Positions 1 to 38,364 of a stretch of 38,364 bases of DNA are shown here, one piece after another. Location of the stretch: IMG/VR virus record IMGVR_UViG_3300027826_000006; one strand, 5' to 3'. The notes beneath the pieces were generated by a model that saw nothing but the letters and a program-made list of their open reading frames with translations, had not been told where the DNA came from and ran no database searches. Position 1 is the stretch's first letter, and every line of letters begins with the position of its first letter. A program made the translations under genes and the position numbers. The DNA comes from a virus.

Positions 1-21
1 CGCGCGAATATTCCATACATC

Positions 22-987
22 ATGGGAGAGGCGATTGAAAGTGGCAGACCACCACAGGGTCGCCGCGATGTTATTGACGATTCATTGCGCGGTGCTGCCA
101 AGTTCAATGACCTGTACTACAACAAAGTGATTGAACCAATGAAGGACGTTAAGATTGGGTGGGCCAACACGTCGAAGATTCCTAACTATCAAGGTCAGTC
201 CGACGCCGAAGGAAATATCACCCTCGGTCAACTCGACAAACGACTTGGCGTAATCAATGCTACTCTCAACCCGCGATTTGAAAAGAGCGGAATGGCGTCG
301 ATAGCCTCGCTCAATGCCGAGACTATTCAATCTTTGCAAGCTGAAGCGGCGCAAATCAGAAATGTCCTCTATCCCATGTTGCAAGATGGCATTGGGAACC
401 GATTGGGCATAGATGTGGCCGATGTTAAGTCTCGCGCACAGCAGATGAAAGATATTGCCGACTACATGGAGGAAAGCTGGCAGGCTACTCGCCGCCGTGC
501 ATTTACACCTGTTGGCGACGAATCTTCAATGTACCGCGCAACCGAACGCGGCATTGTGAAGTTAACACGCGCAACATTCGGCGACCCGCGCGATGCCGAT
601 ATCCGCCATGGTTGGGCTGCCTTGATGAATTCCGGTATTGAGCCTAAGTTGCCGGGTATGCGCAGTGCTGCTTTGCCGCCGCCACCTACCAACATTATGG
701 TTGAGCGCCACCCAAGCTGGAAAATCAATATTGCCGACGCAGCCGAGGCGGTTAATGCTCGCCCAACTGGCGTTCGCACAGCCGAAGACATTAGCCATCA
801 GCCAGATGAGGTGGCGGCACAGAAGGCCAAGATTGAAAAGCGCGCGGATGAAGTGTTGGCCGCCCGTGCTCGCGCCATAAAGAAGGCGGCAGAGGAATCC
901 ATGCAAACGCCATACCAGCGCACCGCAGGCCCAGATATCGGCGAAGGGGAAGAGGCACCAGACTTCAACCGTGAAATGGAACACTAA
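22..987 (+). CDS. hypothetical protein (321 aa); ATG at 22, so the gene may extend beyond the window edge
   Basis: Long ORF; immediately followed by a coupled downstream ORF (stop TAA 985-987, ATG 988); no recognisable motif. Confidence 0.5.
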   Translation: MGEAIESGRPPQGRRDVIDDSLRGAAKFNDLYYNKVIEPMKDVKIGWANTSKIPNYQGQSDAEGNITLGQLDKRLGVINATLNPRFEKSGMASIASLNAETIQSLQAEAAQIRNVLYPMLQDGIGNRLGIDVADVKSRAQQMKDIADYMEESWQATRRRAFTPVGDESSMYRATERGIVKLTRATFGDPRDADIRHGWAALMNSGIEPKLPGMRSAALPPPPTNIMVERHPSWKINIADAAEAVNARPTGVRTAEDISHQPDEVAAQKAKIEKRADEVLAARARAIKKAAEESMQTPYQRTAGPDIGEGEEAPDFNREMEH

Positions 988-1221
988 ATGGACAGTCCCG
1001 AAGATTACTTCTTCGATATAGATGTCGATATGATTGGGGCGCTGCGCGTCGATCAAGATCGCGTCCACGTTTACTTGTCCGAATGGTCTACACTAACCTT
1101 TAGCCAAGACGCGCTGGATGCGCTGGCTAGAACTCTGGAGCCATACAGGAATCGCCATGATTTGGGAACGCAAGGAACTGTGCCTGTTAGTGGAAGCGGA
1201 AGCGCTCAAGCAGGAGATTGA
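988..1221 (+). CDS. hypothetical small protein (77 aa), overlaps the next ORF
   Basis: ATG abuts the upstream stop; overlaps 1118..1621 in another frame, so one of the two may be spurious. Confidence 0.3.
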   Translation: MDSPEDYFFDIDVDMIGALRVDQDRVHVYLSEWSTLTFSQDALDALARTLEPYRNRHDLGTQGTVPVSGSGSAQAGD

Positions 1222-1621
1222 CCCAGCGCTATGCGCGGCCATAGTCGAAGTTGTCTCCGAGTGGCAACCTAACCGCATCTCTGTGCTGTCTGACGACGAT
1301 CTACACCTGCAACCCAGCGCTTTCCCCACCAAGGCAGGAGAAATGGCGCTGATGGCCTCTCGGATAGGTTTGTTCCAGTTTCAAGGCGCGCAGGCGCGAC
1401 ATCTTGACTACAAGCAAGGACTGGACGATCTGCTATTACCTACTACTAATCTAGAAATTGGGATAAAGCTACTCAAGAGAAGTCTGGAACAGGCCGGTCG
1501 CGCCGTAGATCGCGCCTTGCTGATTATGTACGGCTATTCGATTGTCCCGATGATTCCTAAGATCGCGATGAAGGTGAAGGCATTCCGCGAGCTATTCCTG
1601 ACTCGGCCCGATGTCCATTAA
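1118..1621 (+). CDS. possible SLT-like (lytic transglycosylase-like) domain protein
   Basis: Motifs VVSEWQPNRIS ... GLFQFQGAQARHLDY ... LPTTNLEIGIKLL resemble the SLT pattern E-S..P.A.S..GA.GLMQ; weak. Confidence 0.35.
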   Translation: MRWLELWSHTGIAMIWERKELCLLVEAEALKQEIDPALCAAIVEVVSEWQPNRISVLSDDDLHLQPSAFPTKAGEMALMASRIGLFQFQGAQARHLDYKQGLDDLLLPTTNLEIGIKLLKRSLEQAGRAVDRALLIMYGYSIVPMIPKIAMKVKAFRELFLTRPDVH

Positions 1622-1625
1622 ATGG

Positions 1626-2669
1626 TCACAGTTCCCGCCCAGAGACCCAGATCGAATCCGGGTCAGCTTCCCAGCGATTGTTGCGATGCTCAAAGTGCAG
1701 GCTACGCATGGGGATAACCCAATGCTCTTTGTTGTGAGTCATGGTTATGGTAACCAGATCGCCGATTGTGGATTTGATTACCCCAAGACCTTTATTTTTG
1801 ACGCTCACCCGCTCGCCCACGTCGAGTGATGGCTTAGATATGGTTTGCGCTTGTTGTGCCCGGTCAACGATTTGGGCTATGGCGGCATGATTGTAGCCAG
1901 ACTCCGGCGAATAGACGAGAACTGACGGCGCGGAGTCTTCGAGCACTTCTATTTTGGTCTGTATTAACCCCTCGGGGTCGGCAATGCTGGGGCCAAGCAT
2001 CCGCTTTTCCTTTTTGGATGGCTGAAAATACACATCTACGCCATATTCGGTCAGCGTTGTGATCTCCTGTTCGACTTCGCGCATACTCCACGGCAGTTCC
2101 TTCAGCCTGAAAGTAAGATTCTTGGGATAGGCAAACTGCGCGCGGTAGCCTAATTCGTGCTCACAAATTTTTCCCCAGAGATAGATATCGCCATGAACTC
2201 GATCATCACCAATGGCGTCCCAATAGCCGTGCTTTTTAAGGTGCTCGAAATCCTTGGCCGCATAAATGCCACAGGAGCAATTCTCTCCCGGTGCTTGATG
2301 TCCCAATTCAGGCTCCCGCATCTCCATGGCGATACCTACACCGACGCAATGCATGCAGGCTTTTGTATTGGCCACCATGGGCACGCGCGGATGCCAGTAA
2401 GTATTATTGAGGGAATATAGCCCTCGATTCACACCCGATGGAGTTATGTGCCAAGTCGGATTGACGCCATTCGCGCTCCACTTCCATGTGCGGTGAGCAA
2501 TGAATGGCTCTACATAATCAGGAATGATGTTCTTCATGGCAGCGCTGGAACCTGTTCCGGCTCTTTCTCTGGGACGACAACTGGCTCCGGTTCCGGTGCT
2601 GGTTGACTGATCGGCAGGTGAAGCGGCTCCACCACAATGGTGCGCTTGGGTTCGCCTATTTCCATACAA
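1626..2669 (-). CDS. hypothetical Cys/His-rich protein (motifs CMHCVGVG, NCSCGIYAAK); true start may be the internal ATG near 2536 (MKNIIPDY)
   Basis: 347-aa ORF; the track start is a TTG and the N-terminus is low-complexity; first gene of the coupled minus-strand operon. Confidence 0.5.
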   Translation of the reverse strand: MYGNRRTQAHHCGGAASPADQSTSTGTGASCRPRERAGTGSSAAMKNIIPDYVEPFIAHRTWKWSANGVNPTWHITPSGVNRGLYSLNNTYWHPRVPMVANTKACMHCVGVGIAMEMREPELGHQAPGENCSCGIYAAKDFEHLKKHGYWDAIGDDRVHGDIYLWGKICEHELGYRAQFAYPKNLTFRLKELPWSMREVEQEITTLTEYGVDVYFQPSKKEKRMLGPSIADPEGLIQTKIEVLEDSAPSVLVYSPESGYNHAAIAQIVDRAQQAQTISKPSLDVGERVSVKNKGLGVIKSTIGDLVTITMTHNKEHWVIPMRSLHFEHRNNRWEADPDSIWVSGREL

Positions 2670-3300
2670 TTACCTCTCTCTCATTACGTCCACCAAGATA
2701 AGCGAAAATCTCCGACTTGGCAACAGTTTTTGTCTTGACTTTGCCATTTTGGCTGAAGCGCTTGGCGAACCATTCCGCCTTGGCTTTATCGAGCGTATAG
2801 GAGATGCCGTGGGCATTCTTCCCCGGCTGATAGCCGCGATAGATCGTCAATTTCTCCGGCAGCTTGGCGAACTCGGCCCGGTCTTCTTCGTCCATGAAAT
2901 ATTCGCGACCGGGGCGCTTGGACTTCAGCAGGCGCAGCCATACATGGAATCTGTGGCCGATATTTTCGGAATCAATCCAGACTGACCCCAATAGCTTCCA
3001 ATACTCCTGATCGGTCAACTTGGGTTCAATGGCCTGAAACGCATCCAGCCGATAGGGCCGCTCATGCAACCAGATGTATTGACTCCAGTTATGCTTCTTG
3101 GTGGCCAATTCGATTTGCTTCCGCTTCTCGCGCAGCATTTGGTTGGCCCACGCATTCAATTGCTCATGGTGGGGAACCATGTAGACCAGTGGATGGCGGA
3201 TGCAGGTGCCCAGACGGGGCAATTCCTCTCTGTATTGCTCCAGTTCGGCACACAGTAGCTCCTGCTTCTCTAATAGGTTTTTGCAGTCAATGGCGATCAT
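2656..3300 (-). CDS. hypothetical protein (214 aa)
   Basis: ATG at 3300..3298 verified; end overlaps the downstream gene start. Confidence 0.55.
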   Translation of the reverse strand: MIAIDCKNLLEKQELLCAELEQYREELPRLGTCIRHPLVYMVPHHEQLNAWANQMLREKRKQIELATKKHNWSQYIWLHERPYRLDAFQAIEPKLTDQEYWKLLGSVWIDSENIGHRFHVWLRLLKSKRPGREYFMDEEDRAEFAKLPEKLTIYRGYQPGKNAHGISYTLDKAKAEWFAKRFSQNGKVKTKTVAKSEIFAYLGGRNEREVIVWK

Positions 3301-3460
3301 GGCTAATTGGACGCGGATTCAAAGGCGAGGGATTCTCTTTCTTCGTCAGCTTCCCGTGAAAAGCGTTCCATGTCCGCCTCGCAGGCACCGCATAACCCAA
3401 GCGTCCCCGGCCCGTCATATCCGCAATATGCGCATTCATTTCCCATTTCTGTGTTCCAGA

Positions 3461-4012
3461 TCATGCTGCTTCTCCCATAGCTTCGATGACGGAATCGAAG
3501 GCAGTAATTGAATCTTCGAGCAGGTATGCGCCAGTGCTGGCCATGGACTTGTGCCCAGCCGTCATTCTGAGGCTTTCAATCCCGGCCCCGGCCTTGCGTG
3601 CCTGCATCAATCGACTGTGCTTCAGGACGTGGGGGAAGCACAGACGCCGGGGAATTCCCGCCGCCTTGCCATACTTTCGCATAATGTACGAAAAGTGGTC
3701 GCGGCCCGTGCGCGCCGATGCTCCGGCAGGCAAGGGGAAGATCGGCCCCGGTGGGCAGGCTTCCAGCAATGTCTTTTCATCCATCAGCGGGTCATCCGGG
3801 CGCGATACAAGCCGCTGATCGGTCGCATATGACCCCTTGAGCCGTTTAATGGCGATAATGCCGCCCTCAATGTGCTCCCGCCGCAACATATACGCCTCTG
3901 AGGCGCGCAATGCATGCAGGTACGTCACCAGAATCAATAGGTGATCTTGCGCGCTCTCTTTTTGGGCCGCGCCTAGAAGGGCGCGCACCTGTTCATGGGT
4001 CATGTGTTTCAT
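3461..4012 (-). CDS. tyrosine recombinase (phage integrase family) catalytic-domain-only protein
   Basis: Motifs HALRASE (box I Arg), CFPHVLKHS (H-x-x-R), GHKSMASTGAYL (His and Tyr nucleophile) match the XerD/integrase C-terminal domain; only 183 aa, no N-terminal DNA-binding domain. Confidence 0.6.
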   Translation of the reverse strand: MKHMTHEQVRALLGAAQKESAQDHLLILVTYLHALRASEAYMLRREHIEGGIIAIKRLKGSYATDQRLVSRPDDPLMDEKTLLEACPPGPIFPLPAGASARTGRDHFSYIMRKYGKAAGIPRRLCFPHVLKHSRLMQARKAGAGIESLRMTAGHKSMASTGAYLLEDSITAFDSVIEAMGEAA

Positions 4013-4215
4013 GGTTTATTACCGGCGAATAGCTCCGGGTTCCCCCATCTCTTGCCGCCCCACTCGATTATGCGCTGGGGCAGGTCAATGTGGCCGTATT
4101 CGTACATTTTGCCGTACAGAATCCCAACAAAAGACCCCGGCGATACGAATGTCTTGTGACCATCCCACCAATTCTGTGGATGCCAAAATTCGGCAGGACG
4201 TGCCATGCTCCTCAT
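4009..4215 (-). CDS. hypothetical small protein (68 aa)
   Basis: 4-nt overlaps with both neighbouring genes (translational coupling). Confidence 0.4.
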   Translation of the reverse strand: MRSMARPAEFWHPQNWWDGHKTFVSPGSFVGILYGKMYEYGHIDLPQRIIEWGGKRWGNPELFAGNKP

Positions 4216-4553
4216 TGCTTCAACTCCCAGAACTTGGCATGCAGGTTGCGGATGAATACGCGGCCCTCTTCACCCATCGGCCCGTCGAACTTCTCAATTG
4301 ACCGCTGACAAAGCCCATCGCTGTCGCCCGCATCAATCAGCGCCGCGCAGGTGGCGCAGGCCGCCCAAAGGTTATCCGTGCCCAAGTTCAACTTGCGGCC
4401 CAGTAATTGGACTTCCATAGTGAATTCGGGGCAGGGGTAACCCTTCACAATTGGCGTCTCACTACAGAAGTCACAAACTTCTGTCCCCGGCTCCGGGGAT
4501 AAAGTGAGGGTGAGTTTCCCATCAACTTCGGTGATCTTTTCTTTTACGGTCAC
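4212..4553 (-). CDS. hypothetical Cys-rich protein (113 aa)
   Basis: ORF with CDFC...C...CATC cysteine pattern; coupled to neighbours. Confidence 0.5.
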   Translation of the reverse strand: MTVKEKITEVDGKLTLTLSPEPGTEVCDFCSETPIVKGYPCPEFTMEVQLLGRKLNLGTDNLWAACATCAALIDAGDSDGLCQRSIEKFDGPMGEEGRVFIRNLHAKFWELKQ

Positions 4554-4867
4554 GCTGCTACTCCCTGTCTGCCCGCATAGCGCGGGAGAAAGAAATCCTT
4601 CAATTTGCCAGTCTCCCGGTCAATATGACGGCGGATGCCGAATATGTCATGGACGAAATCCGTCTGATCGGCCCGCAGCAATTCGGCTAATTGCAATGGG
4701 CAGCCGTTCGCGTGAACGGCAATCACGTCCATAAGCGTTTCGCGCTGGAACTTGGTGGCTTCTTTATTCGACATAGCGCCGAATGCCTTGTCAGCCACTT
4801 TGACCGCGCGTTCTGCGATGCGTGCGGCCAGCGCATGATCTTCTTTGCTTGCGTTCCAGTTAATCAT
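4550..4867 (-). CDS. hypothetical protein (105 aa)
   Basis: ORF in the coupled operon, 4-nt overlaps. Confidence 0.5.
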   Translation of the reverse strand: MINWNASKEDHALAARIAERAVKVADKAFGAMSNKEATKFQRETLMDVIAVHANGCPLQLAELLRADQTDFVHDIFGIRRHIDRETGKLKDFFLPRYAGRQGVAA

Positions 4868-5172
4868 GCGTGCCCCATTGGCGTGCCAGTGGGCACTAAT
4901 CCGCCCATGGCCTCTTCGAGTGATTTCTTCGTGCGGGCCTGATGGGAATGCACCACGCCAGCTACCATGATGCAGGCAAGGAAATCTGCTGGCATCTGTG
5001 TTTCGGCCACGATCTTATCCATGGCTTCGCGGCAATTCTTCTCGTTCTCCGCATCCTCCGGCGTTTCGGCGTTGGGCATGACTTCCAAGATGATCTGCGC
5101 GGCCACGCGAAGCACGGCCCGATTGTCCACCAAGGGCAGCTTCAGTTCTTTAACTTCAATTTCTGGTTTCAA
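4864..5172 (-). CDS. hypothetical protein (102 aa)
   Basis: ORF in the coupled operon. Confidence 0.5.
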   Translation of the reverse strand: MKPEIEVKELKLPLVDNRAVLRVAAQIILEVMPNAETPEDAENEKNCREAMDKIVAETQMPADFLACIMVAGVVHSHQARTKKSLEEAMGGLVPTGTPMGHA

Positions 5173-5507
5173 TTTGATTCTCCCTCTTCTTTAATGTTTC
5201 CCGGTTCCAAGAATTCGATTCCGGTGATCTGCTGTTCGTCGCTATTTATTGTGAGCCTCGCGACCGTAGCCTCGTTATACCGCGACAACTGGTAATTCAG
5301 GTTTTGCACAATCATGGTGGGCTGCAAGGTGACCATCCACGTGGCTACCTGTGGCAGCTTGGGCAGCAGGTGAAACAATAACCGCGCAATAAGATGACGT
5401 GGCATCTCCATGCGCTCACCCCGGCCCCAATCGAACAGGATTGCGCCATTGCGCTGTTCTACGCGCAGATTGGCTACCTTGGTATTGATTGTCTTAGTCT
5501 GCGTCAT
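5169..5507 (-). CDS. hypothetical protein (112 aa)
   Basis: ORF in the coupled operon. Confidence 0.5.
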   Translation of the reverse strand: MTQTKTINTKVANLRVEQRNGAILFDWGRGERMEMPRHLIARLLFHLLPKLPQVATWMVTLQPTMIVQNLNYQLSRYNEATVARLTINSDEQQITGIEFLEPGNIKEEGESN

Positions 5508-5567
5508 AACCCTCCATCGCTGGCCACGCTTGTTTTCATGGCCAGAGTCGAAAGTTACGCCACGTTC

Positions 5568-6704
5568 TCAATCACAACTGCGTCGGCGACGCCTTTGTTT
5601 TCGATCTTGCGCGGCTGCAACAACTTCGCCAGCGTACTCCTGCAATTCCAGCTTGCGATGCTCATCCTGAGTCTCATTACTGAGCCAGCTTAGGGCATTC
5701 GACCAGCGCCATTTGGTTTGACCCGCAGGCAGCAGTTCAATATCAGGTGATGCGAACTTTTCCACCACATTGACGCCCTCTTCTTTGTTGAGGTTCTTCT
5801 TGACCCAGTTCTGAATGTCATGGGTGGCGATCTTTTCCTCATTCGCCGCCTTGAGCAATCCAAGAGTCTGATTCACGGCTCCCGGCCCCAGAACATTTTC
5901 GGACAAGTCTTTGATTGCCGATGCCATGGTCTGAGTATCCAACGCATAGGTGCGCTCACTCAGGCGAACATTGTCCGGCAATCTCTTGCCCAGATGCACC
6001 TGCTTGAGCACAGATTCGAGCGTCGCGAGATTTGTACACCACATCCGCTCAAGAATCAATGACAATGTGAGATAGCCATCGCCAAAGTCTGAGTCGCCCA
6101 GTTCCGCGCCAATGGCAACCAGTTCGCCGGGGAATGGCTCAAACACATACGGCAAAAAGCACCGCACTTTGATCTTGGTTTGCAGCGCGAATCCATCAAT
6201 CGGACGCGCACCGTATTGCCGGATGGCTCCCACGAATGCCTCAAGCAGTGGTCGCGAGTCCAGACGGCGGAAGTGATCGGACAAGAAACCGCGCGTCTCG
6301 CCCTTCACATTGCGCAGCAAGAAGCGGTCGCCGTTCAGGTGGCCATACAGTTCGGTCAGATTATGGGCAATCAGTTGCTTGCCCCAATCCTTGGCTTGCA
6401 GTTCAGTTAGATAGCGTCCGGGGAAATTGACCCGTTCGGCTGCCTGTCGCAGGGCATGCGGATGGATGGCCAGCGCATCCGCTTTGGTATCAGGGGTGAT
6501 GATGGCCAGACCCTTTTCGCCGCTTTCAAACCGCAGCGCTTTCCCGGCCACGATCATGTCTTGCGGCACATCGTTCTGTACCTGTTCAATGACCCGTTCC
6601 ACTCTGGGAACGGATAGGTGGAACCTCTCATCGAGTCGCCGCTGGAATTCTTTGGCGGAATCCGAGACGGCCACGTTATATTCGCGTGAATCATGGTGAA
6701 TCAT
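5568..6704 (-). CDS. hypothetical protein (378 aa), largest gene of the operon
   Basis: Long ORF, no motif recognised with confidence (a phage/ICE DUF-type protein is possible). Confidence 0.6.
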   Translation of the reverse strand: MIHHDSREYNVAVSDSAKEFQRRLDERFHLSVPRVERVIEQVQNDVPQDMIVAGKALRFESGEKGLAIITPDTKADALAIHPHALRQAAERVNFPGRYLTELQAKDWGKQLIAHNLTELYGHLNGDRFLLRNVKGETRGFLSDHFRRLDSRPLLEAFVGAIRQYGARPIDGFALQTKIKVRCFLPYVFEPFPGELVAIGAELGDSDFGDGYLTLSLILERMWCTNLATLESVLKQVHLGKRLPDNVRLSERTYALDTQTMASAIKDLSENVLGPGAVNQTLGLLKAANEEKIATHDIQNWVKKNLNKEEGVNVVEKFASPDIELLPAGQTKWRWSNALSWLSNETQDEHRKLELQEYAGEVVAAAQDRKQRRRRRSCD

Positions 6705-6737
6705 TGTTTTTCATTTCTCCTAATTCATTTGACAACA

Positions 6738-6947
6738 CTAACTCGGGGAGTAGATGTTATTTATTTCTACGCCGCCATTCATTTCTTCTGGCACATCAAT
6801 GGCCCAGAGTCCATTGTTTACTTCGTCACGTTCTGTTCGGCTGCCAGTGGTCGCGAGTAAGTCAAGAAACTCCTCCGCCTCTTGTGGCGTATAGAATTTG
6901 GTGACGGTACCGCGCGGACTGACAACACTCACCTGTGGCCCATTCAT
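6738..6947 (-). CDS. hypothetical small protein (69 aa)
   Basis: ORF between operon genes. Confidence 0.4.
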   Translation of the reverse strand: MNGPQVSVVSPRGTVTKFYTPQEAEEFLDLLATTGSRTERDEVNNGLWAIDVPEEMNGGVEINNIYSPS

Positions 6948-7213
6948 GCCGCCGCTTTGCCCTTTCTGATCTTCTCAAGTGCCAGATCGGTCAGCGCCTT
7001 GCCCCGGTCGGAAGAATCACTCTCAACCAGTTGCAACGCGCCATCCTCAAGGCGCGTGTCTAATGTCGGATAGATTTCATGCGCCAGTTCCCACGCTTTC
7101 TTTTCCATGGGCCGGAGAAACGCAGCATCGCCGCTGAGTGTATGGTGGGTTTCGTCCTTTTCCAGCGTTGCCAGTGTTTTTTTCATTCGGAATTTTCTCC
7201 GCGTGTTCGGCAT
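6944..7213 (-). CDS. hypothetical protein (89 aa)
   Basis: ORF, 4-nt overlap with the downstream gene. Confidence 0.45.
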   Translation of the reverse strand: MPNTRRKFRMKKTLATLEKDETHHTLSGDAAFLRPMEKKAWELAHEIYPTLDTRLEDGALQLVESDSSDRGKALTDLALEKIRKGKAAA

Positions 7214-7248
7214 GCGCGGCCCGCCTTTTCATTAAAACGCGAATGCGT

Positions 7249-8157
7249 CTACTGTACAGATTGACTCGGGATTTCTTTTGGTTCAATTTCTTTTAATCCC
7301 GCAATTGTCGAAGCCAGTTCCTTGTATTCATGCAGCCACTCTAGCCACCCGGCATAGAGTTGCGGCCCCATGGTTTCTGGTTCCATTGGCTCAAACCAGT
7401 ATTCTGGTTTGTGCGTAAGCCTACAGAACTTCCAAAGCGTATTCAGATAACCGCGCAAATCCTCGCAGCGATCTTTATCGTGCTTGTGAAGTTCACTCCA
7501 CTTGCGCACAGTCAAACCGCGTTCATTCAGAATGCGGTATAGCTGCGTAGTAGTGATCTTGCCCGCTTGGCACTCGCGCGCCTGTAATTGAATCCATCGC
7601 CGGATATGAGCCTCACGCTTCCATTGCGCCCATTGCTGCCCTAGAGTGATTGGCCCGGTGATGATGGAGCCATTTGCTCTCAACTCTTCGGCTGCCCGCA
7701 ATTCGCGCGCGTCATGCTCCCTTCGCCACTCTGTATCGTGGTGCGTCTCAAGTAAAGGATGCTTGGGAGCACGCGGCTTGCCCAGTTTCGCCAATTGCTT
7801 TTCGTATTTGGCAATCAGCTTATCGCGTGCGGATAGCTTAACCTTTGGTTGCGCCCGCTTGATACGTTGCGCTTCCGCCCATGCCCACTGCTCAAGCAAA
7901 TAATGGTTGCGCTCTACCGGGCGAAATTTGCGGATGGCTTGCACGTTCTTGCCCTTGGCATACACTACAAGCATGTCCGGTTTGCCAGTTTCCAGATGCA
8001 ACTGTAGGCCCGCGTCTACTACGTCTAATCCCTTGAGCGAATTGACTAGCAGATCGCGGCGAACAGTGAACGGCAATTCGCCCGCCAGTGGTACGGCAAC
8101 AAAAGGCGCGCGTCCTTTGCGCGCACTCTCAACCATGCTCACAAAGTTTTCAGCCAT
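7249..8157 (-). CDS. hypothetical protein with possible HTH (TTTQLYRILNERGLTVRKWSEL)
   Basis: 302-aa ORF; helix-turn-helix-like segment; basic. Confidence 0.55.
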   Translation of the reverse strand: MAENFVSMVESARKGRAPFVAVPLAGELPFTVRRDLLVNSLKGLDVVDAGLQLHLETGKPDMLVVYAKGKNVQAIRKFRPVERNHYLLEQWAWAEAQRIKRAQPKVKLSARDKLIAKYEKQLAKLGKPRAPKHPLLETHHDTEWRREHDARELRAAEELRANGSIITGPITLGQQWAQWKREAHIRRWIQLQARECQAGKITTTQLYRILNERGLTVRKWSELHKHDKDRCEDLRGYLNTLWKFCRLTHKPEYWFEPMEPETMGPQLYAGWLEWLHEYKELASTIAGLKEIEPKEIPSQSVQ

Positions 8158-8632
8158 GGGTCACCGCTTCCGGCTCCGGCACATCCTCGAACGGGTCATT
8201 GCGAGTTGCGCGAATCAGCGATGGAATGTAATTCTTGGCAACATCCATCATGGCCCGGTTAATGTCTGAATACTCGCCCGTGAGCCAGTACGTCATGCCG
8301 TATTCAGTTGACACCCCGGTTTCAAATTGCCGCAAGAATCGGCGAGTAGCCGCCTTGTTATCGGCGAAATACACACTGAAAAATCCCCACTGGCTATAGT
8401 GGGCGATGAAAGAGCAATGCTGGGTCAGGTGATGATACAGGCGCGAGGTAAACCGCTCACGCTTCAACCCAGACCGCAAAAAGGATTCCCATGCTTTGAG
8501 GGTCAATTCCTTTTCCTTCGCGGTCATAAATTCGCTATCGGTGAATTGATATTGTTTCGTCATTGTTTTTCCTTTTCCAGCACGGCATGCCCGCCCGGTT
8601 TGTGTCCTTTGGGCATGGTGCATCGGAACCAC
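8150..8632 (-). CDS. hypothetical protein (start possibly the internal ATG, MTKQYQF, near 8563)
   Basis: ORF in the operon. Confidence 0.5.
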   Translation of the reverse strand: MVPMHHAQRTQTGRACRAGKGKTMTKQYQFTDSEFMTAKEKELTLKAWESFLRSGLKRERFTSRLYHHLTQHCSFIAHYSQWGFFSVYFADNKAATRRFLRQFETGVSTEYGMTYWLTGEYSDINRAMMDVAKNYIPSLIRATRNDPFEDVPEPEAVTHG

Positions 8633-8760
8633 TGTTTCCCGTCAGTAGCAAACGGATGATTGCACAACTCAGTTGTGCTTGGTTCTGCGAGGTGCGGGAC
8701 GTGTTTACACACACCCCGCGCCCGAAAGTCTAGGCAGTTGTGCGGACAGGTCATGGTCAA
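8560..8760 (-). CDS. small Cys/His-rich protein (66 aa)
   Basis: CPHNC...CKH...C..H..C pattern. Confidence 0.35.
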   Translation of the reverse strand: MTMTCPHNCLDFRARGVCKHVPHLAEPSTTELCNHPFATDGKQWFRCTMPKGHKPGGHAVLEKEKQ

Positions 8761-9149
8761 TCTCCGAACCAGAAGTGACGCGCATACTCAAGCATGGTGT
8801 CATCCTCTTCCGAGGTGGTTTCGGCCTTTGTCCATGGCGTACCCCAGTCCTGATACTCAAACCGCGCGGACGTGGGCTGCCCATAGGAATCAAGATCGCC
8901 CACAATACGCGAAGCAGGCCCGCCAGTTCCCAAAAGCAATTCATATTCAGTCGGCTTGGCAGCATCGCTATCGCCCGGTTGATACCAGTCGGAACGTACC
9001 TGTACGCTCAAGGGGTCTTCTTGGATTCGCGAATCATCGCCGGACTTTTCCGCTTCATCCAACATCTCGCGCAAGGTTTCAATTGCCCCATGCGCGTATT
9101 CATTCGTGACTTGCTGGAAGTCCTTTTCTTCTTTCTTTTTGGATTTCAT
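8757..9149 (-). CDS. acidic hypothetical protein (130 aa)
   Basis: ORF; acidic C-terminal half. Confidence 0.5.
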   Translation of the reverse strand: MKSKKKEEKDFQQVTNEYAHGAIETLREMLDEAEKSGDDSRIQEDPLSVQVRSDWYQPGDSDAAKPTEYELLLGTGGPASRIVGDLDSYGQPTSARFEYQDWGTPWTKAETTSEEDDTMLEYARHFWFGD

Positions 9150-9239
9150 TTTTTCCCTTCCACTGTGGGCTAGATGCCCTACCGTGAAGTTTCTGTATTA
9201 CACTCAATTAGATACGCTGGCCAGCGCGGGGATTCTTTT

Positions 9240-9497
9240 TTAATCCTCTTCCGCATAGGCGGATTCAATACGCTGATTGCAATGGGCACAGAATAGCGCG
9301 GGGTCTTCGTAATTCACATCATACCCGTCTATCCTCCATCCATCACCCTGCCCGCCCTCATGTACCGGATTGCTGGGGTCATTGGCACAATCAGGACATA
9401 GCGCCTCGCCGTCGTCCATCAAATAGAAGATCGGATAGCCACCCGGCCAAGCGTATTTATGCAGCTTGCCGTCATCGTGACGCGGTAGATTAGTCAT
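9240..9497 (-). CDS. small zinc-ribbon protein (CPDC ... CAHC)
   Basis: Start refined to the ATG at 9497..9495, which overlaps the upstream TGA stop (ATGA coupling); four-Cys ribbon. Confidence 0.5.
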   Translation of the reverse strand: MTNLPRHDDGKLHKYAWPGGYPIFYLMDDGEALCPDCANDPSNPVHEGGQGDGWRIDGYDVNYEDPALFCAHCNQRIESAYAEED

Positions 9498-10177
9498 TGT
9501 TTCACCCATAGCAAGTAAGGCAGTCCCGGCCATTGTGCCCAGCATTTTTCAGGATTCGCTTTAGCCCAGACATCTGGCAAGTTTTCCCGGTATGCCGCCA
9601 ATTCCGGCCAACGTGCCACTTGATCTTTAGTAGCTGGCTTCAATCTCGCAGGCGCGCCCGTGTCAGTTTCGCGGTAATGGTACGTGTATTGGCCCTTGCT
9701 ACCGTCAGAATACGTCACGGGGTCTACCCGGTACGGCCCAGCGGCTTTGTTGATAGCTTGCGCTTCCGCGTGTAACTCCGGCCCTCCGACCGCTTTTAAT
9801 TCGTAGCGGTGACTGTCAATTTTCGCGGTACGCTTTGGACGTGTGCCATCGGCAGTCCGCATGCAGCCATGGTTCTTCCCGCCGCATGAGCATCGGCAAA
9901 CATCCTCGCGTGCTTCCCAGCACGCTTCGCCGCATGTAGCCTCACTAAGGAAAGCCACAATCGGGCTTGCGCCTTGAGCGATTCGCTTTTCAATTGGATT
10001 CAATTGCTTTTCCATACTTGTTAGATACCACCGCGCGGCCCGTGATGCAATTAAATTCGTCACCCGTACCCGCCTGACCATGCCCGCCTGCCCGCCTCTC
10101 GTTCTCGGCTCCTGCTCTTTCTCAATTAGCGATCTGGCAAAGCTATTGCCGCTTAATTGATTACAGGCGCGCGCCAT
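9494..10177 (-). CDS. hypothetical Cys-rich protein, first gene of the minus-strand operon (alternative starts MVRRVR or MEKQL)
   Basis: 227-aa ORF ending at the ATGA overlap; start ambiguous. Confidence 0.5.
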   Translation of the reverse strand: MARACNQLSGNSFARSLIEKEQEPRTRGGQAGMVRRVRVTNLIASRAARWYLTSMEKQLNPIEKRIAQGASPIVAFLSEATCGEACWEAREDVCRCSCGGKNHGCMRTADGTRPKRTAKIDSHRYELKAVGGPELHAEAQAINKAAGPYRVDPVTYSDGSKGQYTYHYRETDTGAPARLKPATKDQVARWPELAAYRENLPDVWAKANPEKCWAQWPGLPYLLWVKQ

Positions 10178-10438
10178 GGGGGAACCTTGGTTCTCCCTCC
10201 CCCTATAGCAAATTGGGGACAGATAGACTCGGAGCCTACGCGCGCGGCCATTAAATGGACGCCAGTTTTTCGGTCGTAGGTTTTCGCTCTTTCTTCGCTT
10301 TTGCCGCGCGGCGAAAATCGCTTCAATCTTCGCTTGCTATTCGCCTATTTTTCAGCATCTTGCGGCACTAACAAGTAATTAGATATCCACAGAATTATTT
10401 TTGATTCTTTATCAGTTTGGCAATTGAAAAAAAACTTC

Positions 10439-10478
10439 TTGACACGTCTATACTCTAGGATAATCTATCCCTACAATT
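10439..10478 (+). promoter_or_regulatory. sigma70-like promoter (TTGACA at 10439..10444; -10 candidates TAATCT or TACAAT) for the plus-strand block
   Basis: Consensus -35 hexamer in an AT-rich divergent intergenic region, about 70-100 nt before the GTG at 10546. Confidence 0.4.
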
Positions 10479-10545
10479 CGTGCAGTTCTCTCAGTAGCCA
10501 ACGGTTTTATGAGTCGATTGGCACGGAAGAGAAAAGGAAAAACAA

Positions 10546-11100
10546 GTGAGCAAAACATGGTACGAAAAAACCACGTTCCAACCATCTCGCATTGCTACAG
10601 AAAATGCCGGTCGCTGGTTTCGGCCATTGCCATCCGCAATAGCCAGTGCATTGCACGTCACGGAACCATTAAATGGTTCCAATGGACGTTGGCATGAAAC
10701 CGTGCAAGATGTTGCGGACGTGCTACAGGCGAATGTGCCAAACTTCAATCGTGCGGAATTCGCGCAAGAGGCAAAGGGAAGTGACGATTCCGCTTTTTGG
10801 TTGTCAGTTTGGCAAGATGACGGTGGTCACTGCTGGGATAGTGATGTGACTACACCGGCGGAAAATGCCGCATGGAATTACCTGAAGACTGGCATACCTC
10901 CAGCGATTGCAGCAAAAGAAAAAGACTCCACTTTTTCGCACCTAATAGAGGTACTGAAAAGCGATGTACGCACCTCAGTGAAAAACTACAGTTTTTTGCT
11001 GTGGTTACCTCCATGCTGTGGTTTGGCTGTGGTCTACCTGCTAACCGCGATTGAAACCCTAGGCTTTGCCGTATCGCGCATTTTCGGAGGTGCAAGGTAA
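10546..11100 (+). CDS. hypothetical protein with C-terminal TM helix, ends ...FGGAR
   Basis: GTG start preceded by AAAGGAAAAA; C-terminal hydrophobic segment; stop overlaps the next ATG. Confidence 0.55.
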   Translation: MSKTWYEKTTFQPSRIATENAGRWFRPLPSAIASALHVTEPLNGSNGRWHETVQDVADVLQANVPNFNRAEFAQEAKGSDDSAFWLSVWQDDGGHCWDSDVTTPAENAAWNYLKTGIPPAIAAKEKDSTFSHLIEVLKSDVRTSVKNYSFLLWLPPCCGLAVVYLLTAIETLGFAVSRIFGGAR

Positions 11101-11300
11101 TGAATTCATCCGAGGAAAAACGCGCGCTATTGGACGCGTGGCACATAGTACGTGATGCCATGGACAAAGCACACAATGGTCATCCCTGTTCTGGTTTCTG
11201 CGAGGGTTGGCACAAAGCCGAATCAGTTCTCTACTACCTTAGCCAGCAATTGAGCGCTGGCTACAAGAGAGGGGAATCAGATGACCTATCTAGAGGCTAA
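11100..11300 (+). CDS. hypothetical small protein (66 aa)
   Basis: RBS GGAGGTGCAAGGTAATG embedded in the upstream gene's 3' end. Confidence 0.45.
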   Translation: MNSSEEKRALLDAWHIVRDAMDKAHNGHPCSGFCEGWHKAESVLYYLSQQLSAGYKRGESDDLSRG

Positions 11301-11604
11301 AATCGGGCTGAAGCCTAGCACGATTGTTTCATTGCACGAATTTCACAGCATTGGGCATGTAGTGAAAACCACAGCTCACACTATGGGCATTGCTCACAGT
11401 GGTCATCCACTAGACGCGGTGACGCGCGATATTACGTTTTATGATTCGCGTGATTGCCGTCTTTTCAACCAAGGTTACATGGTACGCAAACGGCAAGAGT
11501 ACAGAAACGGTTTCGCATACCGCACAAAGCGGATTACCATCGACTTACGAAACCAGACCATCGAAGAGATACTCTTACCTATGGGGCAAACTTCACTTTG
11601 GTGA
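11281..11604 (+). CDS. hypothetical protein (107 aa)
   Basis: ORF with GAGGGG RBS. Confidence 0.45.
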   Translation: MTYLEAKIGLKPSTIVSLHEFHSIGHVVKTTAHTMGIAHSGHPLDAVTRDITFYDSRDCRLFNQGYMVRKRQEYRNGFAYRTKRITIDLRNQTIEEILLPMGQTSLW

Positions 11605-11607
11605 CGC

Positions 11608-11824
11608 CATGGCTAAGTGGTCAGTTTGCCTCTGGAGGATTCGCGCTAATCGCGCGCCACTGTTAGCGGAAATTTCCTATCAATTGCATGATATCGAATC
11701 ATGCAAGCCAGAAGACAAGTATCGCGCGATACGGTTCTATATCGCATTGCAAGCTAACCTATCGGGATTCATCTCCCGCACAACCAAGACGGAAACCATC
11801 TACCACGGAGGAGAACATGTATAA
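11608..11824 (+). CDS. hypothetical small protein (72 aa), ends ...HGGEHV
   Basis: ATG 4 nt after the upstream stop; its 3' end encodes the GGAGGAG RBS of the next micro-ORF. Confidence 0.4.
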
Positions 11825-11933
11825 ACTTTGGTTGGAACGTGTTTGCATTGTGGCTGCAATCGCGGTGACGTTTGCCTGTCACCTCGCGTTACTCTGGTTT
11901 GCCCATGGCCATCTCCTCGGAGGTGCACAGTGA
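11817..11933 (+). CDS. micro-ORF, hydrophobic peptide (38 aa), ends ...HLLGGAQ
   Basis: RBS GGAGGAG; single predicted TM helix; the stop overlaps the motif GGAGGTGCAC. Confidence 0.3.
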   Translation: MYKLWLERVCIVAAIAVTFACHLALLWFAHGHLLGGAQ

Positions 11934-12028
11934 CGAATCGCGGATGGCAAGCCAGTATCATTATTGGCATTGCAGTTTGGTTCCTCTGCATTGTCTACAC
12001 GTACCTAGTGACCGGAGGTGCACGCTAA
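11931..12028 (+). CDS. micro-ORF, hydrophobic peptide (32 aa), ends ...LVTGGAR
   Basis: GTG start after GGAGGTGCACA; TM-like; ends in the next GGAGGTGCAC motif. Confidence 0.3.
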
Positions 12029-12270
12029 TGACACTGCCAAAGGTTACACTCCCGAAAGTTAACCGCGCGGCACTAGCCAAACATCACAGGATAATCCGCT
12101 ATGGCGTATTCGGGATAATCGTGATTGTCTTGGTTGTGCTCCATGGCGATACCTCCGCAGGTTTGATATCGGCAGCATTGCTCAAAGTATTGGATGTGAC
12201 AGGTGACGTAATTGCCGATAGAGTACTGCCGTTCGATTGGCTAAAGACCATTAGCAAGATGGACGATTAG
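12028..12270 (+). CDS. small membrane protein (80 aa)
   Basis: ATG overlaps the upstream stop (TAATG); strongly hydrophobic core; followed by a terminator. Confidence 0.4.
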   Translation: MTLPKVTLPKVNRAALAKHHRIIRYGVFGIIVIVLVVLHGDTSAGLISAALLKVLDVTGDVIADRVLPFDWLKTISKMDD

Positions 12271-12288
12271 CCCAACCGTTTGCCGTTT

Positions 12289-12319
12289 GCCCACGGTTTC
12301 CGCCGTGGGCATTTTTATT
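12289..12319 (+). terminator. rho-independent terminator
   Basis: GCCCACGG-tttccg-CCGTGGGC hairpin followed by ATTTTTATT. Confidence 0.7.
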
Positions 12320-12730
12320 GCCGTGGTCTCACGGTACGGTCGGAAGTTTTTGCCATGGCTTATTCGCCATCACTTCGCCTAATTCCCAATTGGCCAATAT
12401 CGCGCGCAATGCGCCATAACGCGCGGAGGGTTTCAGATGACCCTAACCTATCAATATTCCCAACCCTCGCCTGTAGGCTAATAACTCACGAATACAACCT
12501 ATGTACTCTCTATACACTGGCTTATTGATTCCGCATTACTTAGCTTATGTACTATGTAGTAATACCCTATCGAAGAAAAGGCGAATCATCCAATGGATAC
12601 AATAGCTTACAGGCAGTTTTCGCCCTATGTTCACTTGCGCCGTTTGTTCGTCTTGCGCTATTCATTCGCCAAGACTGAAAATAGATCATGAAAAGCGGAG
12701 GAGATGACACCGCGCGCCGTTTTTCTGTGG

Positions 12731-12757
12731 GTCATCTCATCTCCATCTCATCTCATT
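12731..12757. repeat. short tandem repeat (CATCT)2-C-(CATCT)2
   Basis: tcatctcatctccatctcatctcat; a related copy GGGTAATCTCATCTCAT lies at 13206. Confidence 0.5.
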
Positions 12758-13422
12758 TTTGCGCGTCCAGTCGCGTCCAATTAGCCTCCAGTGGCGCGCT
12801 AGGTCTCAAGCCATGGCGAATTCCGCAATATTACATAATGCGTAATGCCCACTAACCGCTTTGCCTTGTACCGTTTGCGCGCGCCCGTCTCATTGTCACG
12901 TGTCTCATGCGACCGCGCCATAGCGACGGCGAAGAAACGGCGAAGACGCGAGCGAATGAAAAGCGAAAAGAGCGGGTGGTAGAGGCTTTTGGGGGGTGGG
13001 GGTGAACCCCATTTGCGGGTAGTGCAATTGCCTACTCCTTCTCCCCAATCCCGTTTCTTCTTTCTGTAGCCTTCCCCGGTAGCCTTTCGCCGTTGTTTCG
13101 CCCTTAGTGCGGTCAAAATGCGTTTTGTAGGTTAGGTCAGGGTGCGGAGGTAATGCGGAAGGGAAAAACGGCGGGAAGATTTTAATTGCATCGCGGGGGG
13201 ATTGAGGGTAATCTCATCTCATATCATATGATATCAACCGGCAGCCAGCCCGCAGCGGGGATAACGGTGTTGGAGGTGCTGATCTATTACGGGTTGTTAC
13301 TGGCCGCCGCCATGATTTGGCTTCATTTCGGCATGAAGAAGTGCCGCTATTGCGGCAGACATAGGATGGATGGACACAAAAAGGAGTGCCCGCGCTATAG
13401 CGCCAAGAGAGGATACCTACTA

Positions 13423-13887
13423 ATGGAAACACACGTTGAACTGCCCAAGCCCACCTTGAACGTCGAACTGCTGTTGAAGGTGAAAAACCATATTCTCGAA
13501 GAACCCAAGCGCCTGCGCATGTCGAAGTGGTTCATTAAGGGCACCCCGAATGGCCATGGCAGATCAGTATCGCGTGGTTACGGCGAACCCATCGACTTTG
13601 AAGTCCCAGCTTGCGGCACTGTGGGCTGTATTGCCGGATGGACAGAACTGCTCAACCACCCTGAAGATTACGAAGGTGCCACCGGCATCAGTGGAGTGCA
13701 CTGCGGTCGCGCCAAGAACGAACTTGGCCTGATAGACCAAAGCCTGTTTTTTGTTGATTGCTGGCCAGAACCCTACAAGTCCGACTATTACCAAGCCGAA
13801 GACAACCAGACGCGCGCCCAGATTGTAGGCGCGCTCATCGACAAACTGATTGAAGTTGGCGAAGAACAGCTTTTCGGGCGGGAGTAA
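13423..13887 (+). CDS. hypothetical protein, paralog family A (KNHILEEPKRLRM ... CGTVGCIAGW ... LFFVDCWPEPYK)
   Basis: Start refined to the ATG at 13423 (RBS AGAGAGGA); aligns with the N-terminus of paralog 17136..17672. The track ORF 13186.. adds an in-frame N-terminal CxxC/TM extension that may or may not be translated. Confidence 0.55.
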   Translation: METHVELPKPTLNVELLLKVKNHILEEPKRLRMSKWFIKGTPNGHGRSVSRGYGEPIDFEVPACGTVGCIAGWTELLNHPEDYEGATGISGVHCGRAKNELGLIDQSLFFVDCWPEPYKSDYYQAEDNQTRAQIVGALIDKLIEVGEEQLFGRE

Positions 13888-13890
13888 ATC

Positions 13891-14130
13891 ATGTCCATTC
13901 GCAAGTGGTGGCGCGATTTCTGGGATACTGATAAAGAGATTCGCGTCTACGCCAAGCGGCAAAGGCTGTTGGCCAATATGATGCTTGCCGAGGTGGAGAA
14001 AGTTCATTCCGGGGCCGCCGTGACTGCCGACGCCGTAGCGCGAATCAAGGTGTTTGAGGAAAAACTGGACGCCATGACCAATGACCAATTGCTCGAATAC
14101 CAGCCTGCGCCGGAGGAAGGTGGCCAATAG
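13891..14130 (+). CDS. hypothetical protein (79 aa)
   Basis: ORF, coupled to the next gene. Confidence 0.5.
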   Translation: MSIRKWWRDFWDTDKEIRVYAKRQRLLANMMLAEVEKVHSGAAVTADAVARIKVFEEKLDAMTNDQLLEYQPAPEEGGQ

Positions 14131-14387
14131 TGATCGAACAAGAACGCATTCGCGCGCGACAATGGATTAAGCAGCACTTCCCCGATATGGAGCCATCCGA
14201 CCTGACCATTGAACTGATGGCCTCATTCTCGGCTTCGGCTGATCCTAACCAGTGTCGCGATGAATCGGCCCGTTTGCGCAAGATTTTAGAAAAGTACGCT
14301 TATTGCCGCCACGCCCAGATCAACTGCAACTGCACCATGGAAGCGCGGGCGGCGCTATTTGAACCCCAAACTCAAAGGACACCATGA
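14130..14387 (+). CDS. hypothetical protein (85 aa)
   Basis: ORF with overlapping start (GTG). Confidence 0.45.
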   Translation: MIEQERIRARQWIKQHFPDMEPSDLTIELMASFSASADPNQCRDESARLRKILEKYAYCRHAQINCNCTMEARAALFEPQTQRTP

Positions 14388-14533
14388 AACGATTCGCGGG
14401 AATATTACTCGATCAGCGCTGACTTCGCCAAGCTGGCGGTGCGGTTTGGAGGACTGGTGGCACGGGCAAGATCGCAACGGGTGGTGGATTGGATGCAGGC
14501 GATGGAGATTGAATCGCAGAAAGTGAGCACGAA

Positions 14534-14770
14534 ATGAGCGACGAAGCCAAGTGGATTCGATTCCGCGAAGTTGCGGCAACGGGTAAGACGCAGCGATGGC
14601 TGGTCGAGACGCTTACAGGCGTGACCATCGGCACTGTACATTGGTGGGGTGCGTGGAGGCAGTATTGCTTTTCGCCGGAGGCCAACACCATCTACGAACG
14701 TCAGTGTTTGCGAGACATCGCCCAATTCTGCGAATCCCGCACACGAGCCACAAGAACTTGCCCCGTCTAA
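14534..14770 (+). CDS. hypothetical protein (78 aa)
   Basis: ORF. Confidence 0.45.
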   Translation: MSDEAKWIRFREVAATGKTQRWLVETLTGVTIGTVHWWGAWRQYCFSPEANTIYERQCLRDIAQFCESRTRATRTCPV

Positions 14771-14794
14771 AAGTTGAGGAGAAAGGACTAGATT

Positions 14795-15043
14795 ATGGGT
14801 CGGCATAACTTCGGTTATGTTTGGCGACGGAGAAAGAGTGGTTACAGGCTGGACTGGAAACTGATTGCGACGGACACTTTGATGCCAATCGTGTGCGCTG
14901 TCATCGGGCATCGCATTTGGGACTCCGCAATGGGATACGGCCCTCCTAGTTGGGCGTGCAAACGCTGTTTCCGCTACGTCCCTGCCGAGCAGATAACCCT
15001 GCGCGAATGGGCGCGAAAGGAGGTCTCCGATGTCGAGCGATGA
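14795..15043 (+). CDS. hypothetical protein (82 aa)
   Basis: ORF with RBS AGGAGAAAGG upstream. Confidence 0.45.
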   Translation: MGRHNFGYVWRRRKSGYRLDWKLIATDTLMPIVCAVIGHRIWDSAMGYGPPSWACKRCFRYVPAEQITLREWARKEVSDVER

Positions 15044-15428
15044 ACTGGAGCAGAAGGTGGCCGGGGAATTTGGCCCGTACTTCAACTGCCTTGATATTTG
15101 GGGATACAACGACAGGCTGCGAGTGTGGAAGGCTCTTCTAGCGGCACGCGCCGAGATCGCACGGCTCTCTCAATCTTTGGCCGATGCCGCGAACGAAATC
15201 CACTGTGCTGGCCCGGTCGATCATCGTATCCGCGTTGTGCGTGCGGAGTGGTCGGAAGCGTTGGAGAAGAAAGAGGCCCGCGTCCGCGAACTGGAACTTG
15301 ACCTCGCCGCCGTGCTGGTGGTGCTGCGGTCGAAATCGACAGACCAAGAGTGGGAAGGGATGCCGGTCGGATTTCGCGAGGCGTATGCGGCCAGTCAGGA
15401 GAAGAAAAATGCTATCACCGGGAACTGA
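15030..15428 (+). CDS. hypothetical coiled-coil protein (132 aa)
   Basis: ORF. Confidence 0.5.
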   Translation: MSSDELEQKVAGEFGPYFNCLDIWGYNDRLRVWKALLAARAEIARLSQSLADAANEIHCAGPVDHRIRVVRAEWSEALEKKEARVRELELDLAAVLVVLRSKSTDQEWEGMPVGFREAYAASQEKKNAITGN

Positions 15429-15816
15429 GCTTTACGCCATGTACCACACACTCTGGACGAAGGCCGTTGGCACTCAGGGCTACGACAAGAATGAGTGGGC
15501 AAAGTTTGGAGAGCTAATTAAGCAAGAGGCTGCGGCGACGGAGGCAGGGAAGCTGCGGGAGGCACTGACGCCAGTGGTTCCGCTGTTGGAGAAATTATTT
15601 CGCTGGCAAGAAGCCGGATTCAGCGTCGTTGCCACAGAGGATCGCAAGATTCTTGACACAGCGAAGGCGGCACTCGCACCCGCCAAGACTGCCGCTGCAT
15701 CTCCGCACTCTTTTGTGTCGTATGCTGGCTCCAGATGCTGCTCTACGTGCGGCCACTATCTCGACCATGAACTGCACCAGAGCGCACCCGCCAAGACTGC
15801 CGAGGAGGGGAAATGA
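15409..15816 (+). CDS. hypothetical protein (start refined to the ATG at 15409)
   Basis: In-frame ATG after AGGAGAAGAAAA; the track's longer version overlaps the upstream gene extensively. Confidence 0.45.
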   Translation: MLSPGTELYAMYHTLWTKAVGTQGYDKNEWAKFGELIKQEAAATEAGKLREALTPVVPLLEKLFRWQEAGFSVVATEDRKILDTAKAALAPAKTAAASPHSFVSYAGSRCCSTCGHYLDHELHQSAPAKTAEEGK

Positions 15817-16076
15817 TCAACGGCAATGCGATTCAAGACGAAGCGTTAGGTGCTGCGATACAAGGGGCAGCGCGAGACTTGCCGGAGGGATGGCAGATTC
15901 AAATCACGATAGAAAAGGGCGCAGGATGGGCGCGACTATACAATTCCGAAGGAATCAGGGTTGACGATTTCGATAGTACCGATCTCGGTCTGCAAGAGTC
16001 GATTGTGCGCGGAATCGGGATGGCAGTGCGGGCGGCGGAGAAGACTGGAGGCAGCGAAAATGGCGAGAATAATTGA
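15813..16076 (+). CDS. hypothetical protein (87 aa)
   Basis: ORF, coupled start. Confidence 0.5.
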   Translation: MINGNAIQDEALGAAIQGAARDLPEGWQIQITIEKGAGWARLYNSEGIRVDDFDSTDLGLQESIVRGIGMAVRAAEKTGGSENGENN

Positions 16077-16096
16077 TCCAATGACGCAGCAGGAAA

Positions 16097-16528
16097 TTGA
16101 GGTCGAGTGCGTTCCTTGCTTTGAAGAGGAGGGTAGCCGAGCGTGCGTTAGATTTGCACACCAAACTGAGCCAACGACTGAAATCAGAGTCGGCAGCGAA
16201 AGCCCGTGCGTTGACGGAAGCAGAATTGGCGAACACGCCAGAGGGTAAGTTTCTAACACAGGTTGCACGCGAACTGGCGGAACAAGAGCCAGAGTCAATG
16301 TGCCCATCCTGCCACATGCTACCCGCAGCTATGATAATGCGTGTCTCGCAGGAAGCTATGCGACGTTGGGCAGACTCGGTGCGGCGGGAGACGCTGGAGG
16401 AAGCGGCCCAGATTGTCGAACGATGCTCGCTACCTTGTACTATGGCTGCGGAGAGAGACGAGACGCTTATACGTGCGAACATAGCGGCGGCGATACGCTC
16501 CCTCGCGGCAGAGAAGACGAAATTATGA
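16097..16528 (+). CDS. hypothetical Ala/Arg/Glu-rich protein (alternative overlapping ORF 16060..16248)
   Basis: TTG start; competes with a 63-aa ORF in another frame that has a better RBS; uncertain. Confidence 0.3.
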   Translation: MRSSAFLALKRRVAERALDLHTKLSQRLKSESAAKARALTEAELANTPEGKFLTQVARELAEQEPESMCPSCHMLPAAMIMRVSQEAMRRWADSVRRETLEEAAQIVERCSLPCTMAAERDETLIRANIAAAIRSLAAEKTKL

Positions 16529-16704
16529 TGAGTGAATCTCGTACTTGTAATTGGTACCGCTGCGATAAAGGCAAGCGGGATACTGCGGTCTATGAAGTAA
16601 CCGGAGAACATATCGATGGCAAGACCGTAGATCGCCGCTATTGTGACGAGCACGCCGCCGCCTGCGAGAAGGCAGGCTTTACCGTTGCGCCAAAAAACCG
16701 ATGA
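16525..16704 (+). CDS. small Cys-containing protein (59 aa; C..C....C.......C)
   Basis: ATGATG start overlapping the upstream stop. Confidence 0.35.
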   Translation: MMSESRTCNWYRCDKGKRDTAVYEVTGEHIDGKTVDRRYCDEHAAACEKAGFTVAPKNR

Positions 16705-16982
16705 GCGACCCGAAATTCAGGCCATCTGTGCAGCTTCGCTTCCGCAGCGCGGCGCAGTTCGCGCGCGTGAAGAAAGCCGCCGAAGACGAGGGCATTTCTA
16801 CCAATGAATACATTGTCCGCCTGCTGGAACTTGAGGAGAATCCGCGCGTGGGGAAATCCATGACCGATCTGGCCAAAATCATCGAGCAACGCAGCCGCGA
16901 TCACGATACCAAATCATGCAGGCTCTATGGCTGTGGCACTTGCCGGGTGATGGGCGTGAAGGACGTGAGTCGCGGCCTATGA
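16701..16982 (+). CDS. ribbon-helix-helix (Arc/MetJ/CopG-like) DNA-binding protein
   Basis: N-terminus QLRFRSAAQFARVKKAAEDEGISTNEYIVRLLE fits the beta-strand / helix A / helix B RHH pattern. Confidence 0.5.
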   Translation: MSDPKFRPSVQLRFRSAAQFARVKKAAEDEGISTNEYIVRLLELEENPRVGKSMTDLAKIIEQRSRDHDTKSCRLYGCGTCRVMGVKDVSRGL

Positions 16983-17257
16983 TTATTACCCGCACCGATG
17001 TGTGCCAGTGCGACGAATGCGGGCATCCGTGGCTATCGCGTTGCAAGGGCGGGGCGCTCCCCGCGCAATGTCCGCACTGTCACACGCGGCACTGGAATGA
17101 TTCTGTAATACCATTACCGAGAAACAGGAGAACCAATGGCAAAATCAAAAGCCGCCAAATACAAAGTTCCCGCAGCGGGCCGCAAATTGTTGTTGCGGGT
17201 AAAGAAACATATCCTCGAAGAACCCAAGCGCCTGCGCATGGCCGAATGGATGCTTAG
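16979..17257 (+). CDS. zinc-ribbon protein (CQCDECG ... CPHCH); 3' end uncertain
   Basis: ATGA-coupled start; the frame runs into the next gene (start 17136), so the C-terminus is doubtful. Confidence 0.35.
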   Translation: MIITRTDVCQCDECGHPWLSRCKGGALPAQCPHCHTRHWNDSVIPLPRNRRTNGKIKSRQIQSSRSGPQIVVAGKETYPRRTQAPAHGRMDA

Positions 17258-17672
17258 CAAGGAATATTGCGCCAACATGGAGCCAATTTTCCAAACCGCT
17301 GGTACGGCTTGGGGAGAACCCCCGCGCAGAGGAATACAATGGCCATCGTGTGGTACAACCGGCTGTATTGCCGGATGGATGGAATTGCTCGCCAACGGTA
17401 TGCCAGAGGGCGACGCAGACTTAATGGACAGGATGGATAGCGCTCAGGAATTCGCCTCCAAGGTGCTGGAATTTGATAAGCAGCCATGGGGCACATACAC
17501 CGAACCGGGACTTTTCTTTGTGAGCGAGTGGCCATACAAATTTGCCGAGAGCTACTCGAAGGCCAAGACTCAGGCCAAGCGCGCCAAAATTGTGGCTGCC
17601 GTGATTGATGACTTCTTGGCCGACCCGGAGCCTTACCTCCCCGCACCAGAACCCGAGGAAGGCGATGACTAA
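17136..17672 (+). CDS. hypothetical protein, paralog family A (second copy)
   Basis: RBS AACAGGAGAACC; shares KKHILEEPKRLRM, CGTTGCIAGWMELL and LFFVSEWPYKF with 13423..13887, including a 27-nt identical DNA stretch. Confidence 0.55.
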   Translation: MAKSKAAKYKVPAAGRKLLLRVKKHILEEPKRLRMAEWMLSKEYCANMEPIFQTAGTAWGEPPRRGIQWPSCGTTGCIAGWMELLANGMPEGDADLMDRMDSAQEFASKVLEFDKQPWGTYTEPGLFFVSEWPYKFAESYSKAKTQAKRAKIVAAVIDDFLADPEPYLPAPEPEEGDD

Positions 17673-17976
17673 ATCAGAGCGCGGCCCCCATGGCGATCAA
17701 ATCGCCGTGGAGTATGGCGAGGAACGCGAACAGGAATTGTGGGATCATCGCGCCGACCGGCTGGCGAAACTCATCCGCCTGAAAGCGCCGCGCATTATCA
17801 TTGTCCACTCCACGCTGATCTTGCTGGCGCATCATGGCATGTGGGACGCCATTAAATTCTGGCTGAAGACCCACTATTGGAATCAATGGAAATATACCGC
17901 GTGGTACGCTTGGCATAAGCATATCCTGCGGCACACCGATAAAGAGATTGAAAATCTTATTCTGGAGGGCAAGTGA
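17665..17976 (+). CDS. hypothetical protein (103 aa)
   Basis: ATG after GAGGAAGGCG RBS, overlapping the upstream stop. Confidence 0.45.
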   Translation: MTKSERGPHGDQIAVEYGEEREQELWDHRADRLAKLIRLKAPRIIIVHSTLILLAHHGMWDAIKFWLKTHYWNQWKYTAWYAWHKHILRHTDKEIENLILEGK

Positions 17977-18482
17977 AAAGAACCATCGCGTTGAGTCTGT
18001 TTCTCCTACTGGCCAGCCTGACCGGCTTGGCACAATCCCAACCCGCGCGGCCTGCATGGTTGCACGATGCAGCAAGCGAAAACCCCACAGCTAAGTTGTA
18101 TAACGTGGATGCGCTCTATGCTGATCTGATCGAACCGGGTGGGGCCATTATGGCCGTCGCGGATTTCCCAACTCCGCCGCGAACCATTTCGCAGCATTCG
18201 GTTACCTTGGCGTGCTCTCCGCCTACCAGCGGCGGCACCGTTACCGGCTATAACTTCCTGCGTGCCACAACCAGCGGCGGCCCCTATACTCTGCTGACTC
18301 CGGGCACGGCAAGCACCTGCAATTACGTGGACACGCAAAGTTTGGTTGAAGGCACCACCTATTACTATGTGGCACAGGCAACCGGCCCCGGAGGTACAAG
18401 TGGCAACTCGAATCAAGCGAGCGCCACGGTGCCGTTTCTGCCTCCGGGGGTACCATCGGGTCTGTCGGCCAATCCACTCTAA
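17973..18482 (+). CDS. secreted fibronectin type III-like domain protein
   Basis: Signal peptide MKRTIALSLFLLLASLTGLAQS; FN3-like TVTGYNFLRATTSGGPYTLL ... TTYYYVAQATG. Confidence 0.55.
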   Translation: MKRTIALSLFLLLASLTGLAQSQPARPAWLHDAASENPTAKLYNVDALYADLIEPGGAIMAVADFPTPPRTISQHSVTLACSPPTSGGTVTGYNFLRATTSGGPYTLLTPGTASTCNYVDTQSLVEGTTYYYVAQATGPGGTSGNSNQASATVPFLPPGVPSGLSANPL

Positions 18483-18491
18483 CAACTGTAA

Positions 18492-18767
18492 GTGCGTAAA
18501 GAATTGAAATGGGACTTGCAGGCCGAATTAACAATCAGCCGTGGCCGGAAGGTCTACTTCCGGCTCACGCGCTGGTTTCCCTTTTCATGGATCAATCGAA
18601 GACACCGAGATAAAATCAACTCCTGCCTGCGCAAGATTCGCTACAAGAGTGAAGCCCATGCGGTAAACTGTGCATGGGAAAAAAAGAAGGGCCGCGTTGG
18701 TGCATACCAATGCGAATGCTGCGAGGGTTGGCATCTATACACCGTAAAACCAACTAAGCCACAATGA
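18492..18767 (+). CDS. hypothetical basic Cys-rich protein (CAWEKKKGRVGAYQCECCEGWH)
   Basis: ORF (GTG or TTG start). Confidence 0.45.
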   Translation: MRKELKWDLQAELTISRGRKVYFRLTRWFPFSWINRRHRDKINSCLRKIRYKSEAHAVNCAWEKKKGRVGAYQCECCEGWHLYTVKPTKPQ

Positions 18768-18770
18768 CGG

Positions 18771-18929
18771 GGTGCGGCGCTTGAACGAAAAAACGGCAAT
18801 CGGCGAATACGAGAAATTCCACCGGAATGGCACAACCGCATCCATCAGCTTTTTGGAGTGGCTGAAACGCGAGCAGATCAAGATCGTGGACATAGACGAC
18901 AAGGCGCAGTTTTGGATTAAGCCGAACTG
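18771..18929 (+). CDS. hypothetical small protein (52 aa, below the ORF-track cutoff)
   Basis: GTG start; clean hydrophilic composition; translation verified by hand. Confidence 0.3.
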
Positions 18930-19002
18930 ATATTCTCTTTTCATTCGCCTCCCTGTACAATCCTGAAAGCGGCGCAAGCCGTAATCTAATTTCAGGAGAA
19001 GT

Positions 19003-19149
19003 ATGAGTTTCAAATCCGTCCAGAAGTCCATTGCAAAGAAAGAAGGCGTTTCCAAAAAGAGCGCCGGGGCCATTCTGGCCAATTCGAGCCGCAACGCATC
19101 AGCCAAGGCCAAGAAGAAAAATCCCAAACTGAATCGCGTGAAGGGATAA
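19003..19149 (+). CDS. small lysine-rich basic protein (48 aa, below the ORF-track cutoff)
   Basis: Perfect RBS AGGAGAAGT-ATG; stop TAA at 19147-19149 verified. Confidence 0.45.
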   Translation: MSFKSVQKSIAKKEGVSKKSAGAILANSSRNASAKAKKKNPKLNRVKG

Positions 19150-19153
19150 TACT

Positions 19154-19432
19154 ATGTGTCCTGCCTGCGCCGGTCGCGGTGAAGTATCAGTCGGCATTAC
19201 TACCGATGTGGTTGAGTATGGCCCCGAGGTAGAAGGCTACGACTGGCGCGGCAATATTATCCGGCAACGCGCCGCCTATCCCACCAAATGTACGTTGAAT
19301 CCTGCCGCCTATGACAAACGCGCGAAGTGTGTGTGGTTTCTGGATGAGCCATACAATCTTTGGGGTAATGCGGTGTGCGCCGTTTGTCATGGTACCGGGG
19401 AATGTGGAAGCAACGCGACGCAATTGAGTTGA
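19154..19432 (+). CDS. DnaJ-type zinc-finger (CxxCxGxG) protein
   Basis: CPACAGRG and CAVCHGTG motifs. Confidence 0.5.
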   Translation: MCPACAGRGEVSVGITTDVVEYGPEVEGYDWRGNIIRQRAAYPTKCTLNPAAYDKRAKCVWFLDEPYNLWGNAVCAVCHGTGECGSNATQLS

Positions 19433-19659
19433 TGCAGCAGTACAAAGATGTAACCCCCTGCGCCGACTGTGGGGGGCACTACCGCTACTACCAGAAAGAA
19501 TTTGACCATCCCCCCGGAACCAAGGTCTATAACTTAGGCACCCACGGTAGAAAACTTACCGAAATAATGCTTAGGATCGAAATGGCTAAATGCGACGTGG
19601 TTTGTAAAAACTGCCACGCCGAACGTACCCACAAAAGGCAAACCCAAAAACGCAAATGA
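19402..19659 (+). CDS. small HNH endonuclease
   Basis: CADCG ... FDH ... N ... CKNCH arrangement (C-x2-C / D-H / N / C-x2-C-H). Confidence 0.5.
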   Translation: MWKQRDAIELMQQYKDVTPCADCGGHYRYYQKEFDHPPGTKVYNLGTHGRKLTEIMLRIEMAKCDVVCKNCHAERTHKRQTQKRK

Positions 19660-19892
19660 AACGTCTATCCGCTGGAAGTTGTACCGATGCACTCATGGAG
19701 GCGCTTGAACATGTAGAGGACATGCAGCACGTGGTTGTCCTCTTTGAGCCGGTTGAAGGTCACCCCGGTGGTTTCTTTACTGACGGCCAGTACACCGCCG
19801 CCGAATCGTTGTGGCTCGCGACCCGGTTTATTTCTTTCCTCACTCGCCACCCTTGCGCCTGTGAAGTCGATGAAGACGGAGATGGCGCATGA
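19656..19892 (+). CDS. hypothetical acidic protein (78 aa)
   Basis: ORF, ATGA coupling. Confidence 0.45.
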   Translation: MKRLSAGSCTDALMEALEHVEDMQHVVVLFEPVEGHPGGFFTDGQYTAAESLWLATRFISFLTRHPCACEVDEDGDGA

Positions 19893-20089
19893 GTGTAGTG
19901 GTTGTCATCGTTCTTGACTCGGCAGAGCGCTTTACTACCAGCCATGAGTTCTTTGTTTCGCGCAGCCGATTCGGTTATACAATTTTGAGCGTCGAGGCTT
20001 TTCGCCAATTACCGGAGGAAGCGCTTGCGTCACTGGTTCCACTTACCATTCCCCGGATGGCACTCGATCAACGGGGAGGCAACGCATGA
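19889..20089 (+). CDS. hypothetical protein (66 aa)
   Basis: ORF, ATGA coupling. Confidence 0.4.
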   Translation: MSVVVVIVLDSAERFTTSHEFFVSRSRFGYTILSVEAFRQLPEEALASLVPLTIPRMALDQRGGNA

Positions 20090-20463
20090 ACGAACAGCAG
20101 ACCAATGTACTTGTGCCACCAGTAGTGCCAGAACCTACGCCGGAGGAAGCGGGCGCGATTGTGGTTGTGCCATCTGCGGAGGTAGATGAACTGCGTGAAG
20201 AAATTCGGGCGCTGCGCGCCAAGATAGCCGAGTTCCACTATCAACCAGCGGTAGGTGACAAACTTAACCTAATTGGCTTGCGCGATACCCTGCTGGCGCT
20301 GCGCGATGCGACTTACTGCCCGCTTTGCCATTATCCCGAATGGGCGTCCGACCGCGCCACTCATTACCTTGAACCTTCGCCATGCAAGCTGGGCGTATAT
20401 ACTGAAGCCCTGCTGAAGATCGCACCCAAAGAAGGAGCCTCGGTCAAATGGCGCAAGGGCTAA
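20086..20463 (+). CDS. hypothetical protein (125 aa)
   Basis: ORF, ATGA coupling. Confidence 0.5.
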   Translation: MNEQQTNVLVPPVVPEPTPEEAGAIVVVPSAEVDELREEIRALRAKIAEFHYQPAVGDKLNLIGLRDTLLALRDATYCPLCHYPEWASDRATHYLEPSPCKLGVYTEALLKIAPKEGASVKWRKG

Positions 20464-20510
20464 GGCAACTCCCCTAAACTAACTTTCGTCGCGATTCATT
20501 CGCCCCGGAG

Positions 20511-20792
20511 TTGCCCATGCAAGAGACTACTTTTAGCGGCCCGCACGTATTAGGGTCGCTGGCTTTTGCCATCTTATTCACCCGCGAAGTATTCGATTTT
20601 GTATCCCGCATGAAAGGCGGGAAGAATGGCAAAAATGGCAATGGCCACGCCGGGTCACAGTCAGTCGATTATTGGAGAAACGAATTCCGCGCCGCCATTC
20701 GCGAGGAAGCCGCCACGCAGGAAGAGATGCTGAAAGATATCCGCGATGGCGTAAATGAATTAGTGATTCTGGAGCGCAGGCGACAGTCGTGA
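20511..20792 (+). CDS. small membrane protein (one TM helix plus charged C-terminus)
   Basis: Hydrophobic segment VLGSLAFAILF followed by a Lys/Gly-rich region. Confidence 0.45.
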   Translation: MPMQETTFSGPHVLGSLAFAILFTREVFDFVSRMKGGKNGKNGNGHAGSQSVDYWRNEFRAAIREEAATQEEMLKDIRDGVNELVILERRRQS

Positions 20793-20799
20793 CCATTTA

Positions 20800-21135
20800 A
20801 TGGACACAAATCGCCCCAGATGCACTATAATCGGGGCGATGCCTAAGCCGCTATTACTGGACGGCAAGCCATTGACGCAGGAGAGGCGTGCGGGGCCAGC
20901 TTTGAATCGAGTAATCGCCTTTCTTGAAACCCTATCCGACAATGAAGTGGTCACCTTGGCTGAGTTTGAGCAATACCACCTAATGAGCCGTGAGCGCATT
21001 AAGTCGGCGGCCAAGCACCATCCAGCCCTTGCCCCCTATAGTTATCTGGTTCCACGTGGTAGCGGTGGTGGTTATTACATTTTGGGCAGCAAGAAAGCAA
21101 TTGCCGCTGCCAAAAGGGTGTTCTCTAAAATTTGA
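20800..21135 (+). CDS. hypothetical protein (111 aa)
   Basis: ORF. Confidence 0.45.
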   Translation: MDTNRPRCTIIGAMPKPLLLDGKPLTQERRAGPALNRVIAFLETLSDNEVVTLAEFEQYHLMSRERIKSAAKHHPALAPYSYLVPRGSGGGYYILGSKKAIAAAKRVFSKI

Positions 21136-22172
21136 AAATTGCCGATCTGGCCGCAAAGACCAAAGCAGCAGAGAATGAACAGATTGAACATCTCCGGGCT
21201 AAGAGCGCCGAACTAGATAAAGAAGTTCGCCGCCTTCGCCAAATCATTGGTGAGCAACGCGAGATAGCTACCGGCCTCGTTGCCGCCGTGAAGGCCACCG
21301 ATCCCTTCCCGCGAATCGCGTGGAAGTCTCCCGCCAAGTCCGGCAAGCCCATCATCCCGGTGTTGAAATTGAGCGATCTACACATCGGTGAAGTTATCAG
21401 GAAGGATGAGACTGAAGGCTTTGGCGCGTTCAATTGGGACATTGCGCAAGAGCGTGCTGCCTACATTGTGAATAGCTTTCTGCGCTGGGTTGAGACGCAG
21501 CGATATGGTTACCGCATTGATGAGTGCTGCATTTTTGGCGAGGGCGATTACATCTCCGGCGACATTCACCGCGAGTTGTCTGTGACCGCCGAGTTTCCCG
21601 TGCCGGTGCAGACCGCTAAGGCTGGCTTGTTAATTGGCCATCTCATTTCGCTGATCGCCCCGCATTTCGCTAAGGTTACATTCCACCAAGTTGGTGCCGA
21701 TAACCACAGCAGGCTCAATCCAAAGCCGCAATTCAAACAGAAAGCACAGAACAGCTACAGCTATTTGGTGCATACCATCGCCGCACAGGCGTTGGCGAAC
21801 CACAAAAATGTTGAAATTGTAACCGCGACCGGAATCAAACATCTGGCCAGCGTCAATGGTTTTCGTTTCCTGATTGAGCATGGCGACACCGTGAAAGCCT
21901 TCATGGGCATTCCATGGTATGGGCTTGAGCGGTCGCGCGCGAGAGAGGCGACGCGGCGCATGAATACCGACAAGGGGTTTCACTATATGAGCATTGCCCA
22001 CTGGCACGTGCCATGCCTGATTGGCAATAGCATTGTAGTCAACGGCTCATTATGCGGAACCAATGAATTCGATCATGGGTGCGGCAGATATGCTGCCCCG
22101 GCGCAGGTTGCATTCATGGTTCACCCGGAGCACGGAATGTTCGGCTTGACCCCGTTTCGCACAGAAATTTGA
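21132..22172 (+). CDS. calcineurin-like metallophosphoesterase with N-terminal coiled coil
   Basis: MPP motifs: LSDLHIGE (D-x-H), GEGDYISGD (GD), GADNHS (GNH-like), IEHGD, AHWHVP. Confidence 0.6.
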   Translation: MKIADLAAKTKAAENEQIEHLRAKSAELDKEVRRLRQIIGEQREIATGLVAAVKATDPFPRIAWKSPAKSGKPIIPVLKLSDLHIGEVIRKDETEGFGAFNWDIAQERAAYIVNSFLRWVETQRYGYRIDECCIFGEGDYISGDIHRELSVTAEFPVPVQTAKAGLLIGHLISLIAPHFAKVTFHQVGADNHSRLNPKPQFKQKAQNSYSYLVHTIAAQALANHKNVEIVTATGIKHLASVNGFRFLIEHGDTVKAFMGIPWYGLERSRAREATRRMNTDKGFHYMSIAHWHVPCLIGNSIVVNGSLCGTNEFDHGCGRYAAPAQVAFMVHPEHGMFGLTPFRTEI

Positions 22173-22322
22173 ACTTTTTTCACAACCAAATCAACCAGAT
22201 GCAATTACAATGTTGACAGTAAGGCAGTAGGCCATGGCAGCATTAGGTAGTGGGGACTATCGTATGTTGCCATGGCTGATTGATTGTGATGACGCATTTG
22301 AGTTCTTTCTGGACATTGCCCA

Positions 22323-22625
22323 ATGGAAAAGAAACCAGACGCAAAATTTGAGCAAGGCTCAACCCGCTCCCACCACGCACCACGGTACGAACTACTCCCA
22401 AAAGCCGCGATTGACCGACTGGTAAAGCGGCTCGAAATAGGCGCTGAAATTCACGGCGACCACAATTGGCGCGGCGGCGGCCCAGAGTTCATTGCCGAAA
22501 CCAAGCGTCACCTTGTTGCTCACGTTCTCAACTTTAGCGAGGGCGATACCAGCGACGATCACCTGTCGGCCATCCTATGCAATGCCGCCTTCCTAGCCCA
22601 CTTTGAGGCTCAAAAGAAGCCGTGA
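22323..22625 (+). CDS. hypothetical protein (possibly nucleotide-binding; HGDHNWRGGGPEF)
   Basis: ORF coupled to the downstream HD-domain gene. Confidence 0.45.
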   Translation: MEKKPDAKFEQGSTRSHHAPRYELLPKAAIDRLVKRLEIGAEIHGDHNWRGGGPEFIAETKRHLVAHVLNFSEGDTSDDHLSAILCNAAFLAHFEAQKKP

Positions 22626-23224
22626 CATCCACCATTCAGGTTTACTCAGGCGGACTAATTGACCCGCTGCGGCCCAACCCGAGTGATATCCACATAGAAG
22701 ACCTAGCGCATGCCCTGTCCAATATCTGCCGATTCACCGGCCACACTTCCAGCTTCTACAGCGTAGCCGAGCACGCTGTCCGCGTCAGTGCGATCTGTCC
22801 GCCAAAAGATCAGTTCTGGGGCTTGAATCACGATGACAGTGAAGCCTATCTCTGCGATTTTGCGCGCCCCATCAAGCACCATCCACGCATGGCCATCTAT
22901 CGCGAAGCCGAAGAACGATTGATGCGCGTCATCGCCAAACGCCTTAGCTTGGAAATGCCGATACCGGAAAGCGTGAAGCGCGCCGACACCATCCTGCTGA
23001 TGACCGAATGCCGCGATCTGATGAAGCCGCTCCAGTGGGAGTGGAATAATGGCCTGCAACCATTGCAGGAAAGAATCGTTCCATGGCCACCACAAAAAGC
23101 CAAGGAAGCATTCTTGGCGCGCTTCTATGAACTGGCCGCCGCGCAGTTGAGGAACGAAAGACGAAGTGAGCAACGATACGCTGATCGCCGCCGCAAAACT
23201 AAGAGCCAAACAACTGGCGCTTGA
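22622..23224 (+). CDS. HD-domain phosphohydrolase (5'-deoxynucleotidase-like)
   Basis: H ... HD motif: HIEDLAHALSNICRF ... VAEHAVRV ... GLNHDDSEAY. Confidence 0.6.
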   Translation: MTSTIQVYSGGLIDPLRPNPSDIHIEDLAHALSNICRFTGHTSSFYSVAEHAVRVSAICPPKDQFWGLNHDDSEAYLCDFARPIKHHPRMAIYREAEERLMRVIAKRLSLEMPIPESVKRADTILLMTECRDLMKPLQWEWNNGLQPLQERIVPWPPQKAKEAFLARFYELAAAQLRNERRSEQRYADRRRKTKSQTTGA

Positions 23225-23594
23225 TTCCGCCTTGGTCTGCGCTGTCTGTGAACAGGAAAGCGCTTGGAACCCGTGGGCCATCCGTTACGAACCAGCGTTT
23301 TACGATGAGTATGTTCGCCCGCTCAAGTTGTCCTCCGACACCGAAGCACACATGCGCTCTGTCAGTTGGGGCTTGATGCAGGTGCTTGGTCAGGTGGCGC
23401 GCGAGCGCGGCTATCGCGATGAGTTGGCCAAGTTGTGTGATCCCGATGTAGGTCTGGCGGTCGGCTGCGATGTGCTGAAGGCCAAACTGGCCGAAGCTGG
23501 CGGCAACATCCATGACGGGTTGCAGCGGTACAATGGCGGCGGAAATCCGCTCTACGCGGAGCAAGTCATGGGCCGCATGGCTAAATTTGCCTGA
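23166..23594 (+). CDS. lytic transglycosylase (SLT domain)
   Basis: CEQESAWNPWA ... SWGLMQVL ... GLQRYNGG, the classic E-S / GLMQ / Y SLT signature; GTG start. Confidence 0.65.
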   Translation: MSNDTLIAAAKLRAKQLALDSALVCAVCEQESAWNPWAIRYEPAFYDEYVRPLKLSSDTEAHMRSVSWGLMQVLGQVARERGYRDELAKLCDPDVGLAVGCDVLKAKLAEAGGNIHDGLQRYNGGGNPLYAEQVMGRMAKFA

Positions 23595-23703
23595 CCCCCT
23601 TGTGCTTCCACAGCCAGCCGTGCAAGAATGCGGTTTAGTCAAGACGACTAGCCCGACGCGGGTTCCTCTCTCTCCTTCTCGGAAAACCTCCAAGTCCCGC
23701 GTC

Positions 23704-23732
23704 GGACTTCAAATTTGACAGGTTTCCAATCT
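23704..23732 (+). promoter_or_regulatory. consensus sigma70 promoter TTGACA-N17-TATAAT
   Basis: TTGACA at 23704..23709, 17-nt spacer, TATAAT at 23727..23732; about 165 nt upstream of the GTG at 23896. Confidence 0.65.
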
Positions 23733-23895
23733 CTCCCTATAATTCCTATCAATCGTTGTTGCTTTGCATTGTGCAATTGGGCTGCCGGGTGTTTGACTCC
23801 TTTCTACCGGTGGCCCAATTAAATTCAGGAGATTCAGTAATGACACAATTCAATTCATGGAGGTGCATATGGCAGAACCCTAGGTGAGGTGAATT

Positions 23896-24633
23896 GTGAA
23901 ACCACATTTCTCGAAACTCCTGACTGAAAAGGAGCGGCGCGGTTCTCGCAACCGGTCAGCCAAGTACCATCTTTCCATCCACAGCTACGATCCCGACCAA
24001 GACTACGACTTTCCATCGCGTGCGCCCATGTCGCGCAACGGGATGCCCTACGGTTATGACGGCAAGGAATTGTCCGATGTTCTCGGCCCACTCAAGGGCT
24101 GGCTCCGCAAGAACATTGGCCGCCCATGGAATGCGGTATATAGCGAAGCCTGCCGCAACCTTGACCGGCGCAGCGTAAGCGGCAATCACGTTTTCCAGCA
24201 CCTAATGGATTACGTGGAGACCAATTGCTGGATTGGCGCGGAAACCGGCAAGGTCTACAGCAATGGCCGTCGCGGCCCCACAGAAGTCTGGCGCGATTAC
24301 TACGTCCACCCATGGACTGGCCTGCTATGCAAAGCCCCAGACGGCCCATCGTGGCGTCGGCGCTATCCGCGCACCGCGCCAGATGACACCGTGAAAATTT
24401 CCGACAATGCCGAATACAAACAGATTGACGGCATCTGGTACTACACCGAATTCACTTGGGTGAAGCTGTACTACGGCGGCTATCAAGGCAAATGGCGCGT
24501 TGATGACACCGGGCGCGTTGTTGGTGGCTGGAATCGGCGCGGTGAAATGGAGCAAGTCATTCAAAAGAAACGCCAACTCTCCAAAAAAGAATTGCGCGGT
24601 CTAAAGCTACGTAATTCGCTCCCCCAACTTTGA
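23896..24633 (+). CDS. hypothetical protein (245 aa)
   Basis: GTG start after AGGTGAGGTG RBS; first gene after the consensus promoter. Confidence 0.55.
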   Translation: MKPHFSKLLTEKERRGSRNRSAKYHLSIHSYDPDQDYDFPSRAPMSRNGMPYGYDGKELSDVLGPLKGWLRKNIGRPWNAVYSEACRNLDRRSVSGNHVFQHLMDYVETNCWIGAETGKVYSNGRRGPTEVWRDYYVHPWTGLLCKAPDGPSWRRRYPRTAPDDTVKISDNAEYKQIDGIWYYTEFTWVKLYYGGYQGKWRVDDTGRVVGGWNRRGEMEQVIQKKRQLSKKELRGLKLRNSLPQL

Positions 24634-24661
24634 TAGTTTTGTTCCCGTAGGAGAAAGCCCC

Positions 24662-24907
24662 ATGTGGAACAAAATTACAATCTGGTGGAGCAAACTGCCT
24701 CACCCGGTACAGGCGGCCATAACCGCATTTGGTTCCGGCGTAGTAGGTGTGGCCAAACCGCTGCTTGAGCAGTGGTCATCCGGCCAAGCGTTTTGCACCA
24801 CCCATGCCTGCCTGATGAATGATCTAAATTCTGCCATCCACGCCGGGGTCATTGGCGTGGTGGCGCTGTACATCCCAGTTAATACCAAACCCAAGGAGTT
24901 GAAATGA
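24662..24907 (+). CDS. small membrane protein, possible holin (two TM segments)
   Basis: RBS GGAGAAAGCCCC-ATG; hydrophobic segments VQAAITAFGSGVVGVA and AIHAGVIGVVALYIPV. Confidence 0.5.
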   Translation: MWNKITIWWSKLPHPVQAAITAFGSGVVGVAKPLLEQWSSGQAFCTTHACLMNDLNSAIHAGVIGVVALYIPVNTKPKELK

Positions 24908-25491
24908 AGAAGTTACTAGCCCCAATTCTTTTGTGTGTCATGCTGAGTACCGGTTGCTCTACTTCATGGCTCTCGACCTTCGATAGCTATCTGTCGATTA
25001 TTGGCCCGGTGCTTACTCAGATTCTCGATATCGTTGCACTAGCGCAGGGCCAGCCACCCAACGCACAGTTGGCTGCCAAGATCGCCGCCGATCAGGCAGC
25101 GGCAAACAGCTTGGCCGCTTCAGTCAATTCGGCTACTGCGCAGAACGTGACCGGCGCATGCGCAGCATTCAATCTGGGCGTACAGACTTTTGCCGATGAT
25201 CTGACTCAGATTGAAACCATCGTGCAGATCAATAACCTGAATACGCAGGGCGAGATTGCGGCAGGCGTGGGAATCGCGCAGGCTGCCATGGCTGAAATCG
25301 AAGCCCCGATTGCTGCTTGCCAAGCCGCTCCTTCCCAGAAGGCTGCGCTACAAGTGCTGAAGTCGTACAGCTACAAATTGAAGGGTGGCGAGGATGTAGC
25401 GCGCCGCTTCAACGCTGTAGTGGATTCCAAGCACCACGTGCATTACCACTCCAAGTGGGTGCGCATTCTCAGCTTAGGGCATGAGCAGTGA
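24904..25491 (+). CDS. lipoprotein (lipobox LSTGC)
   Basis: MKKLLAPILLCVMLSTGCS signal peptide with Cys; Ala/Gln-rich helical body; ATGA coupling. Confidence 0.55.
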   Translation: MKKLLAPILLCVMLSTGCSTSWLSTFDSYLSIIGPVLTQILDIVALAQGQPPNAQLAAKIAADQAAANSLAASVNSATAQNVTGACAAFNLGVQTFADDLTQIETIVQINNLNTQGEIAAGVGIAQAAMAEIEAPIAACQAAPSQKAALQVLKSYSYKLKGGEDVARRFNAVVDSKHHVHYHSKWVRILSLGHEQ

Positions 25492-26267
25492 TCGCACGCG
25501 CCTACGGTCGTAAAACCCCGGCTCCGCTTCCGTCTCATCGGATGTTGAGCCGGGACAAAACTGCGACCACTCCGGTGGCTGTTGATTTGCGCAAGCACTG
25601 CGGGCCAGTTAAAAACCAGCAGAGTTTGGGCAGTTGCACCGGCCACACATTCTCATCTTCCATAGAGTGGATTTGCCGCGCCTACCTCAACAAGCAACCC
25701 GTGCTCTCCCCGCTCTTTTTTTATGCTGAGGAACTGATCGCGGACGGCAACTTCCCGAACGATGATGGGTCTGACGGCGTGACCGGCTGCAATGTCGCTG
25801 TCACGAAAGGTTGCTGCGAGGATTCGCTTTACCCGGACGCTTCACAGCAGATCAAACAGCCCACGCCAGAGATGTTAGCGAATGCGCTTGAATATCGCAT
25901 GGGTGCCTATCATGGCTTGACTGGTTCGGCGGTTGCGATCAGCGTGCTGGGCGACCCCACGCCATGGCCAGTGGAAATCGGTTTCATGGTATGCGCGTCA
26001 TTTGAAGGCGACCAGCTTGCCGAAACTGGAATCTATAATCCCGGCCCCAGCGAGTCCATCATCGGCGGCCATGAAGTGCTGGCCGTTGGCTATGATGTGG
26101 CTCCGACGCCAGTTCTGCGACCAGCAGAGTGCCCACCAGCATTTCTGATACAGAATAGCTGGGGCGAGGATTGGGCGCTAAAGGGCTATTTCTGGATGCC
26201 ACTCTCCGTGGCCGATGCTGCCGAGTCTGACCTAAAAATTGTCCACTCCGGCCATCCGTGGGTATAA
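25488..26267 (+). CDS. papain-like (C1 family) cysteine peptidase
   Basis: CGPVKNQQSLGSCTGH (Gln oxyanion plus catalytic Cys), GGHEV (catalytic His), NSWGEDWALKGYFWM (Asn-Ser-Trp-Gly). Confidence 0.6.
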   Translation: MIARAYGRKTPAPLPSHRMLSRDKTATTPVAVDLRKHCGPVKNQQSLGSCTGHTFSSSIEWICRAYLNKQPVLSPLFFYAEELIADGNFPNDDGSDGVTGCNVAVTKGCCEDSLYPDASQQIKQPTPEMLANALEYRMGAYHGLTGSAVAISVLGDPTPWPVEIGFMVCASFEGDQLAETGIYNPGPSESIIGGHEVLAVGYDVAPTPVLRPAECPPAFLIQNSWGEDWALKGYFWMPLSVADAAESDLKIVHSGHPWV

Positions 26268-26300
26268 TTCTCCTGTGGGCAAATCCCACTGGAGGATGAG

Positions 26301-26810
26301 ATGGCAAAGATTCTCGAACGGCAAGAACTGCAAATTCCCAAACAGGCAGACGTAGAAAAAGCCACCGCGCTGGCCGACAAGGCGTATGACCTTCTCGGTT
26401 ATCGCGGGCCACTGGTATCGAAAAAGGTCATTGGCCAACTCGGCCTAAAGTTGGCAGAACTGCACATCAAACCTTTCAACTACGAAACGGTTACTCAATA
26501 CAAGCGCTCACAAGCAAAAGCTGCGCGCACGGAGAAGCGCAAAAAGTTGCCCAGTGCATATTACCGCATCACTGTTCGCTGGGAACTGGTTGCCTTGGAC
26601 GGTTATCTCAGCGAGGTGCCAGAGTTCGCGCTGCGCAAGGCAATACAAGTTAAGGAAGCCATGCCCGAAGCAACTTTCTTTGTGGATGAATTGCGCGTCA
26701 ACACCAAGCGAATTGATCCGTTTTTGGTTGTGGCCCACAAGGGCGAGAAGTATTGGATTGAAGTTTGGAACGAAAAGAAATTTGAGGATGCTTTGATTGA
26801 TGGGGAGTAG
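26301..26810 (+). CDS. hypothetical protein (169 aa)
   Basis: RBS GGAGGATGAG-ATG; followed by a terminator. Confidence 0.55.
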   Translation: MAKILERQELQIPKQADVEKATALADKAYDLLGYRGPLVSKKVIGQLGLKLAELHIKPFNYETVTQYKRSQAKAARTEKRKKLPSAYYRITVRWELVALDGYLSEVPEFALRKAIQVKEAMPEATFFVDELRVNTKRIDPFLVVAHKGEKYWIEVWNEKKFEDALIDGE

Positions 26811-26817
26811 CCAACAG

Positions 26818-26843
26818 GCCCGCCCGAAACGGCGGGCTTTTTT
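26818..26843 (+). terminator. rho-independent terminator
   Basis: GCCCGCC-cgaaac-GGCGGGC plus TTTTTT. Confidence 0.7.
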
Positions 26844-27122
26844 GTGCTTGACAGGTACGTTAATCTAGCGTACCGTATGGGAATGGCGAATCGCGCGGCA
26901 TTAACCAAAGAAGAATTCATTGAATTGCTCGAACAGAAGCGCGGAGAGAAACCAAGTGCGCATTATGCGCAGGAGTTGGGCATCTCCAAACAATATCTGT
27001 GTGACATCGTAAACGGACGCACGGTTGCCTCCGCCAATGTCTCTGAGCAGTTTGGATTCACGCCGGTAACGATGTACGTTGCGGTTGAGCCTAAACCCAA
27101 AAAAACTAGGAGATGGCGATGA
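26844..27122 (+). CDS. XRE-family HTH protein (probable start at the internal MGMANRAAL, about 26877)
   Basis: HYAQELGISKQYLCDIVNGRT helix-turn-helix. Confidence 0.5.
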   Translation: MLDRYVNLAYRMGMANRAALTKEEFIELLEQKRGEKPSAHYAQELGISKQYLCDIVNGRTVASANVSEQFGFTPVTMYVAVEPKPKKTRRWR

Positions 27123-27856
27123 GTAAAGTGCTGGTGAATTTCATTCAGGATCGCAGCGGTTCCATGCAATCAGTGTGGGATGAAACCCTCAACGGATTCA
27201 AGGTGTTCGTGAACGAACTGCGGGAGAAGGGCGAGAAGGATGGGGTGGAGTATCTATTATCTCTCACCGTATTCGATACACAGATCGACACGCCGCTGAT
27301 TGCGCAGCCAATTTGGGATGTTGATACCGACATCCTGCAAAAGCATGGGCCGCGTGGCAGTACGGCGCTCTACGATGCCGTGGGACAGACCATCAAGAAC
27401 ACCGATGATAACCGCCATGGCGCGGAGAAGATCATCGTGGTAATCGCGACCGATGGGCAGGAGAATAGCAGCCGCGAATGGGACAAGGACAAGCTACATG
27501 CTGCCATTGATAAACATTTGAACGCGGGCGACTGGACGTTCACTTATCTGGGTACACAGCCAGAAACGTGGGACGACGCAAGCAGCATTGGCGTGCCGAT
27601 TGGTTCCACCGCGCTATATACCGGCACATCCACCAGCGCCGGATATGCGGCCACCAGTGCATCGCTACACGCTATGGCGTGCAGTTCGCAGAAGCAATCG
27701 TTTGTCACCATGGATTCAATTCCAGATCACGTAGCGGTTGCAGCGCGCATGACGAAATCGAAGGACGCGCCAAAGCCAAGCGCGGCTCGTCGGCCTACGT
27801 CGCCGCCCATGGTACCGCCGAAGCCAAAGGCCAAAACAAACAGGAAGTGGAAATAA
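27113..27856 (+). CDS. von Willebrand factor type A (vWA) domain protein
   Basis: MIDAS-like DRSGSM, GSTALYDAVG, IVVIATDGQEN; Pro/Lys-rich C-terminal tail. Confidence 0.6.
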   Translation: MAMSKVLVNFIQDRSGSMQSVWDETLNGFKVFVNELREKGEKDGVEYLLSLTVFDTQIDTPLIAQPIWDVDTDILQKHGPRGSTALYDAVGQTIKNTDDNRHGAEKIIVVIATDGQENSSREWDKDKLHAAIDKHLNAGDWTFTYLGTQPETWDDASSIGVPIGSTALYTGTSTSAGYAATSASLHAMACSSQKQSFVTMDSIPDHVAVAARMTKSKDAPKPSAARRPTSPPMVPPKPKAKTNRKWK

Positions 27857-28003
27857 AACTTGCAGGGCTTGACCAACTGTGGTAGGCTTTGGTTCATTAA
27901 CATGACATTCAACACCATGTCCGTCATTAAACGAAATCGCCGCATAAACGTGCGGTGGCGGGGGTGTTGACTTGTCTGGAGGCCAGAGGCCGGATTCAAC
28001 ATT

Positions 28004-28035
28004 AGCCCCGCGATGAAAGCGGGGCTTTTGTTTTG
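28004..28035 (+). terminator. rho-independent terminator
   Basis: AGCCCCGC-gatgaaa-GCGGGGCT plus TTTTGTTTT. Confidence 0.65.
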
Positions 28036-28039
28036 ATGT

Positions 28040-28116
28040 TCCAGTCTAGCTTAATTCGGTAGAGCATCGTCCTGTTAAGACGGGTGGTCTCGGTTCGAGT
28101 CCGAGGGCTGGAGCCA
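28040..28116 (+). tRNA. tRNA-Asn (GTT)
   Basis: Manual cloverleaf: acceptor TCCAGTC/GGCTGGA, anticodon loop CTGTTAA, T-arm CTCGG-TTCGAGT-CCGAG, CCA encoded. Confidence 0.8.
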
Positions 28117-28126
28117 ATTTTAGAGT

Positions 28127-28200
28127 GCCAGATTCGGCCAACGGTAGGCCGGTTGCCTCATGAACAACCTATTCCAGTTCGACTCTGGAATCTGGCACCA
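28127..28200 (+). tRNA. tRNA-Met (CAT), elongator-like
   Basis: Acceptor GCCAGAT/ATCTGGC, loop CTCATGA closed by a C.A mismatch (G37), T-arm TCCAG-TTCGACT-CTGGA, CCA. Confidence 0.6.
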
Positions 28201-28238
28201 AAATTCGTTATTCGCGAATAGCGAACGTGGAGCGAGCC

Positions 28239-28460
28239 ATGTATGACGAACATCCAGCAACGGACAAGGGTTGGCAGCCGCTCGATTTGGACGCGCTGAT
28301 CGAAAAGCAATTGGCTGAATTGAGTGAACAGGCGAAAGAATGGACGCAGCGAATGCGCAACCTACGAAGCGAGTTGCGCCAGATTGGGCGTTAAAAAATT
28401 TAGGTGGATCGCACTGGGCGGCGGGCGAGTCTTATAAACTTGTGATTGCCCTAGATTAGG
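28239..28460 (+). CDS. possible small coiled-coil protein between tRNAs (MYDEHPATDKGWQPLDLDALIEKQLAELSEQAKEWTQRMRNLRSEL...)
   Basis: GGAG 7 nt upstream of the ATG; by my hand translation the frame stays open to 28460 and overlaps the tRNA-like element, yet it is absent from the supplied ORF track, so it is doubtful. Confidence 0.25.
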
Positions 28461-28497
28461 GCGCACGGGATGGTTCGATTCCATCATCCACTACCAA
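28404..28497 (+). tRNA. aberrant tRNA-like element (94 nt): canonical acceptor, T-arm and CCA; candidate anticodon loop CTTATAA (TAT); 15-nt extra hairpin
   Basis: Acceptor GGTGGAT/ATCCACT-A-CCA, T-arm GATGG-TTCGATT-CCATC, stem CGAGT/ACTTG around CTTATAA, hairpin GCCCT-agatt-AGGGC; the D-arm is not canonical. Confidence 0.35.
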
Positions 28498-28498
28498 G

Positions 28499-28576
28499 TG
28501 TTGAGGGGCGGATGGGTAGCGAGCGGTTCAACGGGTAATGCCGGAACGGACGAGGCTTTGGCTGCCCCTCAACTAC
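28499..28576. repeat. 10-bp perfect inverted repeat GTTGAGGGGC ... GCCCCTCAAC enclosing 58 nt
   Basis: Direct inspection; lies between the tRNA-like element and tRNA-Val. Confidence 0.5.
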
Positions 28577-28580
28577 ATGT

Positions 28581-28657
28581 GCGCGGTTAGCTCAACCCGG
28601 TAGAGCCGTTGCCCTACAAGCAACTTGTTGGGAGTTCAAATCTCTCACCGCGCACCA
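28581..28657 (+). tRNA. tRNA-Val (TAC) with C33
   Basis: Acceptor GCGCGGT/ACCGCGC, D-stem GCTC/GAGC, anticodon stem GTTGC/GCAAC, loop CCTACAA, T-arm GGGAG-TTCAAAT-CTCTC, CCA. Confidence 0.7.
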
Positions 28658-29276
28658 ATTTCAGTAAGCCCATGTCCAATTCTTGGTGGTGATTGGGGCA
28701 TAGGCCAATTAGATTCTCCTTGGCGTTGACCACGCTCAATAGGGTGGTTTTGGGAAACGTGGATACCGCCTTGATGTGGCAGCATTCAACATACGTTGAA
28801 TATCCACAGATAGAACAAGCCGCCAACAAGCCAGCGGCAGCGGCTATTTGTTTTGCATGTTGCCTGACGCTTGTATGGTAAACATTGCGACTGCCAGACC
28901 GGAACAAGTCGTTCAAGGTTTTGTTCGGTGCATTGATTCTGTGATTCGCAAGTAAGCAGTTCTTGCAGTATTTGCGGCTGATCCTAATCGGGCCACCACA
29001 ATCTGCACATCTGCCAGTTGGCTGGAGACGAGTTCGCGGTCTCTGATTGTTGGCTGATGCAGCGCATGCCCGCGAACAGTATTTTGGATTCGCCGTTTCG
29101 TTGCTGCAATGGTGGCATCGCCTAACCACTGGCGGAAATCCAGCGCAACAACTGTTGCAGCGCACGCTTTTATGGTTTCGCCGCAAATAACGTTTGTGAT
29201 TTGCGGTTGAACGAAGGAATGGCGATTTGCAAATTGAACATTGGAGTTGAACTGTTTCAGGCATTGGGGCTATCAT
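28614..29276 (-). CDS. HNH endonuclease with N-terminal Cys-rich zinc-finger region
   Basis: CSICGYSTYVECCHIKAVS ... NLIGLCPNHHQELD HNH signature; its C-terminal 44 nt overlap the 3' end of tRNA-Val. Confidence 0.55.
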   Translation of the reverse strand: MIAPMPETVQLQCSICKSPFLRSTANHKRYLRRNHKSVRCNSCCAGFPPVVRRCHHCSNETANPKYCSRACAASANNQRPRTRLQPTGRCADCGGPIRISRKYCKNCLLANHRINAPNKTLNDLFRSGSRNVYHTSVRQHAKQIAAAAGLLAACSICGYSTYVECCHIKAVSTFPKTTLLSVVNAKENLIGLCPNHHQELDMGLLKLVRGERFELPTSCL

Positions 29277-29344
29277 ATTAGATGTGAGAGATGAAACGCC
29301 ATGCCGATTCCATCACGCGGTACCATTTTAGGAGAATGAAAATG

Positions 29345-29536
29345 ATTCAGTACGATCCGCCCAGCGGTTGGAGATACGGCTTCCCGAAAGAGTACAAGCC
29401 GCAGCCGGGAGAAACGCTTGAGCAAACGCTTCTCCGCGATGGCTATCCGCAGAAAGAAATTGATGCTGGCATGGCAAAATATTGCCGCTTCTTGGGGCCG
29501 AAAGAAGAACTGAATGCGTTGTTTTCTGGAACTTAA
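29345..29536 (+). CDS. hypothetical small protein (63 aa)
   Basis: Second ATG after AGGAGA RBS (MIQYDPPSGWRYGFPKEY...). Confidence 0.4.
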   Translation: MQYDPPSGWRYGFPKEYKPQPGETLEQTLLRDGYPQKEIDAGMAKYCRFLGPKEELNALFSGT

Positions 29537-29752
29537 ATGAAAAAGAAAAGACAGCTTCGCAATTTGGGTGTGTGCGCAAGGTGCGGCGACCCAATTATGA
29601 GTGTCCACGAAGATCGCGAGCACATTGTGGGCACCAGCGCGAAAGATGCCAGAAAGTTGTGCAGTGCGTGCATTTCGCGCTACCATGACAAAAAACTTTG
29701 CATCTGCTCACATTGCAGTGGGCAAGAAAAAGATTATGCCGGTGTCGTCTAA
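29537..29752 (+). CDS. small zinc-ribbon protein (CARCG ... CSACISRYH ... CICSHCSG)
   Basis: ATG directly after the upstream TAA; its 3' end overlaps the next tRNA by about 15 nt. Confidence 0.4.
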   Translation: MKKKRQLRNLGVCARCGDPIMSVHEDREHIVGTSAKDARKLCSACISRYHDKKLCICSHCSGQEKDYAGVV

Positions 29753-29811
29753 TGGCAAGGCCCGCGCCCGATTAGCGCGAGACGTTGGTTCGATTCCAGC
29801 CACCGGTACCA
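29738..29811 (+). tRNA. tRNA-Ile-like (GAT) with atypical loop CCGATTA (C33, U37)
   Basis: Acceptor GCCGGTG/CACCGGT, D-stem GTCT/AGGC, anticodon stem CGCGC/GCGCG, T-arm GTTGG-TTCGATT-CCAGC, CCA. Confidence 0.55.
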
Positions 29812-29899
29812 TTTTTATGATTGAAACATTCATCAGAGACGGCACAACCTACCGCATCCTGAGTGGCGAAGATGCGGAGCGTGCAATGGAACGCAATAT

Positions 29900-29976
29900 G
29901 CGCGATTGGCAGAGACGGCCTATGCACTTGACTCTTAATCAAGACGACGCTGGTTCGATTCCAGCATCGCGCACCA
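29900..29976 (+). tRNA. tRNA-Lys (CTT)
   Basis: Acceptor GCGCGAT/ATCGCGC, anticodon stem CTTGA/TCAAG, loop CTCTTAA, T-arm GCTGG-TTCGATT-CCAGC, CCA. Confidence 0.8.
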
Positions 29977-29978
29977 AT

Positions 29979-30059
29979 GGGGGTATGGCAGAGTCAGGAC
30001 TATTGCATCCGCCTTTTAAGCGGAACATAACGTAGGTTCAAATCCTACTGCCCCCACCA
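29979..30059 (+). tRNA. tRNA-Lys (TTT) with 11-nt D-loop and 7-nt variable loop
   Basis: Acceptor GGGGGTA/TGCCCCC, anticodon stem TCCGC/GCGGA, loop CTTTTAA, T-arm GTAGG-TTCAAAT-CCTAC, CCA. Confidence 0.65.
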
Positions 30060-30073
30060 AATTTGAGGAAACC

Positions 30074-30409
30074 ATGAAAAACATAAAACTGAAAATAAAG
30101 AAACAGGCTTGCGAAGTCATGCTGGTTGAGTTGACCGGCGAATACGAAGATGGCGTGAAATTCGTCCGCGAATTGAACTTCAGCGGCAATGCCACGTCAA
30201 CCGTGCTGTACGGGGCGCGATTGGTGCTGGACGCGCTTGCGGAATTGGAGGCCCGCGAATACCAAGATAAGTTTCAGGCGGCCTCTCAAGCATTCGCTAA
30301 ACTGAAGTCGCTCACTAAGGCAGTTCCGGCTGGAGAGTGGACACCGGAGTACCGGGCGCTGGCAGAGGCAATCCACAACATGGGCCGCGAAGTGTTCTAC
30401 GTGGAGTAA
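30074..30409 (+). CDS. hypothetical protein (111 aa)
   Basis: RBS TGAGGAAACC-ATG. Confidence 0.5.
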   Translation: MKNIKLKIKKQACEVMLVELTGEYEDGVKFVRELNFSGNATSTVLYGARLVLDALAELEAREYQDKFQAASQAFAKLKSLTKAVPAGEWTPEYRALAEAIHNMGREVFYVE

Positions 30410-30412
30410 GTT

Positions 30413-30919
30413 ATGAAAACACCAGCAGTCGTTTTAGTGAATCCGAAATATCCGCACAATTTCGCGGCGGCAATACGCGCGTGTTCATGCTTCGGCGTAG
30501 AAGAATTGCTCTACACCGGCGACCGCATGGACATCAGGCCCAACGAGCGCTTGCCGCGCGAGGAGCGGATGAAGGGGTACGCGGCGGTTAGCTGGCGGCG
30601 CGAAGATCGCCCACTTGGCCTCCTTGGCACACCGGTTTGCGTAGAAGTCATGGAGAACAGTGAGCCGCTGACTACATTTGAGCATCCACTTGATGCCATC
30701 TATGTTTTTGGGCCAGAGGATGGCGGGGTGCCGCAAACATTCCGGCAGCACTGTCACCGCTTCGTCCACATTCCGGCGCATCACTGCCTGAATCTGGCTG
30801 CGGCAATCAATGTGGTGCTGTCGCACCGAATGATGCAGTTGAATCCAACGCTGCCACTGAGTGAAGTTCTTCACGAAACGCGCGGAGAATTAGCAGTGGC
30901 AGGGTGGGATGGCAAGTAG
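30413..30919 (+). CDS. SpoU/TrmH-family (SPOUT) RNA 2'-O-methyltransferase, TrmL-like size
   Basis: VVLVNPKYPHNFAAAIRACSCFGVEELLYTG, IYVFGPEDGGVPQ, HIPAHHCLNLAAAINVVL match the SpoU motifs. Confidence 0.6.
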   Translation: MKTPAVVLVNPKYPHNFAAAIRACSCFGVEELLYTGDRMDIRPNERLPREERMKGYAAVSWRREDRPLGLLGTPVCVEVMENSEPLTTFEHPLDAIYVFGPEDGGVPQTFRQHCHRFVHIPAHHCLNLAAAINVVLSHRMMQLNPTLPLSEVLHETRGELAVAGWDGK

Positions 30920-30993
30920 GGCCGCTTCATCCAACAGGAAAGGATCAGCACTTCTAATGCTGAAACGGCAGTTCGAGCCTGCCAGCGGCTTCC
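30919..30993 (+). tRNA. tRNA-Arg (TCT)
   Basis: Acceptor GGCCGCT/AGCGGCT, anticodon stem CAGCA/TGCTG, loop CTTCTAA, T-arm GGCAG-TTCGAGC-CTGCC, CCA. Confidence 0.7.
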
Positions 30994-31128
30994 ATTATAA
31001 TGTTCTTGGCCGGGACGGTTTCACCGGGCATCGCGTATAAAGGGAACAGGCGATGATGCTGCGACCTGCCGCTGGCGGTTGCGCTTTTCACTGCCGCCGA
31101 AAGAGCGTGGAATGTTCCCGGCCTTAAC

Positions 31129-31216
31129 GGGGGCGTGGTCTGAATTGGATTAGGCACTGCGCTACGAACGCAGATCGCGAAAGCGGATGCAGGTTCGAGT
31201 CCTGCCGCCCCTACCA
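31129..31216 (+). tRNA. tRNA-Arg (ACG) on a type-II (long variable arm) body
   Basis: Acceptor GGGGGCG/CGCCCCT, 3-bp D-stem with 12-nt D-loop, anticodon stem CTGCG/CGCAG, loop CTACGAA, 15-nt variable arm ATCGCGAAAGCGGAT, T-arm GCAGG-TTCGAGT-CCTGC, A73, CCA. Confidence 0.6.
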
Positions 31217-31222
31217 TATTTT

Positions 31223-31297
31223 GCCCGCGTAGTGTAAAGCAGAACACGGCTTCCTCCTAAGAAGCAAATCCGGGTTGAATTCCCGGCGTGGGTACCA
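31223..31297 (+). tRNA. tRNA-Arg (CCT)
   Basis: Acceptor GCCCGCG/CGTGGGT (two G.U), D-stem GTGT/ACAC, anticodon stem GCTTC/GAAGC, loop CTCCTAA, T-arm CCGGG-TTGAATT-CCCGG, CCA. Confidence 0.7.
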
Positions 31298-31299
31298 TT

Positions 31300-31375
31300 G
31301 GGCCGCTGGGGTAACGCACGAACCCGGCAGATTCCGAATCTGCAAATCCGAGTTGGATTCTCGGGCGGCCTACCA
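31300..31375 (+). tRNA. tRNA-Arg (CCG)
   Basis: Acceptor GGGCCGC/GCGGCCT, D-stem GGGT/ACCC, anticodon stem GCAGA/TCTGC, loop TTCCGAA, T-arm CCGAG-TTGGATT-CTCGG, CCA. Confidence 0.7.
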
Positions 31376-31575
31376 TTTTTCGCTTGACAAGTTTCGCCCA
31401 TTACCCCATACTCCTTACATGATTCGTTTCACCCATAGCGATTGTCCAACACCGCAGGCCGCGACCGGAACGTGGCAGGGCGAGTTTGAACGTATTGCGG
31501 GGTAAGGCGAACTTGTAGGTTCCTTGTAAGCCCCGCCTCAAAAAGCGGGGCTTAATCATTTCTGGGAGAGAGAAA

Positions 31576-31824
31576 ATGATTGATGCAAAGGTTGGGGATG
31601 TGGTTACACGCAATTTGGCTGGAGCGCTCATTGAACTAGAAGTCACCGCCGTGGATGACAAATTCATCTATTGCGGCCCGAAGGGGGTGGGCTGGAAATT
31701 TGACAAATGGACTGGCGCGGAGGTCGATGAGGAACTTGGCTGGGGGCCGCCGCCAAAAATCAGTGGCTCCTTTATCGTCCTAAACAATGCGCCGTATGGC
31801 AAAGTGATGGGCAAGATAGCTTGA
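31576..31824 (+). CDS. hypothetical small protein (82 aa)
   Basis: RBS GGGAGAGAGAAA-ATG; the stop abuts the next tRNA. Confidence 0.5.
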   Translation: MIDAKVGDVVTRNLAGALIELEVTAVDDKFIYCGPKGVGWKFDKWTGAEVDEELGWGPPPKISGSFIVLNNAPYGKVMGKIA

Positions 31825-31898
31825 GCCGGATTCGGCTAGTGGCAGGCCACGTGGTTCTCATCCACAAAACGTGGGTTCGATTCCCGCATCCGGTACCA
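31825..31898 (+). tRNA. tRNA-Glu (CTC)
   Basis: Acceptor GCCGGAT/ATCCGGT, D-stem GGCT/GGCC, loop TTCTCAT, T-arm GTGGG-TTCGATT-CCCGC, CCA. Confidence 0.6.
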
Positions 31899-31899
31899 T

Positions 31900-31979
31900 G
31901 CCGTAGAGCGCAAAGTGGTCGAGCGGCCTGTCTTTCAAGCAGGACATTCTAGCCGGTTCGAGTCCGGTCTACGGCACCA
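31900..31979 (+). tRNA. tRNA-Glu (TTC), 80 nt, A8 and 8-nt variable region
   Basis: Acceptor GCCGTAG/CTACGGC, anticodon stem CCTGT/GCAGG, loop CTTTCAA, T-arm GCCGG-TTCGAGT-CCGGT, CCA. Confidence 0.65.
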
Positions 31980-32164
31980 AATTTTATGATTACATTTTTC
32001 GGAACGCAGATTGAAGTGACAAGTGAACGGCAATGCCAGAGAAGCAGCGCCGATCATCGGGCGCTTGTGCATGAAGCACGGCTTGACAGGCAAAAGACAG
32101 GCCACAACGTGGACGAATCGTATGTGATCTGCGGGCACTGCGTCAAGGCGCTGAGTTTGAAAAT

Positions 32165-32238
32165 TTGAGTGTGGCGGGTTCGGTTAGTGGAAAGCCGCTG
32201 GCCTTTGGCACCAGCTTCGGAGGTTCGATTCCTTCACC
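32165..32238 (+). tRNA. tRNA-Gln (TTG), tentative
   Basis: Acceptor GGCGGGT/ACCCGCT, D-stem GGTT/AGCC, loop CTTTGGC with a C.A closing mismatch, T-arm GGAGG-TTCGATT-CCTTC, G73, CCA. Confidence 0.5.
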
Positions 32239-32239
32239 C

Positions 32240-32313
32240 GCTGCCATAGCGAGTTCGGTTAGTGGCAGGCCCGATGCCTCTGGAGCATCCAGCGGTGGTT
32301 CGATTCCACCACT
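32240..32313 (+). tRNA. tRNA-Gln (CTG)
   Basis: Acceptor AGCGAGT/ACTCGCT, anticodon stem GATGC/GCATC, loop CTCTGGA, T-arm GGTGG-TTCGATT-CCACC, CCA. Confidence 0.6.
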
Positions 32314-32321
32314 CGCTTCCA

Positions 32322-32398
32322 TATTTTACGGGGTGTAAGACGAAGCGGACGAGTCACCTGCCTGTCACGCAGGAGTAAGCCGGTTCAAGTCCGGTACA
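32322..32398 (+). tRNA. tRNA-Asp (GTC)
   Basis: Acceptor GGGGTGT/ACATCCC, anticodon stem CCTGC/GCAGG, loop CTGTCAC, T-arm GCCGG-TTCAAGT-CCGGT, G73, CCA. Confidence 0.7.
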
Positions 32399-32419
32399 TC
32401 CCGCCATAAGTTTGGGGCG

Positions 32420-32442
32420 ATCCACCCTAAAGGTGGGTTTTT
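32420..32442 (+). terminator. rho-independent terminator
   Basis: CCACC-ctaaa-GGTGG hairpin followed by GTTTTTCC. Confidence 0.55.
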
Positions 32443-32568
32443 CCGAGGATGAATTTCCTTGCCCAGTAATGGGCCGATATGTTCGGTTATCGCCCCTCCA
32501 CATCGGAGAACGATGAGCATCTTTGAGGATATAGACGAAATGAAATGGATTGAATGGTTCAACAAAAT

Positions 32569-32645
32569 GGGAGCGTCGGTTAATCAGCGCAAACCATCGG
32601 ACTCCAAACCCGAGACTCCCGGTTCAAATCCGGGCGCTCCCGCCA
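32569..32645 (+). tRNA. tRNA-Trp (CCA)
   Basis: Acceptor GGGAGCG/CGCTCCC, D-stem GGTT/AACC, loop CTCCAAA, T-arm CCCGG-TTCAAAT-CCGGG, G73, CCA. Confidence 0.75.
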
Positions 32646-32707
32646 TCTCTCGGGATGGCTTTTGTCCCAATTGTGGACTTTCATACCCGAACGATTTTGA
32701 CGGCAAC

Positions 32708-32884
32708 ATGGCAGTCGAATGCGACTGTGGCCATAAGTTTACTGTCGTTGGTAGATACGCCATCTCTTGTGCTGCTTGCGGTAAGGAATTGAGCAAGGAA
32801 ACCAACTCCGAGGAATGCCCGGATTCACTGTATTGGCATCGCAAGCACACCGCGATTGTGCTGAATAGGGTTTGTGTTGAGTAA
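32708..32884 (+). CDS. small zinc-ribbon protein (CDCGH ... CAACG); possible remnant of a longer ORF interrupted by tRNA-Trp
   Basis: First in-frame ATG after tRNA-Trp; an upstream in-frame CPNCG motif has no start codon. Confidence 0.3.
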   Translation: MAVECDCGHKFTVVGRYAISCAACGKELSKETNSEECPDSLYWHRKHTAIVLNRVCVE

Positions 32885-32895
32885 AGGGAAAAAGA

Positions 32896-32970
32896 GCGGG
32901 GTTGGCCGACCGGTAAGGCAGTTGGCTTCCACCCAACGATCAGCGGGTTCGATTCCCGCACCCCGCTCCA
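32896..32970 (+). tRNA. tRNA-Gly (TCC)
   Basis: Acceptor GCGGGGT/ACCCCGC, anticodon stem GTTGG/CCAAC, loop CTTCCAC, T-arm GCGGG-TTCGATT-CCCGC, CCA. Confidence 0.75.
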
Positions 32971-33097
32971 AACAACAAGATTTGTTCGGGGGCTACAAAA
33001 GCTGGAGCCTGCTTGATCTGTGGAAAGAGATGGGCGCGATTCGCCGGAGATGTTACGCGAAGCGCATGGAGTGGGAACGGAAGGGGCAATTGATTGT

Positions 33098-33172
33098 GCT
33101 GGGTTCGTCTAGCGGCAAGGATACTGCATTGCCAATGCAGTGACACCAGTTCGAGTCTGGTACCCCGCACCA
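33098..33172 (+). tRNA. tRNA-Gly (GCC)
   Basis: Acceptor GCTGGGT/ACCCCGC (3-70 mismatch), anticodon stem CTGCA/TGCAG, loop TTGCCAA, T-arm ACCAG-TTCGAGT-CTGGT, CCA. Confidence 0.65.
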
Positions 33173-33178
33173 AGTTTT

Positions 33179-33253
33179 GTGCCGTTGACCGAGTGGCTTA
33201 GGTGTATGGCTGCAACCCATACCACGGGTGTTCGATTCACCCACGGCACTCCA
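33179..33253 (+). tRNA. tRNA-Cys (GCA)
   Basis: Acceptor GTGCCGT/ACGGCAC, anticodon stem TATGG/CCATA, loop CTGCAAC, T-arm GGGTG-TTCGATT-CACCC, U73, CCA. Confidence 0.8.
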
Positions 33254-33263
33254 AATTTTTACC

Positions 33264-33644
33264 ATGGCACACTTTGACGAGCACTGTAGAGACTGCGAAC
33301 GATTACTGGGCGACCGACATGAAAAGGTCAACCGGTGGATTGATGAGTTGTTCGCGAAGCATGGCCCAGAACATCGGCGCTATCGGCATCACGGCGGTGG
33401 CGTGCGCGAGGCCCAGAAGAAGTTTGGCGGCGACGCAGCCAAGGCGGCCATCGTACATATCGTCCGCGATTGTGGGCGCGTACCGCTGGCTATGGAGTAT
33501 GACAAGCGCACGCTCTTTGAGTTCGGCGAGAATATAGTAGTCGCCCCGGAGCACTTGCGCTATGACGGGCTGGATGAAACGGCGCGGCAGAAGTTCGACA
33601 AGATTGTGAAAGCGGAGTTTGAAAGATTTGGGTTGCCAGCATAG
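33264..33644 (+). CDS. hypothetical His/Cys-rich protein (HCRDCERLLG ... HRRYRHHGGG)
   Basis: ATG at 33264 (MAHFDEH...); no clear SD; its 3' end overlaps the start of the tRNA-Thr(CGT)-like gene. Confidence 0.45.
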   Translation: MAHFDEHCRDCERLLGDRHEKVNRWIDELFAKHGPEHRRYRHHGGGVREAQKKFGGDAAKAAIVHIVRDCGRVPLAMEYDKRTLFEFGENIVVAPEHLRYDGLDETARQKFDKIVKAEFERFGLPA

Positions 33645-33709
33645 CTCATGAAGTAGAGTGCGTGATTCGTAACCACGCGAACCGGATGCGAGCGCCGGTG
33701 CTGGCTCCA
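33635..33709 (+). tRNA. tRNA-Thr (CGT)-like, degenerate T-loop
   Basis: Acceptor GCCAGCA/TGCTGGC, D-stem GCTC/GAGT, loop TTCGTAA (C.A closing mismatch), 4-bp T-stem with 9-nt loop, U73, CCA; its 3' 15 nt match tRNA-Thr(GGT) in 13 of 15 positions. Confidence 0.45.
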
Positions 33710-33783
33710 GTCAGCGTAGCTCAGTGGCAGAGCAATGGTTCGGTAAACCATCGACTCGGTTTCGATTACCGACGCTGGCTCCA
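33710..33783 (+). tRNA. tRNA-Thr (GGT) with C33
   Basis: Acceptor GTCAGCG/CGCTGGC, D-stem GCTC/GAGC, anticodon stem ATGGT/ACCAT, loop TCGGTAA, T-arm TCGGT-TTCGATT-ACCGA, CCA. Confidence 0.7.
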
Positions 33784-33788
33784 TTTTG

Positions 33789-33865
33789 GCAGGCGTGGCT
33801 CAGTCAGCGACAGCACGTGCCTTGTAAGCACGCAATCGGGAGCGCACATCTCCCCGCCTGCTCCA
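33789..33865 (+). tRNA. tRNA-Thr (TGT) with non-canonical T-loop CGCACAT
   Basis: Acceptor GCAGGCG/CGCCTGC, anticodon stem CGTGC/GCACG, loop CTTGTAA, T-stem GGGAG/CTCCC, CCA. Confidence 0.65.
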
Positions 33866-33872
33866 GTTTTAT

Positions 33873-33947
33873 GGTGTCTATCGTTCAATAGTAGGACGGC
33901 GGATTGTGGCTCCGCCAACGTCGGGGCAGAACCGACTAGACACCCCA
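33873..33947 (+). tRNA. tRNA-His (GTG) with encoded G-1 and C73; non-canonical T-loop GGCAGAA
   Basis: G-1 at 33873 pairs with C73; acceptor GTGTCTA/TAGACAC, anticodon stem GCGGA/TCCGC, loop TTGTGGC, T-stem GTCGG/CCGAC, CCA. Confidence 0.75.
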
Positions 33948-33958
33948 AAAGTTTAAGC

Positions 33959-34336
33959 ATGGGGAAACTAGCGAAGCGCGACTATAACAGGAGACGGCGG
34001 GAAAGAAACAAGGCAGTTGCCGATAAATACGCTGGAGATTGTTGCCATTTCTGTTCATATGAAGCGCGGCTAGTTGTTCATCGCAAAGACGGGATGGAAC
34101 ATAAAAAGTTCCACCTAATGAGCGAACGTGAGTTTTTGGCCGAACTAAAAAGTGGCCAATATGTGAGAGTTTGTTTCCGTTGCCACAAGGCAGTCCATTG
34201 GTGCATGACGTATTTAAGACTGAACTGGAATCAGATAACGGAAATGTGGGCCGGTAGCATAACGGGAATGCGCTCGGTTTGCACCCGAGGAGATGGGGTT
34301 CGACTCCCCCCGTGTCCACCAGATTTGGCCGTTTAA
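33959..34336 (+). CDS. HNH endonuclease (CCHFC ... HRKDG ... N ... CFRCHKAVH)
   Basis: ATG at 33959 just after tRNA-His; HNH motif; the ORF reads through the tRNA-Ala-like element to a stop at 34334-34336. Confidence 0.5.
   Translation: MGKLAKRDYNRRRRERNKAVADKYAGDCCHFCSYEARLVVHRKDGMEHKKFHLMSEREFLAELKSGQYVRVCFRCHKAVHWCMTYLRLNWNQITEMWAGSITGMRSVCTRGDGVRLPPCPPDLAV
34248..34321 (+). tRNA. tRNA-Ala (TGC)-like with imperfect acceptor stem (possible pseudo-tRNA)
   Basis: D-arm GCAT-aacggga-ATGC, anticodon stem CTCGG/CCGAG, loop TTTGCAC, T-arm TGGGG-TTCGACT-CCCCC, CCA; the acceptor GGGCCGG vs CGTGTCC pairs at only 5 of 7. Confidence 0.4.
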
Positions 34337-34403
34337 CATTGATAGTCAATGTGCTCCCCTGAAGAGGGAGAAAATCTGGCGCAATACCAGAAGCGGCCAC
34401 CAT

Positions 34404-34479
34404 CGGAGCGTAGCCTAGTGGACGAGGCACTTGTTTCGGGAACAAGTTCACAGGAGTTCGATTCTCCTCGCTCCGACCA
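34404..34479 (+). tRNA. tRNA-Pro (CGG)
   Basis: Acceptor CGGAGCG/CGCTCCG, D-stem GCCT/AGGC, anticodon stem CTTGT/ACAAG, loop TTCGGGA, T-arm AGGAG-TTCGATT-CTCCT, CCA. Confidence 0.8.
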
Positions 34480-34485
34480 CTTTTT

Positions 34486-34559
34486 CGGGATGTAGCTGGA
34501 AGGTCTAGCCCGTGCCTTGGGCGCACGTGACGGGGGTTCGATTCCCCCTATCCCGACCA
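34486..34559 (+). tRNA. tRNA-Pro (TGG)
   Basis: Acceptor CGGGATG/TATCCCG, anticodon stem CGTGC/GCACG, loop CTTGGGC, T-arm GGGGG-TTCGATT-CCCCC, CCA. Confidence 0.8.
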
Positions 34560-34575
34560 TTTATAATGCGCGAAT

Positions 34576-35083
34576 GGTTATTCGCGTAACATTAAGCCAC
34601 AGCCAACTGCATTACGCATACCAGACTGGTCTGTATCGCCACATGCGATCACTGGAGAAGGGCCACAGGCCAGACTGGCAGGACGGAACTGAGGTTTGTA
34701 ACCACATGCACGGCGCGGCCTGTGAATGCGCGTGGCATAAATGGTTAGGCATCTTTTGGCACGCTCCTGTCGATGAGTTCAAGGCGCAAGACGCAGTGGG
34801 CGGCATCCAAATTAGATCATCGCCACAAAGAAAGCCATTCTGGAAAGTAAAACCAAGCGACCCCGACGACCAAACGGCTGTCTTTTTCGCATCAGGCGAA
34901 TTGACGCACTATATCGTCGGATACATACCCATCATCGAAGCCAAACGCTTTCCCTTGGTCGATCCGGGCGGCAGAAACGTGTACTGCCATCAGGTTAAAC
35001 GCGAACAAATGTACACCGACTTCGCCAGTTTGCGCGAAACCGTACTAGCCAAGCATAAAATGATGGAATCCGTGTCCATTTAA
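34576..35083 (+). CDS. hypothetical His/Cys-containing protein (169 aa)
   Basis: First ATG after tRNA-Pro, embedded in the inverted repeat CGCGAAT-ggtt-ATTCGCG; no clear SD. Confidence 0.4.
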
Positions 35084-35113
35084 TGGTAATCTGATCCTTG
35101 GAGGGAATTACAG

Positions 35114-35494
35114 ATGAGAACATTGCTGGTGCAGGGCGAGAAGGTATTCAAAATCGAAATCCCCGACGATGCCAAAGTGACGTTCGGCCCGTGGAGTCCG
35201 CCGAATAAAAACGGGCAGTACGGCGACTACAAGGCTGTCGGCACGCTGCGCATCTATCGCGGAACCAAAGACAACATCATTGCCTGCTTTTCTGGCGTGG
35301 GCGGCTTCCGCGATATCACCATGGGCTATATGGAACAGGTTGCCAAAGAAGAAGGCGCAACCATGTGGAAAAGCGATCAGAAGGGCTATGTGCGCGAGGA
35401 GAAAGTAGCCGTGGCCAATGAGTGGGTGAATCCGCAACTCCCGGCTGCACCAGCGCCGAAGCCCAGAAAGAAGACCAAGAAAAATGGTGATTGA
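35114..35494 (+). CDS. hypothetical protein (126 aa), Lys-rich C-terminus
   Basis: RBS GGAGGGAATTACAG-ATG. Confidence 0.5.
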   Translation: MRTLLVQGEKVFKIEIPDDAKVTFGPWSPPNKNGQYGDYKAVGTLRIYRGTKDNIIACFSGVGGFRDITMGYMEQVAKEEGATMWKSDQKGYVREEKVAVANEWVNPQLPAAPAPKPRKKTKKNGD

Positions 35495-35702
35495 AATCGT
35501 TTTGCGCTCCAACGGAATGGCGAATGCCGAACCGCCGACCAAGTTCACTATCAAGAATGTGGACACGGTTGAGTTCGATGTCGATCATCCCGACGTTCTG
35601 TGTGTCCACGATATGGACGGCTGTTCCGTCGCCGACTTCCGCGATTGGGCATACTGGCGCAAGGTCGGCGAAGATCACACCGGCGAGACAGAAATCTCTT
35701 GA
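35484..35702 (+). CDS. hypothetical acidic protein (72 aa)
   Basis: ORF overlapping the upstream stop. Confidence 0.4.
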   Translation: MVIEIVLRSNGMANAEPPTKFTIKNVDTVEFDVDHPDVLCVHDMDGCSVADFRDWAYWRKVGEDHTGETEIS

Positions 35703-35728
35703 CAGAGTTTCGCGCGTAGTGCTTTAAT
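35699..35728 (+). promoter_or_regulatory. sigma70-like promoter TTGACA-N18-TTTAAT ahead of the second tRNA block
   Basis: Consensus -35; A/T-rich -10 at the right spacing. Confidence 0.4.
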
Positions 35729-35734
35729 CAGAAT

Positions 35735-35812
35735 CGCGGGGATTGAGCTACGTTGCGCTCGGTGGTCTCATAAGCCATCCCGTATTTGGTTAAACTCCAA
35801 ACTCCGCAACCA
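35735..35812 (+). tRNA. initiator-like tRNA-fMet (CAT): C1.A72 mismatch; acceptor CGCGGGG/CTCCGCA-A-CCA matches the E. coli fMet pattern
   Basis: D-stem GAGC/GCTC, anticodon stem with G.U pairs, loop CTCATAA, T-arm TTTGG-TTAAACT-CCAAA (non-canonical loop), A73, CCA. Confidence 0.55.
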
Positions 35813-35988
35813 TTTGATTTTGGGGCCAGCCCGTCGCATTAGCGTAGTGGCGAGTGGAGGCGTTTAAGGCGTTAATCGCCTCCCGGCCCCAACAGAAAAA
35901 ATCCAATGACTATCCTACGATCATTGCGACTCTCGAACATCAGTCGATCCCGACTGAGCAGTTATTTATCCCCCTGTAAAAATTTAGT

Positions 35989-36065
35989 GCGGCGCTAGGC
36001 AAACTGGAAAAGCCGGTCGATTCAAAATCCACTGTTTTGGGGTTCGACTCCCCAGCGCCGTACCA
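35989..36065 (+). tRNA. tRNA-Leu (CAA) on a type-I body (5-nt variable loop)
   Basis: Acceptor GCGGCGC/GCGCCGT, 3-bp D-stem with 11-nt D-loop, anticodon stem GTCGA/TCCAC (one mismatch), loop TTCAAAA, T-arm TGGGG-TTCGACT-CCCCA, A73, CCA. Confidence 0.55.
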
Positions 36066-36079
36066 AATGTTTGCAGGTT

Positions 36080-36156
36080 GCCAGAATGCGCGAACTGGAA
36101 TAGCGGGCCGCCTTAAGAGCGGCTGTTTGTGGGTTCGACTCCCACTTCTGGCACCA
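36080..36156 (+). tRNA. tRNA-Leu (TAA) on a type-I body (5-nt variable loop)
   Basis: Acceptor GCCAGAA/TTCTGGC, 3-bp D-stem CGC/GCG with 11-nt D-loop, anticodon stem GCCGC/GCGGC, loop CTTAAGA, T-arm GTGGG-TTCGACT-CCCAC, A73, CCA. Confidence 0.65.
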
Positions 36157-36159
36157 AAC

Positions 36160-36250
36160 GGAAGCGTAGGGAAATTGGTTAACCCAGCAGTTCGCTAAAC
36201 TGCCAAGGCCCAAAAAGGCCGTCCGCGTTCGAGTCGCGGCGCTTCCGCCA
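36160..36250 (+). tRNA. tRNA-Ser (GCT), type II, with C33
   Basis: Acceptor GGAAGCG/CGCTTCC, anticodon stem GCAGT/ACTGC, loop TCGCTAA, 19-nt variable arm, T-arm CCGCG-TTCGAGT-CGCGG, G73, CCA. Confidence 0.75.
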
Positions 36251-36251
36251 C

Positions 36252-36339
36252 GGAGAGCACGGGGATATGGACTCCCGAACCCGTTTGAAGCGGGTCGCGC
36301 CTGAAAGGGCTGGCCGTTCGAGTCGGCTGCTCTCCTCCA
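36252..36339 (+). tRNA. tRNA-Ser (TGA), type II
   Basis: Acceptor GGAGAGC/GCTCTCC, anticodon stem ACCCG/CGGGT, loop TTTGAAG, 16-nt variable arm, T-arm GGCCG-TTCGAGT-CGGCT, CCA. Confidence 0.75.
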
Positions 36340-36351
36340 GTTTGGAAGTAC

Positions 36352-36437
36352 GGTGGAATGGCTGAACGGTAAAAGCACCTGCTTGGAAAGCAGGAGTTCC
36401 CGCAAGGGGCGCGTGCGTTCGACTCGCACTTCCACCG
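36352..36437 (+). tRNA. tRNA-Ser (GGA), type II (3' tail GCCC, CCA not encoded)
   Basis: Acceptor GGTGGAA/TTCCACC, anticodon stem CCTGC/GCAGG, loop TTGGAAA, 18-nt variable arm, T-arm GTGCG-TTCGACT-CGCAC, G73. Confidence 0.7.
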
Positions 36438-36439
36438 CC

Positions 36440-36531
36440 CGAGGAAAGCGCCGATGGTCGGCAACTACGCTCGAAACGTGGGCCTACGTCGCGAATGCGG
36501 CATGACGGTTCGATTCCGTTTTCCTCGCCCA
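36440..36531 (+). tRNA. tRNA-Ser (CGA), type II
   Basis: Acceptor CGAGGAA/TTCCTCG, anticodon stem CTACG/CGTGG, loop CTCGAAA, 22-nt variable arm, T-arm GACGG-TTCGATT-CCGTT, CCA. Confidence 0.7.
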
Positions 36532-36536
36532 GTTTT

Positions 36537-36624
36537 GCACGTTTGGCAGAGCGGCAATTGCGTCTGACTGTAGATCAGATGCCCCATAGGGGCTACGAGG
36601 GTTCGAGTCCTTCAGCGTGCACCA
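36537..36624 (+). tRNA. tRNA-Tyr (GTA), type II
   Basis: Acceptor GCACGTT/AGCGTGC, anticodon stem TCTGA/TCAGA, loop CTGTAGA, 16-nt variable arm GCCCC-ata-GGGGC, T-arm GAGGG-TTCGAGT-CCTTC, A73, CCA. Confidence 0.8.
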
Positions 36625-36629
36625 GTTGT

Positions 36630-36712
36630 GCCGGTATGGTGGAATTGGCAGACACACCTGTCTTAGGAACAGGCGCTTCGGCGTGGGGGTTCAAGTCCCT
36701 CTACCGGTACCA
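36630..36712 (+). tRNA. tRNA-Leu (TAG) with 11-nt variable arm
   Basis: Acceptor GCCGGTA/TACCGGT, 3-bp D-stem with 11-nt D-loop, anticodon stem CCTGT/ACAGG, loop CTTAGGA, T-arm GGGGG-TTCAAGT-CCCTC, A73, CCA. Confidence 0.75.
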
Positions 36713-36719
36713 AAATTAA

Positions 36720-36757
36720 AGGGCCACCTCTCCCCCGAGAGTGGCCCTTTCTTCTTC
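36720..36757. terminator. bidirectional rho-independent terminator
   Basis: AGGGCCAC-CTCTCCCCCGAGA-GTGGCCCT hairpin, T-rich on the plus side and (AAAATTAAA upstream) T-rich on the minus side; sits between convergent genes. Confidence 0.7.
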
Positions 36758-36768
36758 TCATTGTTTAT

Positions 36769-37020
36769 TTAGGCTGCCTGCTTTTCCTTGCGCAGCTTTG
36801 CCCATCGCGCCTTGTGCGCTTCACTCATCTTGCGCCGGGTGCTGGCGCTGAGATGGCGCTTGGGGGGCTTCTCGGGTACCAAGGTGATGGTCTCGGATTG
36901 GGGCGGCTTGCGCACGCCGGTTTCAACCAGATCGGACAACCCCAAAAGCAACTTGGCGTGGTCACGAATCACTTCTACCGCTTGTAGCACTTGCATTTCC
37001 ATTGAGTTCTCTCCTTGCAA
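36769..37020 (-). CDS. hypothetical basic protein (probable start at the internal ATG, MEMQVLQAV)
   Basis: Minus-strand ORF convergent with the tRNA block; Lys/Arg-rich C-terminus. Confidence 0.45.
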   Translation of the reverse strand: MQGENSMEMQVLQAVEVIRDHAKLLLGLSDLVETGVRKPPQSETITLVPEKPPKRHLSASTRRKMSEAHKARWAKLRKEKQAA

Positions 37021-37099
37021 GAATTATATACCGGCCAGACCTGAATTGTACCAATTTGATTCCTCCGCATTACTATCAGGTGAATCATGTATTTATTTC

Positions 37100-37128
37100 C
37101 TTGACATGGTGAGTCTTATTCTCTACTA
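37100..37128 (+). promoter_or_regulatory. sigma70-like promoter TTGACA-N17-TACTAT with AT-rich upstream element
   Basis: Consensus -35 at 37100..37105 and -10 at 37123..37128, about 65 nt before the ATG at 37195. Confidence 0.5.
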
Positions 37129-37194
37129 TCGCATCTATTGGTTTGAGAGATTTCCGAAAGACCTTTAGAAAAATCAACAGGAGAGATTGGACAC

Positions 37195-37629
37195 ATGAGC
37201 AAAAACATCAAGACGAATGAAATTCCGGGGCCGCCGTTTCAATGCCCCGAATGTACGCACAAACCGTTCAATGCGCGCCGTGCGCTGGGCCTTCACCGCT
37301 ACAAGTTCCATGGAATCGCAGGCACCTCGGCATCCACGATCTACGCGCGCACCCGCCTGACGAGCGCCCCGGCTGCAACGCATCACAAGAGCAAGAAGGC
37401 CGCGCCTGCAATGGGCCGCCCGCGCACCACGATCTTTACCTTCCTCCAGAATCCAGCCGAAACGGTTCTCAGTATTGAGTCCCGCATTGAATCCGTGGAG
37501 AACCAAATCCGCGCGCTGGAAAATGAACTGAAGACGTTGCGCAATTTCCGGTCGGCATTCGACAGTCTGACCGGGCACCAAGACAAGCCTGAAGTCGCTG
37601 TCGGCGAACTTGCCACATCGGCTGCATAA
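37195..37629 (+). CDS. C2H2-type zinc-finger protein with C-terminal coiled coil
   Basis: FQCPECTHKPFNARRALGLHRYKFH matches C-x2-C-x12-H-x4-H; RBS AGGAGAGATTGGACAC-ATG. Confidence 0.5.
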   Translation: MSKNIKTNEIPGPPFQCPECTHKPFNARRALGLHRYKFHGIAGTSASTIYARTRLTSAPAATHHKSKKAAPAMGRPRTTIFTFLQNPAETVLSIESRIESVENQIRALENELKTLRNFRSAFDSLTGHQDKPEVAVGELATSAA

Positions 37630-37681
37630 CGAAATGGCGCAGATCACCTGCGCCATTATTTCTTAACGGAGAGGAAAAGAA

Positions 37682-38131
37682 ATGGCTACAGCACTCGCGA
37701 TTGTCCAGAAGGTTTATCCCTTCGTGGACAAAGTTACCGACGCGACGGAAGCATTGCAGGTTGAAGTCACGCCGTCGCTCAATAAACTCGCCACCATCAA
37801 GAACCACAAAAAGTGTGCCATCGCGGTGGCATGCGAGAAGAAGTTCGCGCTGGATGGCGTGGTCATCGGGCTGCGCACCGCATATCTGGTGCGTGGAACC
37901 AAGGCTATTCGCTATCGCCTGCCGGAGAATGTGTCCCGCGAGATCATCTCGTTTGACCGCAAGGGCGGCTTCGAGCCGGGGCAATACACACTCAACGCTC
38001 CCGCAAAGAGTGAGCGCTTGGGCAGCATTCCGTACAACGGCCATAAGAGCCGTGGCGGGGGCAAGAAGCGGAAGGCTCCGCATGTAACCACCAATGTGCG
38101 GGCATCACTCAAAACCAAAGACGTAGCGTAA
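37682..38131 (+). CDS. hypothetical protein (149 aa), basic C-terminus
   Basis: RBS GGAGAGGAAAAGAA-ATG. Confidence 0.5.
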   Translation: MATALAIVQKVYPFVDKVTDATEALQVEVTPSLNKLATIKNHKKCAIAVACEKKFALDGVVIGLRTAYLVRGTKAIRYRLPENVSREIISFDRKGGFEPGQYTLNAPAKSERLGSIPYNGHKSRGGGKKRKAPHVTTNVRASLKTKDVA

Positions 38132-38181
38132 TCACATGCGGCGGCCCCGATGTCGCCGCATTGCTTTTCTGGAGGCGGGGC

Positions 38182-38364
38182 ATGGAAAGAGCACAATTCA
38201 AGCAGTACAAACAGGACATGCGCGCTTATCTGCGCACGGCCTACACTGATGAACGGCTGGCGATGTTGCTGGCCCATGCACAGTCTGGCCAGTTGTCATA
38301 CACCTCTTGTTGCTGCTTTATTGGTGTCGCAACAGCCAATCATGCTTTGCGCGGGCGGGGATTG
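38182..38364 (+). CDS. hypothetical protein, 3'-truncated by the window end
   Basis: RBS GGAGGCGGGGC-ATG; open to the window edge (MERAQFKQYKQDMRAYLRTAYT...). Confidence 0.4.
   Translation, partial: MERAQFKQYKQDMRAYLRTAYTDERLAMLLAHAQSGQLSYTSCCCFIGVATANHALRGRGL

Follow-up and report, generated by a model that had tools for sequence, protein, structure and literature searches.

Why should one stretch of DNA carry tRNA genes for what looks like every amino acid, packed on a single strand and sorted by amino acid? This question is raised by positions 28040-36712 of the window, as we call the whole stretch of 38,364 nucleotides that was analyzed, which comes from a 102-kb metagenomic contig. ARAGORN predicted 32 tRNAs in this interval, plus-strand throughout, and none elsewhere in the window. 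The Rfam model RF00005 gave 31 matches at the gathering score, and the union of both programs comprised 35 genes. The three genes found only by RF00005 were Thr CGU (match at 33635-33706), Thr UGU (33789-33862), and His GUG (33874-33944). Two divergent genes missed by both programs, a Phe(GAA)-like gene and an initiator-like tRNA(CAU), were recognized by folding and synteny. Together, 37 tRNA genes with 36 anticodons were counted within about 8.7 kb (about 4.3 tRNAs per kb), representing all 20 amino acids and the initiator-like tRNA(CAU). The tRNA set is probably complete.

A sequence-only reading had described about 36 plus-strand tRNA genes in a phage-type, near-complete, and family-ordered island. 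Both programs support this description, and they recovered exactly the runs that it listed for Arg, Ser, Thr, Glu, Gln, Gly, Pro, Lys, and Leu CAA/UAA, with Leu UAG at the end. The anticodons Ala GGC, Val GAC, and Leu CAG/GAG, noted there as missing, were likewise not found. Its statement that Phe GAA is missing was probably wrong, because a non-canonical Phe(GAA)-like cloverleaf, called by neither program, lies at 34327-34402. Each anticodon is used once except CAU, and CCA is encoded in 36 of the 37 genes. Spacers within tRNA runs measure 0-14 nt, and ORF stop codons abut the 5' ends of tRNAs.

Just upstream of the first tRNA, a plus-strand terminator-like hairpin with a U tract (28004-28026; 8-bp stem with seven G-C pairs, tail TTTGTTTT) likely ends the upstream operon. 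Unless stated otherwise, the tRNAs below were called by ARAGORN and RF00005, whose scores are given in bits. The island begins with tRNA-Asn GUU (28040-28116, 55.8 bits) and an elongator-type tRNA-Met CAU (28127-28200, 51.1 bits), the latter with an odd anticodon loop CUCAUGA (G37) and a C.A at the loop-closing pair. These are followed by a 94-nt tRNA(UAU) and by a tRNA-sized, structured RNA-like element on the plus strand (28499-28576; z = -3.6, 2/200 shuffles) that has a 12-bp closing stem and no CCA. The next genes are tRNA-Val UAC (28581-28657, 60.8 bits), tRNA-Ile GAU (29738-29811, 48 bits), tRNA-Lys CUU (29900-29976, 62.3 bits), and an 81-nt tRNA-Lys UUU with an enlarged D loop (29979-30059, 59.9 bits). 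The Arg run consists of UCU (30920-30994, 44.5 bits), the 88-nt ACG gene (31129-31216, 44.6 bits), CCU (31223-31297), and CCG (31300-31375). The variable arm of Arg ACG contains a hairpin insertion, CGC-GAAA-GCG, which its ortholog in the related array L220 lacks. Between Arg UCU and Arg ACG, a plus-strand spacer closed by an 8-bp stem (GGCCGGGA/UCCCGGCC) may also be structured, although its folding signal is weak (31008-31123, z = -2.2).

The tRNA(UAU) at 28403-28496 was called by ARAGORN and scored 24.5 bits with the tRNA-Sec model, without an RF00005 match. Its long variable arm has a GCCC/GGGC stem and the loop UAGAUUA, the acceptor/T arrangement is 7/5, and the D stem is weak; G1.U72 and A73 are also present. 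This tRNA is a member of a widespread, phage-restricted family of V-arm tRNA(UAU), in which the terminal loop of the variable arm, Y-A-G-A-U-N-R, is near-invariant. We found no description of this phage class in the literature. The loop resembles the anticodon loop of tRNA-Ile(GAU), and the same motif appears in the island's own Ile GAU gene, where the anticodon loop is the non-canonical CCGAUUA (C33, U37). The V-arm loop may serve as a surrogate IleRS identity element.

Several ORFs are interspersed among these tRNAs. An HNH endonuclease ORF of 216-220 aa (28614-29276, minus strand; PF13391, 1.4e-5) overlaps with its 3' end the oppositely oriented tRNA-Val UAC. The remaining ORFs are on the plus strand. 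Profile searches gave no family for a 111-aa gene call (30074-30409), and another gene call encodes 126 aa (35114-35494). A single-domain SPOUT (SpoU/TrmH-type) RNA 2'-O-methyltransferase of 168 aa (30413-30919; PF00588, 1.5e-18) has a predicted structure with the SPOUT fold (pLDDT 81), and its stop codon abuts tRNA-Arg UCU. Homologs lie in or beside tRNA arrays at four loci (L004, L006, L220, and L222), about ten homolog loci have no nearby tRNAs, and chromosomal homologs in Acidobacteriota show about 62% identity. The predicted enzyme most likely modifies tRNA. An 82-aa ORF (31576-31824) ends 1 nt before tRNA-Glu CUC and has a weak ProQ_C-like match (PF24203, E = 0.005) of 17.9 bits, below the Pfam cut-off of 27. 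The gap from Glu UUC to Gln UUG holds a small ORF (31986-32168) that keeps its position in L220 with 39% identity.

The second part of the island opens with tRNA-Glu CUC (31825-31898), the 80-nt Glu UUC (31900-31979), Gln UUG (32173-32246), Gln CUG (32248-32321), Asp GUC (32330-32406, 34.8 bits), Trp CCA (32569-32645), Gly UCC (32896-32970), Gly GCC (33098-33172), and Cys GCA (33179-33253). Thr CGU (33635-33709, 37.6 bits), seen by ARAGORN only at a relaxed threshold, has a non-canonical elbow with the T loop UGCGAGC and no GG in the D loop. Its CCA is followed by Thr GGU (33710-33783) with a 0-nt spacer. Thr UGU (33789-33865; RF00005 only, 49 bits) has a non-canonical T loop, CGCACAU, and a likewise non-canonical D loop, and His GUG (33873-33947; RF00005 only, 41.6 bits) has G-1 opposite C73 and the non-canonical T loop GGCAGAA. 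Ala UGC (34248-34321) precedes the Phe(GAA)-like gene, which is placed by folding and by Ala-Phe-Pro synteny. Its MFE structure is a cloverleaf (z = -4.13, 0/200 shuffles as good) with an acceptor stem of 7 bp, a 7-bp/3-nt hairpin where the D arm would be, the anticodon loop CUGAAGA, the T loop CGCAAUA, A73, and CCA (ACCA end). Pro CGG (34404-34479) and Pro UGG (34486-34559) follow.

The initiator-like tRNA(CAU) (35735-35812; CGCGGGG...CUCCGCAACCA) has no RF00005 match and was seen by ARAGORN at a relaxed threshold. Its MFE structure is a cloverleaf (z = -2.3) with a C1xA72 mismatch, A73, the anticodon loop CUCAUAA, and the T loop UUAAACU, and its ends match those of an ARAGORN-called Met(cat) in the related locus L017. 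Leu CAA (35989-36065) and Leu UAA (36080-36156), each 77 nt, lack the long variable arm, although Leu CAA keeps a Leu-type D arm and A73. The Ser run comprises GCU (36160-36250; ARAGORN, 48.4 bits), UGA (36252-36339; ARAGORN only, no RF00005 match), GGA (36351-36440, 61.4 bits), and CGA (36440-36531; ARAGORN, 30.4 bits with the tRNA-Sec model). Ser GGA, alone among the 37 genes, does not encode CCA (G73 is followed by CCC), and it overlaps Ser CGA by 1 nt. An 8/4 drawing of Ser CGA, with 5 bp in the D stem and a 3-nt loop, is possible and similar to allo-tRNA/Sec. Tyr GUA (36537-36624) and a class II Leu UAG with a normal variable arm (36630-36712) complete the island.

Part of the set could be impaired, since five genes have altered D and T loops, Met has G37, Ile has C33 and U37, the D stem of tRNA(UAU) is weak, and the mean RF00005 score over the listed matches was about 51 bits in the window compared to about 60 in L220. 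A more far-reaching explanation would be that much of the array is non-functional or in decay and persists as relics, as targets for recombination or attachment, or as RNA decoys. The low RF00005 scores (34.8-62.3 bits), the 4-5 genes missed by one or both programs, the degenerate D stem of the UAU copy, the missing CCA of Ser GGA, and an integrase-like gene on the contig fit such decay. However, the odd genes keep paired stems, CCA, discriminator, and intact anticodon loops, and their D and T loops are altered jointly rather than randomly. Furthermore, there is one copy per anticodon except CAU, without redundant junk copies, and gene order is conserved in relatives. We consider extensive decay very unlikely.

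The contig is phage-like, possibly with Acidobacteriota as host. Its ORFs match PHROG-only families and an exonuclease, and it also carries RusA, RecT, PDDEXK, NAMPT, and the integrase-like gene. No capsid, terminase, or other structural or packaging genes were found in the approximately 52 kb of contig examined, bacterial tRNA array units exist (PMC4758250), and the methyltransferase is close to Acidobacteriota chromosomal homologs; these points would suit a tRNA array unit on a plasmid, an integrative element, or a piece of bacterial chromosome. Such an origin is nevertheless highly improbable, given the dense small ORFs, most without any family, the PHROG-only matches, and the phage-typical recombination genes (RecT, RusA, exonucleases). 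No housekeeping genes were seen on the examined sequence, and the related loci all come from IMG/VR viral contigs or from a deposited 595-kb 'uncultured phage' genome (LR756511).

For the role of the island, we rather favor a co-oriented phage array that is co-transcribed, charged by the host, and acts as a self-sufficient decoding set. The array and its ORFs would be transcribed together into a few polycistronic precursors, although no enrichment of sigma-70-like promoters was found. RNase P and the 3' processing enzymes of the host would then release the tRNAs, host synthetases would charge them, and the full set would give the phage self-sufficient decoding. Ordinary wobble lets the set read 53 of 61 codons, which account for 88% of the 10,304 phage codons, and coverage rises to 61/61 if U34 tRNAs read entire family boxes. 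If so, phage protein synthesis would be independent of host tRNA abundance or integrity, for instance once the host is shut off, once defence systems have cleaved or depleted tRNAs, or in a host that is a poor match.

Codon-usage compensation, suggested by the sequence-only reading, would instead mean that the phage mainly tops up tRNAs poorly supplied by a GC-richer host. The phage GC3 is 0.61, and under this explanation it uses more A/U-ending codons than its host. Compared to the Acidobacteriota reference, the most over-used A-ending codons (CCA, CUA, UCA, CAA, UUA, GUA, AUA, and AGA) all have a cognate phage tRNA, and the G34/C34 species missing for Leu, Val, Pro, and Ala are ones that should be plentiful in a GC-rich host. 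However, over all codons, those with a cognate tRNA were not enriched for over-use (median ratio 0.95 vs 1.20, Mann-Whitney p = 0.75, with a guessed Acidobacteriota contig as the host reference). tRNAs are also present for the under-used codons GGA, ACG, UCG, and CCG, and a complete set with an initiator exceeds topping up. Compensation is an unlikely main function, and a tRNA set not aimed at phage-overused codons fits completeness instead.

Resistance to host nucleases, also raised in that reading, is a possible but less probable role than self-sufficient decoding. Variant tRNAs would escape tRNA-targeting nucleases or tRNA-inactivating toxins and be protected by the co-encoded 2'-O-methyltransferase, whose ribose methylation would block 2'-OH-dependent cleavage. 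It has been hypothesized that anticodon-loop changes let phage tRNAs escape VapC, PrrC, and colicins D and E5 (PMC10264068). The many unusual loops and elbows, the G1.U72 pair in 10 of 32 tRNAs compared to 14% elsewhere, the methyltransferase embedded in the array, and L220 orthologs of just 53-85% identity in a kept order are consistent with such evasion. On the other hand, anticodon loops of the array are mostly canonical, and rapid divergence would also follow from deep ancestry, because the window and L220 have almost no ORFs in common.

The family order was strongly non-random, with 14 of 16 possible same-amino-acid adjacencies realized, whereas 200,000 shuffles averaged 1.3 and never exceeded 8-9. 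It is inherited, being common to the diverged relative L220, where 21 anticodons are collinear with the window array. Sub-blocks are also shared with L016/L017 (Thr UGU-His-Ala-Phe-Pro, Glu CUC-UUC, Lys CUU-UUU, and Arg CCU-CCG). Neighbours that are reciprocal best matches support duplication: Gln (76%), Arg CCU/CCG (71%), Thr CGU/GGU (69%), Pro (65%), and Leu CAA/UAA (65%). From its identity, Gln CUG is likely a duplicate of Gln UUG. Averaged from the listed neighbour identities, adjacent same-family pairs reached about 0.64 compared to a background of 0.56. The order most likely arose by old tandem duplications with later anticodon changes, and was probably retained because the array is passed on and expressed as a block.

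The phage tRNA array itself is an already known kind of element. The sequence-only reading had called this island unusual even for large phages. The number of genes does not bear this out, because complete huge-phage genomes reach up to 67 tRNAs (PMC7162821), but the claim holds for density and for ordering, as the realized same-family fraction is 0.875 here, whereas 50 other phage arrays have a median near 0.25 and only L220 among them reaches the same level.

With default settings, ARAGORN called 32 tRNA genes at 28040-36712, each of them on the plus strand, and none in the remaining 30 kb of the window. At the curated gathering threshold of RF00005 (29 bits), 31-32 genes passed. The genes below it were UAU (28403), Ser UGA (36252), Ser CGA (36440), a Phe-like gene (34327) and an initiator-like gene (35735), and these five rest on ARAGORN and/or folding. 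Thr CGU (33635), Thr UGU (33789) and His GUG (33874), the last with G-1 opposite C73, were recovered by Rfam alignments and not by default ARAGORN. The union of ARAGORN and Rfam was 35 genes, which became 37 with the two folded candidates. Relaxed ARAGORN (-ps80) gave 61 calls throughout the window, mostly obvious false positives, and only those at 33635 and 35736 were retained because they were independently supported. Rfam E-value scans of the gaps yielded no additional tRNA matches; the other Rfam matches there, to Plastid-ycf2 (antisense of tRNAs), miRNA families and RAGATH-21, were discarded as noise. Counting the Phe-like and initiator-like genes, the island holds 37 genes with 36 anticodons for all 20 amino acids plus an initiator, at a density of ~4.3 per kb (37 genes in 8,673 bp). 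The sequence-only reading had claimed about 36 plus-strand tRNAs ordered by family. ARAGORN, Rfam and folding together bear this out (35-37), and all the isoacceptor runs it listed were right in anticodon and order. Its description was real and accurate overall, apart from the supposed absence of Phe GAA.

Every tRNA gene of the island lay on one strand, in runs with spacers of 0-14 nt that were often U-rich, so that tRNA-sized gaps were conspicuous. A Phe(GAA)-like gene at 34327-34402 fills one such gap, the 82 nt from Ala UGC to Pro CGG. Its MFE fold is a cloverleaf with a 7-bp acceptor stem, the anticodon loop CUGAAGA (GAA), A73 and CCA (z = -4.13; 0/200 shuffles as good). A 7-bp/3-nt hairpin stands in place of the D arm and the T loop is CGCAAUA, and because of these two features the gene was missed by ARAGORN and Rfam. 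In the related loci L016/L017 and L222, ARAGORN called a tRNA-Phe(GAA) in the same Ala-Phe-Pro slot. The anticodon arms of the window (CUCCC-CUGAAGA-GGGAG) and L016 (CUCGC-CUGAAGA-GCGAG) are one compensatory pair apart. The cloverleaf at 34327-34402 and the Ala-Phe-Pro synteny indicate that the claim of a missing Phe GAA is probably wrong, though standard programs would say the same.

The second folded candidate, a tRNA(CAU) at 35735-35812, forms a cloverleaf with the loop CUCAUAA and was called by ARAGORN at relaxed stringency only. Read from the C at 35735, its ends are CGCGGGG...CUCCGCAACCA, which gives a C1xA72 mismatch and A73. C1xA72 with A73 is a hallmark of bacterial initiator tRNA, as in the feature list of E. 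coli tRNA-fMet, and 35735-35812 combines both with the CAU anticodon of tRNA-fMet. Its first seven and last seven bases (GCAACCA) are identical to those of E. coli tRNA-fMet, and the ends of the ARAGORN-called tRNA-Met(cat) of L017 are identical to its own. The anticodon stem has two G-C pairs versus the three expected (29-31:39-41), the loop-closing pair is U.G, and RF00005 gave no match to 35735-35812. We name the gene initiator-like because only two of the three G-C pairs are present and RF00005 did not detect it. The Phe-like and initiator-like genes thus escape default ARAGORN and the Rfam tRNA model, and the tRNA(UAU) family escapes Rfam. Since genes that complete the set were missed by programs, counts of "missing" tRNAs in phage genomes can be artefacts.

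Several other genes were structurally non-canonical. Thr CGU, Thr UGU, His, the Phe-like and the initiator-like gene lacked a G18G19-type D loop and a UUCRANY T loop, and all five retained paired stems, CCA and normal anticodon loops. The D and T loops interact and had changed jointly, which we take as a sign of an alternative elbow and against random decay. Leu CAA and Leu UAA (35989-36156) were 77 nt long with a variable loop of 4-5 nt, without the long variable arm of class II tRNA-Leu, and retained the Leu-type 3-bp D stem and A73. Four short Leu tRNAs of 77-79 nt, with a Leu-type D arm and A73, were also observed in the related locus L004 (4529-4607, 13792-13868 and 15050-15217), and L017 carried ordinary Leu tRNAs of 86-88 nt. 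Arg ACG had gained a variable-arm hairpin not found in its ortholog in L220, a relative with a collinear array. Met CAU had an odd anticodon loop with G37. For Ser CGA (36440-36531), which has a 5-bp D stem with a 3-nt loop and scored 30.4 bits with the tRNA-Sec model, CGAGGAAA/UUUCCUCG (8 bp) plus ACGG/CCGU can be drawn, and a 7/5 form with G.U is also possible. An (8/4) tRNA-Ser with a long D stem has been reported from phage tRNA clusters (Mukai et al. 2017, PMC5389517), and Ser CGA of the window can be drawn alike, with a Sec-like D arm.

The tRNA-Ile(GAU) of the window (29738-29811) has the anticodon loop CCGAUUA, without U33 and with U37 replacing A37, and the canonical loop C/UUGAUAA occurred in 51 of 65 phage Ile(GAU) tRNAs. 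A tRNA at L219:5543-5614 had the same D arm as this gene (GTCGTCTAATGGCAAG) and the loop CUGAUUA. The acceptor stem was closed by a G1.U72 wobble in 10 of the 32 ARAGORN tRNAs (31%) versus 14% of 1,510 tRNAs from other phage loci; the genes were Ile UAU, Ile GAU, every Arg gene, Glu CUC, Gln UUG, Leu CAA and Leu UAG.

The island also encodes a 168-aa SPOUT protein (30413-30919, plus strand). It scored 67.7 bits against PF00588 (cut-off 29.7), and its AlphaFold (AF2) model (mean pLDDT 81) showed a knotted alpha/beta fold, both of which place it in the SpoU-TrmH superfamily. Foldseek retrieved AviRb, TrmL, TrmJ, TrmH, CspR and RlmB about equally (E ~1e-7), with probability 1.00 for AviRb, TrmL, TrmJ, TrmH and RlmB. 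In fold and size the protein resembles TrmL/CspR (position 34), the catalytic domain of TrmJ (position 32) and TrmH (G18), with TM 0.6-0.7. Its scores were below every NCBIfam cut-off (28.4 vs 190.6 bits for TrmL TIGR00185; 33 vs 167 for TrmJ), and a profile search with the protein gave marginal matches (TrmJ, E ~5e-5; TrmH, 2e-4). NCBIfam, the PDB sequence search, the profile search and Foldseek assigned no subfamily, and many homologs are named TrmL by JGI. The protein is predicted to be a single-domain enzyme of a separate subfamily.

SPOUT homologs were located in or beside the tRNA arrays of L004, L006, L220 and L222, and not in about ten other loci. At L225:6001-9663, a chromosomal locus of Ca. 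Sulfotelmatobacter, the homolog was two genes away from a Ro60/TROVE-domain protein. Ro60/TROVE proteins are RNA quality-control factors that bind tRNA-like Y RNAs. QueC and GTP cyclohydrolase I of the 7-deazaguanine pathway were observed at L222/L223:12186-14697, 2-4 kb downstream of the SPOUT homolog.

The order of the genes was compared with shuffled and natural arrays. Same-amino-acid neighbours realised 14 of the 16 possible adjacencies, versus a shuffle mean of 1.3 and a maximum of 8-9 in 200,000. The realised fraction was 0.875 in the window, 0.91 in L220 and ~0.25 as the median of 50 other phage arrays with at least 15 tRNAs each, a convenience sample; only L220 matched the window. Twenty-one of the window's anticodons recur in L220 without any change of order: Asn, Met, Val UAC, Ile GAU, Lys CUU/UUU, Arg UCU/ACG/CCU/CCG, Glu CUC/UUC, Gln UUG/CUG, Asp, Trp, Gly UCC/GCC, Cys and Thr CGU/GGU. 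Its array is interrupted by a 10-kb ORF block, and its SPOUT protein is ~86% identical to that of the window over the tblastx match. The positional tRNA orthologs of the two loci are just 53-85% identical, and hardly any other ORF occurs in both. Since the anticodon order was kept in L220 despite this divergence of tRNAs and ORFs, it is an old, inherited lineage trait. Thus, anticodon order can persist while tRNA sequences diverge almost to background similarity. The more distant L016/L017 have the sub-blocks Thr UGU-His-Ala-Phe-Pro, Glu CUC-UUC, Lys CUU-UUU and Arg CCU-CCG in common with the window. A comparison of tRNA and protein evolution rates between the window and L220 was dropped because almost no proteins are common to both and SpoU would be an unfair yardstick. 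A 179-aa ORF with HisRS-type class II synthetase domains (PF13393, PF00587) was observed inside the L220 array, between Trp and Gly UCC (L220:18476-19015).

Neighbouring genes in the window were also mutual best matches, namely Gln (76%), Arg CCU/CCG (71%), Thr CGU/GGU (69%), Pro (65%) and Leu CAA/UAA (65%). The mean identity of adjacent same-family pairs, averaged from the listed neighbour identities, was ~0.64 versus a background of 0.56. This similarity fits an old tandem duplication followed by anticodon change, and synthetase identity elements in common could add to it.

By an exact-protein match, the window belongs to a Logan contig of 102,259 bp (run SRR5579871); a literature search on this run gave no match. 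The neighbouring genes on the contig include an exonuclease (phrog_284), PHROG families without an assigned function, a papain-like protease, an integrase-like gene, RusA, a PDDEXK nuclease, RecT, and NAMPT with a PRPP-synthetase-like gene. The protease, a cysteine protease of the papain family (PF00112, 6.4e-11), is encoded upstream of the island at 25488-26267, and the NAMPT and PRPP-synthetase-like genes, a pair for NAD salvage, are found downstream of it at L100:14399-17111. No capsid, terminase or structural gene was found in the ~52 kb of contig examined, and a PHROG search of the large ORFs flanking the window gave no structural gene either. Recombination genes of phage type and PHROG-only families were present, every related locus is an IMG/VR viral contig or the 595-kb "uncultured phage" LR756511, and a phage origin of the contig is very likely. 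The island had no megablast match among 50,697 phage records, and protein searches against known phages found distant relatives only. The nearest cellular homologs of the SPOUT protein are ~62% identical, one of them among ordinary chromosomal genes in a MAG of Ca. Sulfotelmatobacter (Acidobacteriota), which is a weak hint at the host lineage.

An alternative genetic code was considered and rejected: ORF lengths gave no sign of stop reassignment, and the window holds no suppressor tRNA. Amber-suppressor-type tRNAs (CUA; "Pyl" in ARAGORN) were observed in the related loci L004, L012, L013, L016, L017, L220, L222 and L223, with 1-3 each in or near their arrays, and the window ORFs look standard-code. 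In the 248-kb viral contig of L006, a tmRNA gene (809-1159; tag ADDYYTEVALAA*) opens the tRNA array.

CCA was encoded in 36 of the 37 genes; Ser GGA ends in G73-CCC and overlaps Ser CGA by 1 base. At two places an ORF ends directly at a tRNA 5' end, the SPOUT gene at Arg UCU and an 82-aa ORF at Glu CUC. A strong terminator-like hairpin lies 14 nt upstream of the first tRNA, terminator-like sites showed mild enrichment only, and a scan for the sigma-70 consensus promoter gave no excess over shuffles. The array and its ORFs would be transcribed polycistronically, and the tRNAs processed by host enzymes. The 82-aa ORF (31576-31824), whose end lies 1 nt from tRNA-Glu, had a sub-threshold match to a phage ProQ C-terminal-like domain (E = 0.005) and may encode an RNA-binding protein. 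Two structured spacers, 28499-28576 with a 12-bp closing stem (z = -3.6) and 31008-31123 with an 8-bp closing stem around ~100 nt (z = -2.2), lie inside the array and have neither a CCA end nor an anticodon arm that could be recognised. Processing signals and tRNA relics are among the things that they could be.

By ordinary wobble, the array reads 53 of the 61 sense codons, equal to 88% of the 10,304 codons in genes called on the contig. It leaves eight codons unread, namely the NNY codons in the family boxes of Leu, Val, Pro and Ala, and these are readable if U34 tRNAs decode whole boxes. Codons with a cognate phage tRNA were not enriched for phage-preferred codons (p = 0.75), with one Ca. 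Sulfotelmatobacter contig as a guessed host proxy. The most over-used A-ending codons all have a phage tRNA. The contig of ~102 kb probably carries a complete set, with 20 amino acids and an initiator, and translational self-sufficiency explains such a set better than topping-up does. Self-sufficiency would act as insurance against host tRNA loss, cleavage or mismatch. A counter-defence version (PMC10264068) is attractive and would be favoured by the many odd tRNA structures and by the 2'-O-methyltransferase embedded in the array. On these counts, a full decoding set can be accommodated in a phage of ~100 kb.

Among the leads, the variable-arm tRNA(UAU) family most deserves to be followed. The window copy (28403-28496, 94 nt) has a CUUAUAA anticodon loop, 7/5 acceptor/T stems, G1.U72, A73 and a variable arm with the stem GCCC/GGGC and the loop UAGAUUA, and a 97-nt counterpart lies at L006:5586-5682. 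The family was defined by a CUUAUNA anticodon loop, 7/5 stems and a variable-arm hairpin with a GAU-centred 7-nt loop, all of which the window copy has. A pattern from the window and L006 copies matched at least 80 IMG/VR contigs, and a second pattern that left the variable-arm motif free matched at least 120. Among the second-pattern matches listed, ARAGORN called 127 tRNA(UAU) genes that were 89-99 nt long. The loci that the motif-free pattern alone detected gave an unbiased set of 54 unique sequences, in which the variable-arm loop was Y-A-G-A-U-N-R, with GAU in 53/54 and GAC in 1/54. The variable-arm stem paired in 83.9% of cells versus 50.7% in shuffles, with a covariation score of 0.806 versus 0.205 (0/500 shuffles as high), and its inner three pairs were 98-100% paired with 4-5 pair types each. 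When 33 diverse members were aligned with MAFFT, RNAalifold independently gave the same hairpin. Ser, Leu and Tyr tRNAs of the same contigs served as controls, and their variable-arm loops were mostly 3-4 nt, with GAT in 3/285. The window copy has A73, as do 89 of 94 tallied family members that end in CCA.

Against 185,579 bacterial and archaeal species (one genome each), the pattern gave 7 matches only. Just one of the 7 was a tRNA(UAU) by ARAGORN; the 330-kb contig that carries it has a tRNA array and is probably a phage. Among cultured phages, Sinorhizobium phage Phosso has a member annotated as tRNA-Ile(tat), and Synechococcus phages S-SRM01 and S-SKS1 have unannotated members. In the literature searched, no long-variable-arm phage tRNA(UAU) was found described, and a description may still exist.

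The variable-arm loop equals the anticodon loop of tRNA-Ile(GAU) with position 33 altered, and the window's own Ile(GAU) has this same variant, CCGAUUA. IleRS identity rests on G34, A35 and U36, and UAU is poorly handled by IleRS. Because of the GAU likeness and the reading of these three bases by IleRS, we propose that the arm gives Ile identity to the UAU tRNA. The family might thus be a phage-restricted class whose variable arm copies the Ile(GAU) anticodon stem-loop as a surrogate IleRS identity element, so that AUA would be translated as Ile without TilS/lysidine. This proposal, drawn from sequence comparison, is tentative, and we consider it possible rather than probable. The GAU arm would act directly, or through an alternative fold with the arm in the anticodon-arm position. 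Members in the cultured phages Phosso, S-SRM01 and S-SKS1 make the identity proposal directly testable. Should the arm prove to confer identity, the family would be a natural example of a synthetase recognition signal shifted off the anticodon, with a bearing on the rules of tRNA identity, on how AUA is decoded and on the design of orthogonal tRNAs.

Charging by LeuRS, by analogy with nev-tRNAs, is the less likely reading. Eukaryotic nev-tRNA-Ile(UAU) is Leu-tRNA-derived and Leu-charged in vitro (PMC3333845, PMC4300185). The nematode form likewise joins a class-II shape to UAU, against the usual link of a long arm to Leu, Ser or Tyr identity. Compared with the nev-tRNAs, the phage family differs in having tRNA-Ile-like U72-A73 ends and an Ile-anticodon-like variable-arm loop.

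UAU is also the commonest anticodon of allo-tRNAs (Mukai et al. 2017, PMC5389517), which resemble the family in their long variable arm and Sec-like traits. The tRNA(UAU) at 28403-28496 was rejected as an allo-tRNA: it has a 7-bp acceptor and a 5-bp T stem, where an eighth acceptor pair would be C.C, not 8/4 or 9/3. The window copy and its family carry the long V arm, but have A73 and mostly U72, not G73/U73. Furthermore, allo-tRNAs are acidobacterial or toxin-antitoxin-associated, whereas the tRNA(UAU) family is phage-restricted and has a conserved GAU variable-arm loop.

AUA decoding by UAU has another known form. Taniguchi and colleagues reportedly showed in 2013 that in Mycoplasma mobile and other TilS-less bacteria, a tRNA-Ile2(UAU) reads AUA in place of the lysidine-modified CAU tRNA, and that it is an ordinary class I tRNA paired with an adapted IleRS. 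AUA decoding by an unmodified-type UAU would be alike in both systems, but the phage tRNAs add the arm and would have to use an unadapted host IleRS.

For the array as a whole, the tRNA regions of T4 and T5 are phage-encoded tRNA gene clusters, and huge phages have up to 67 tRNAs (PMC7162821). Such clusters resemble the island in having dense same-strand tRNAs amid small ORFs, homing endonucleases and tRNA-modification genes, and tRNAs unlike canonical host types, and the count of the window is within the known range. The window differs in being near-maximal in family order and rich in structurally non-canonical members. Prokaryotic tRNA array units (Tran et al. 2016, PMC4758250) are defined by a minimum of 20 tRNA genes and a density of at least 2 per kb; they lie on chromosomes, mainly of Firmicutes, and tend towards redundant core isoacceptors. 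The island lies within that definition by both gene number and density, and synteny between related arrays is a feature of both. Unlike those units, the window array is on a phage-like contig and maximises diversity, with one gene per anticodon, except CAU. The island is clearly an example, and an unusually tidy one, of a known phenomenon, the phage tRNA array. What sets it apart is the completeness of the set, the conservation of the family order and the collection of non-canonical tRNAs.

Follow-up and report, generated by a model that had tools for sequence, protein, structure and literature searches.

In bacteria, long variable arms are by the textbook rule confined to the tRNAs for leucine, serine, tyrosine and selenocysteine, and both annotation pipelines and identity rules lean on this restriction. 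In the class II tRNAs for Leu, Ser and Tyr, the variable region forms a stem-loop, whereas that of a canonical tRNA-Arg is a loop of 4-5 nucleotides.

Two described groups of tRNAs combine a long arm with an unexpected anticodon. The allo-tRNAs, known from peat and soil Acidobacteria and from other bacteria, have a long variable arm together with anticodons that are not those of Ser or Leu, including one for Arg (GCG), and in E. coli the GCG and UAU species lead to insertion of Ser or Ala (Mukai et al., 2017, PMC5389517). Their acceptor/T branch is 8/4 or 9/3, the long D stem is closed by a tetraloop, the anticodon stem is extended, position 73 is G or U, and their identity is Ser or Ala; an ACG species is not mentioned in Mukai et al. 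(2017, PMC5389517). The nematode nev-tRNAs are eukaryotic tRNAs derived from tRNA-Leu, which have the class II shape with anticodons for class I amino acids (Gly CCC, Ile UAU) and are charged with Leu only (Hamashima et al., 2012, PMC3333845). A further related group are the tRNA clusters of phages and the L-arrays (PMC8421152, PMC10264068, PMC11464382). Phage tRNAs can evade anticodon nucleases (PMC11464382, PMC11555353), among them colicin D, which targets tRNA-Arg (PMC10264068).

Here we describe a tRNA gene with the anticodon ACG and a long variable arm, encoded on the plus strand of a 38,364 nt stretch of viral DNA (IMG/VR record IMGVR_UViG_3300027826_000006), which is called the window in the following. 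The gene shares the tRNA array setting with the phage clusters, and with the allo-tRNAs the habitat and probably also the host phylum.

Gene Call and Predicted Structure

ARAGORN identifies a tRNA-Arg(acg) at positions 31129-31216, which is 88 nt long and consists of 85 nt plus an encoded CCA. The Rfam covariance model RF00005 aligns to 31129-31213 with its positions 1-71 and a score of 44.6 bits, above the gathering threshold of 29 (E 4e-7 for 9 kb searched). The unconstrained minimum free energy fold, at -36.4 kcal/mol (z -2.3), is a cloverleaf to which an extra hairpin is added. The identification as a tRNA is firm. The ARAGORN drawing and the Infernal alignment show the canonical features: a 7-bp acceptor stem, a 5-bp T stem, a UUCRANY T loop and GG in the D-loop. 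The 5′ strand of the acceptor stem, GGGGGCG (31129-31135), pairs with CGCCCCT (31206-31212), including a G1·U72 wobble, and is followed by the discriminator A73 and the encoded CCA (31213-31216). The T arm is GCAGG-UUCGAGU-CCUGC (31189-31205). In the D arm (31138-31155), the stem GUCU/AGGC encloses the loop GAAUUGGAUU, in which G18 and G19 are found at 31147-31148; the first base past this GG is A20 (31149), assigned to model position 20 by Infernal. A preliminary description of this gene had proposed a 3-bp D stem with a 12-nt loop, but both ARAGORN and Infernal yield a stem of 4 bp, including a U·G pair, and a loop of 10 nt. Thus, the 3-bp D stem typical of Leu, Ser and Tyr tRNAs, with a 13/22 pair that is not Watson-Crick, is not present here, as U13 and A22 can pair. 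Infernal places a G at model position 14, which points to an unusual D-loop geometry, and the Levitt pair is probably A15/U48.

The anticodon arm (31157-31173) has a perfect 5-bp stem, CUGCG/CGCAG, and the loop CUACGAA, with the anticodon ACG at 31164-31166. As stated before, this loop is that of the E. coli tRNA-Arg(ACG), the sequence of which is invariant (100% identity) across 5426 of 5426 E. coli genomes. The Infernal alignment to RF00005 confirms CUACGAA as the anticodon loop with ACG as anticodon and assigns an insertion of 12 nt to the variable region. This region, ATCGCGAAAGCGGAT, is 15 nt long and forms the extra arm AUCGCGAAAGCGGAU (31174-31188; Infernal, minimum free energy fold and ARAGORN) with the stem CGC/GCG (31176-31178/31183-31185) and a GAAA tetraloop (31179-31182), exactly as originally read; U31175·G31186 is a possible additional pair. 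The gene has therefore a class II variable region, longer than 10 nt and folded into a stem-loop, instead of the class I loop of 4-5 nt. Such a short loop is characteristic of bacterial tRNA-Arg, but it is not known to be a determinant for ArgRS. An intron is ruled out, since the insertion is located in the variable region, comprises 10-12 nt and folds as an arm. Comparisons with permuted tmRNA and Y RNA gave matches at chance level only.

With the E. coli tRNA-Arg(ACG/ICG) encoded by argQ/V/Y/Z, the window tRNA has in common the loop CUACGAA, the 5-bp anticodon stem, A20, C35, G36 and A73 as well as the 7/5 geometry of acceptor and T stems and the 4-bp D stem. It differs from canonical tRNA-Arg in the 15-nt variable hairpin, the 10-nt D-loop with G at model position 14 and the predicted Levitt pair A15/U48, which replaces G15/C48. 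A short stem of 3-4 bp with a tetraloop is also present in the tRNA-Leu(UAG) of the window (CGC-UUCG-GCG) and in that of Ralstonia phage RsoM2USA (CCC-GAAA-GGG), and A73 and the GAAUUGG start of the D-loop are likewise shared with tRNA-Leu(UAG). In contrast to class II tRNAs, however, the gene has the anticodon ACG, A20, a GGAUUA D-loop half and a Watson-Crick fourth D-stem pair.

tRNA Array and Synteny

The gene is part of an array on the plus strand (28040-36712) with 32 tRNAs found by ARAGORN and three found by Rfam only. An HNH endonuclease gene is located within this 35-gene array of the phage-like contig, and the same array contains Leu tRNAs without an arm and an allo-like UAU tRNA. The neighboring genes form an Arg block (30920-31375), as had been noted: Arg(tct) at 30920-30994, the long-arm Arg(acg), Arg(cct) at 31223-31297 and Arg(ccg) at 31300-31375 (ARAGORN). 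In the upstream spacer of 134 nt (30995-31128), neither a decayed class I copy nor another RNA was found, and there is no promoter-like site directly upstream of the tRNA. A search for loci related to the small ORF at 31576-31824 gave none.

Two sister phage contigs, L015 and L022, have the same order of Arg genes (tct/ACG/cct/ccg), and the ACG slot is occupied there by an ordinary class I tRNA-Arg(ACG) of 77-78 nt. With the L015 tRNA-Arg(ACG), the window gene has its T arm of 17 nt and its D-loop, TTGGATTA, in common. The acceptor stem GGGGGnG/CnCCCCU together with A73 is shared with the class I tRNA-Arg(ACG) of L022, with one compensatory change between them, and such an acceptor end is rare (8 of 3094 tRNAs). 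The preliminary description had considered that the body might come from a Leu or Ser tRNA in which the anticodon was swapped. This origin is not supported and probably does not apply: in its acceptor stem, its T arm and its position in the array, the gene matches the class I Arg(ACG) orthologues and not tRNA-Leu. The other reading offered there, an unusual but genuine Arg tRNA, is favored by synteny, by A20, by the varied discriminators of the relatives and by the use of CGC and CGA codons for conserved Arg in the phage (see below). Overall similarity of the body with extra arm and anticodon loop removed does not discriminate in this question, as the L015 tRNA-Arg(ACG) reaches 49 and Val, Tyr, Pro and Leu tRNAs reach 48.

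Long-Arm tRNA-Arg(ACG) Genes in Other Arrays

Pattern scans retrieved 93 unique long-arm tRNA-Arg(ACG) sequences, nearly all of them located in tRNA arrays, either of uncultured phages or of Acidobacteriota MAGs; arrays related to that of the window are found on phage contigs and on chromosomes of Acidobacteriaceae MAGs. We defined the family by the anticodon ACG, A20, the 7/5 geometry, a variable region of 9-21 nt with a short, usually GNRA-capped hairpin and a location in a tRNA array, and the window gene shows all of these features. Normal-length Arg(ACG) genes gave at least 120 matches in IMG/VR. An exact 26-mer scan of IMG/VR gave zero matches. Among the cultured phages (INPHARED), no DNA similarity was found for the Arg block or for three other long-arm representatives, and the window tRNA alone had only partial matches there, to the T arm or the anticodon arm. 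We found no description of a long-arm tRNA-Arg in the literature that we searched.

The CTACGAA loop and the T-loop motif of the relatives were fixed by the scan patterns, and their conservation is therefore not evidence. A20 is present in all 93 long-arm sequences and in 86 of 89 normal phage tRNA-Arg(ACG), and in alignment A2 it is invariant. It is specific to Arg in the control set, where it occurs in 9% of the Ser tRNAs and in 19% each of those for Leu and Tyr. Position 73 in contrast is not conserved in the relatives (U 35, A 28, G 18, C 12), which does not agree with a family selected for LeuRS and its discriminator A73. The fourth D-stem pair covaries, being C-G in six relatives and U-A in five. 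In the family alignment, 96% of the cells of cloverleaf and extra stem are paired, and double changes occur in 16 of 25 pairs, a number not reached in any of 500 shuffles; all four pairs of the extra stem covary.

Most of the extra arms are short hairpins closed by a GNRA loop, and compensatory changes are seen in them. A hairpin of at least 3 bp can be formed by 94% of the 78 unique variable regions but by only 46% of shuffled ones, and 27 of the 78 have a GAAA or GCAA loop. In the group B relatives, the arm is located in the same register and has a CCC/GGG stem. Since homologous long-arm genes with compensatory changes are present in more than 100 other contigs, the long arm is not a chance match. 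Other Arg isoacceptors of the same arrays are mostly of normal length, and three arrays (L044, L096 and L139) contain a normal as well as a long-arm Arg(ACG). Long-arm versions of further isotypes, for instance Asn, Gln, Glu, Lys, His and Cys, occur sporadically. Altogether, we think that the long-arm Arg(ACG) genes should be recognized as a class.

Amino Acid Identity and Codon Use

Outside of the anticodon, A20 is the main identity nucleotide for ArgRS. The window tRNA has the ArgRS-type elements C35 and G36 in the anticodon and A20 at 31149. It also has the LeuRS discriminator A73 (A at 31213), which had been reported correctly, and in this copy A15/U48 and the GAAUUGG start of the D-loop are Leu-like as well. 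Features expected for a Ser tRNA are missing: position 73 is A and not G (or the U that is tolerated in allo-tRNAs), and the extra stem has 3-4 bp instead of approximately 5 bp or more. Among cultured phages, the tRNA-Leu(UAG) of RsoM2USA is the best partial match, with 75% over 60 nt and E 0.06; its anticodon stem is identical and its arm resembles that of the window tRNA.

As a substitute for the isotype models of tRNAscan-SE, we built anticodon-masked isotype HMMs, a home-made proxy with a held-out accuracy of 67%. With this proxy, the window copy scores 18.6 bits for Ser, 16.4 for Arg, 16.3 for Pro, 13.7 for Leu and 10.5 for Tyr. For comparison, with these profiles of 67% accuracy the held-out median of true Leu tRNAs on the Leu profile is 32.6 bits, the 90th percentile of non-Leu tRNAs is 12.8, and the tRNA-Leu(UAG) of the window reaches 44.8. 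On the Ser profile of the same proxy, the median of true Ser tRNAs is 26.6 bits, and the 90th and 99th percentiles of non-Ser tRNAs are 14.7 and 22.4. Across the family, Arg is the best profile for 73 of 94 members, again within the 67% accuracy of the method.

CGC is the commonest Arg codon of the phage (33 per 1000), and CGU, CGC and CGA together make up approximately 68% of its Arg codons. The ACG tRNA is the only tRNA in the array that is able to read CGU and CGC. The CGC and CGA codons in the TrmL ORF of the window fall at alignment positions where 117-119 of 119 homologues have Arg; the CGN codons of the phage keep their standard Arg meaning. The sequence has what is expected of a TadA substrate, the loop CUACGAA on a regular, here perfect 5-bp stem.

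Discussion

The window gene has a tRNA fold with an extra hairpin, its orthologues are class I tRNA-Arg(ACG), and both A20 and the arm hairpin are conserved in the family. Taking these features together, we consider it probable that the gene encodes an Arg-accepting elongator tRNA-Arg(ACG) to which a short GNRA-capped extra arm was added. Its charging, deamination and decoding are inferred from the sequence. The tRNA would be transcribed within the phage array and then processed, with the CCA already encoded. TadA recognizes the anticodon stem-loop alone, and because the loop is identical to that of the E. coli substrate, we propose that A34 would be converted to inosine by the host TadA. Arginine would be loaded by the host ArgRS via A20, C35 and G36, with help from A73. 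ArgRS is a class I synthetase that approaches its tRNA from the D-loop and minor-groove side, and an arm on the face of the variable loop should therefore be tolerated. EF-Tu and the ribosome already accommodate class II tRNAs. The charged tRNA would then decode CGU, CGC and CGA, and the extra arm would be maintained by selection.

LeuRS and SerRS disregard the anticodon, and the tRNA might be a missense tRNA instead that is loaded with Leu by LeuRS or, less likely, with Ser by SerRS, so that CGU, CGC and CGA would be partly misread. The long arm and A73 would suit LeuRS; the start of the D-loop, A15/U48 and the RsoM2USA match are Leu-like, and the Ser profile is marginally ahead of the Arg profile for the window copy. 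Yet A20, which is found in all relatives, is of the Arg type, as is the D-loop half GGAUUA. The proxy scores for Leu and Tyr are low, the discriminator is free to vary in the family, and the class I Arg orthologues share their acceptor stem, T arm and position in the array with the window tRNA. Furthermore, the extra stem has just 3-4 bp, and SerRS contacts several base pairs more than such a stem offers. The phage uses CGC heavily for conserved Arg in its own genes, and mistranslation would thus harm the phage itself. The allo-tRNAs (PMC5389517) and nev-tRNAs (PMC3333845) are precedents for mischarging, but the 7/5 geometry rules out an allo-tRNA, from which the window tRNA also differs by the 4-bp D stem of a normal D arm, the 10-nt D-loop with GG, the 5-bp anticodon stem and A20; compared with the nev-tRNAs, its body is orthologous to Arg tRNAs and the Arg determinants are kept. 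Judged from the sequence, charging with Leu or Ser is unlikely to be the function of this tRNA, and the missense reading as a whole seems to us quite unlikely. With the Leu-like features of the window copy and the acidobacterial precedent, some cross-charging by the Leu or Ser systems is still conceivable and may occur. A tRNA-like RNA without a role in translation (a decoy or regulator) or a decaying pseudogene copy, transcribed or simply carried along in the array, is very improbable. Mukai et al. (PMC5389517) concluded that many of the acidobacterial allo-tRNA(UAU) species may have no part in translation, L-arrays are sometimes largely silent (PMC8421152), and the D-loop with G at model position 14 is unusual. 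However, all stems of the window tRNA are fully paired, the T loop, G18G19, A20, anticodon loop and CCA are intact, compensatory changes are found in all variable stems of the family, and this is the sole tRNA in the array for the commonest Arg codon of the phage.

It would refine the reading as an Arg-accepting tRNA, and not contradict it, if the arm served against defense, that is, if it blocked or misfitted a nuclease directed at tRNA-Arg or another tRNA-targeting effector of the host or a competitor. Translation of CGN codons would then go on while the tRNA-Arg of the host is depleted. This role is consistent with the retention of the arm specifically on Arg(ACG) in many unrelated arrays in which other Arg isoacceptors are mostly normal, with the arrays that hold both forms, and with a stable GNRA-capped hairpin that is conserved in design but not in sequence. 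A nuclease that tells tRNA-Arg species apart by their variable region is not known to us, and no defense or counter-defense gene was linked to the window tRNA in our analysis. The long arms on Asn, Gln, Glu, Lys, His and Cys tRNAs suggest that extra arms may arise and persist without a specific target. Evasion of anticodon nucleases by phage tRNAs is documented (PMC10264068, PMC11464382, PMC11555353), but the known escape variants are altered in the anticodon loop, which is fully canonical here, while the window tRNA differs in the variable region. We regard the anti-defense role as unlikely. A broader proposal, to which we would give a small chance, is that long-arm tRNA-Arg(ACG) constitutes a distinct, selected class of tRNAs of mobile elements, with the GNRA-capped arm as a functional module. 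It could be a shield or a handle by which the copy in the phage or array resists host factors that act on the host tRNA-Arg(ICG), such as nucleases directed at tRNA-Arg, or is addressed separately from them; or the arm could confer a double identity, Arg/Ser or Arg/Leu, to be turned against the host.

The at least 93 unique Arg(ACG) forms from uncultured phage contigs of many environments and from Acidobacteriota arrays suggest a recurrent exception to the long-arm rule. If the tRNA accepts Arg, then an extra arm on tRNA-Arg is compatible with ArgRS, TadA, EF-Tu and the ribosome, and a natural scaffold for tagging and engineering of tRNA-Arg would be available; it would also raise the question why mobile elements retain the arm, for which evasion of tRNA-targeting defense is the obvious candidate. 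If it is mischarged instead, it would be a widespread natural missense tRNA for CGN codons. In either case, tRNA annotators will flag long-arm Arg(ACG) genes as isotype mismatches or oddities. Should the long-arm genes indeed be a distinct selected class, they would, together with the arm-less Leu and the allo-like UAU tRNAs, mean that phage arrays systematically uncouple class I/II architecture from amino acid identity.

Structure of the long-arm tRNA gene and its surroundings

The window is phage-like, has a GC content of 53.6%, is part of the 102-kb Logan contig SRR5579871_25991 and carries a tRNA array at 28040-36712, with 32 genes called by ARAGORN and three more by Rfam. One of them is an 88 nt tRNA-Arg(acg) at 31129-31216 (+). 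The Rfam tRNA model scores this gene at 44.6 bits (gathering score 29) and spans 31129-31213, and a free-energy fold agrees, showing a cloverleaf with an extra hairpin. The acceptor stem GGGGGCG/CGCCCCU, which includes a G1·U72 wobble, is followed by U8 and G9, the D stem GUCU/AGGC with the D-loop GAAUUGGAUU, the anticodon stem CUGCG/CGCAG with the loop CUACGAA, the variable region AUCGCGAAAGCGGAU (CGC-GAAA-GCG, with a U·G pair possible in addition), the T arm GCAGG-UUCGAGU-CCUGC, A73 and an encoded CCA.

Most of the preliminary description is thereby confirmed: ARAGORN and Rfam agree on a tRNA with anticodon ACG on a 5-bp anticodon stem, the covariance model keeps CUACGAA as the anticodon loop and places a 12-nt insertion in the variable region, and both the arm CGC-GAAA-GCG and A73 are present. 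The loop is that of E. coli tRNA-Arg(ACG), as compared with 5426 E. coli genomes, and the neighbours are indeed Arg(tct), Arg(cct) and Arg(ccg), each of normal length. Only the D stem needs correction: described as 3 bp, it fits better as 4 bp enclosing a 10-nt loop. The observation holds, and it is an unusual one.

A 134-nt spacer (30995-31128) lies between Arg(tct) and the long-arm gene, where the related contig L015 has a gap of 11 nt; no RNA-family match and no promoter-like site were found in it. An HNH endonuclease ORF (28614-29276, -) is located within the array on the opposite strand and overlaps the Val(tac) gene call. Spread of tRNA arrays by homing endonucleases has been proposed (PMC8421152).

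Syntenic counterparts are ordinary class-I tRNAs

Directly upstream of the Arg block, the ORF at 30413-30919 (+) encodes a TrmL-like SpoU methylase with about 60% identity to proteins of Acidobacteriota. Its homologues carry the JGI name tRNA(Leu) C34/U34 2'-O-methylase. The substrates of E. coli TrmL are Leu(caa) and Leu(taa) tRNAs, and the same array also encodes both. Contigs encoding the nearest homologues of this TrmL led to two syntenic arrays, L015 (TrmL 82% identical) and L022 (70%), in which the order Arg(tct), Arg(acg), Arg(cct), Arg(ccg) is preserved. A HisRS-like ORF adjoins the L015 array. Their Arg(acg) genes, of 78 nt and 77 nt, respectively, are both ordinary class-I tRNAs. The window gene has the full 17-nt T arm, the D-loop TTGGATTA, the anticodon loop and A73 in common with the L015 copy; the L022 copy matches it in A73 and in the acceptor stem GGGGGnG/CnCCCCU with its G1·U72, where the single difference is compensatory. 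An acceptor end of this type occurs in only 8 of the 3094 unique tRNAs collected. Plain identity ranking of the tRNA body did not discriminate (49 vs 48 matches). Because of the synteny and the parts common to these copies, the window gene is, as judged from sequence comparison, an orthologue of normal Arg(ACG) tRNAs with an added arm. The Leu/Ser-type body with an Arg anticodon that had been proposed is not upheld by these counterparts, and a Leu or Ser gene with a mutated anticodon was rejected, since array slot, T arm and acceptor end match class-I Arg(ACG).

Amino-acid identity

In E. coli and Thermus, ArgRS recognizes A20, C35 and G/U36, with A/G73 as a minor determinant. The window tRNA has A20, which aligns to position 20 of the Rfam model, C35, G36 and A73. 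No search pattern included A20, yet all 93 long-arm tRNAs have it, as do 86 of 89 normal-length Arg(ACG) tRNAs from phages. Among the 3094 array tRNAs, used as a control, A follows the D-loop GG in 74-100% across the Arg isoacceptors and in 19% of Leu, 9% of Ser and 19% of Tyr tRNAs. LeuRS requires A73; the discriminator of the 93 long-arm tRNAs varies (U 35, A 28, G 18, C 12), and thus the family does not fit LeuRS selection.

As a substitute for the tRNAscan-SE isotype models, anticodon-masked HMMs were built for each isotype, and with a held-out accuracy of only 67% they ranked Arg top for 73 of 94 long-arm sequences. The window copy scored 18.6 bits for Ser, 16.4 for Arg, 16.3 for Pro, 13.7 for Leu and 10.5 for Tyr at this 67% accuracy; the Leu and Tyr scores speak against such bodies, since they lie in the range of non-members (true Leu median 32.6), whereas the Ser score is ambiguous and does not separate Ser from Arg. 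The unusual but functional Arg tRNA, only the secondary reading in the preliminary description, has the better support.

In this phage CGN encodes Arg, since the CGC/CGA codons of the TrmL ORF (residues 22, 38, 46, 49, 139 and 157) occupy alignment columns in which 117-119 of 119 homologues have Arg. Of the Arg codons, CGC is the most frequent (33 per 1000; 5715 codons counted), and about 68% of them are CGU, CGC or CGA in the same count.

A widespread family with a structured arm

A first scan with the pattern CTACGAA, 13-27 nt and the T arm of the window gene matched 4 IMG/VR loci, 114 JGI metagenome loci and 18 GTDB genome contigs, nearly all within arrays of 10-33 tRNA genes. By ARAGORN the matches are Arg(acg) genes of 82-94 nt, in arrays whose remaining Arg isoacceptors mostly have normal length. 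Most GTDB matches come from Acidobacteriaceae or Terracidiphilus MAGs, on contigs as long as 1.15 Mb, and one comes from a Bryobacterales MAG; this fits the identity of the phage TrmL to Acidobacteriota proteins. A broader scan, which besides the anticodon loop constrained only the T-loop motif, extended the set by another 42 IMG/VR loci, whose long-arm Arg(acg) genes measure 83-96 nt and show a wide variety of acceptor, D and T arms. Altogether, 93 unique sequences were obtained, all with patterns fixing the anticodon loop and the T-loop motif. Nearest in layout is a small group (L074, L078, L143) with an equal 15-nt register and a similar D arm, in which the extra arm is CCC-GCAA-GGG vs CGC-GAAA-GCG in the window; identity to L078 is 76%. 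No full-length relative was found among the cultured phages of INPHARED. In its array context the gene matches phage tRNA clusters and the horizontally mobile L-arrays (PMC8421152).

Hairpins of 3 bp or more form in 94% of 78 unique variable regions vs 46% of shuffled versions, with mean energies of -4.6 vs -1.0 kcal/mol, and GNRA tetraloops predominate (20 GAAA, 7 GCAA). In an alignment of 11 sequences, the cloverleaf and extra stem are paired in 96% of cells, and 16 of 25 pairs are changed at both positions, values reached by 0 of 500 shuffles; the extra stem covaries in 4 of 4 pairs. The T arm is invariant in this alignment, but it was fixed beforehand by the search pattern. Normal and long-arm Arg(acg) copies occur together in some arrays (L044, L096, L139), a hint of some non-equivalence between the two.

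Other unusual tRNAs in these arrays

Long-arm versions of other class-I isotypes are sporadic (a few per cent of genes in related arrays): L143:1065-1152, Arg(tcg) of 89 nt (L023), Arg(tct) of 93 nt (L133), Asn of 89 nt (L003:1899-1987), His of 86 nt (L024), Gln(ttg) of 96 nt (L036/L057), Glu(ttc) of 94 nt (L110/L137), and Lys(ttt) of 90 nt and Cys of 86 nt (L026/L075). Arg(ACG) is thus where extra arms are common, but other isotypes have them too. Leu(caa) and Leu(taa) of the window (35989-36065 and 36080-36156, +) are only 77 nt each, with a Leu-type 3-bp D stem, an 11-nt D-loop and a variable loop of only 5 nt; further short Leu tRNAs (74-79 nt) are found in L003, L082, L095, L122 and L129. 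In these arrays, extra arm and Leu identity come apart both ways.

A 94 nt 'Ile(tat)' tRNA (28403-28496, +) was called by ARAGORN and missed by the Rfam model at gathering; homologues are located at L038:482-574, L078:1651-1745 and L143:1534-1628. The group has a 7-bp acceptor stem, one linker nucleotide, a D arm of a 4-bp stem and a tetraloop without GG, a 6-bp anticodon stem with the loop CUUAUAA, a 5-bp extra arm with the loop CAGAUUA, A73 and CCA. It resembles the tRNA-Sec-like allo-tRNA(UAU) of Acidobacteria (PMC5389517), but the branch is 7/5. Three tRNAs found by Rfam and absent from the ARAGORN calls (33635-33706, 33789-33862 and 33874-33944, +) have the non-canonical T loops GCGAGCG, GCGCACA and GCAGAAC and are, from their anticodon loops, probably Thr(cgu), Thr(ugu) and His(gug).

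ARAGORN makes no call for a set of seven distinct Arg(ACG)-like genes that lack a D arm in the usual place (L024, L038, L112, L122, L133, L135, L142). They consist of a 7-bp acceptor stem, 7 nt (e.g., TATACCC), an anticodon arm with CTACGAA, 20-21 nt with a D-loop-like AAUGGA, the T arm, the acceptor strand and CCA, and may represent a rearranged cloverleaf with the D-loop element after the anticodon arm. The L142 copy is in the isolate genome of Rhizobium rosettiformans W3. One to three anticodon-CUA tRNAs, labelled 'Pyl' by ARAGORN, are present on each of several related phage contigs (L015:6456-6689; L011, L012, L017-L020); being amber-suppressor-like, they hint that relatives of this phage may recode stop codons. 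Ralstonia phage RsoM2USA (MG752970.1, 108127-111186; L159) has six ARAGORN tRNAs (2 Tyr, 3 Leu, 1 Trp), across which the deposited record shows only hypothetical proteins; CDS RsoM2USA_171 overlaps Leu(tag).

Proposed function

ArgRS, a class I synthetase, contacts the tRNA on its D-loop and anticodon side, with the variable face left open, and TadA requires only the anticodon stem-loop. We infer that the window tRNA would be processed out of the array transcript, that host TadA would deaminate A34 and host ArgRS attach Arg, and that the tRNA would then decode CGU, CGC and CGA. By the determinants tested it belongs with bacterial tRNA-Arg(ICG), differing only in the class-I variable-loop feature, and would work like it.

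Allo-tRNAs, which branch 8/4 or 9/3, carry a long tetraloop-capped D stem and have Ser or Ala identity, show the existence of long-arm missense tRNAs with Arg anticodons (PMC5389517). They have habitat and probable host phylum in common with the window tRNA; allo-tRNA identity was nevertheless rejected, since its branch and its D stem differ from theirs. Nematode nev-tRNAs differ in being tRNA-Leu-derived and leucylated (PMC3333845). As for the arm itself, evasion of tRNA-Arg-directed nucleases is a candidate role by analogy, with a precedent in phage tRNAs that resist anticodon nucleases (PMC10264068, PMC11464382, PMC11555353); neutral persistence is another candidate.

The window gene belongs to a widespread class of long-arm tRNA-Arg for which no description was found in the literature searched. 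It is most likely a normal decoding tRNA-Arg. Only ACG, as ICG, among the four Arg tRNAs of the array is able to read CGU/CGC; charging with Leu or Ser would harm the phage at these codons, and a working Arg tRNA would help it.

Follow-up and report, generated by a model that had tools for sequence, protein, structure and literature searches.

The window, i.e., the whole stretch of 38,364 nucleotides analysed here (IMG/VR virus record IMGVR_UViG_3300027826_000006), carries two tRNA genes with the leucine anticodons CAA and TAA from which the long variable arm of class-II tRNALeu is missing, and the question is what such genes are. The first-pass annotation read them, together with a supposed class-II chimera with the Arg(ACG) anticodon, as a sign that the phage uses tRNA bodies and anticodons in non-standard combinations. 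The observation is confirmed by the analysis, while its interpretation is supported only in part: the genes are armless Leu tRNAs and not anticodon/body chimeras. As far as can be judged from sequence, both are most probably genuine and functional tRNAs of the armless (type I) form, belonging to a lineage of phages, plasmids, and long bacterial tRNA arrays. The features of the locus are collected in Table 1.

Table 1. Positions of the two armless tRNALeu genes, their parts, and other features of the window
Feature	Position	Strand	Basis and remarks
tRNA array, same strand	28040-36712	+	32 ARAGORN calls and 3 found by Rfam only
tRNA with anticodon TAT	28403-28496	+	94 nt
HNH endonuclease ORF in the array	28614-29276	-	PHROG and Pfam HNH
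SpoU/SPOUT-type RNA 2'-O-methyltransferase ORF in the array	30413-30919	+	168 aa; Pfam PF00588
tRNA-Arg(acg)	31129-31216	+	88 nt
tRNA-Thr(cgt)	33635-33706	+	Rfam only
tRNA-Thr(tgt)	33789-33862	+	Rfam only
tRNA-His(gtg)	33874-33944	+	Rfam only
GC-rich extended hairpin	35826-35892	+	
tRNA-Leu(CAA), class I	35989-36065	+	ARAGORN; Rfam tRNA, 49.8 bits, full model; alignment member
Leu(CAA), D arm	35998-36014		
Leu(CAA), anticodon	36023-36025		
Leu(CAA), variable loop	36033-36037		TGTTT
Leu(CAA), A73	36062		
Leu(CAA), CCA	36063-36065		
tRNA-Leu(TAA), class I	36080-36156	+	ARAGORN; Rfam tRNA, 53.7 bits, full model
Leu(TAA), D arm	36089-36105		
Leu(TAA), anticodon	36114-36116		
Leu(TAA), variable loop	36124-36128		TGTTT
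Leu(TAA), A73	36153		
Leu(TAA), CCA	36154-36156		
tRNA-Leu(TAG), class II	36630-36712	+	83 nt; ARAGORN; hand parse

Both genes comprise 77 nt including the encoded CCA end, with a 74-nt body according to ARAGORN, and match the Rfam tRNA model with E-values of ~1e-9 to 1e-11 (gathering score 29). The ARAGORN drawing, the covariance-model alignment, and a parse by hand give the same structure for both, a class-I cloverleaf with an acceptor stem of 7 bp, a D stem of 3 bp, and anticodon and T stems of 5 bp each. The 11-nt D loop is AAACTGGAAAA in Leu(CAA) and GAACTGGAATA in Leu(TAA), the D arms being GGC-AAACTGGAAAA-GCC and CGC-GAACTGGAATA-GCG, respectively, and the T loop is TTCGACT in both genes. 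The variable loop, alike in the two, is 5 nt long and ends with T (U48, the pairing partner for A15), and a long arm of at least 10 nt, as in class II, is absent. The Leu-type D arm, A73, the short variable loop, and the total length reported by the first-pass annotation are all borne out by ARAGORN, Rfam, and the parse. A re-fold with a longer variable arm gained by re-assignment of the T stem, an alternative raised in that annotation, is excluded: the covariance-model alignment puts 5 nt at this site, and a 74-nt body is too short to accommodate an arm of at least 10 nt, and a class-II fold therefore cannot be restored. The adjacent Leu(TAG) gene does have the 11-nt arm ascribed to it (CGCTTCGGCGT), and its nearest body neighbours are class-II Leu tRNAs. 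It thus provides an in-genome comparator, class-I and class-II tRNALeu coexisting in one phage.

The two genes are members of a large family, which was searched for with two patterns. Pattern 1, consisting of the D arm and agnostic of the anticodon, matched 14 tRNAs in IMG/VR, all of them with Leu anticodons and 75-78 nt long. Pattern 2 comprises the D arm GCAAAYTGGMAAAGC at the fixed class-I distance from the T loop GTTCRA, the anticodon being free. The CAA gene matches both patterns and the TAA gene pattern 1 only, owing to its variant D arm CGCGAACTGGAATAGCG. Pattern 2 was found in 105 stretches of IMG/VR; in the 71 new viral loci analysed, 69 of the 71 matches lie within tRNAs, each of which has a Leu anticodon (caa 29, tag 28, gag 5, cag 4, and taa 3). 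In bacteria, represented by one genome per species, it was found in at least 120 stretches, and the matches listed come mostly from dense tRNA arrays of Planctomycetota, Actinobacteria, Myxococcota, and Cyanobacteria, the comparator array loci containing up to 39 tRNAs in 8 kb. Among the matches listed, 108 of the 116 bacterial tRNAs have Leu anticodons, the others being six cyanobacterial tRNA-Gln and two tRNAs with irregular anticodon loops; solitary tRNALeu(CAA) genes of Jiangellales, which look like housekeeping genes, are also among them. The armless body thus occurs with each of the five common Leu anticodons and, in two genes, with aag.

A consensus of the family matches 208 cultured-phage records, in which the genes are annotated as tRNA-Leu, the hosts being Mycobacterium (179), Acinetobacter (16), Gordonia (7), Streptomyces (4), Mycolicibacterium (1), and Aeromonas (1). 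It also matches 8 plasmids, and gave no match in 5,426 complete E. coli genomes. Cultured phages with short tRNA-Leu genes comprise mycobacteriophages Bxz2, Wildcat, Bongo, Crossroads, and I3, Acinetobacter phage Acibel004, and Cellulophaga phage phi4:1, and BLAST against cultured phages aligns the window genes without gaps across the variable loop with annotated tRNA-Leu genes, 73-77 nt long, of mycobacteriophages, Acibel004, and phi4:1. The short genes of phages, plasmids, and bacterial arrays have the architecture of the window genes and often also the D arm GGCAAACTGGMAAAGCC, the variable loop TGTTT, the T loop TTCGACT, A73, and, frequently, a G1-U72 pair, and they lie in dense arrays with HNH or homing endonucleases. 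The window genes are 74-83% identical to their nearest relatives in the family, the TAA gene differing in its D arm as mentioned above. The kind is therefore already known and its genes are abundant in databases, the window genes being new and fairly divergent members.

In 2,762 ARAGORN calls from the fetched loci, the ratio of short to long variable regions is 370/70 for Leu, 3/178 for Ser, and 6/62 for Tyr; since a short Leu gene was what these loci were selected for, the Leu ratio exaggerates prevalence, and the prevalence figures as a whole are biased by search patterns derived from the family itself. The long arm is an identity element for SerRS and bacterial TyrRS but not for bacterial LeuRS, and the loss of the arm from Leu tRNAs only matches this difference between the synthetases.

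Several other irregular tRNAs were noticed in the loci collected. Six cyanobacterial loci carry a tRNA-Gln (ttg/ctg) with U1-A72, G73, and a Leu-like D arm CGCAAATTGGCAAAGCG, in several cases also with a TGTTT variable loop; these genes look like Gln acceptor ends on a body common to the armless Leu lineage, and their D arm, being the same, is not an absolute marker of Leu when taken alone. In seven Planctomycetota arrays several tRNAs of different isotypes contain a GC-rich palindromic insert of ~20 nt (e.g., GCACCGCCGCG...GCGGTGGTCGC), situated in or beside the anticodon loop or the variable region. In one further locus the anticodon loop of a Leu-like tRNA is 8 nt long (caag).

The conservation of the class-I fold was assessed in an alignment of 27 distinct members of the family, including both window genes. 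Of its cells, 99.1% pair as the class-I cloverleaf requires, and 18 of the 20 pairs show compensatory changes; none of 500 shuffles reaches the observed values, and in controls with slid positions 38-50% of cells pair. The armless family is under structural selection. This bears on the possibility that one or both window genes are decaying relics, their arm deleted, which are no longer charged. The CAA gene has a C29-C41 mismatch in the anticodon stem, begins with a G1-U72 pair, and in an unconstrained minimum-energy fold does not adopt the cloverleaf (z = -1.6), and the TAA gene carries G37 where tRNAs that read UUR usually have A37; moreover, no close relative of the phage was found in which these exact genes could be seen to be conserved. 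On the other hand, G1-U72 is the commonest first pair in the family (15 of the 27 aligned members), the minimum-energy structure of the TAA gene is the class-I cloverleaf, and the scores of both genes on the general Rfam tRNA model, 50-54 bits, are mid-range among the tRNAs of the array. Both genes also retain U8, A14, G18G19, A73, the T loop, and the CCA end, and compensatory changes maintain the same architecture in hundreds of distinct genes. Decay is therefore a quite improbable explanation.

Apart from the arm, the two genes have what is known of bacterial leucine identity. E. coli LeuRS requires A73, A14, the A15-U48 pair, and a proper placement of G18G19, while the anticodon and the long arm are dispensable (PMC9976931); the arm is likewise dispensable for methylation of C34/U34 by TrmL (PMC4615657), although contact with the long arm has been proposed for M. 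tuberculosis LeuRS (PMC3561953). Leu(CAA) and Leu(TAA) carry A73, A14, A15-U48, and G18G19 at the Leu-typical position. The short genes in general do not differ much from the long ones in this respect: in 332 distinct short versus 77 long Leu genes from the same loci, A73 is found in 99% and 99%, U48 in 98.5% and 96%, and A14A15 in 89% and 94%, respectively, the modal D-arm length is 17 nt in both groups, and the G18G19 offset is identical. For features independent of the search patterns, the figures hold equally in 153 short genes matching neither pattern. The variable region begins with TG in short and long Leu genes alike, and the ends of the class-II variable region (TG...GT or TG...TT) are preserved in the short-loop consensus TG-T-TT. 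Such retention of the class-II flanks fits an origin of the short loop by excision of the variable stem-loop.

The relationships of the bodies point in the same direction. When the acceptor stem, D arm, and T arm were compared with those of 2,342 distinct tRNAs of all isotypes, the 20 closest to the CAA gene were all Leu tRNAs, and so were 19 of the 20 closest to the TAA gene. In a comparison with 300 tRNAs in which the anticodon was masked and the variable region left out, the TAA gene matches best the class-II tRNALeu of phages T2 and T4, and its 3'-terminal 30 nt are 93-97% identical to the tRNALeu genes of T-even phages. The TAA gene and the tRNALeu(UAA) of T2/T4, both of them phage-encoded UUR readers, share six of the seven acceptor pairs, the seventh being compensated, and have identical T stems, D loops of equal length, and T loops with one base different, but the T2/T4 tRNA has a 15-nt variable arm where the window gene has 5 nt. 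As GAA is one base away from CAA and UAA and no tRNA-Phe gene was detected in the window by ARAGORN or Rfam, a Phe-derived body with a mutated anticodon was also considered. It was rejected, since a 3-bp D stem with an 11-nt loop is not of the Phe type, the best Phe neighbour is 62-63% identical as compared with 74-75% for Leu, and there is no Phe gene among the top 20 body-only neighbours. Judged by the known bacterial leucine identity features, present in both genes apart from the arm, neither gene is a chimera. The non-standard combination of bodies and anticodons proposed in the first-pass annotation thus finds no support here, all but the arm being leucine-type and the armless body occurring almost only with Leu anticodons.

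A different possibility is that the class-I bodies are charged by another synthetase and the tRNAs act as recoding agents, inserting an amino acid other than leucine at UUG or UUA. A class-I body with a Leu anticodon is indeed unexpected, and the array contains other odd tRNAs, viz., the long-armed Arg(ACG) and the 94-nt tRNA with the UAU anticodon. Nevertheless, every leucine identity feature tested is present, there is no G3-U70 pair (Ala), long arm (Ser), or Phe-type D arm, and the body is tied to Leu anticodons, all five common ones, in more than 170 independent matches among those listed. The codon usage of the phage speaks to the same point. TTG and TTA account for 22.6% and 6.8%, together 29%, of Leu codons in the 47 ORFs of the window. 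In the phage gene for nicotinamide phosphoribosyltransferase (NAMPT), a conserved enzyme, 7 of the 12 TTG codons fall on columns with at least 81% Leu in 53 homologues of ~60% identity, two of the seven being invariant Leu, while the Leu background in columns under other codons is 3.7%; the test covers TTG, as TTA occurs only once in the gene. TTG on conserved Leu columns indicates standard decoding and argues against recoding of UUG, and altogether recoding is extremely improbable. The window genes are ordinary leucine decoders.

The genes lie in an array of 35 tRNAs spanning 8.7 kb and covering 19 amino acids. The Arg(ACG) gene, adduced in the first-pass annotation as a class-II chimera, is real as a long-armed gene, having a 15-nt variable arm with a 5-bp stem, A73, G1-U72, and G18G19A20 in the D loop, and is the sole long-armed Arg(ACG) among the 2,762 tRNAs. 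However, its body neighbours are mixed (Trp, Leu, and Ser), which makes no clear case for an Arg anticodon on a Leu body, and the gene tells nothing about Leu(CAA) and Leu(TAA). The tRNA with the TAT anticodon has an unusual D arm, and its long variable region contains a conserved hairpin (e.g., CCCTAGATTAGGG); the same design, 92-95 nt long, recurs in more than 10 viral and bacterial array loci, which makes it a family and not a miscall. Three tRNAs missed by default ARAGORN, Thr(cgt), Thr(tgt), and His(gtg), have non-canonical T loops without the TTCGA motif. The extended hairpin (GGGGCC...GGCCCC, with an inner 7-bp stem) is located ~100 nt upstream of Leu(CAA); it has no match in Rfam and its fold is not significant as compared with shuffled sequences (z = -1.9).

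Two protein genes are embedded in the array. TrmL modifies the CAA and UAA isoacceptors of tRNALeu in E. coli, and the SpoU-type ORF was considered as its possible counterpart, but its matches to TrmJ, TrmL, and RlmB are weak, limited to the C-terminal knot motif, and far below the family cut-offs, so no assignment as TrmL was made. The HNH endonuclease ORF has parallels in mobile tRNA arrays, where homing endonucleases have been described (PMC8421152); papers on long arrays and virus tRNA clusters report such endonucleases and a link of the arrays with phages.

Genes beyond the window were read on a 102-kb Logan contig from run SRR5579871. Downstream of the window on this contig (positions 14399-15889 and 16242-17111 of locus L302) are the genes for NAMPT and a ribose-phosphate pyrophosphokinase-like protein, which suggest an NAD salvage module, with RecT, RusA, and a PD-(D/E)XK nuclease encoded nearby. 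No LeuRS gene was found in the ~55 kb of the contig inspected. Close relatives of the phage were found neither among GenBank phages, at the DNA or protein level, nor in IMG/VR with the D-arm sequence of the window; the closest NAMPT homologue (70% identity) belongs to an unrelated phage with no syntenic array. The window tRNAs are 59-80% identical to their best matches, with no recurring locus, and tRNA similarity therefore indicates no host.

The two genes would be transcribed along with the rest of the plus-strand array, and RNase P and 3' nucleases of the host would excise the tRNAs, whose CCA end is encoded. Leucine would then be attached by the leucyl-tRNA synthetase of the host, which presumably reads A73 and the D-loop/elbow elements (A14, A15-U48, and the placement of G18G19) and neither the anticodon nor the arm. 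The CAA tRNA is expected to read UUG, and the UAA tRNA UUA and UUG. The arm could presumably be lost from Leu tRNAs, and not from those for Ser and Tyr, because it is not an identity element for bacterial LeuRS, and the lineage would persist only where the LeuRS of the host accepts type-I substrates.

The precedent for such acceptance is Streptomyces coelicolor, in which a type-I tRNALeu(CAA) with a 5-nt loop exists beside four class-II isoacceptors and a single LeuRS charges both types (PMC6614811). In that tRNA A14 matters and the five nucleotides of the variable loop are the minimum (PMC6614811; Fan et al. 2019, NAR). The window genes are like it in the 5-nt loop, the Leu anticodon, the canonical cloverleaf, and the coexistence with a class-II tRNALeu. 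The S. coelicolor gene, however, is a chromosomal housekeeping gene of the CAA type only, with the loop ACAGC (C48), whereas the window genes, known here from sequence alone, are phage-borne, include a UAA isoacceptor, and have the loop TGTTT, in which U48, and with it the A15-U48 pair, is kept. The S. coelicolor type-I tRNA is not a substrate of E. coli LeuRS, the leucine-specific domain of the enzyme being decisive (PMC6614811), and acceptance by the LeuRS of the host of this phage is therefore not guaranteed. The absence of the family from E. coli agrees with this failure, but it is only a correlation.

Other armless tRNALeu are more remote. Those of animal mitochondria are also class I with A73, and are charged by LeuRS with no need for the arm (PMC9976931). 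Mitochondrial tRNAs, however, have reduced or variable D and T loops and a weak structure, whereas in the window genes the elbow is canonical (G18G19 and the TTCGA T loop), the D arm is of the bacterial Leu type, and there is no sequence relationship to the mitochondrial genes; the nearest neighbours of both window genes are phage and bacterial Leu tRNAs, and a mitochondrial-type elbow is absent. The engineered minimalist tRNALeu of E. coli (PMC9976931) and the 'VLAD' variant of the TrmL study (PMC4615657) are armless as well, but they are laboratory constructs. The view, repeated in the first-pass annotation, that bacterial tRNALeu is class II, with class-I forms known mainly from animal mitochondria, is thus correct as a report of what reviews still state, the long arm being said to occur everywhere but in animal mitochondria (PMC9976931), but it is at odds with S. 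coelicolor (PMC6614811) and with the short tRNA-Leu genes of the cultured phages mentioned above. A full-text literature search, with the paper on tRNAs of cluster-M mycobacteriophages outside its scope, found no description of phage or array tRNALeu as class I; class-I Leu genes are unmentioned in the searchable text of the papers on long arrays and virus tRNA clusters, and a review of non-canonical tRNAs does not mention those of arrays or phages.

That these are probably leucine tRNAs charged as such does not by itself explain why they are armless. The loss could be an adaptation by which the tRNA goes unnoticed by some host factor, e.g., a toxin or a tRNA nuclease of a defence system, that recognises the long arm or the class-II shape, the array thereby keeping translation running when host tRNALeu is attacked; this would refine the reason for the armless form and leave the identity of the tRNAs as it is. 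Consistent with it are the dominance of short Leu genes in phage and array loci as compared with Ser and Tyr, although by their search design these loci are biased to short Leu genes, the occurrence of the armless lineage on mobile elements across several phyla, and the retention by the phage of a class-II Leu(TAG), which implies that the loss of the arm was not forced on every Leu gene. Moreover, a role of tRNA arrays against defence systems or in translational stress has been discussed as a possibility (PMC12803027, PMC8421152). Against it, the solitary copies of Jiangellales are housekeeping-like, as in S. coelicolor, which suits a neutral loss permitted by LeuRS. To our knowledge, no nuclease or toxin targets tRNALeu via the arm, and none was found in this analysis. 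An adaptive origin is therefore considered unlikely, though clearly less so than decay or recoding.

Its broader form, that the armless tRNALeu is the default of mobile tRNA arrays across Actinobacteria, Planctomycetota, Myxococcota, Cyanobacteria, and some Proteobacteria, kept as an adaptive form which escapes a host factor reading class II and ties the arrays to hosts with a LeuRS accepting type I, is likewise doubtful. If true, it would explain the absence of the family from E. coli and would amount to a systematic, undescribed exception to the class-II tRNALeu rule outside animal mitochondria.

With the two genes read as functional armless leucine tRNAs, the suspicion of genetic-code tampering in the window is removed, and what is left is an unusual but recurrent form of tRNA. 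Public sequences of phages, plasmids, and bacteria contain hundreds of genes that contradict the rule of a class-II tRNALeu everywhere except in animal mitochondria, and the family is a broad and little-discussed exception to the textbook, the specific genes of the window being ordinary members of it. Armless Leu tRNAs beside armed Ser and Tyr tRNAs in the examined loci constitute a natural experiment on tRNA identity. The lineage gives handles on the acceptance of type-I substrates by LeuRS, on a possible host-range limit of tRNA arrays, and on a possible protection from tRNA-targeting defence, and experiments on armless tRNALeu are feasible with cultured phages, among them Acibel004, Bxz2, and Wildcat.
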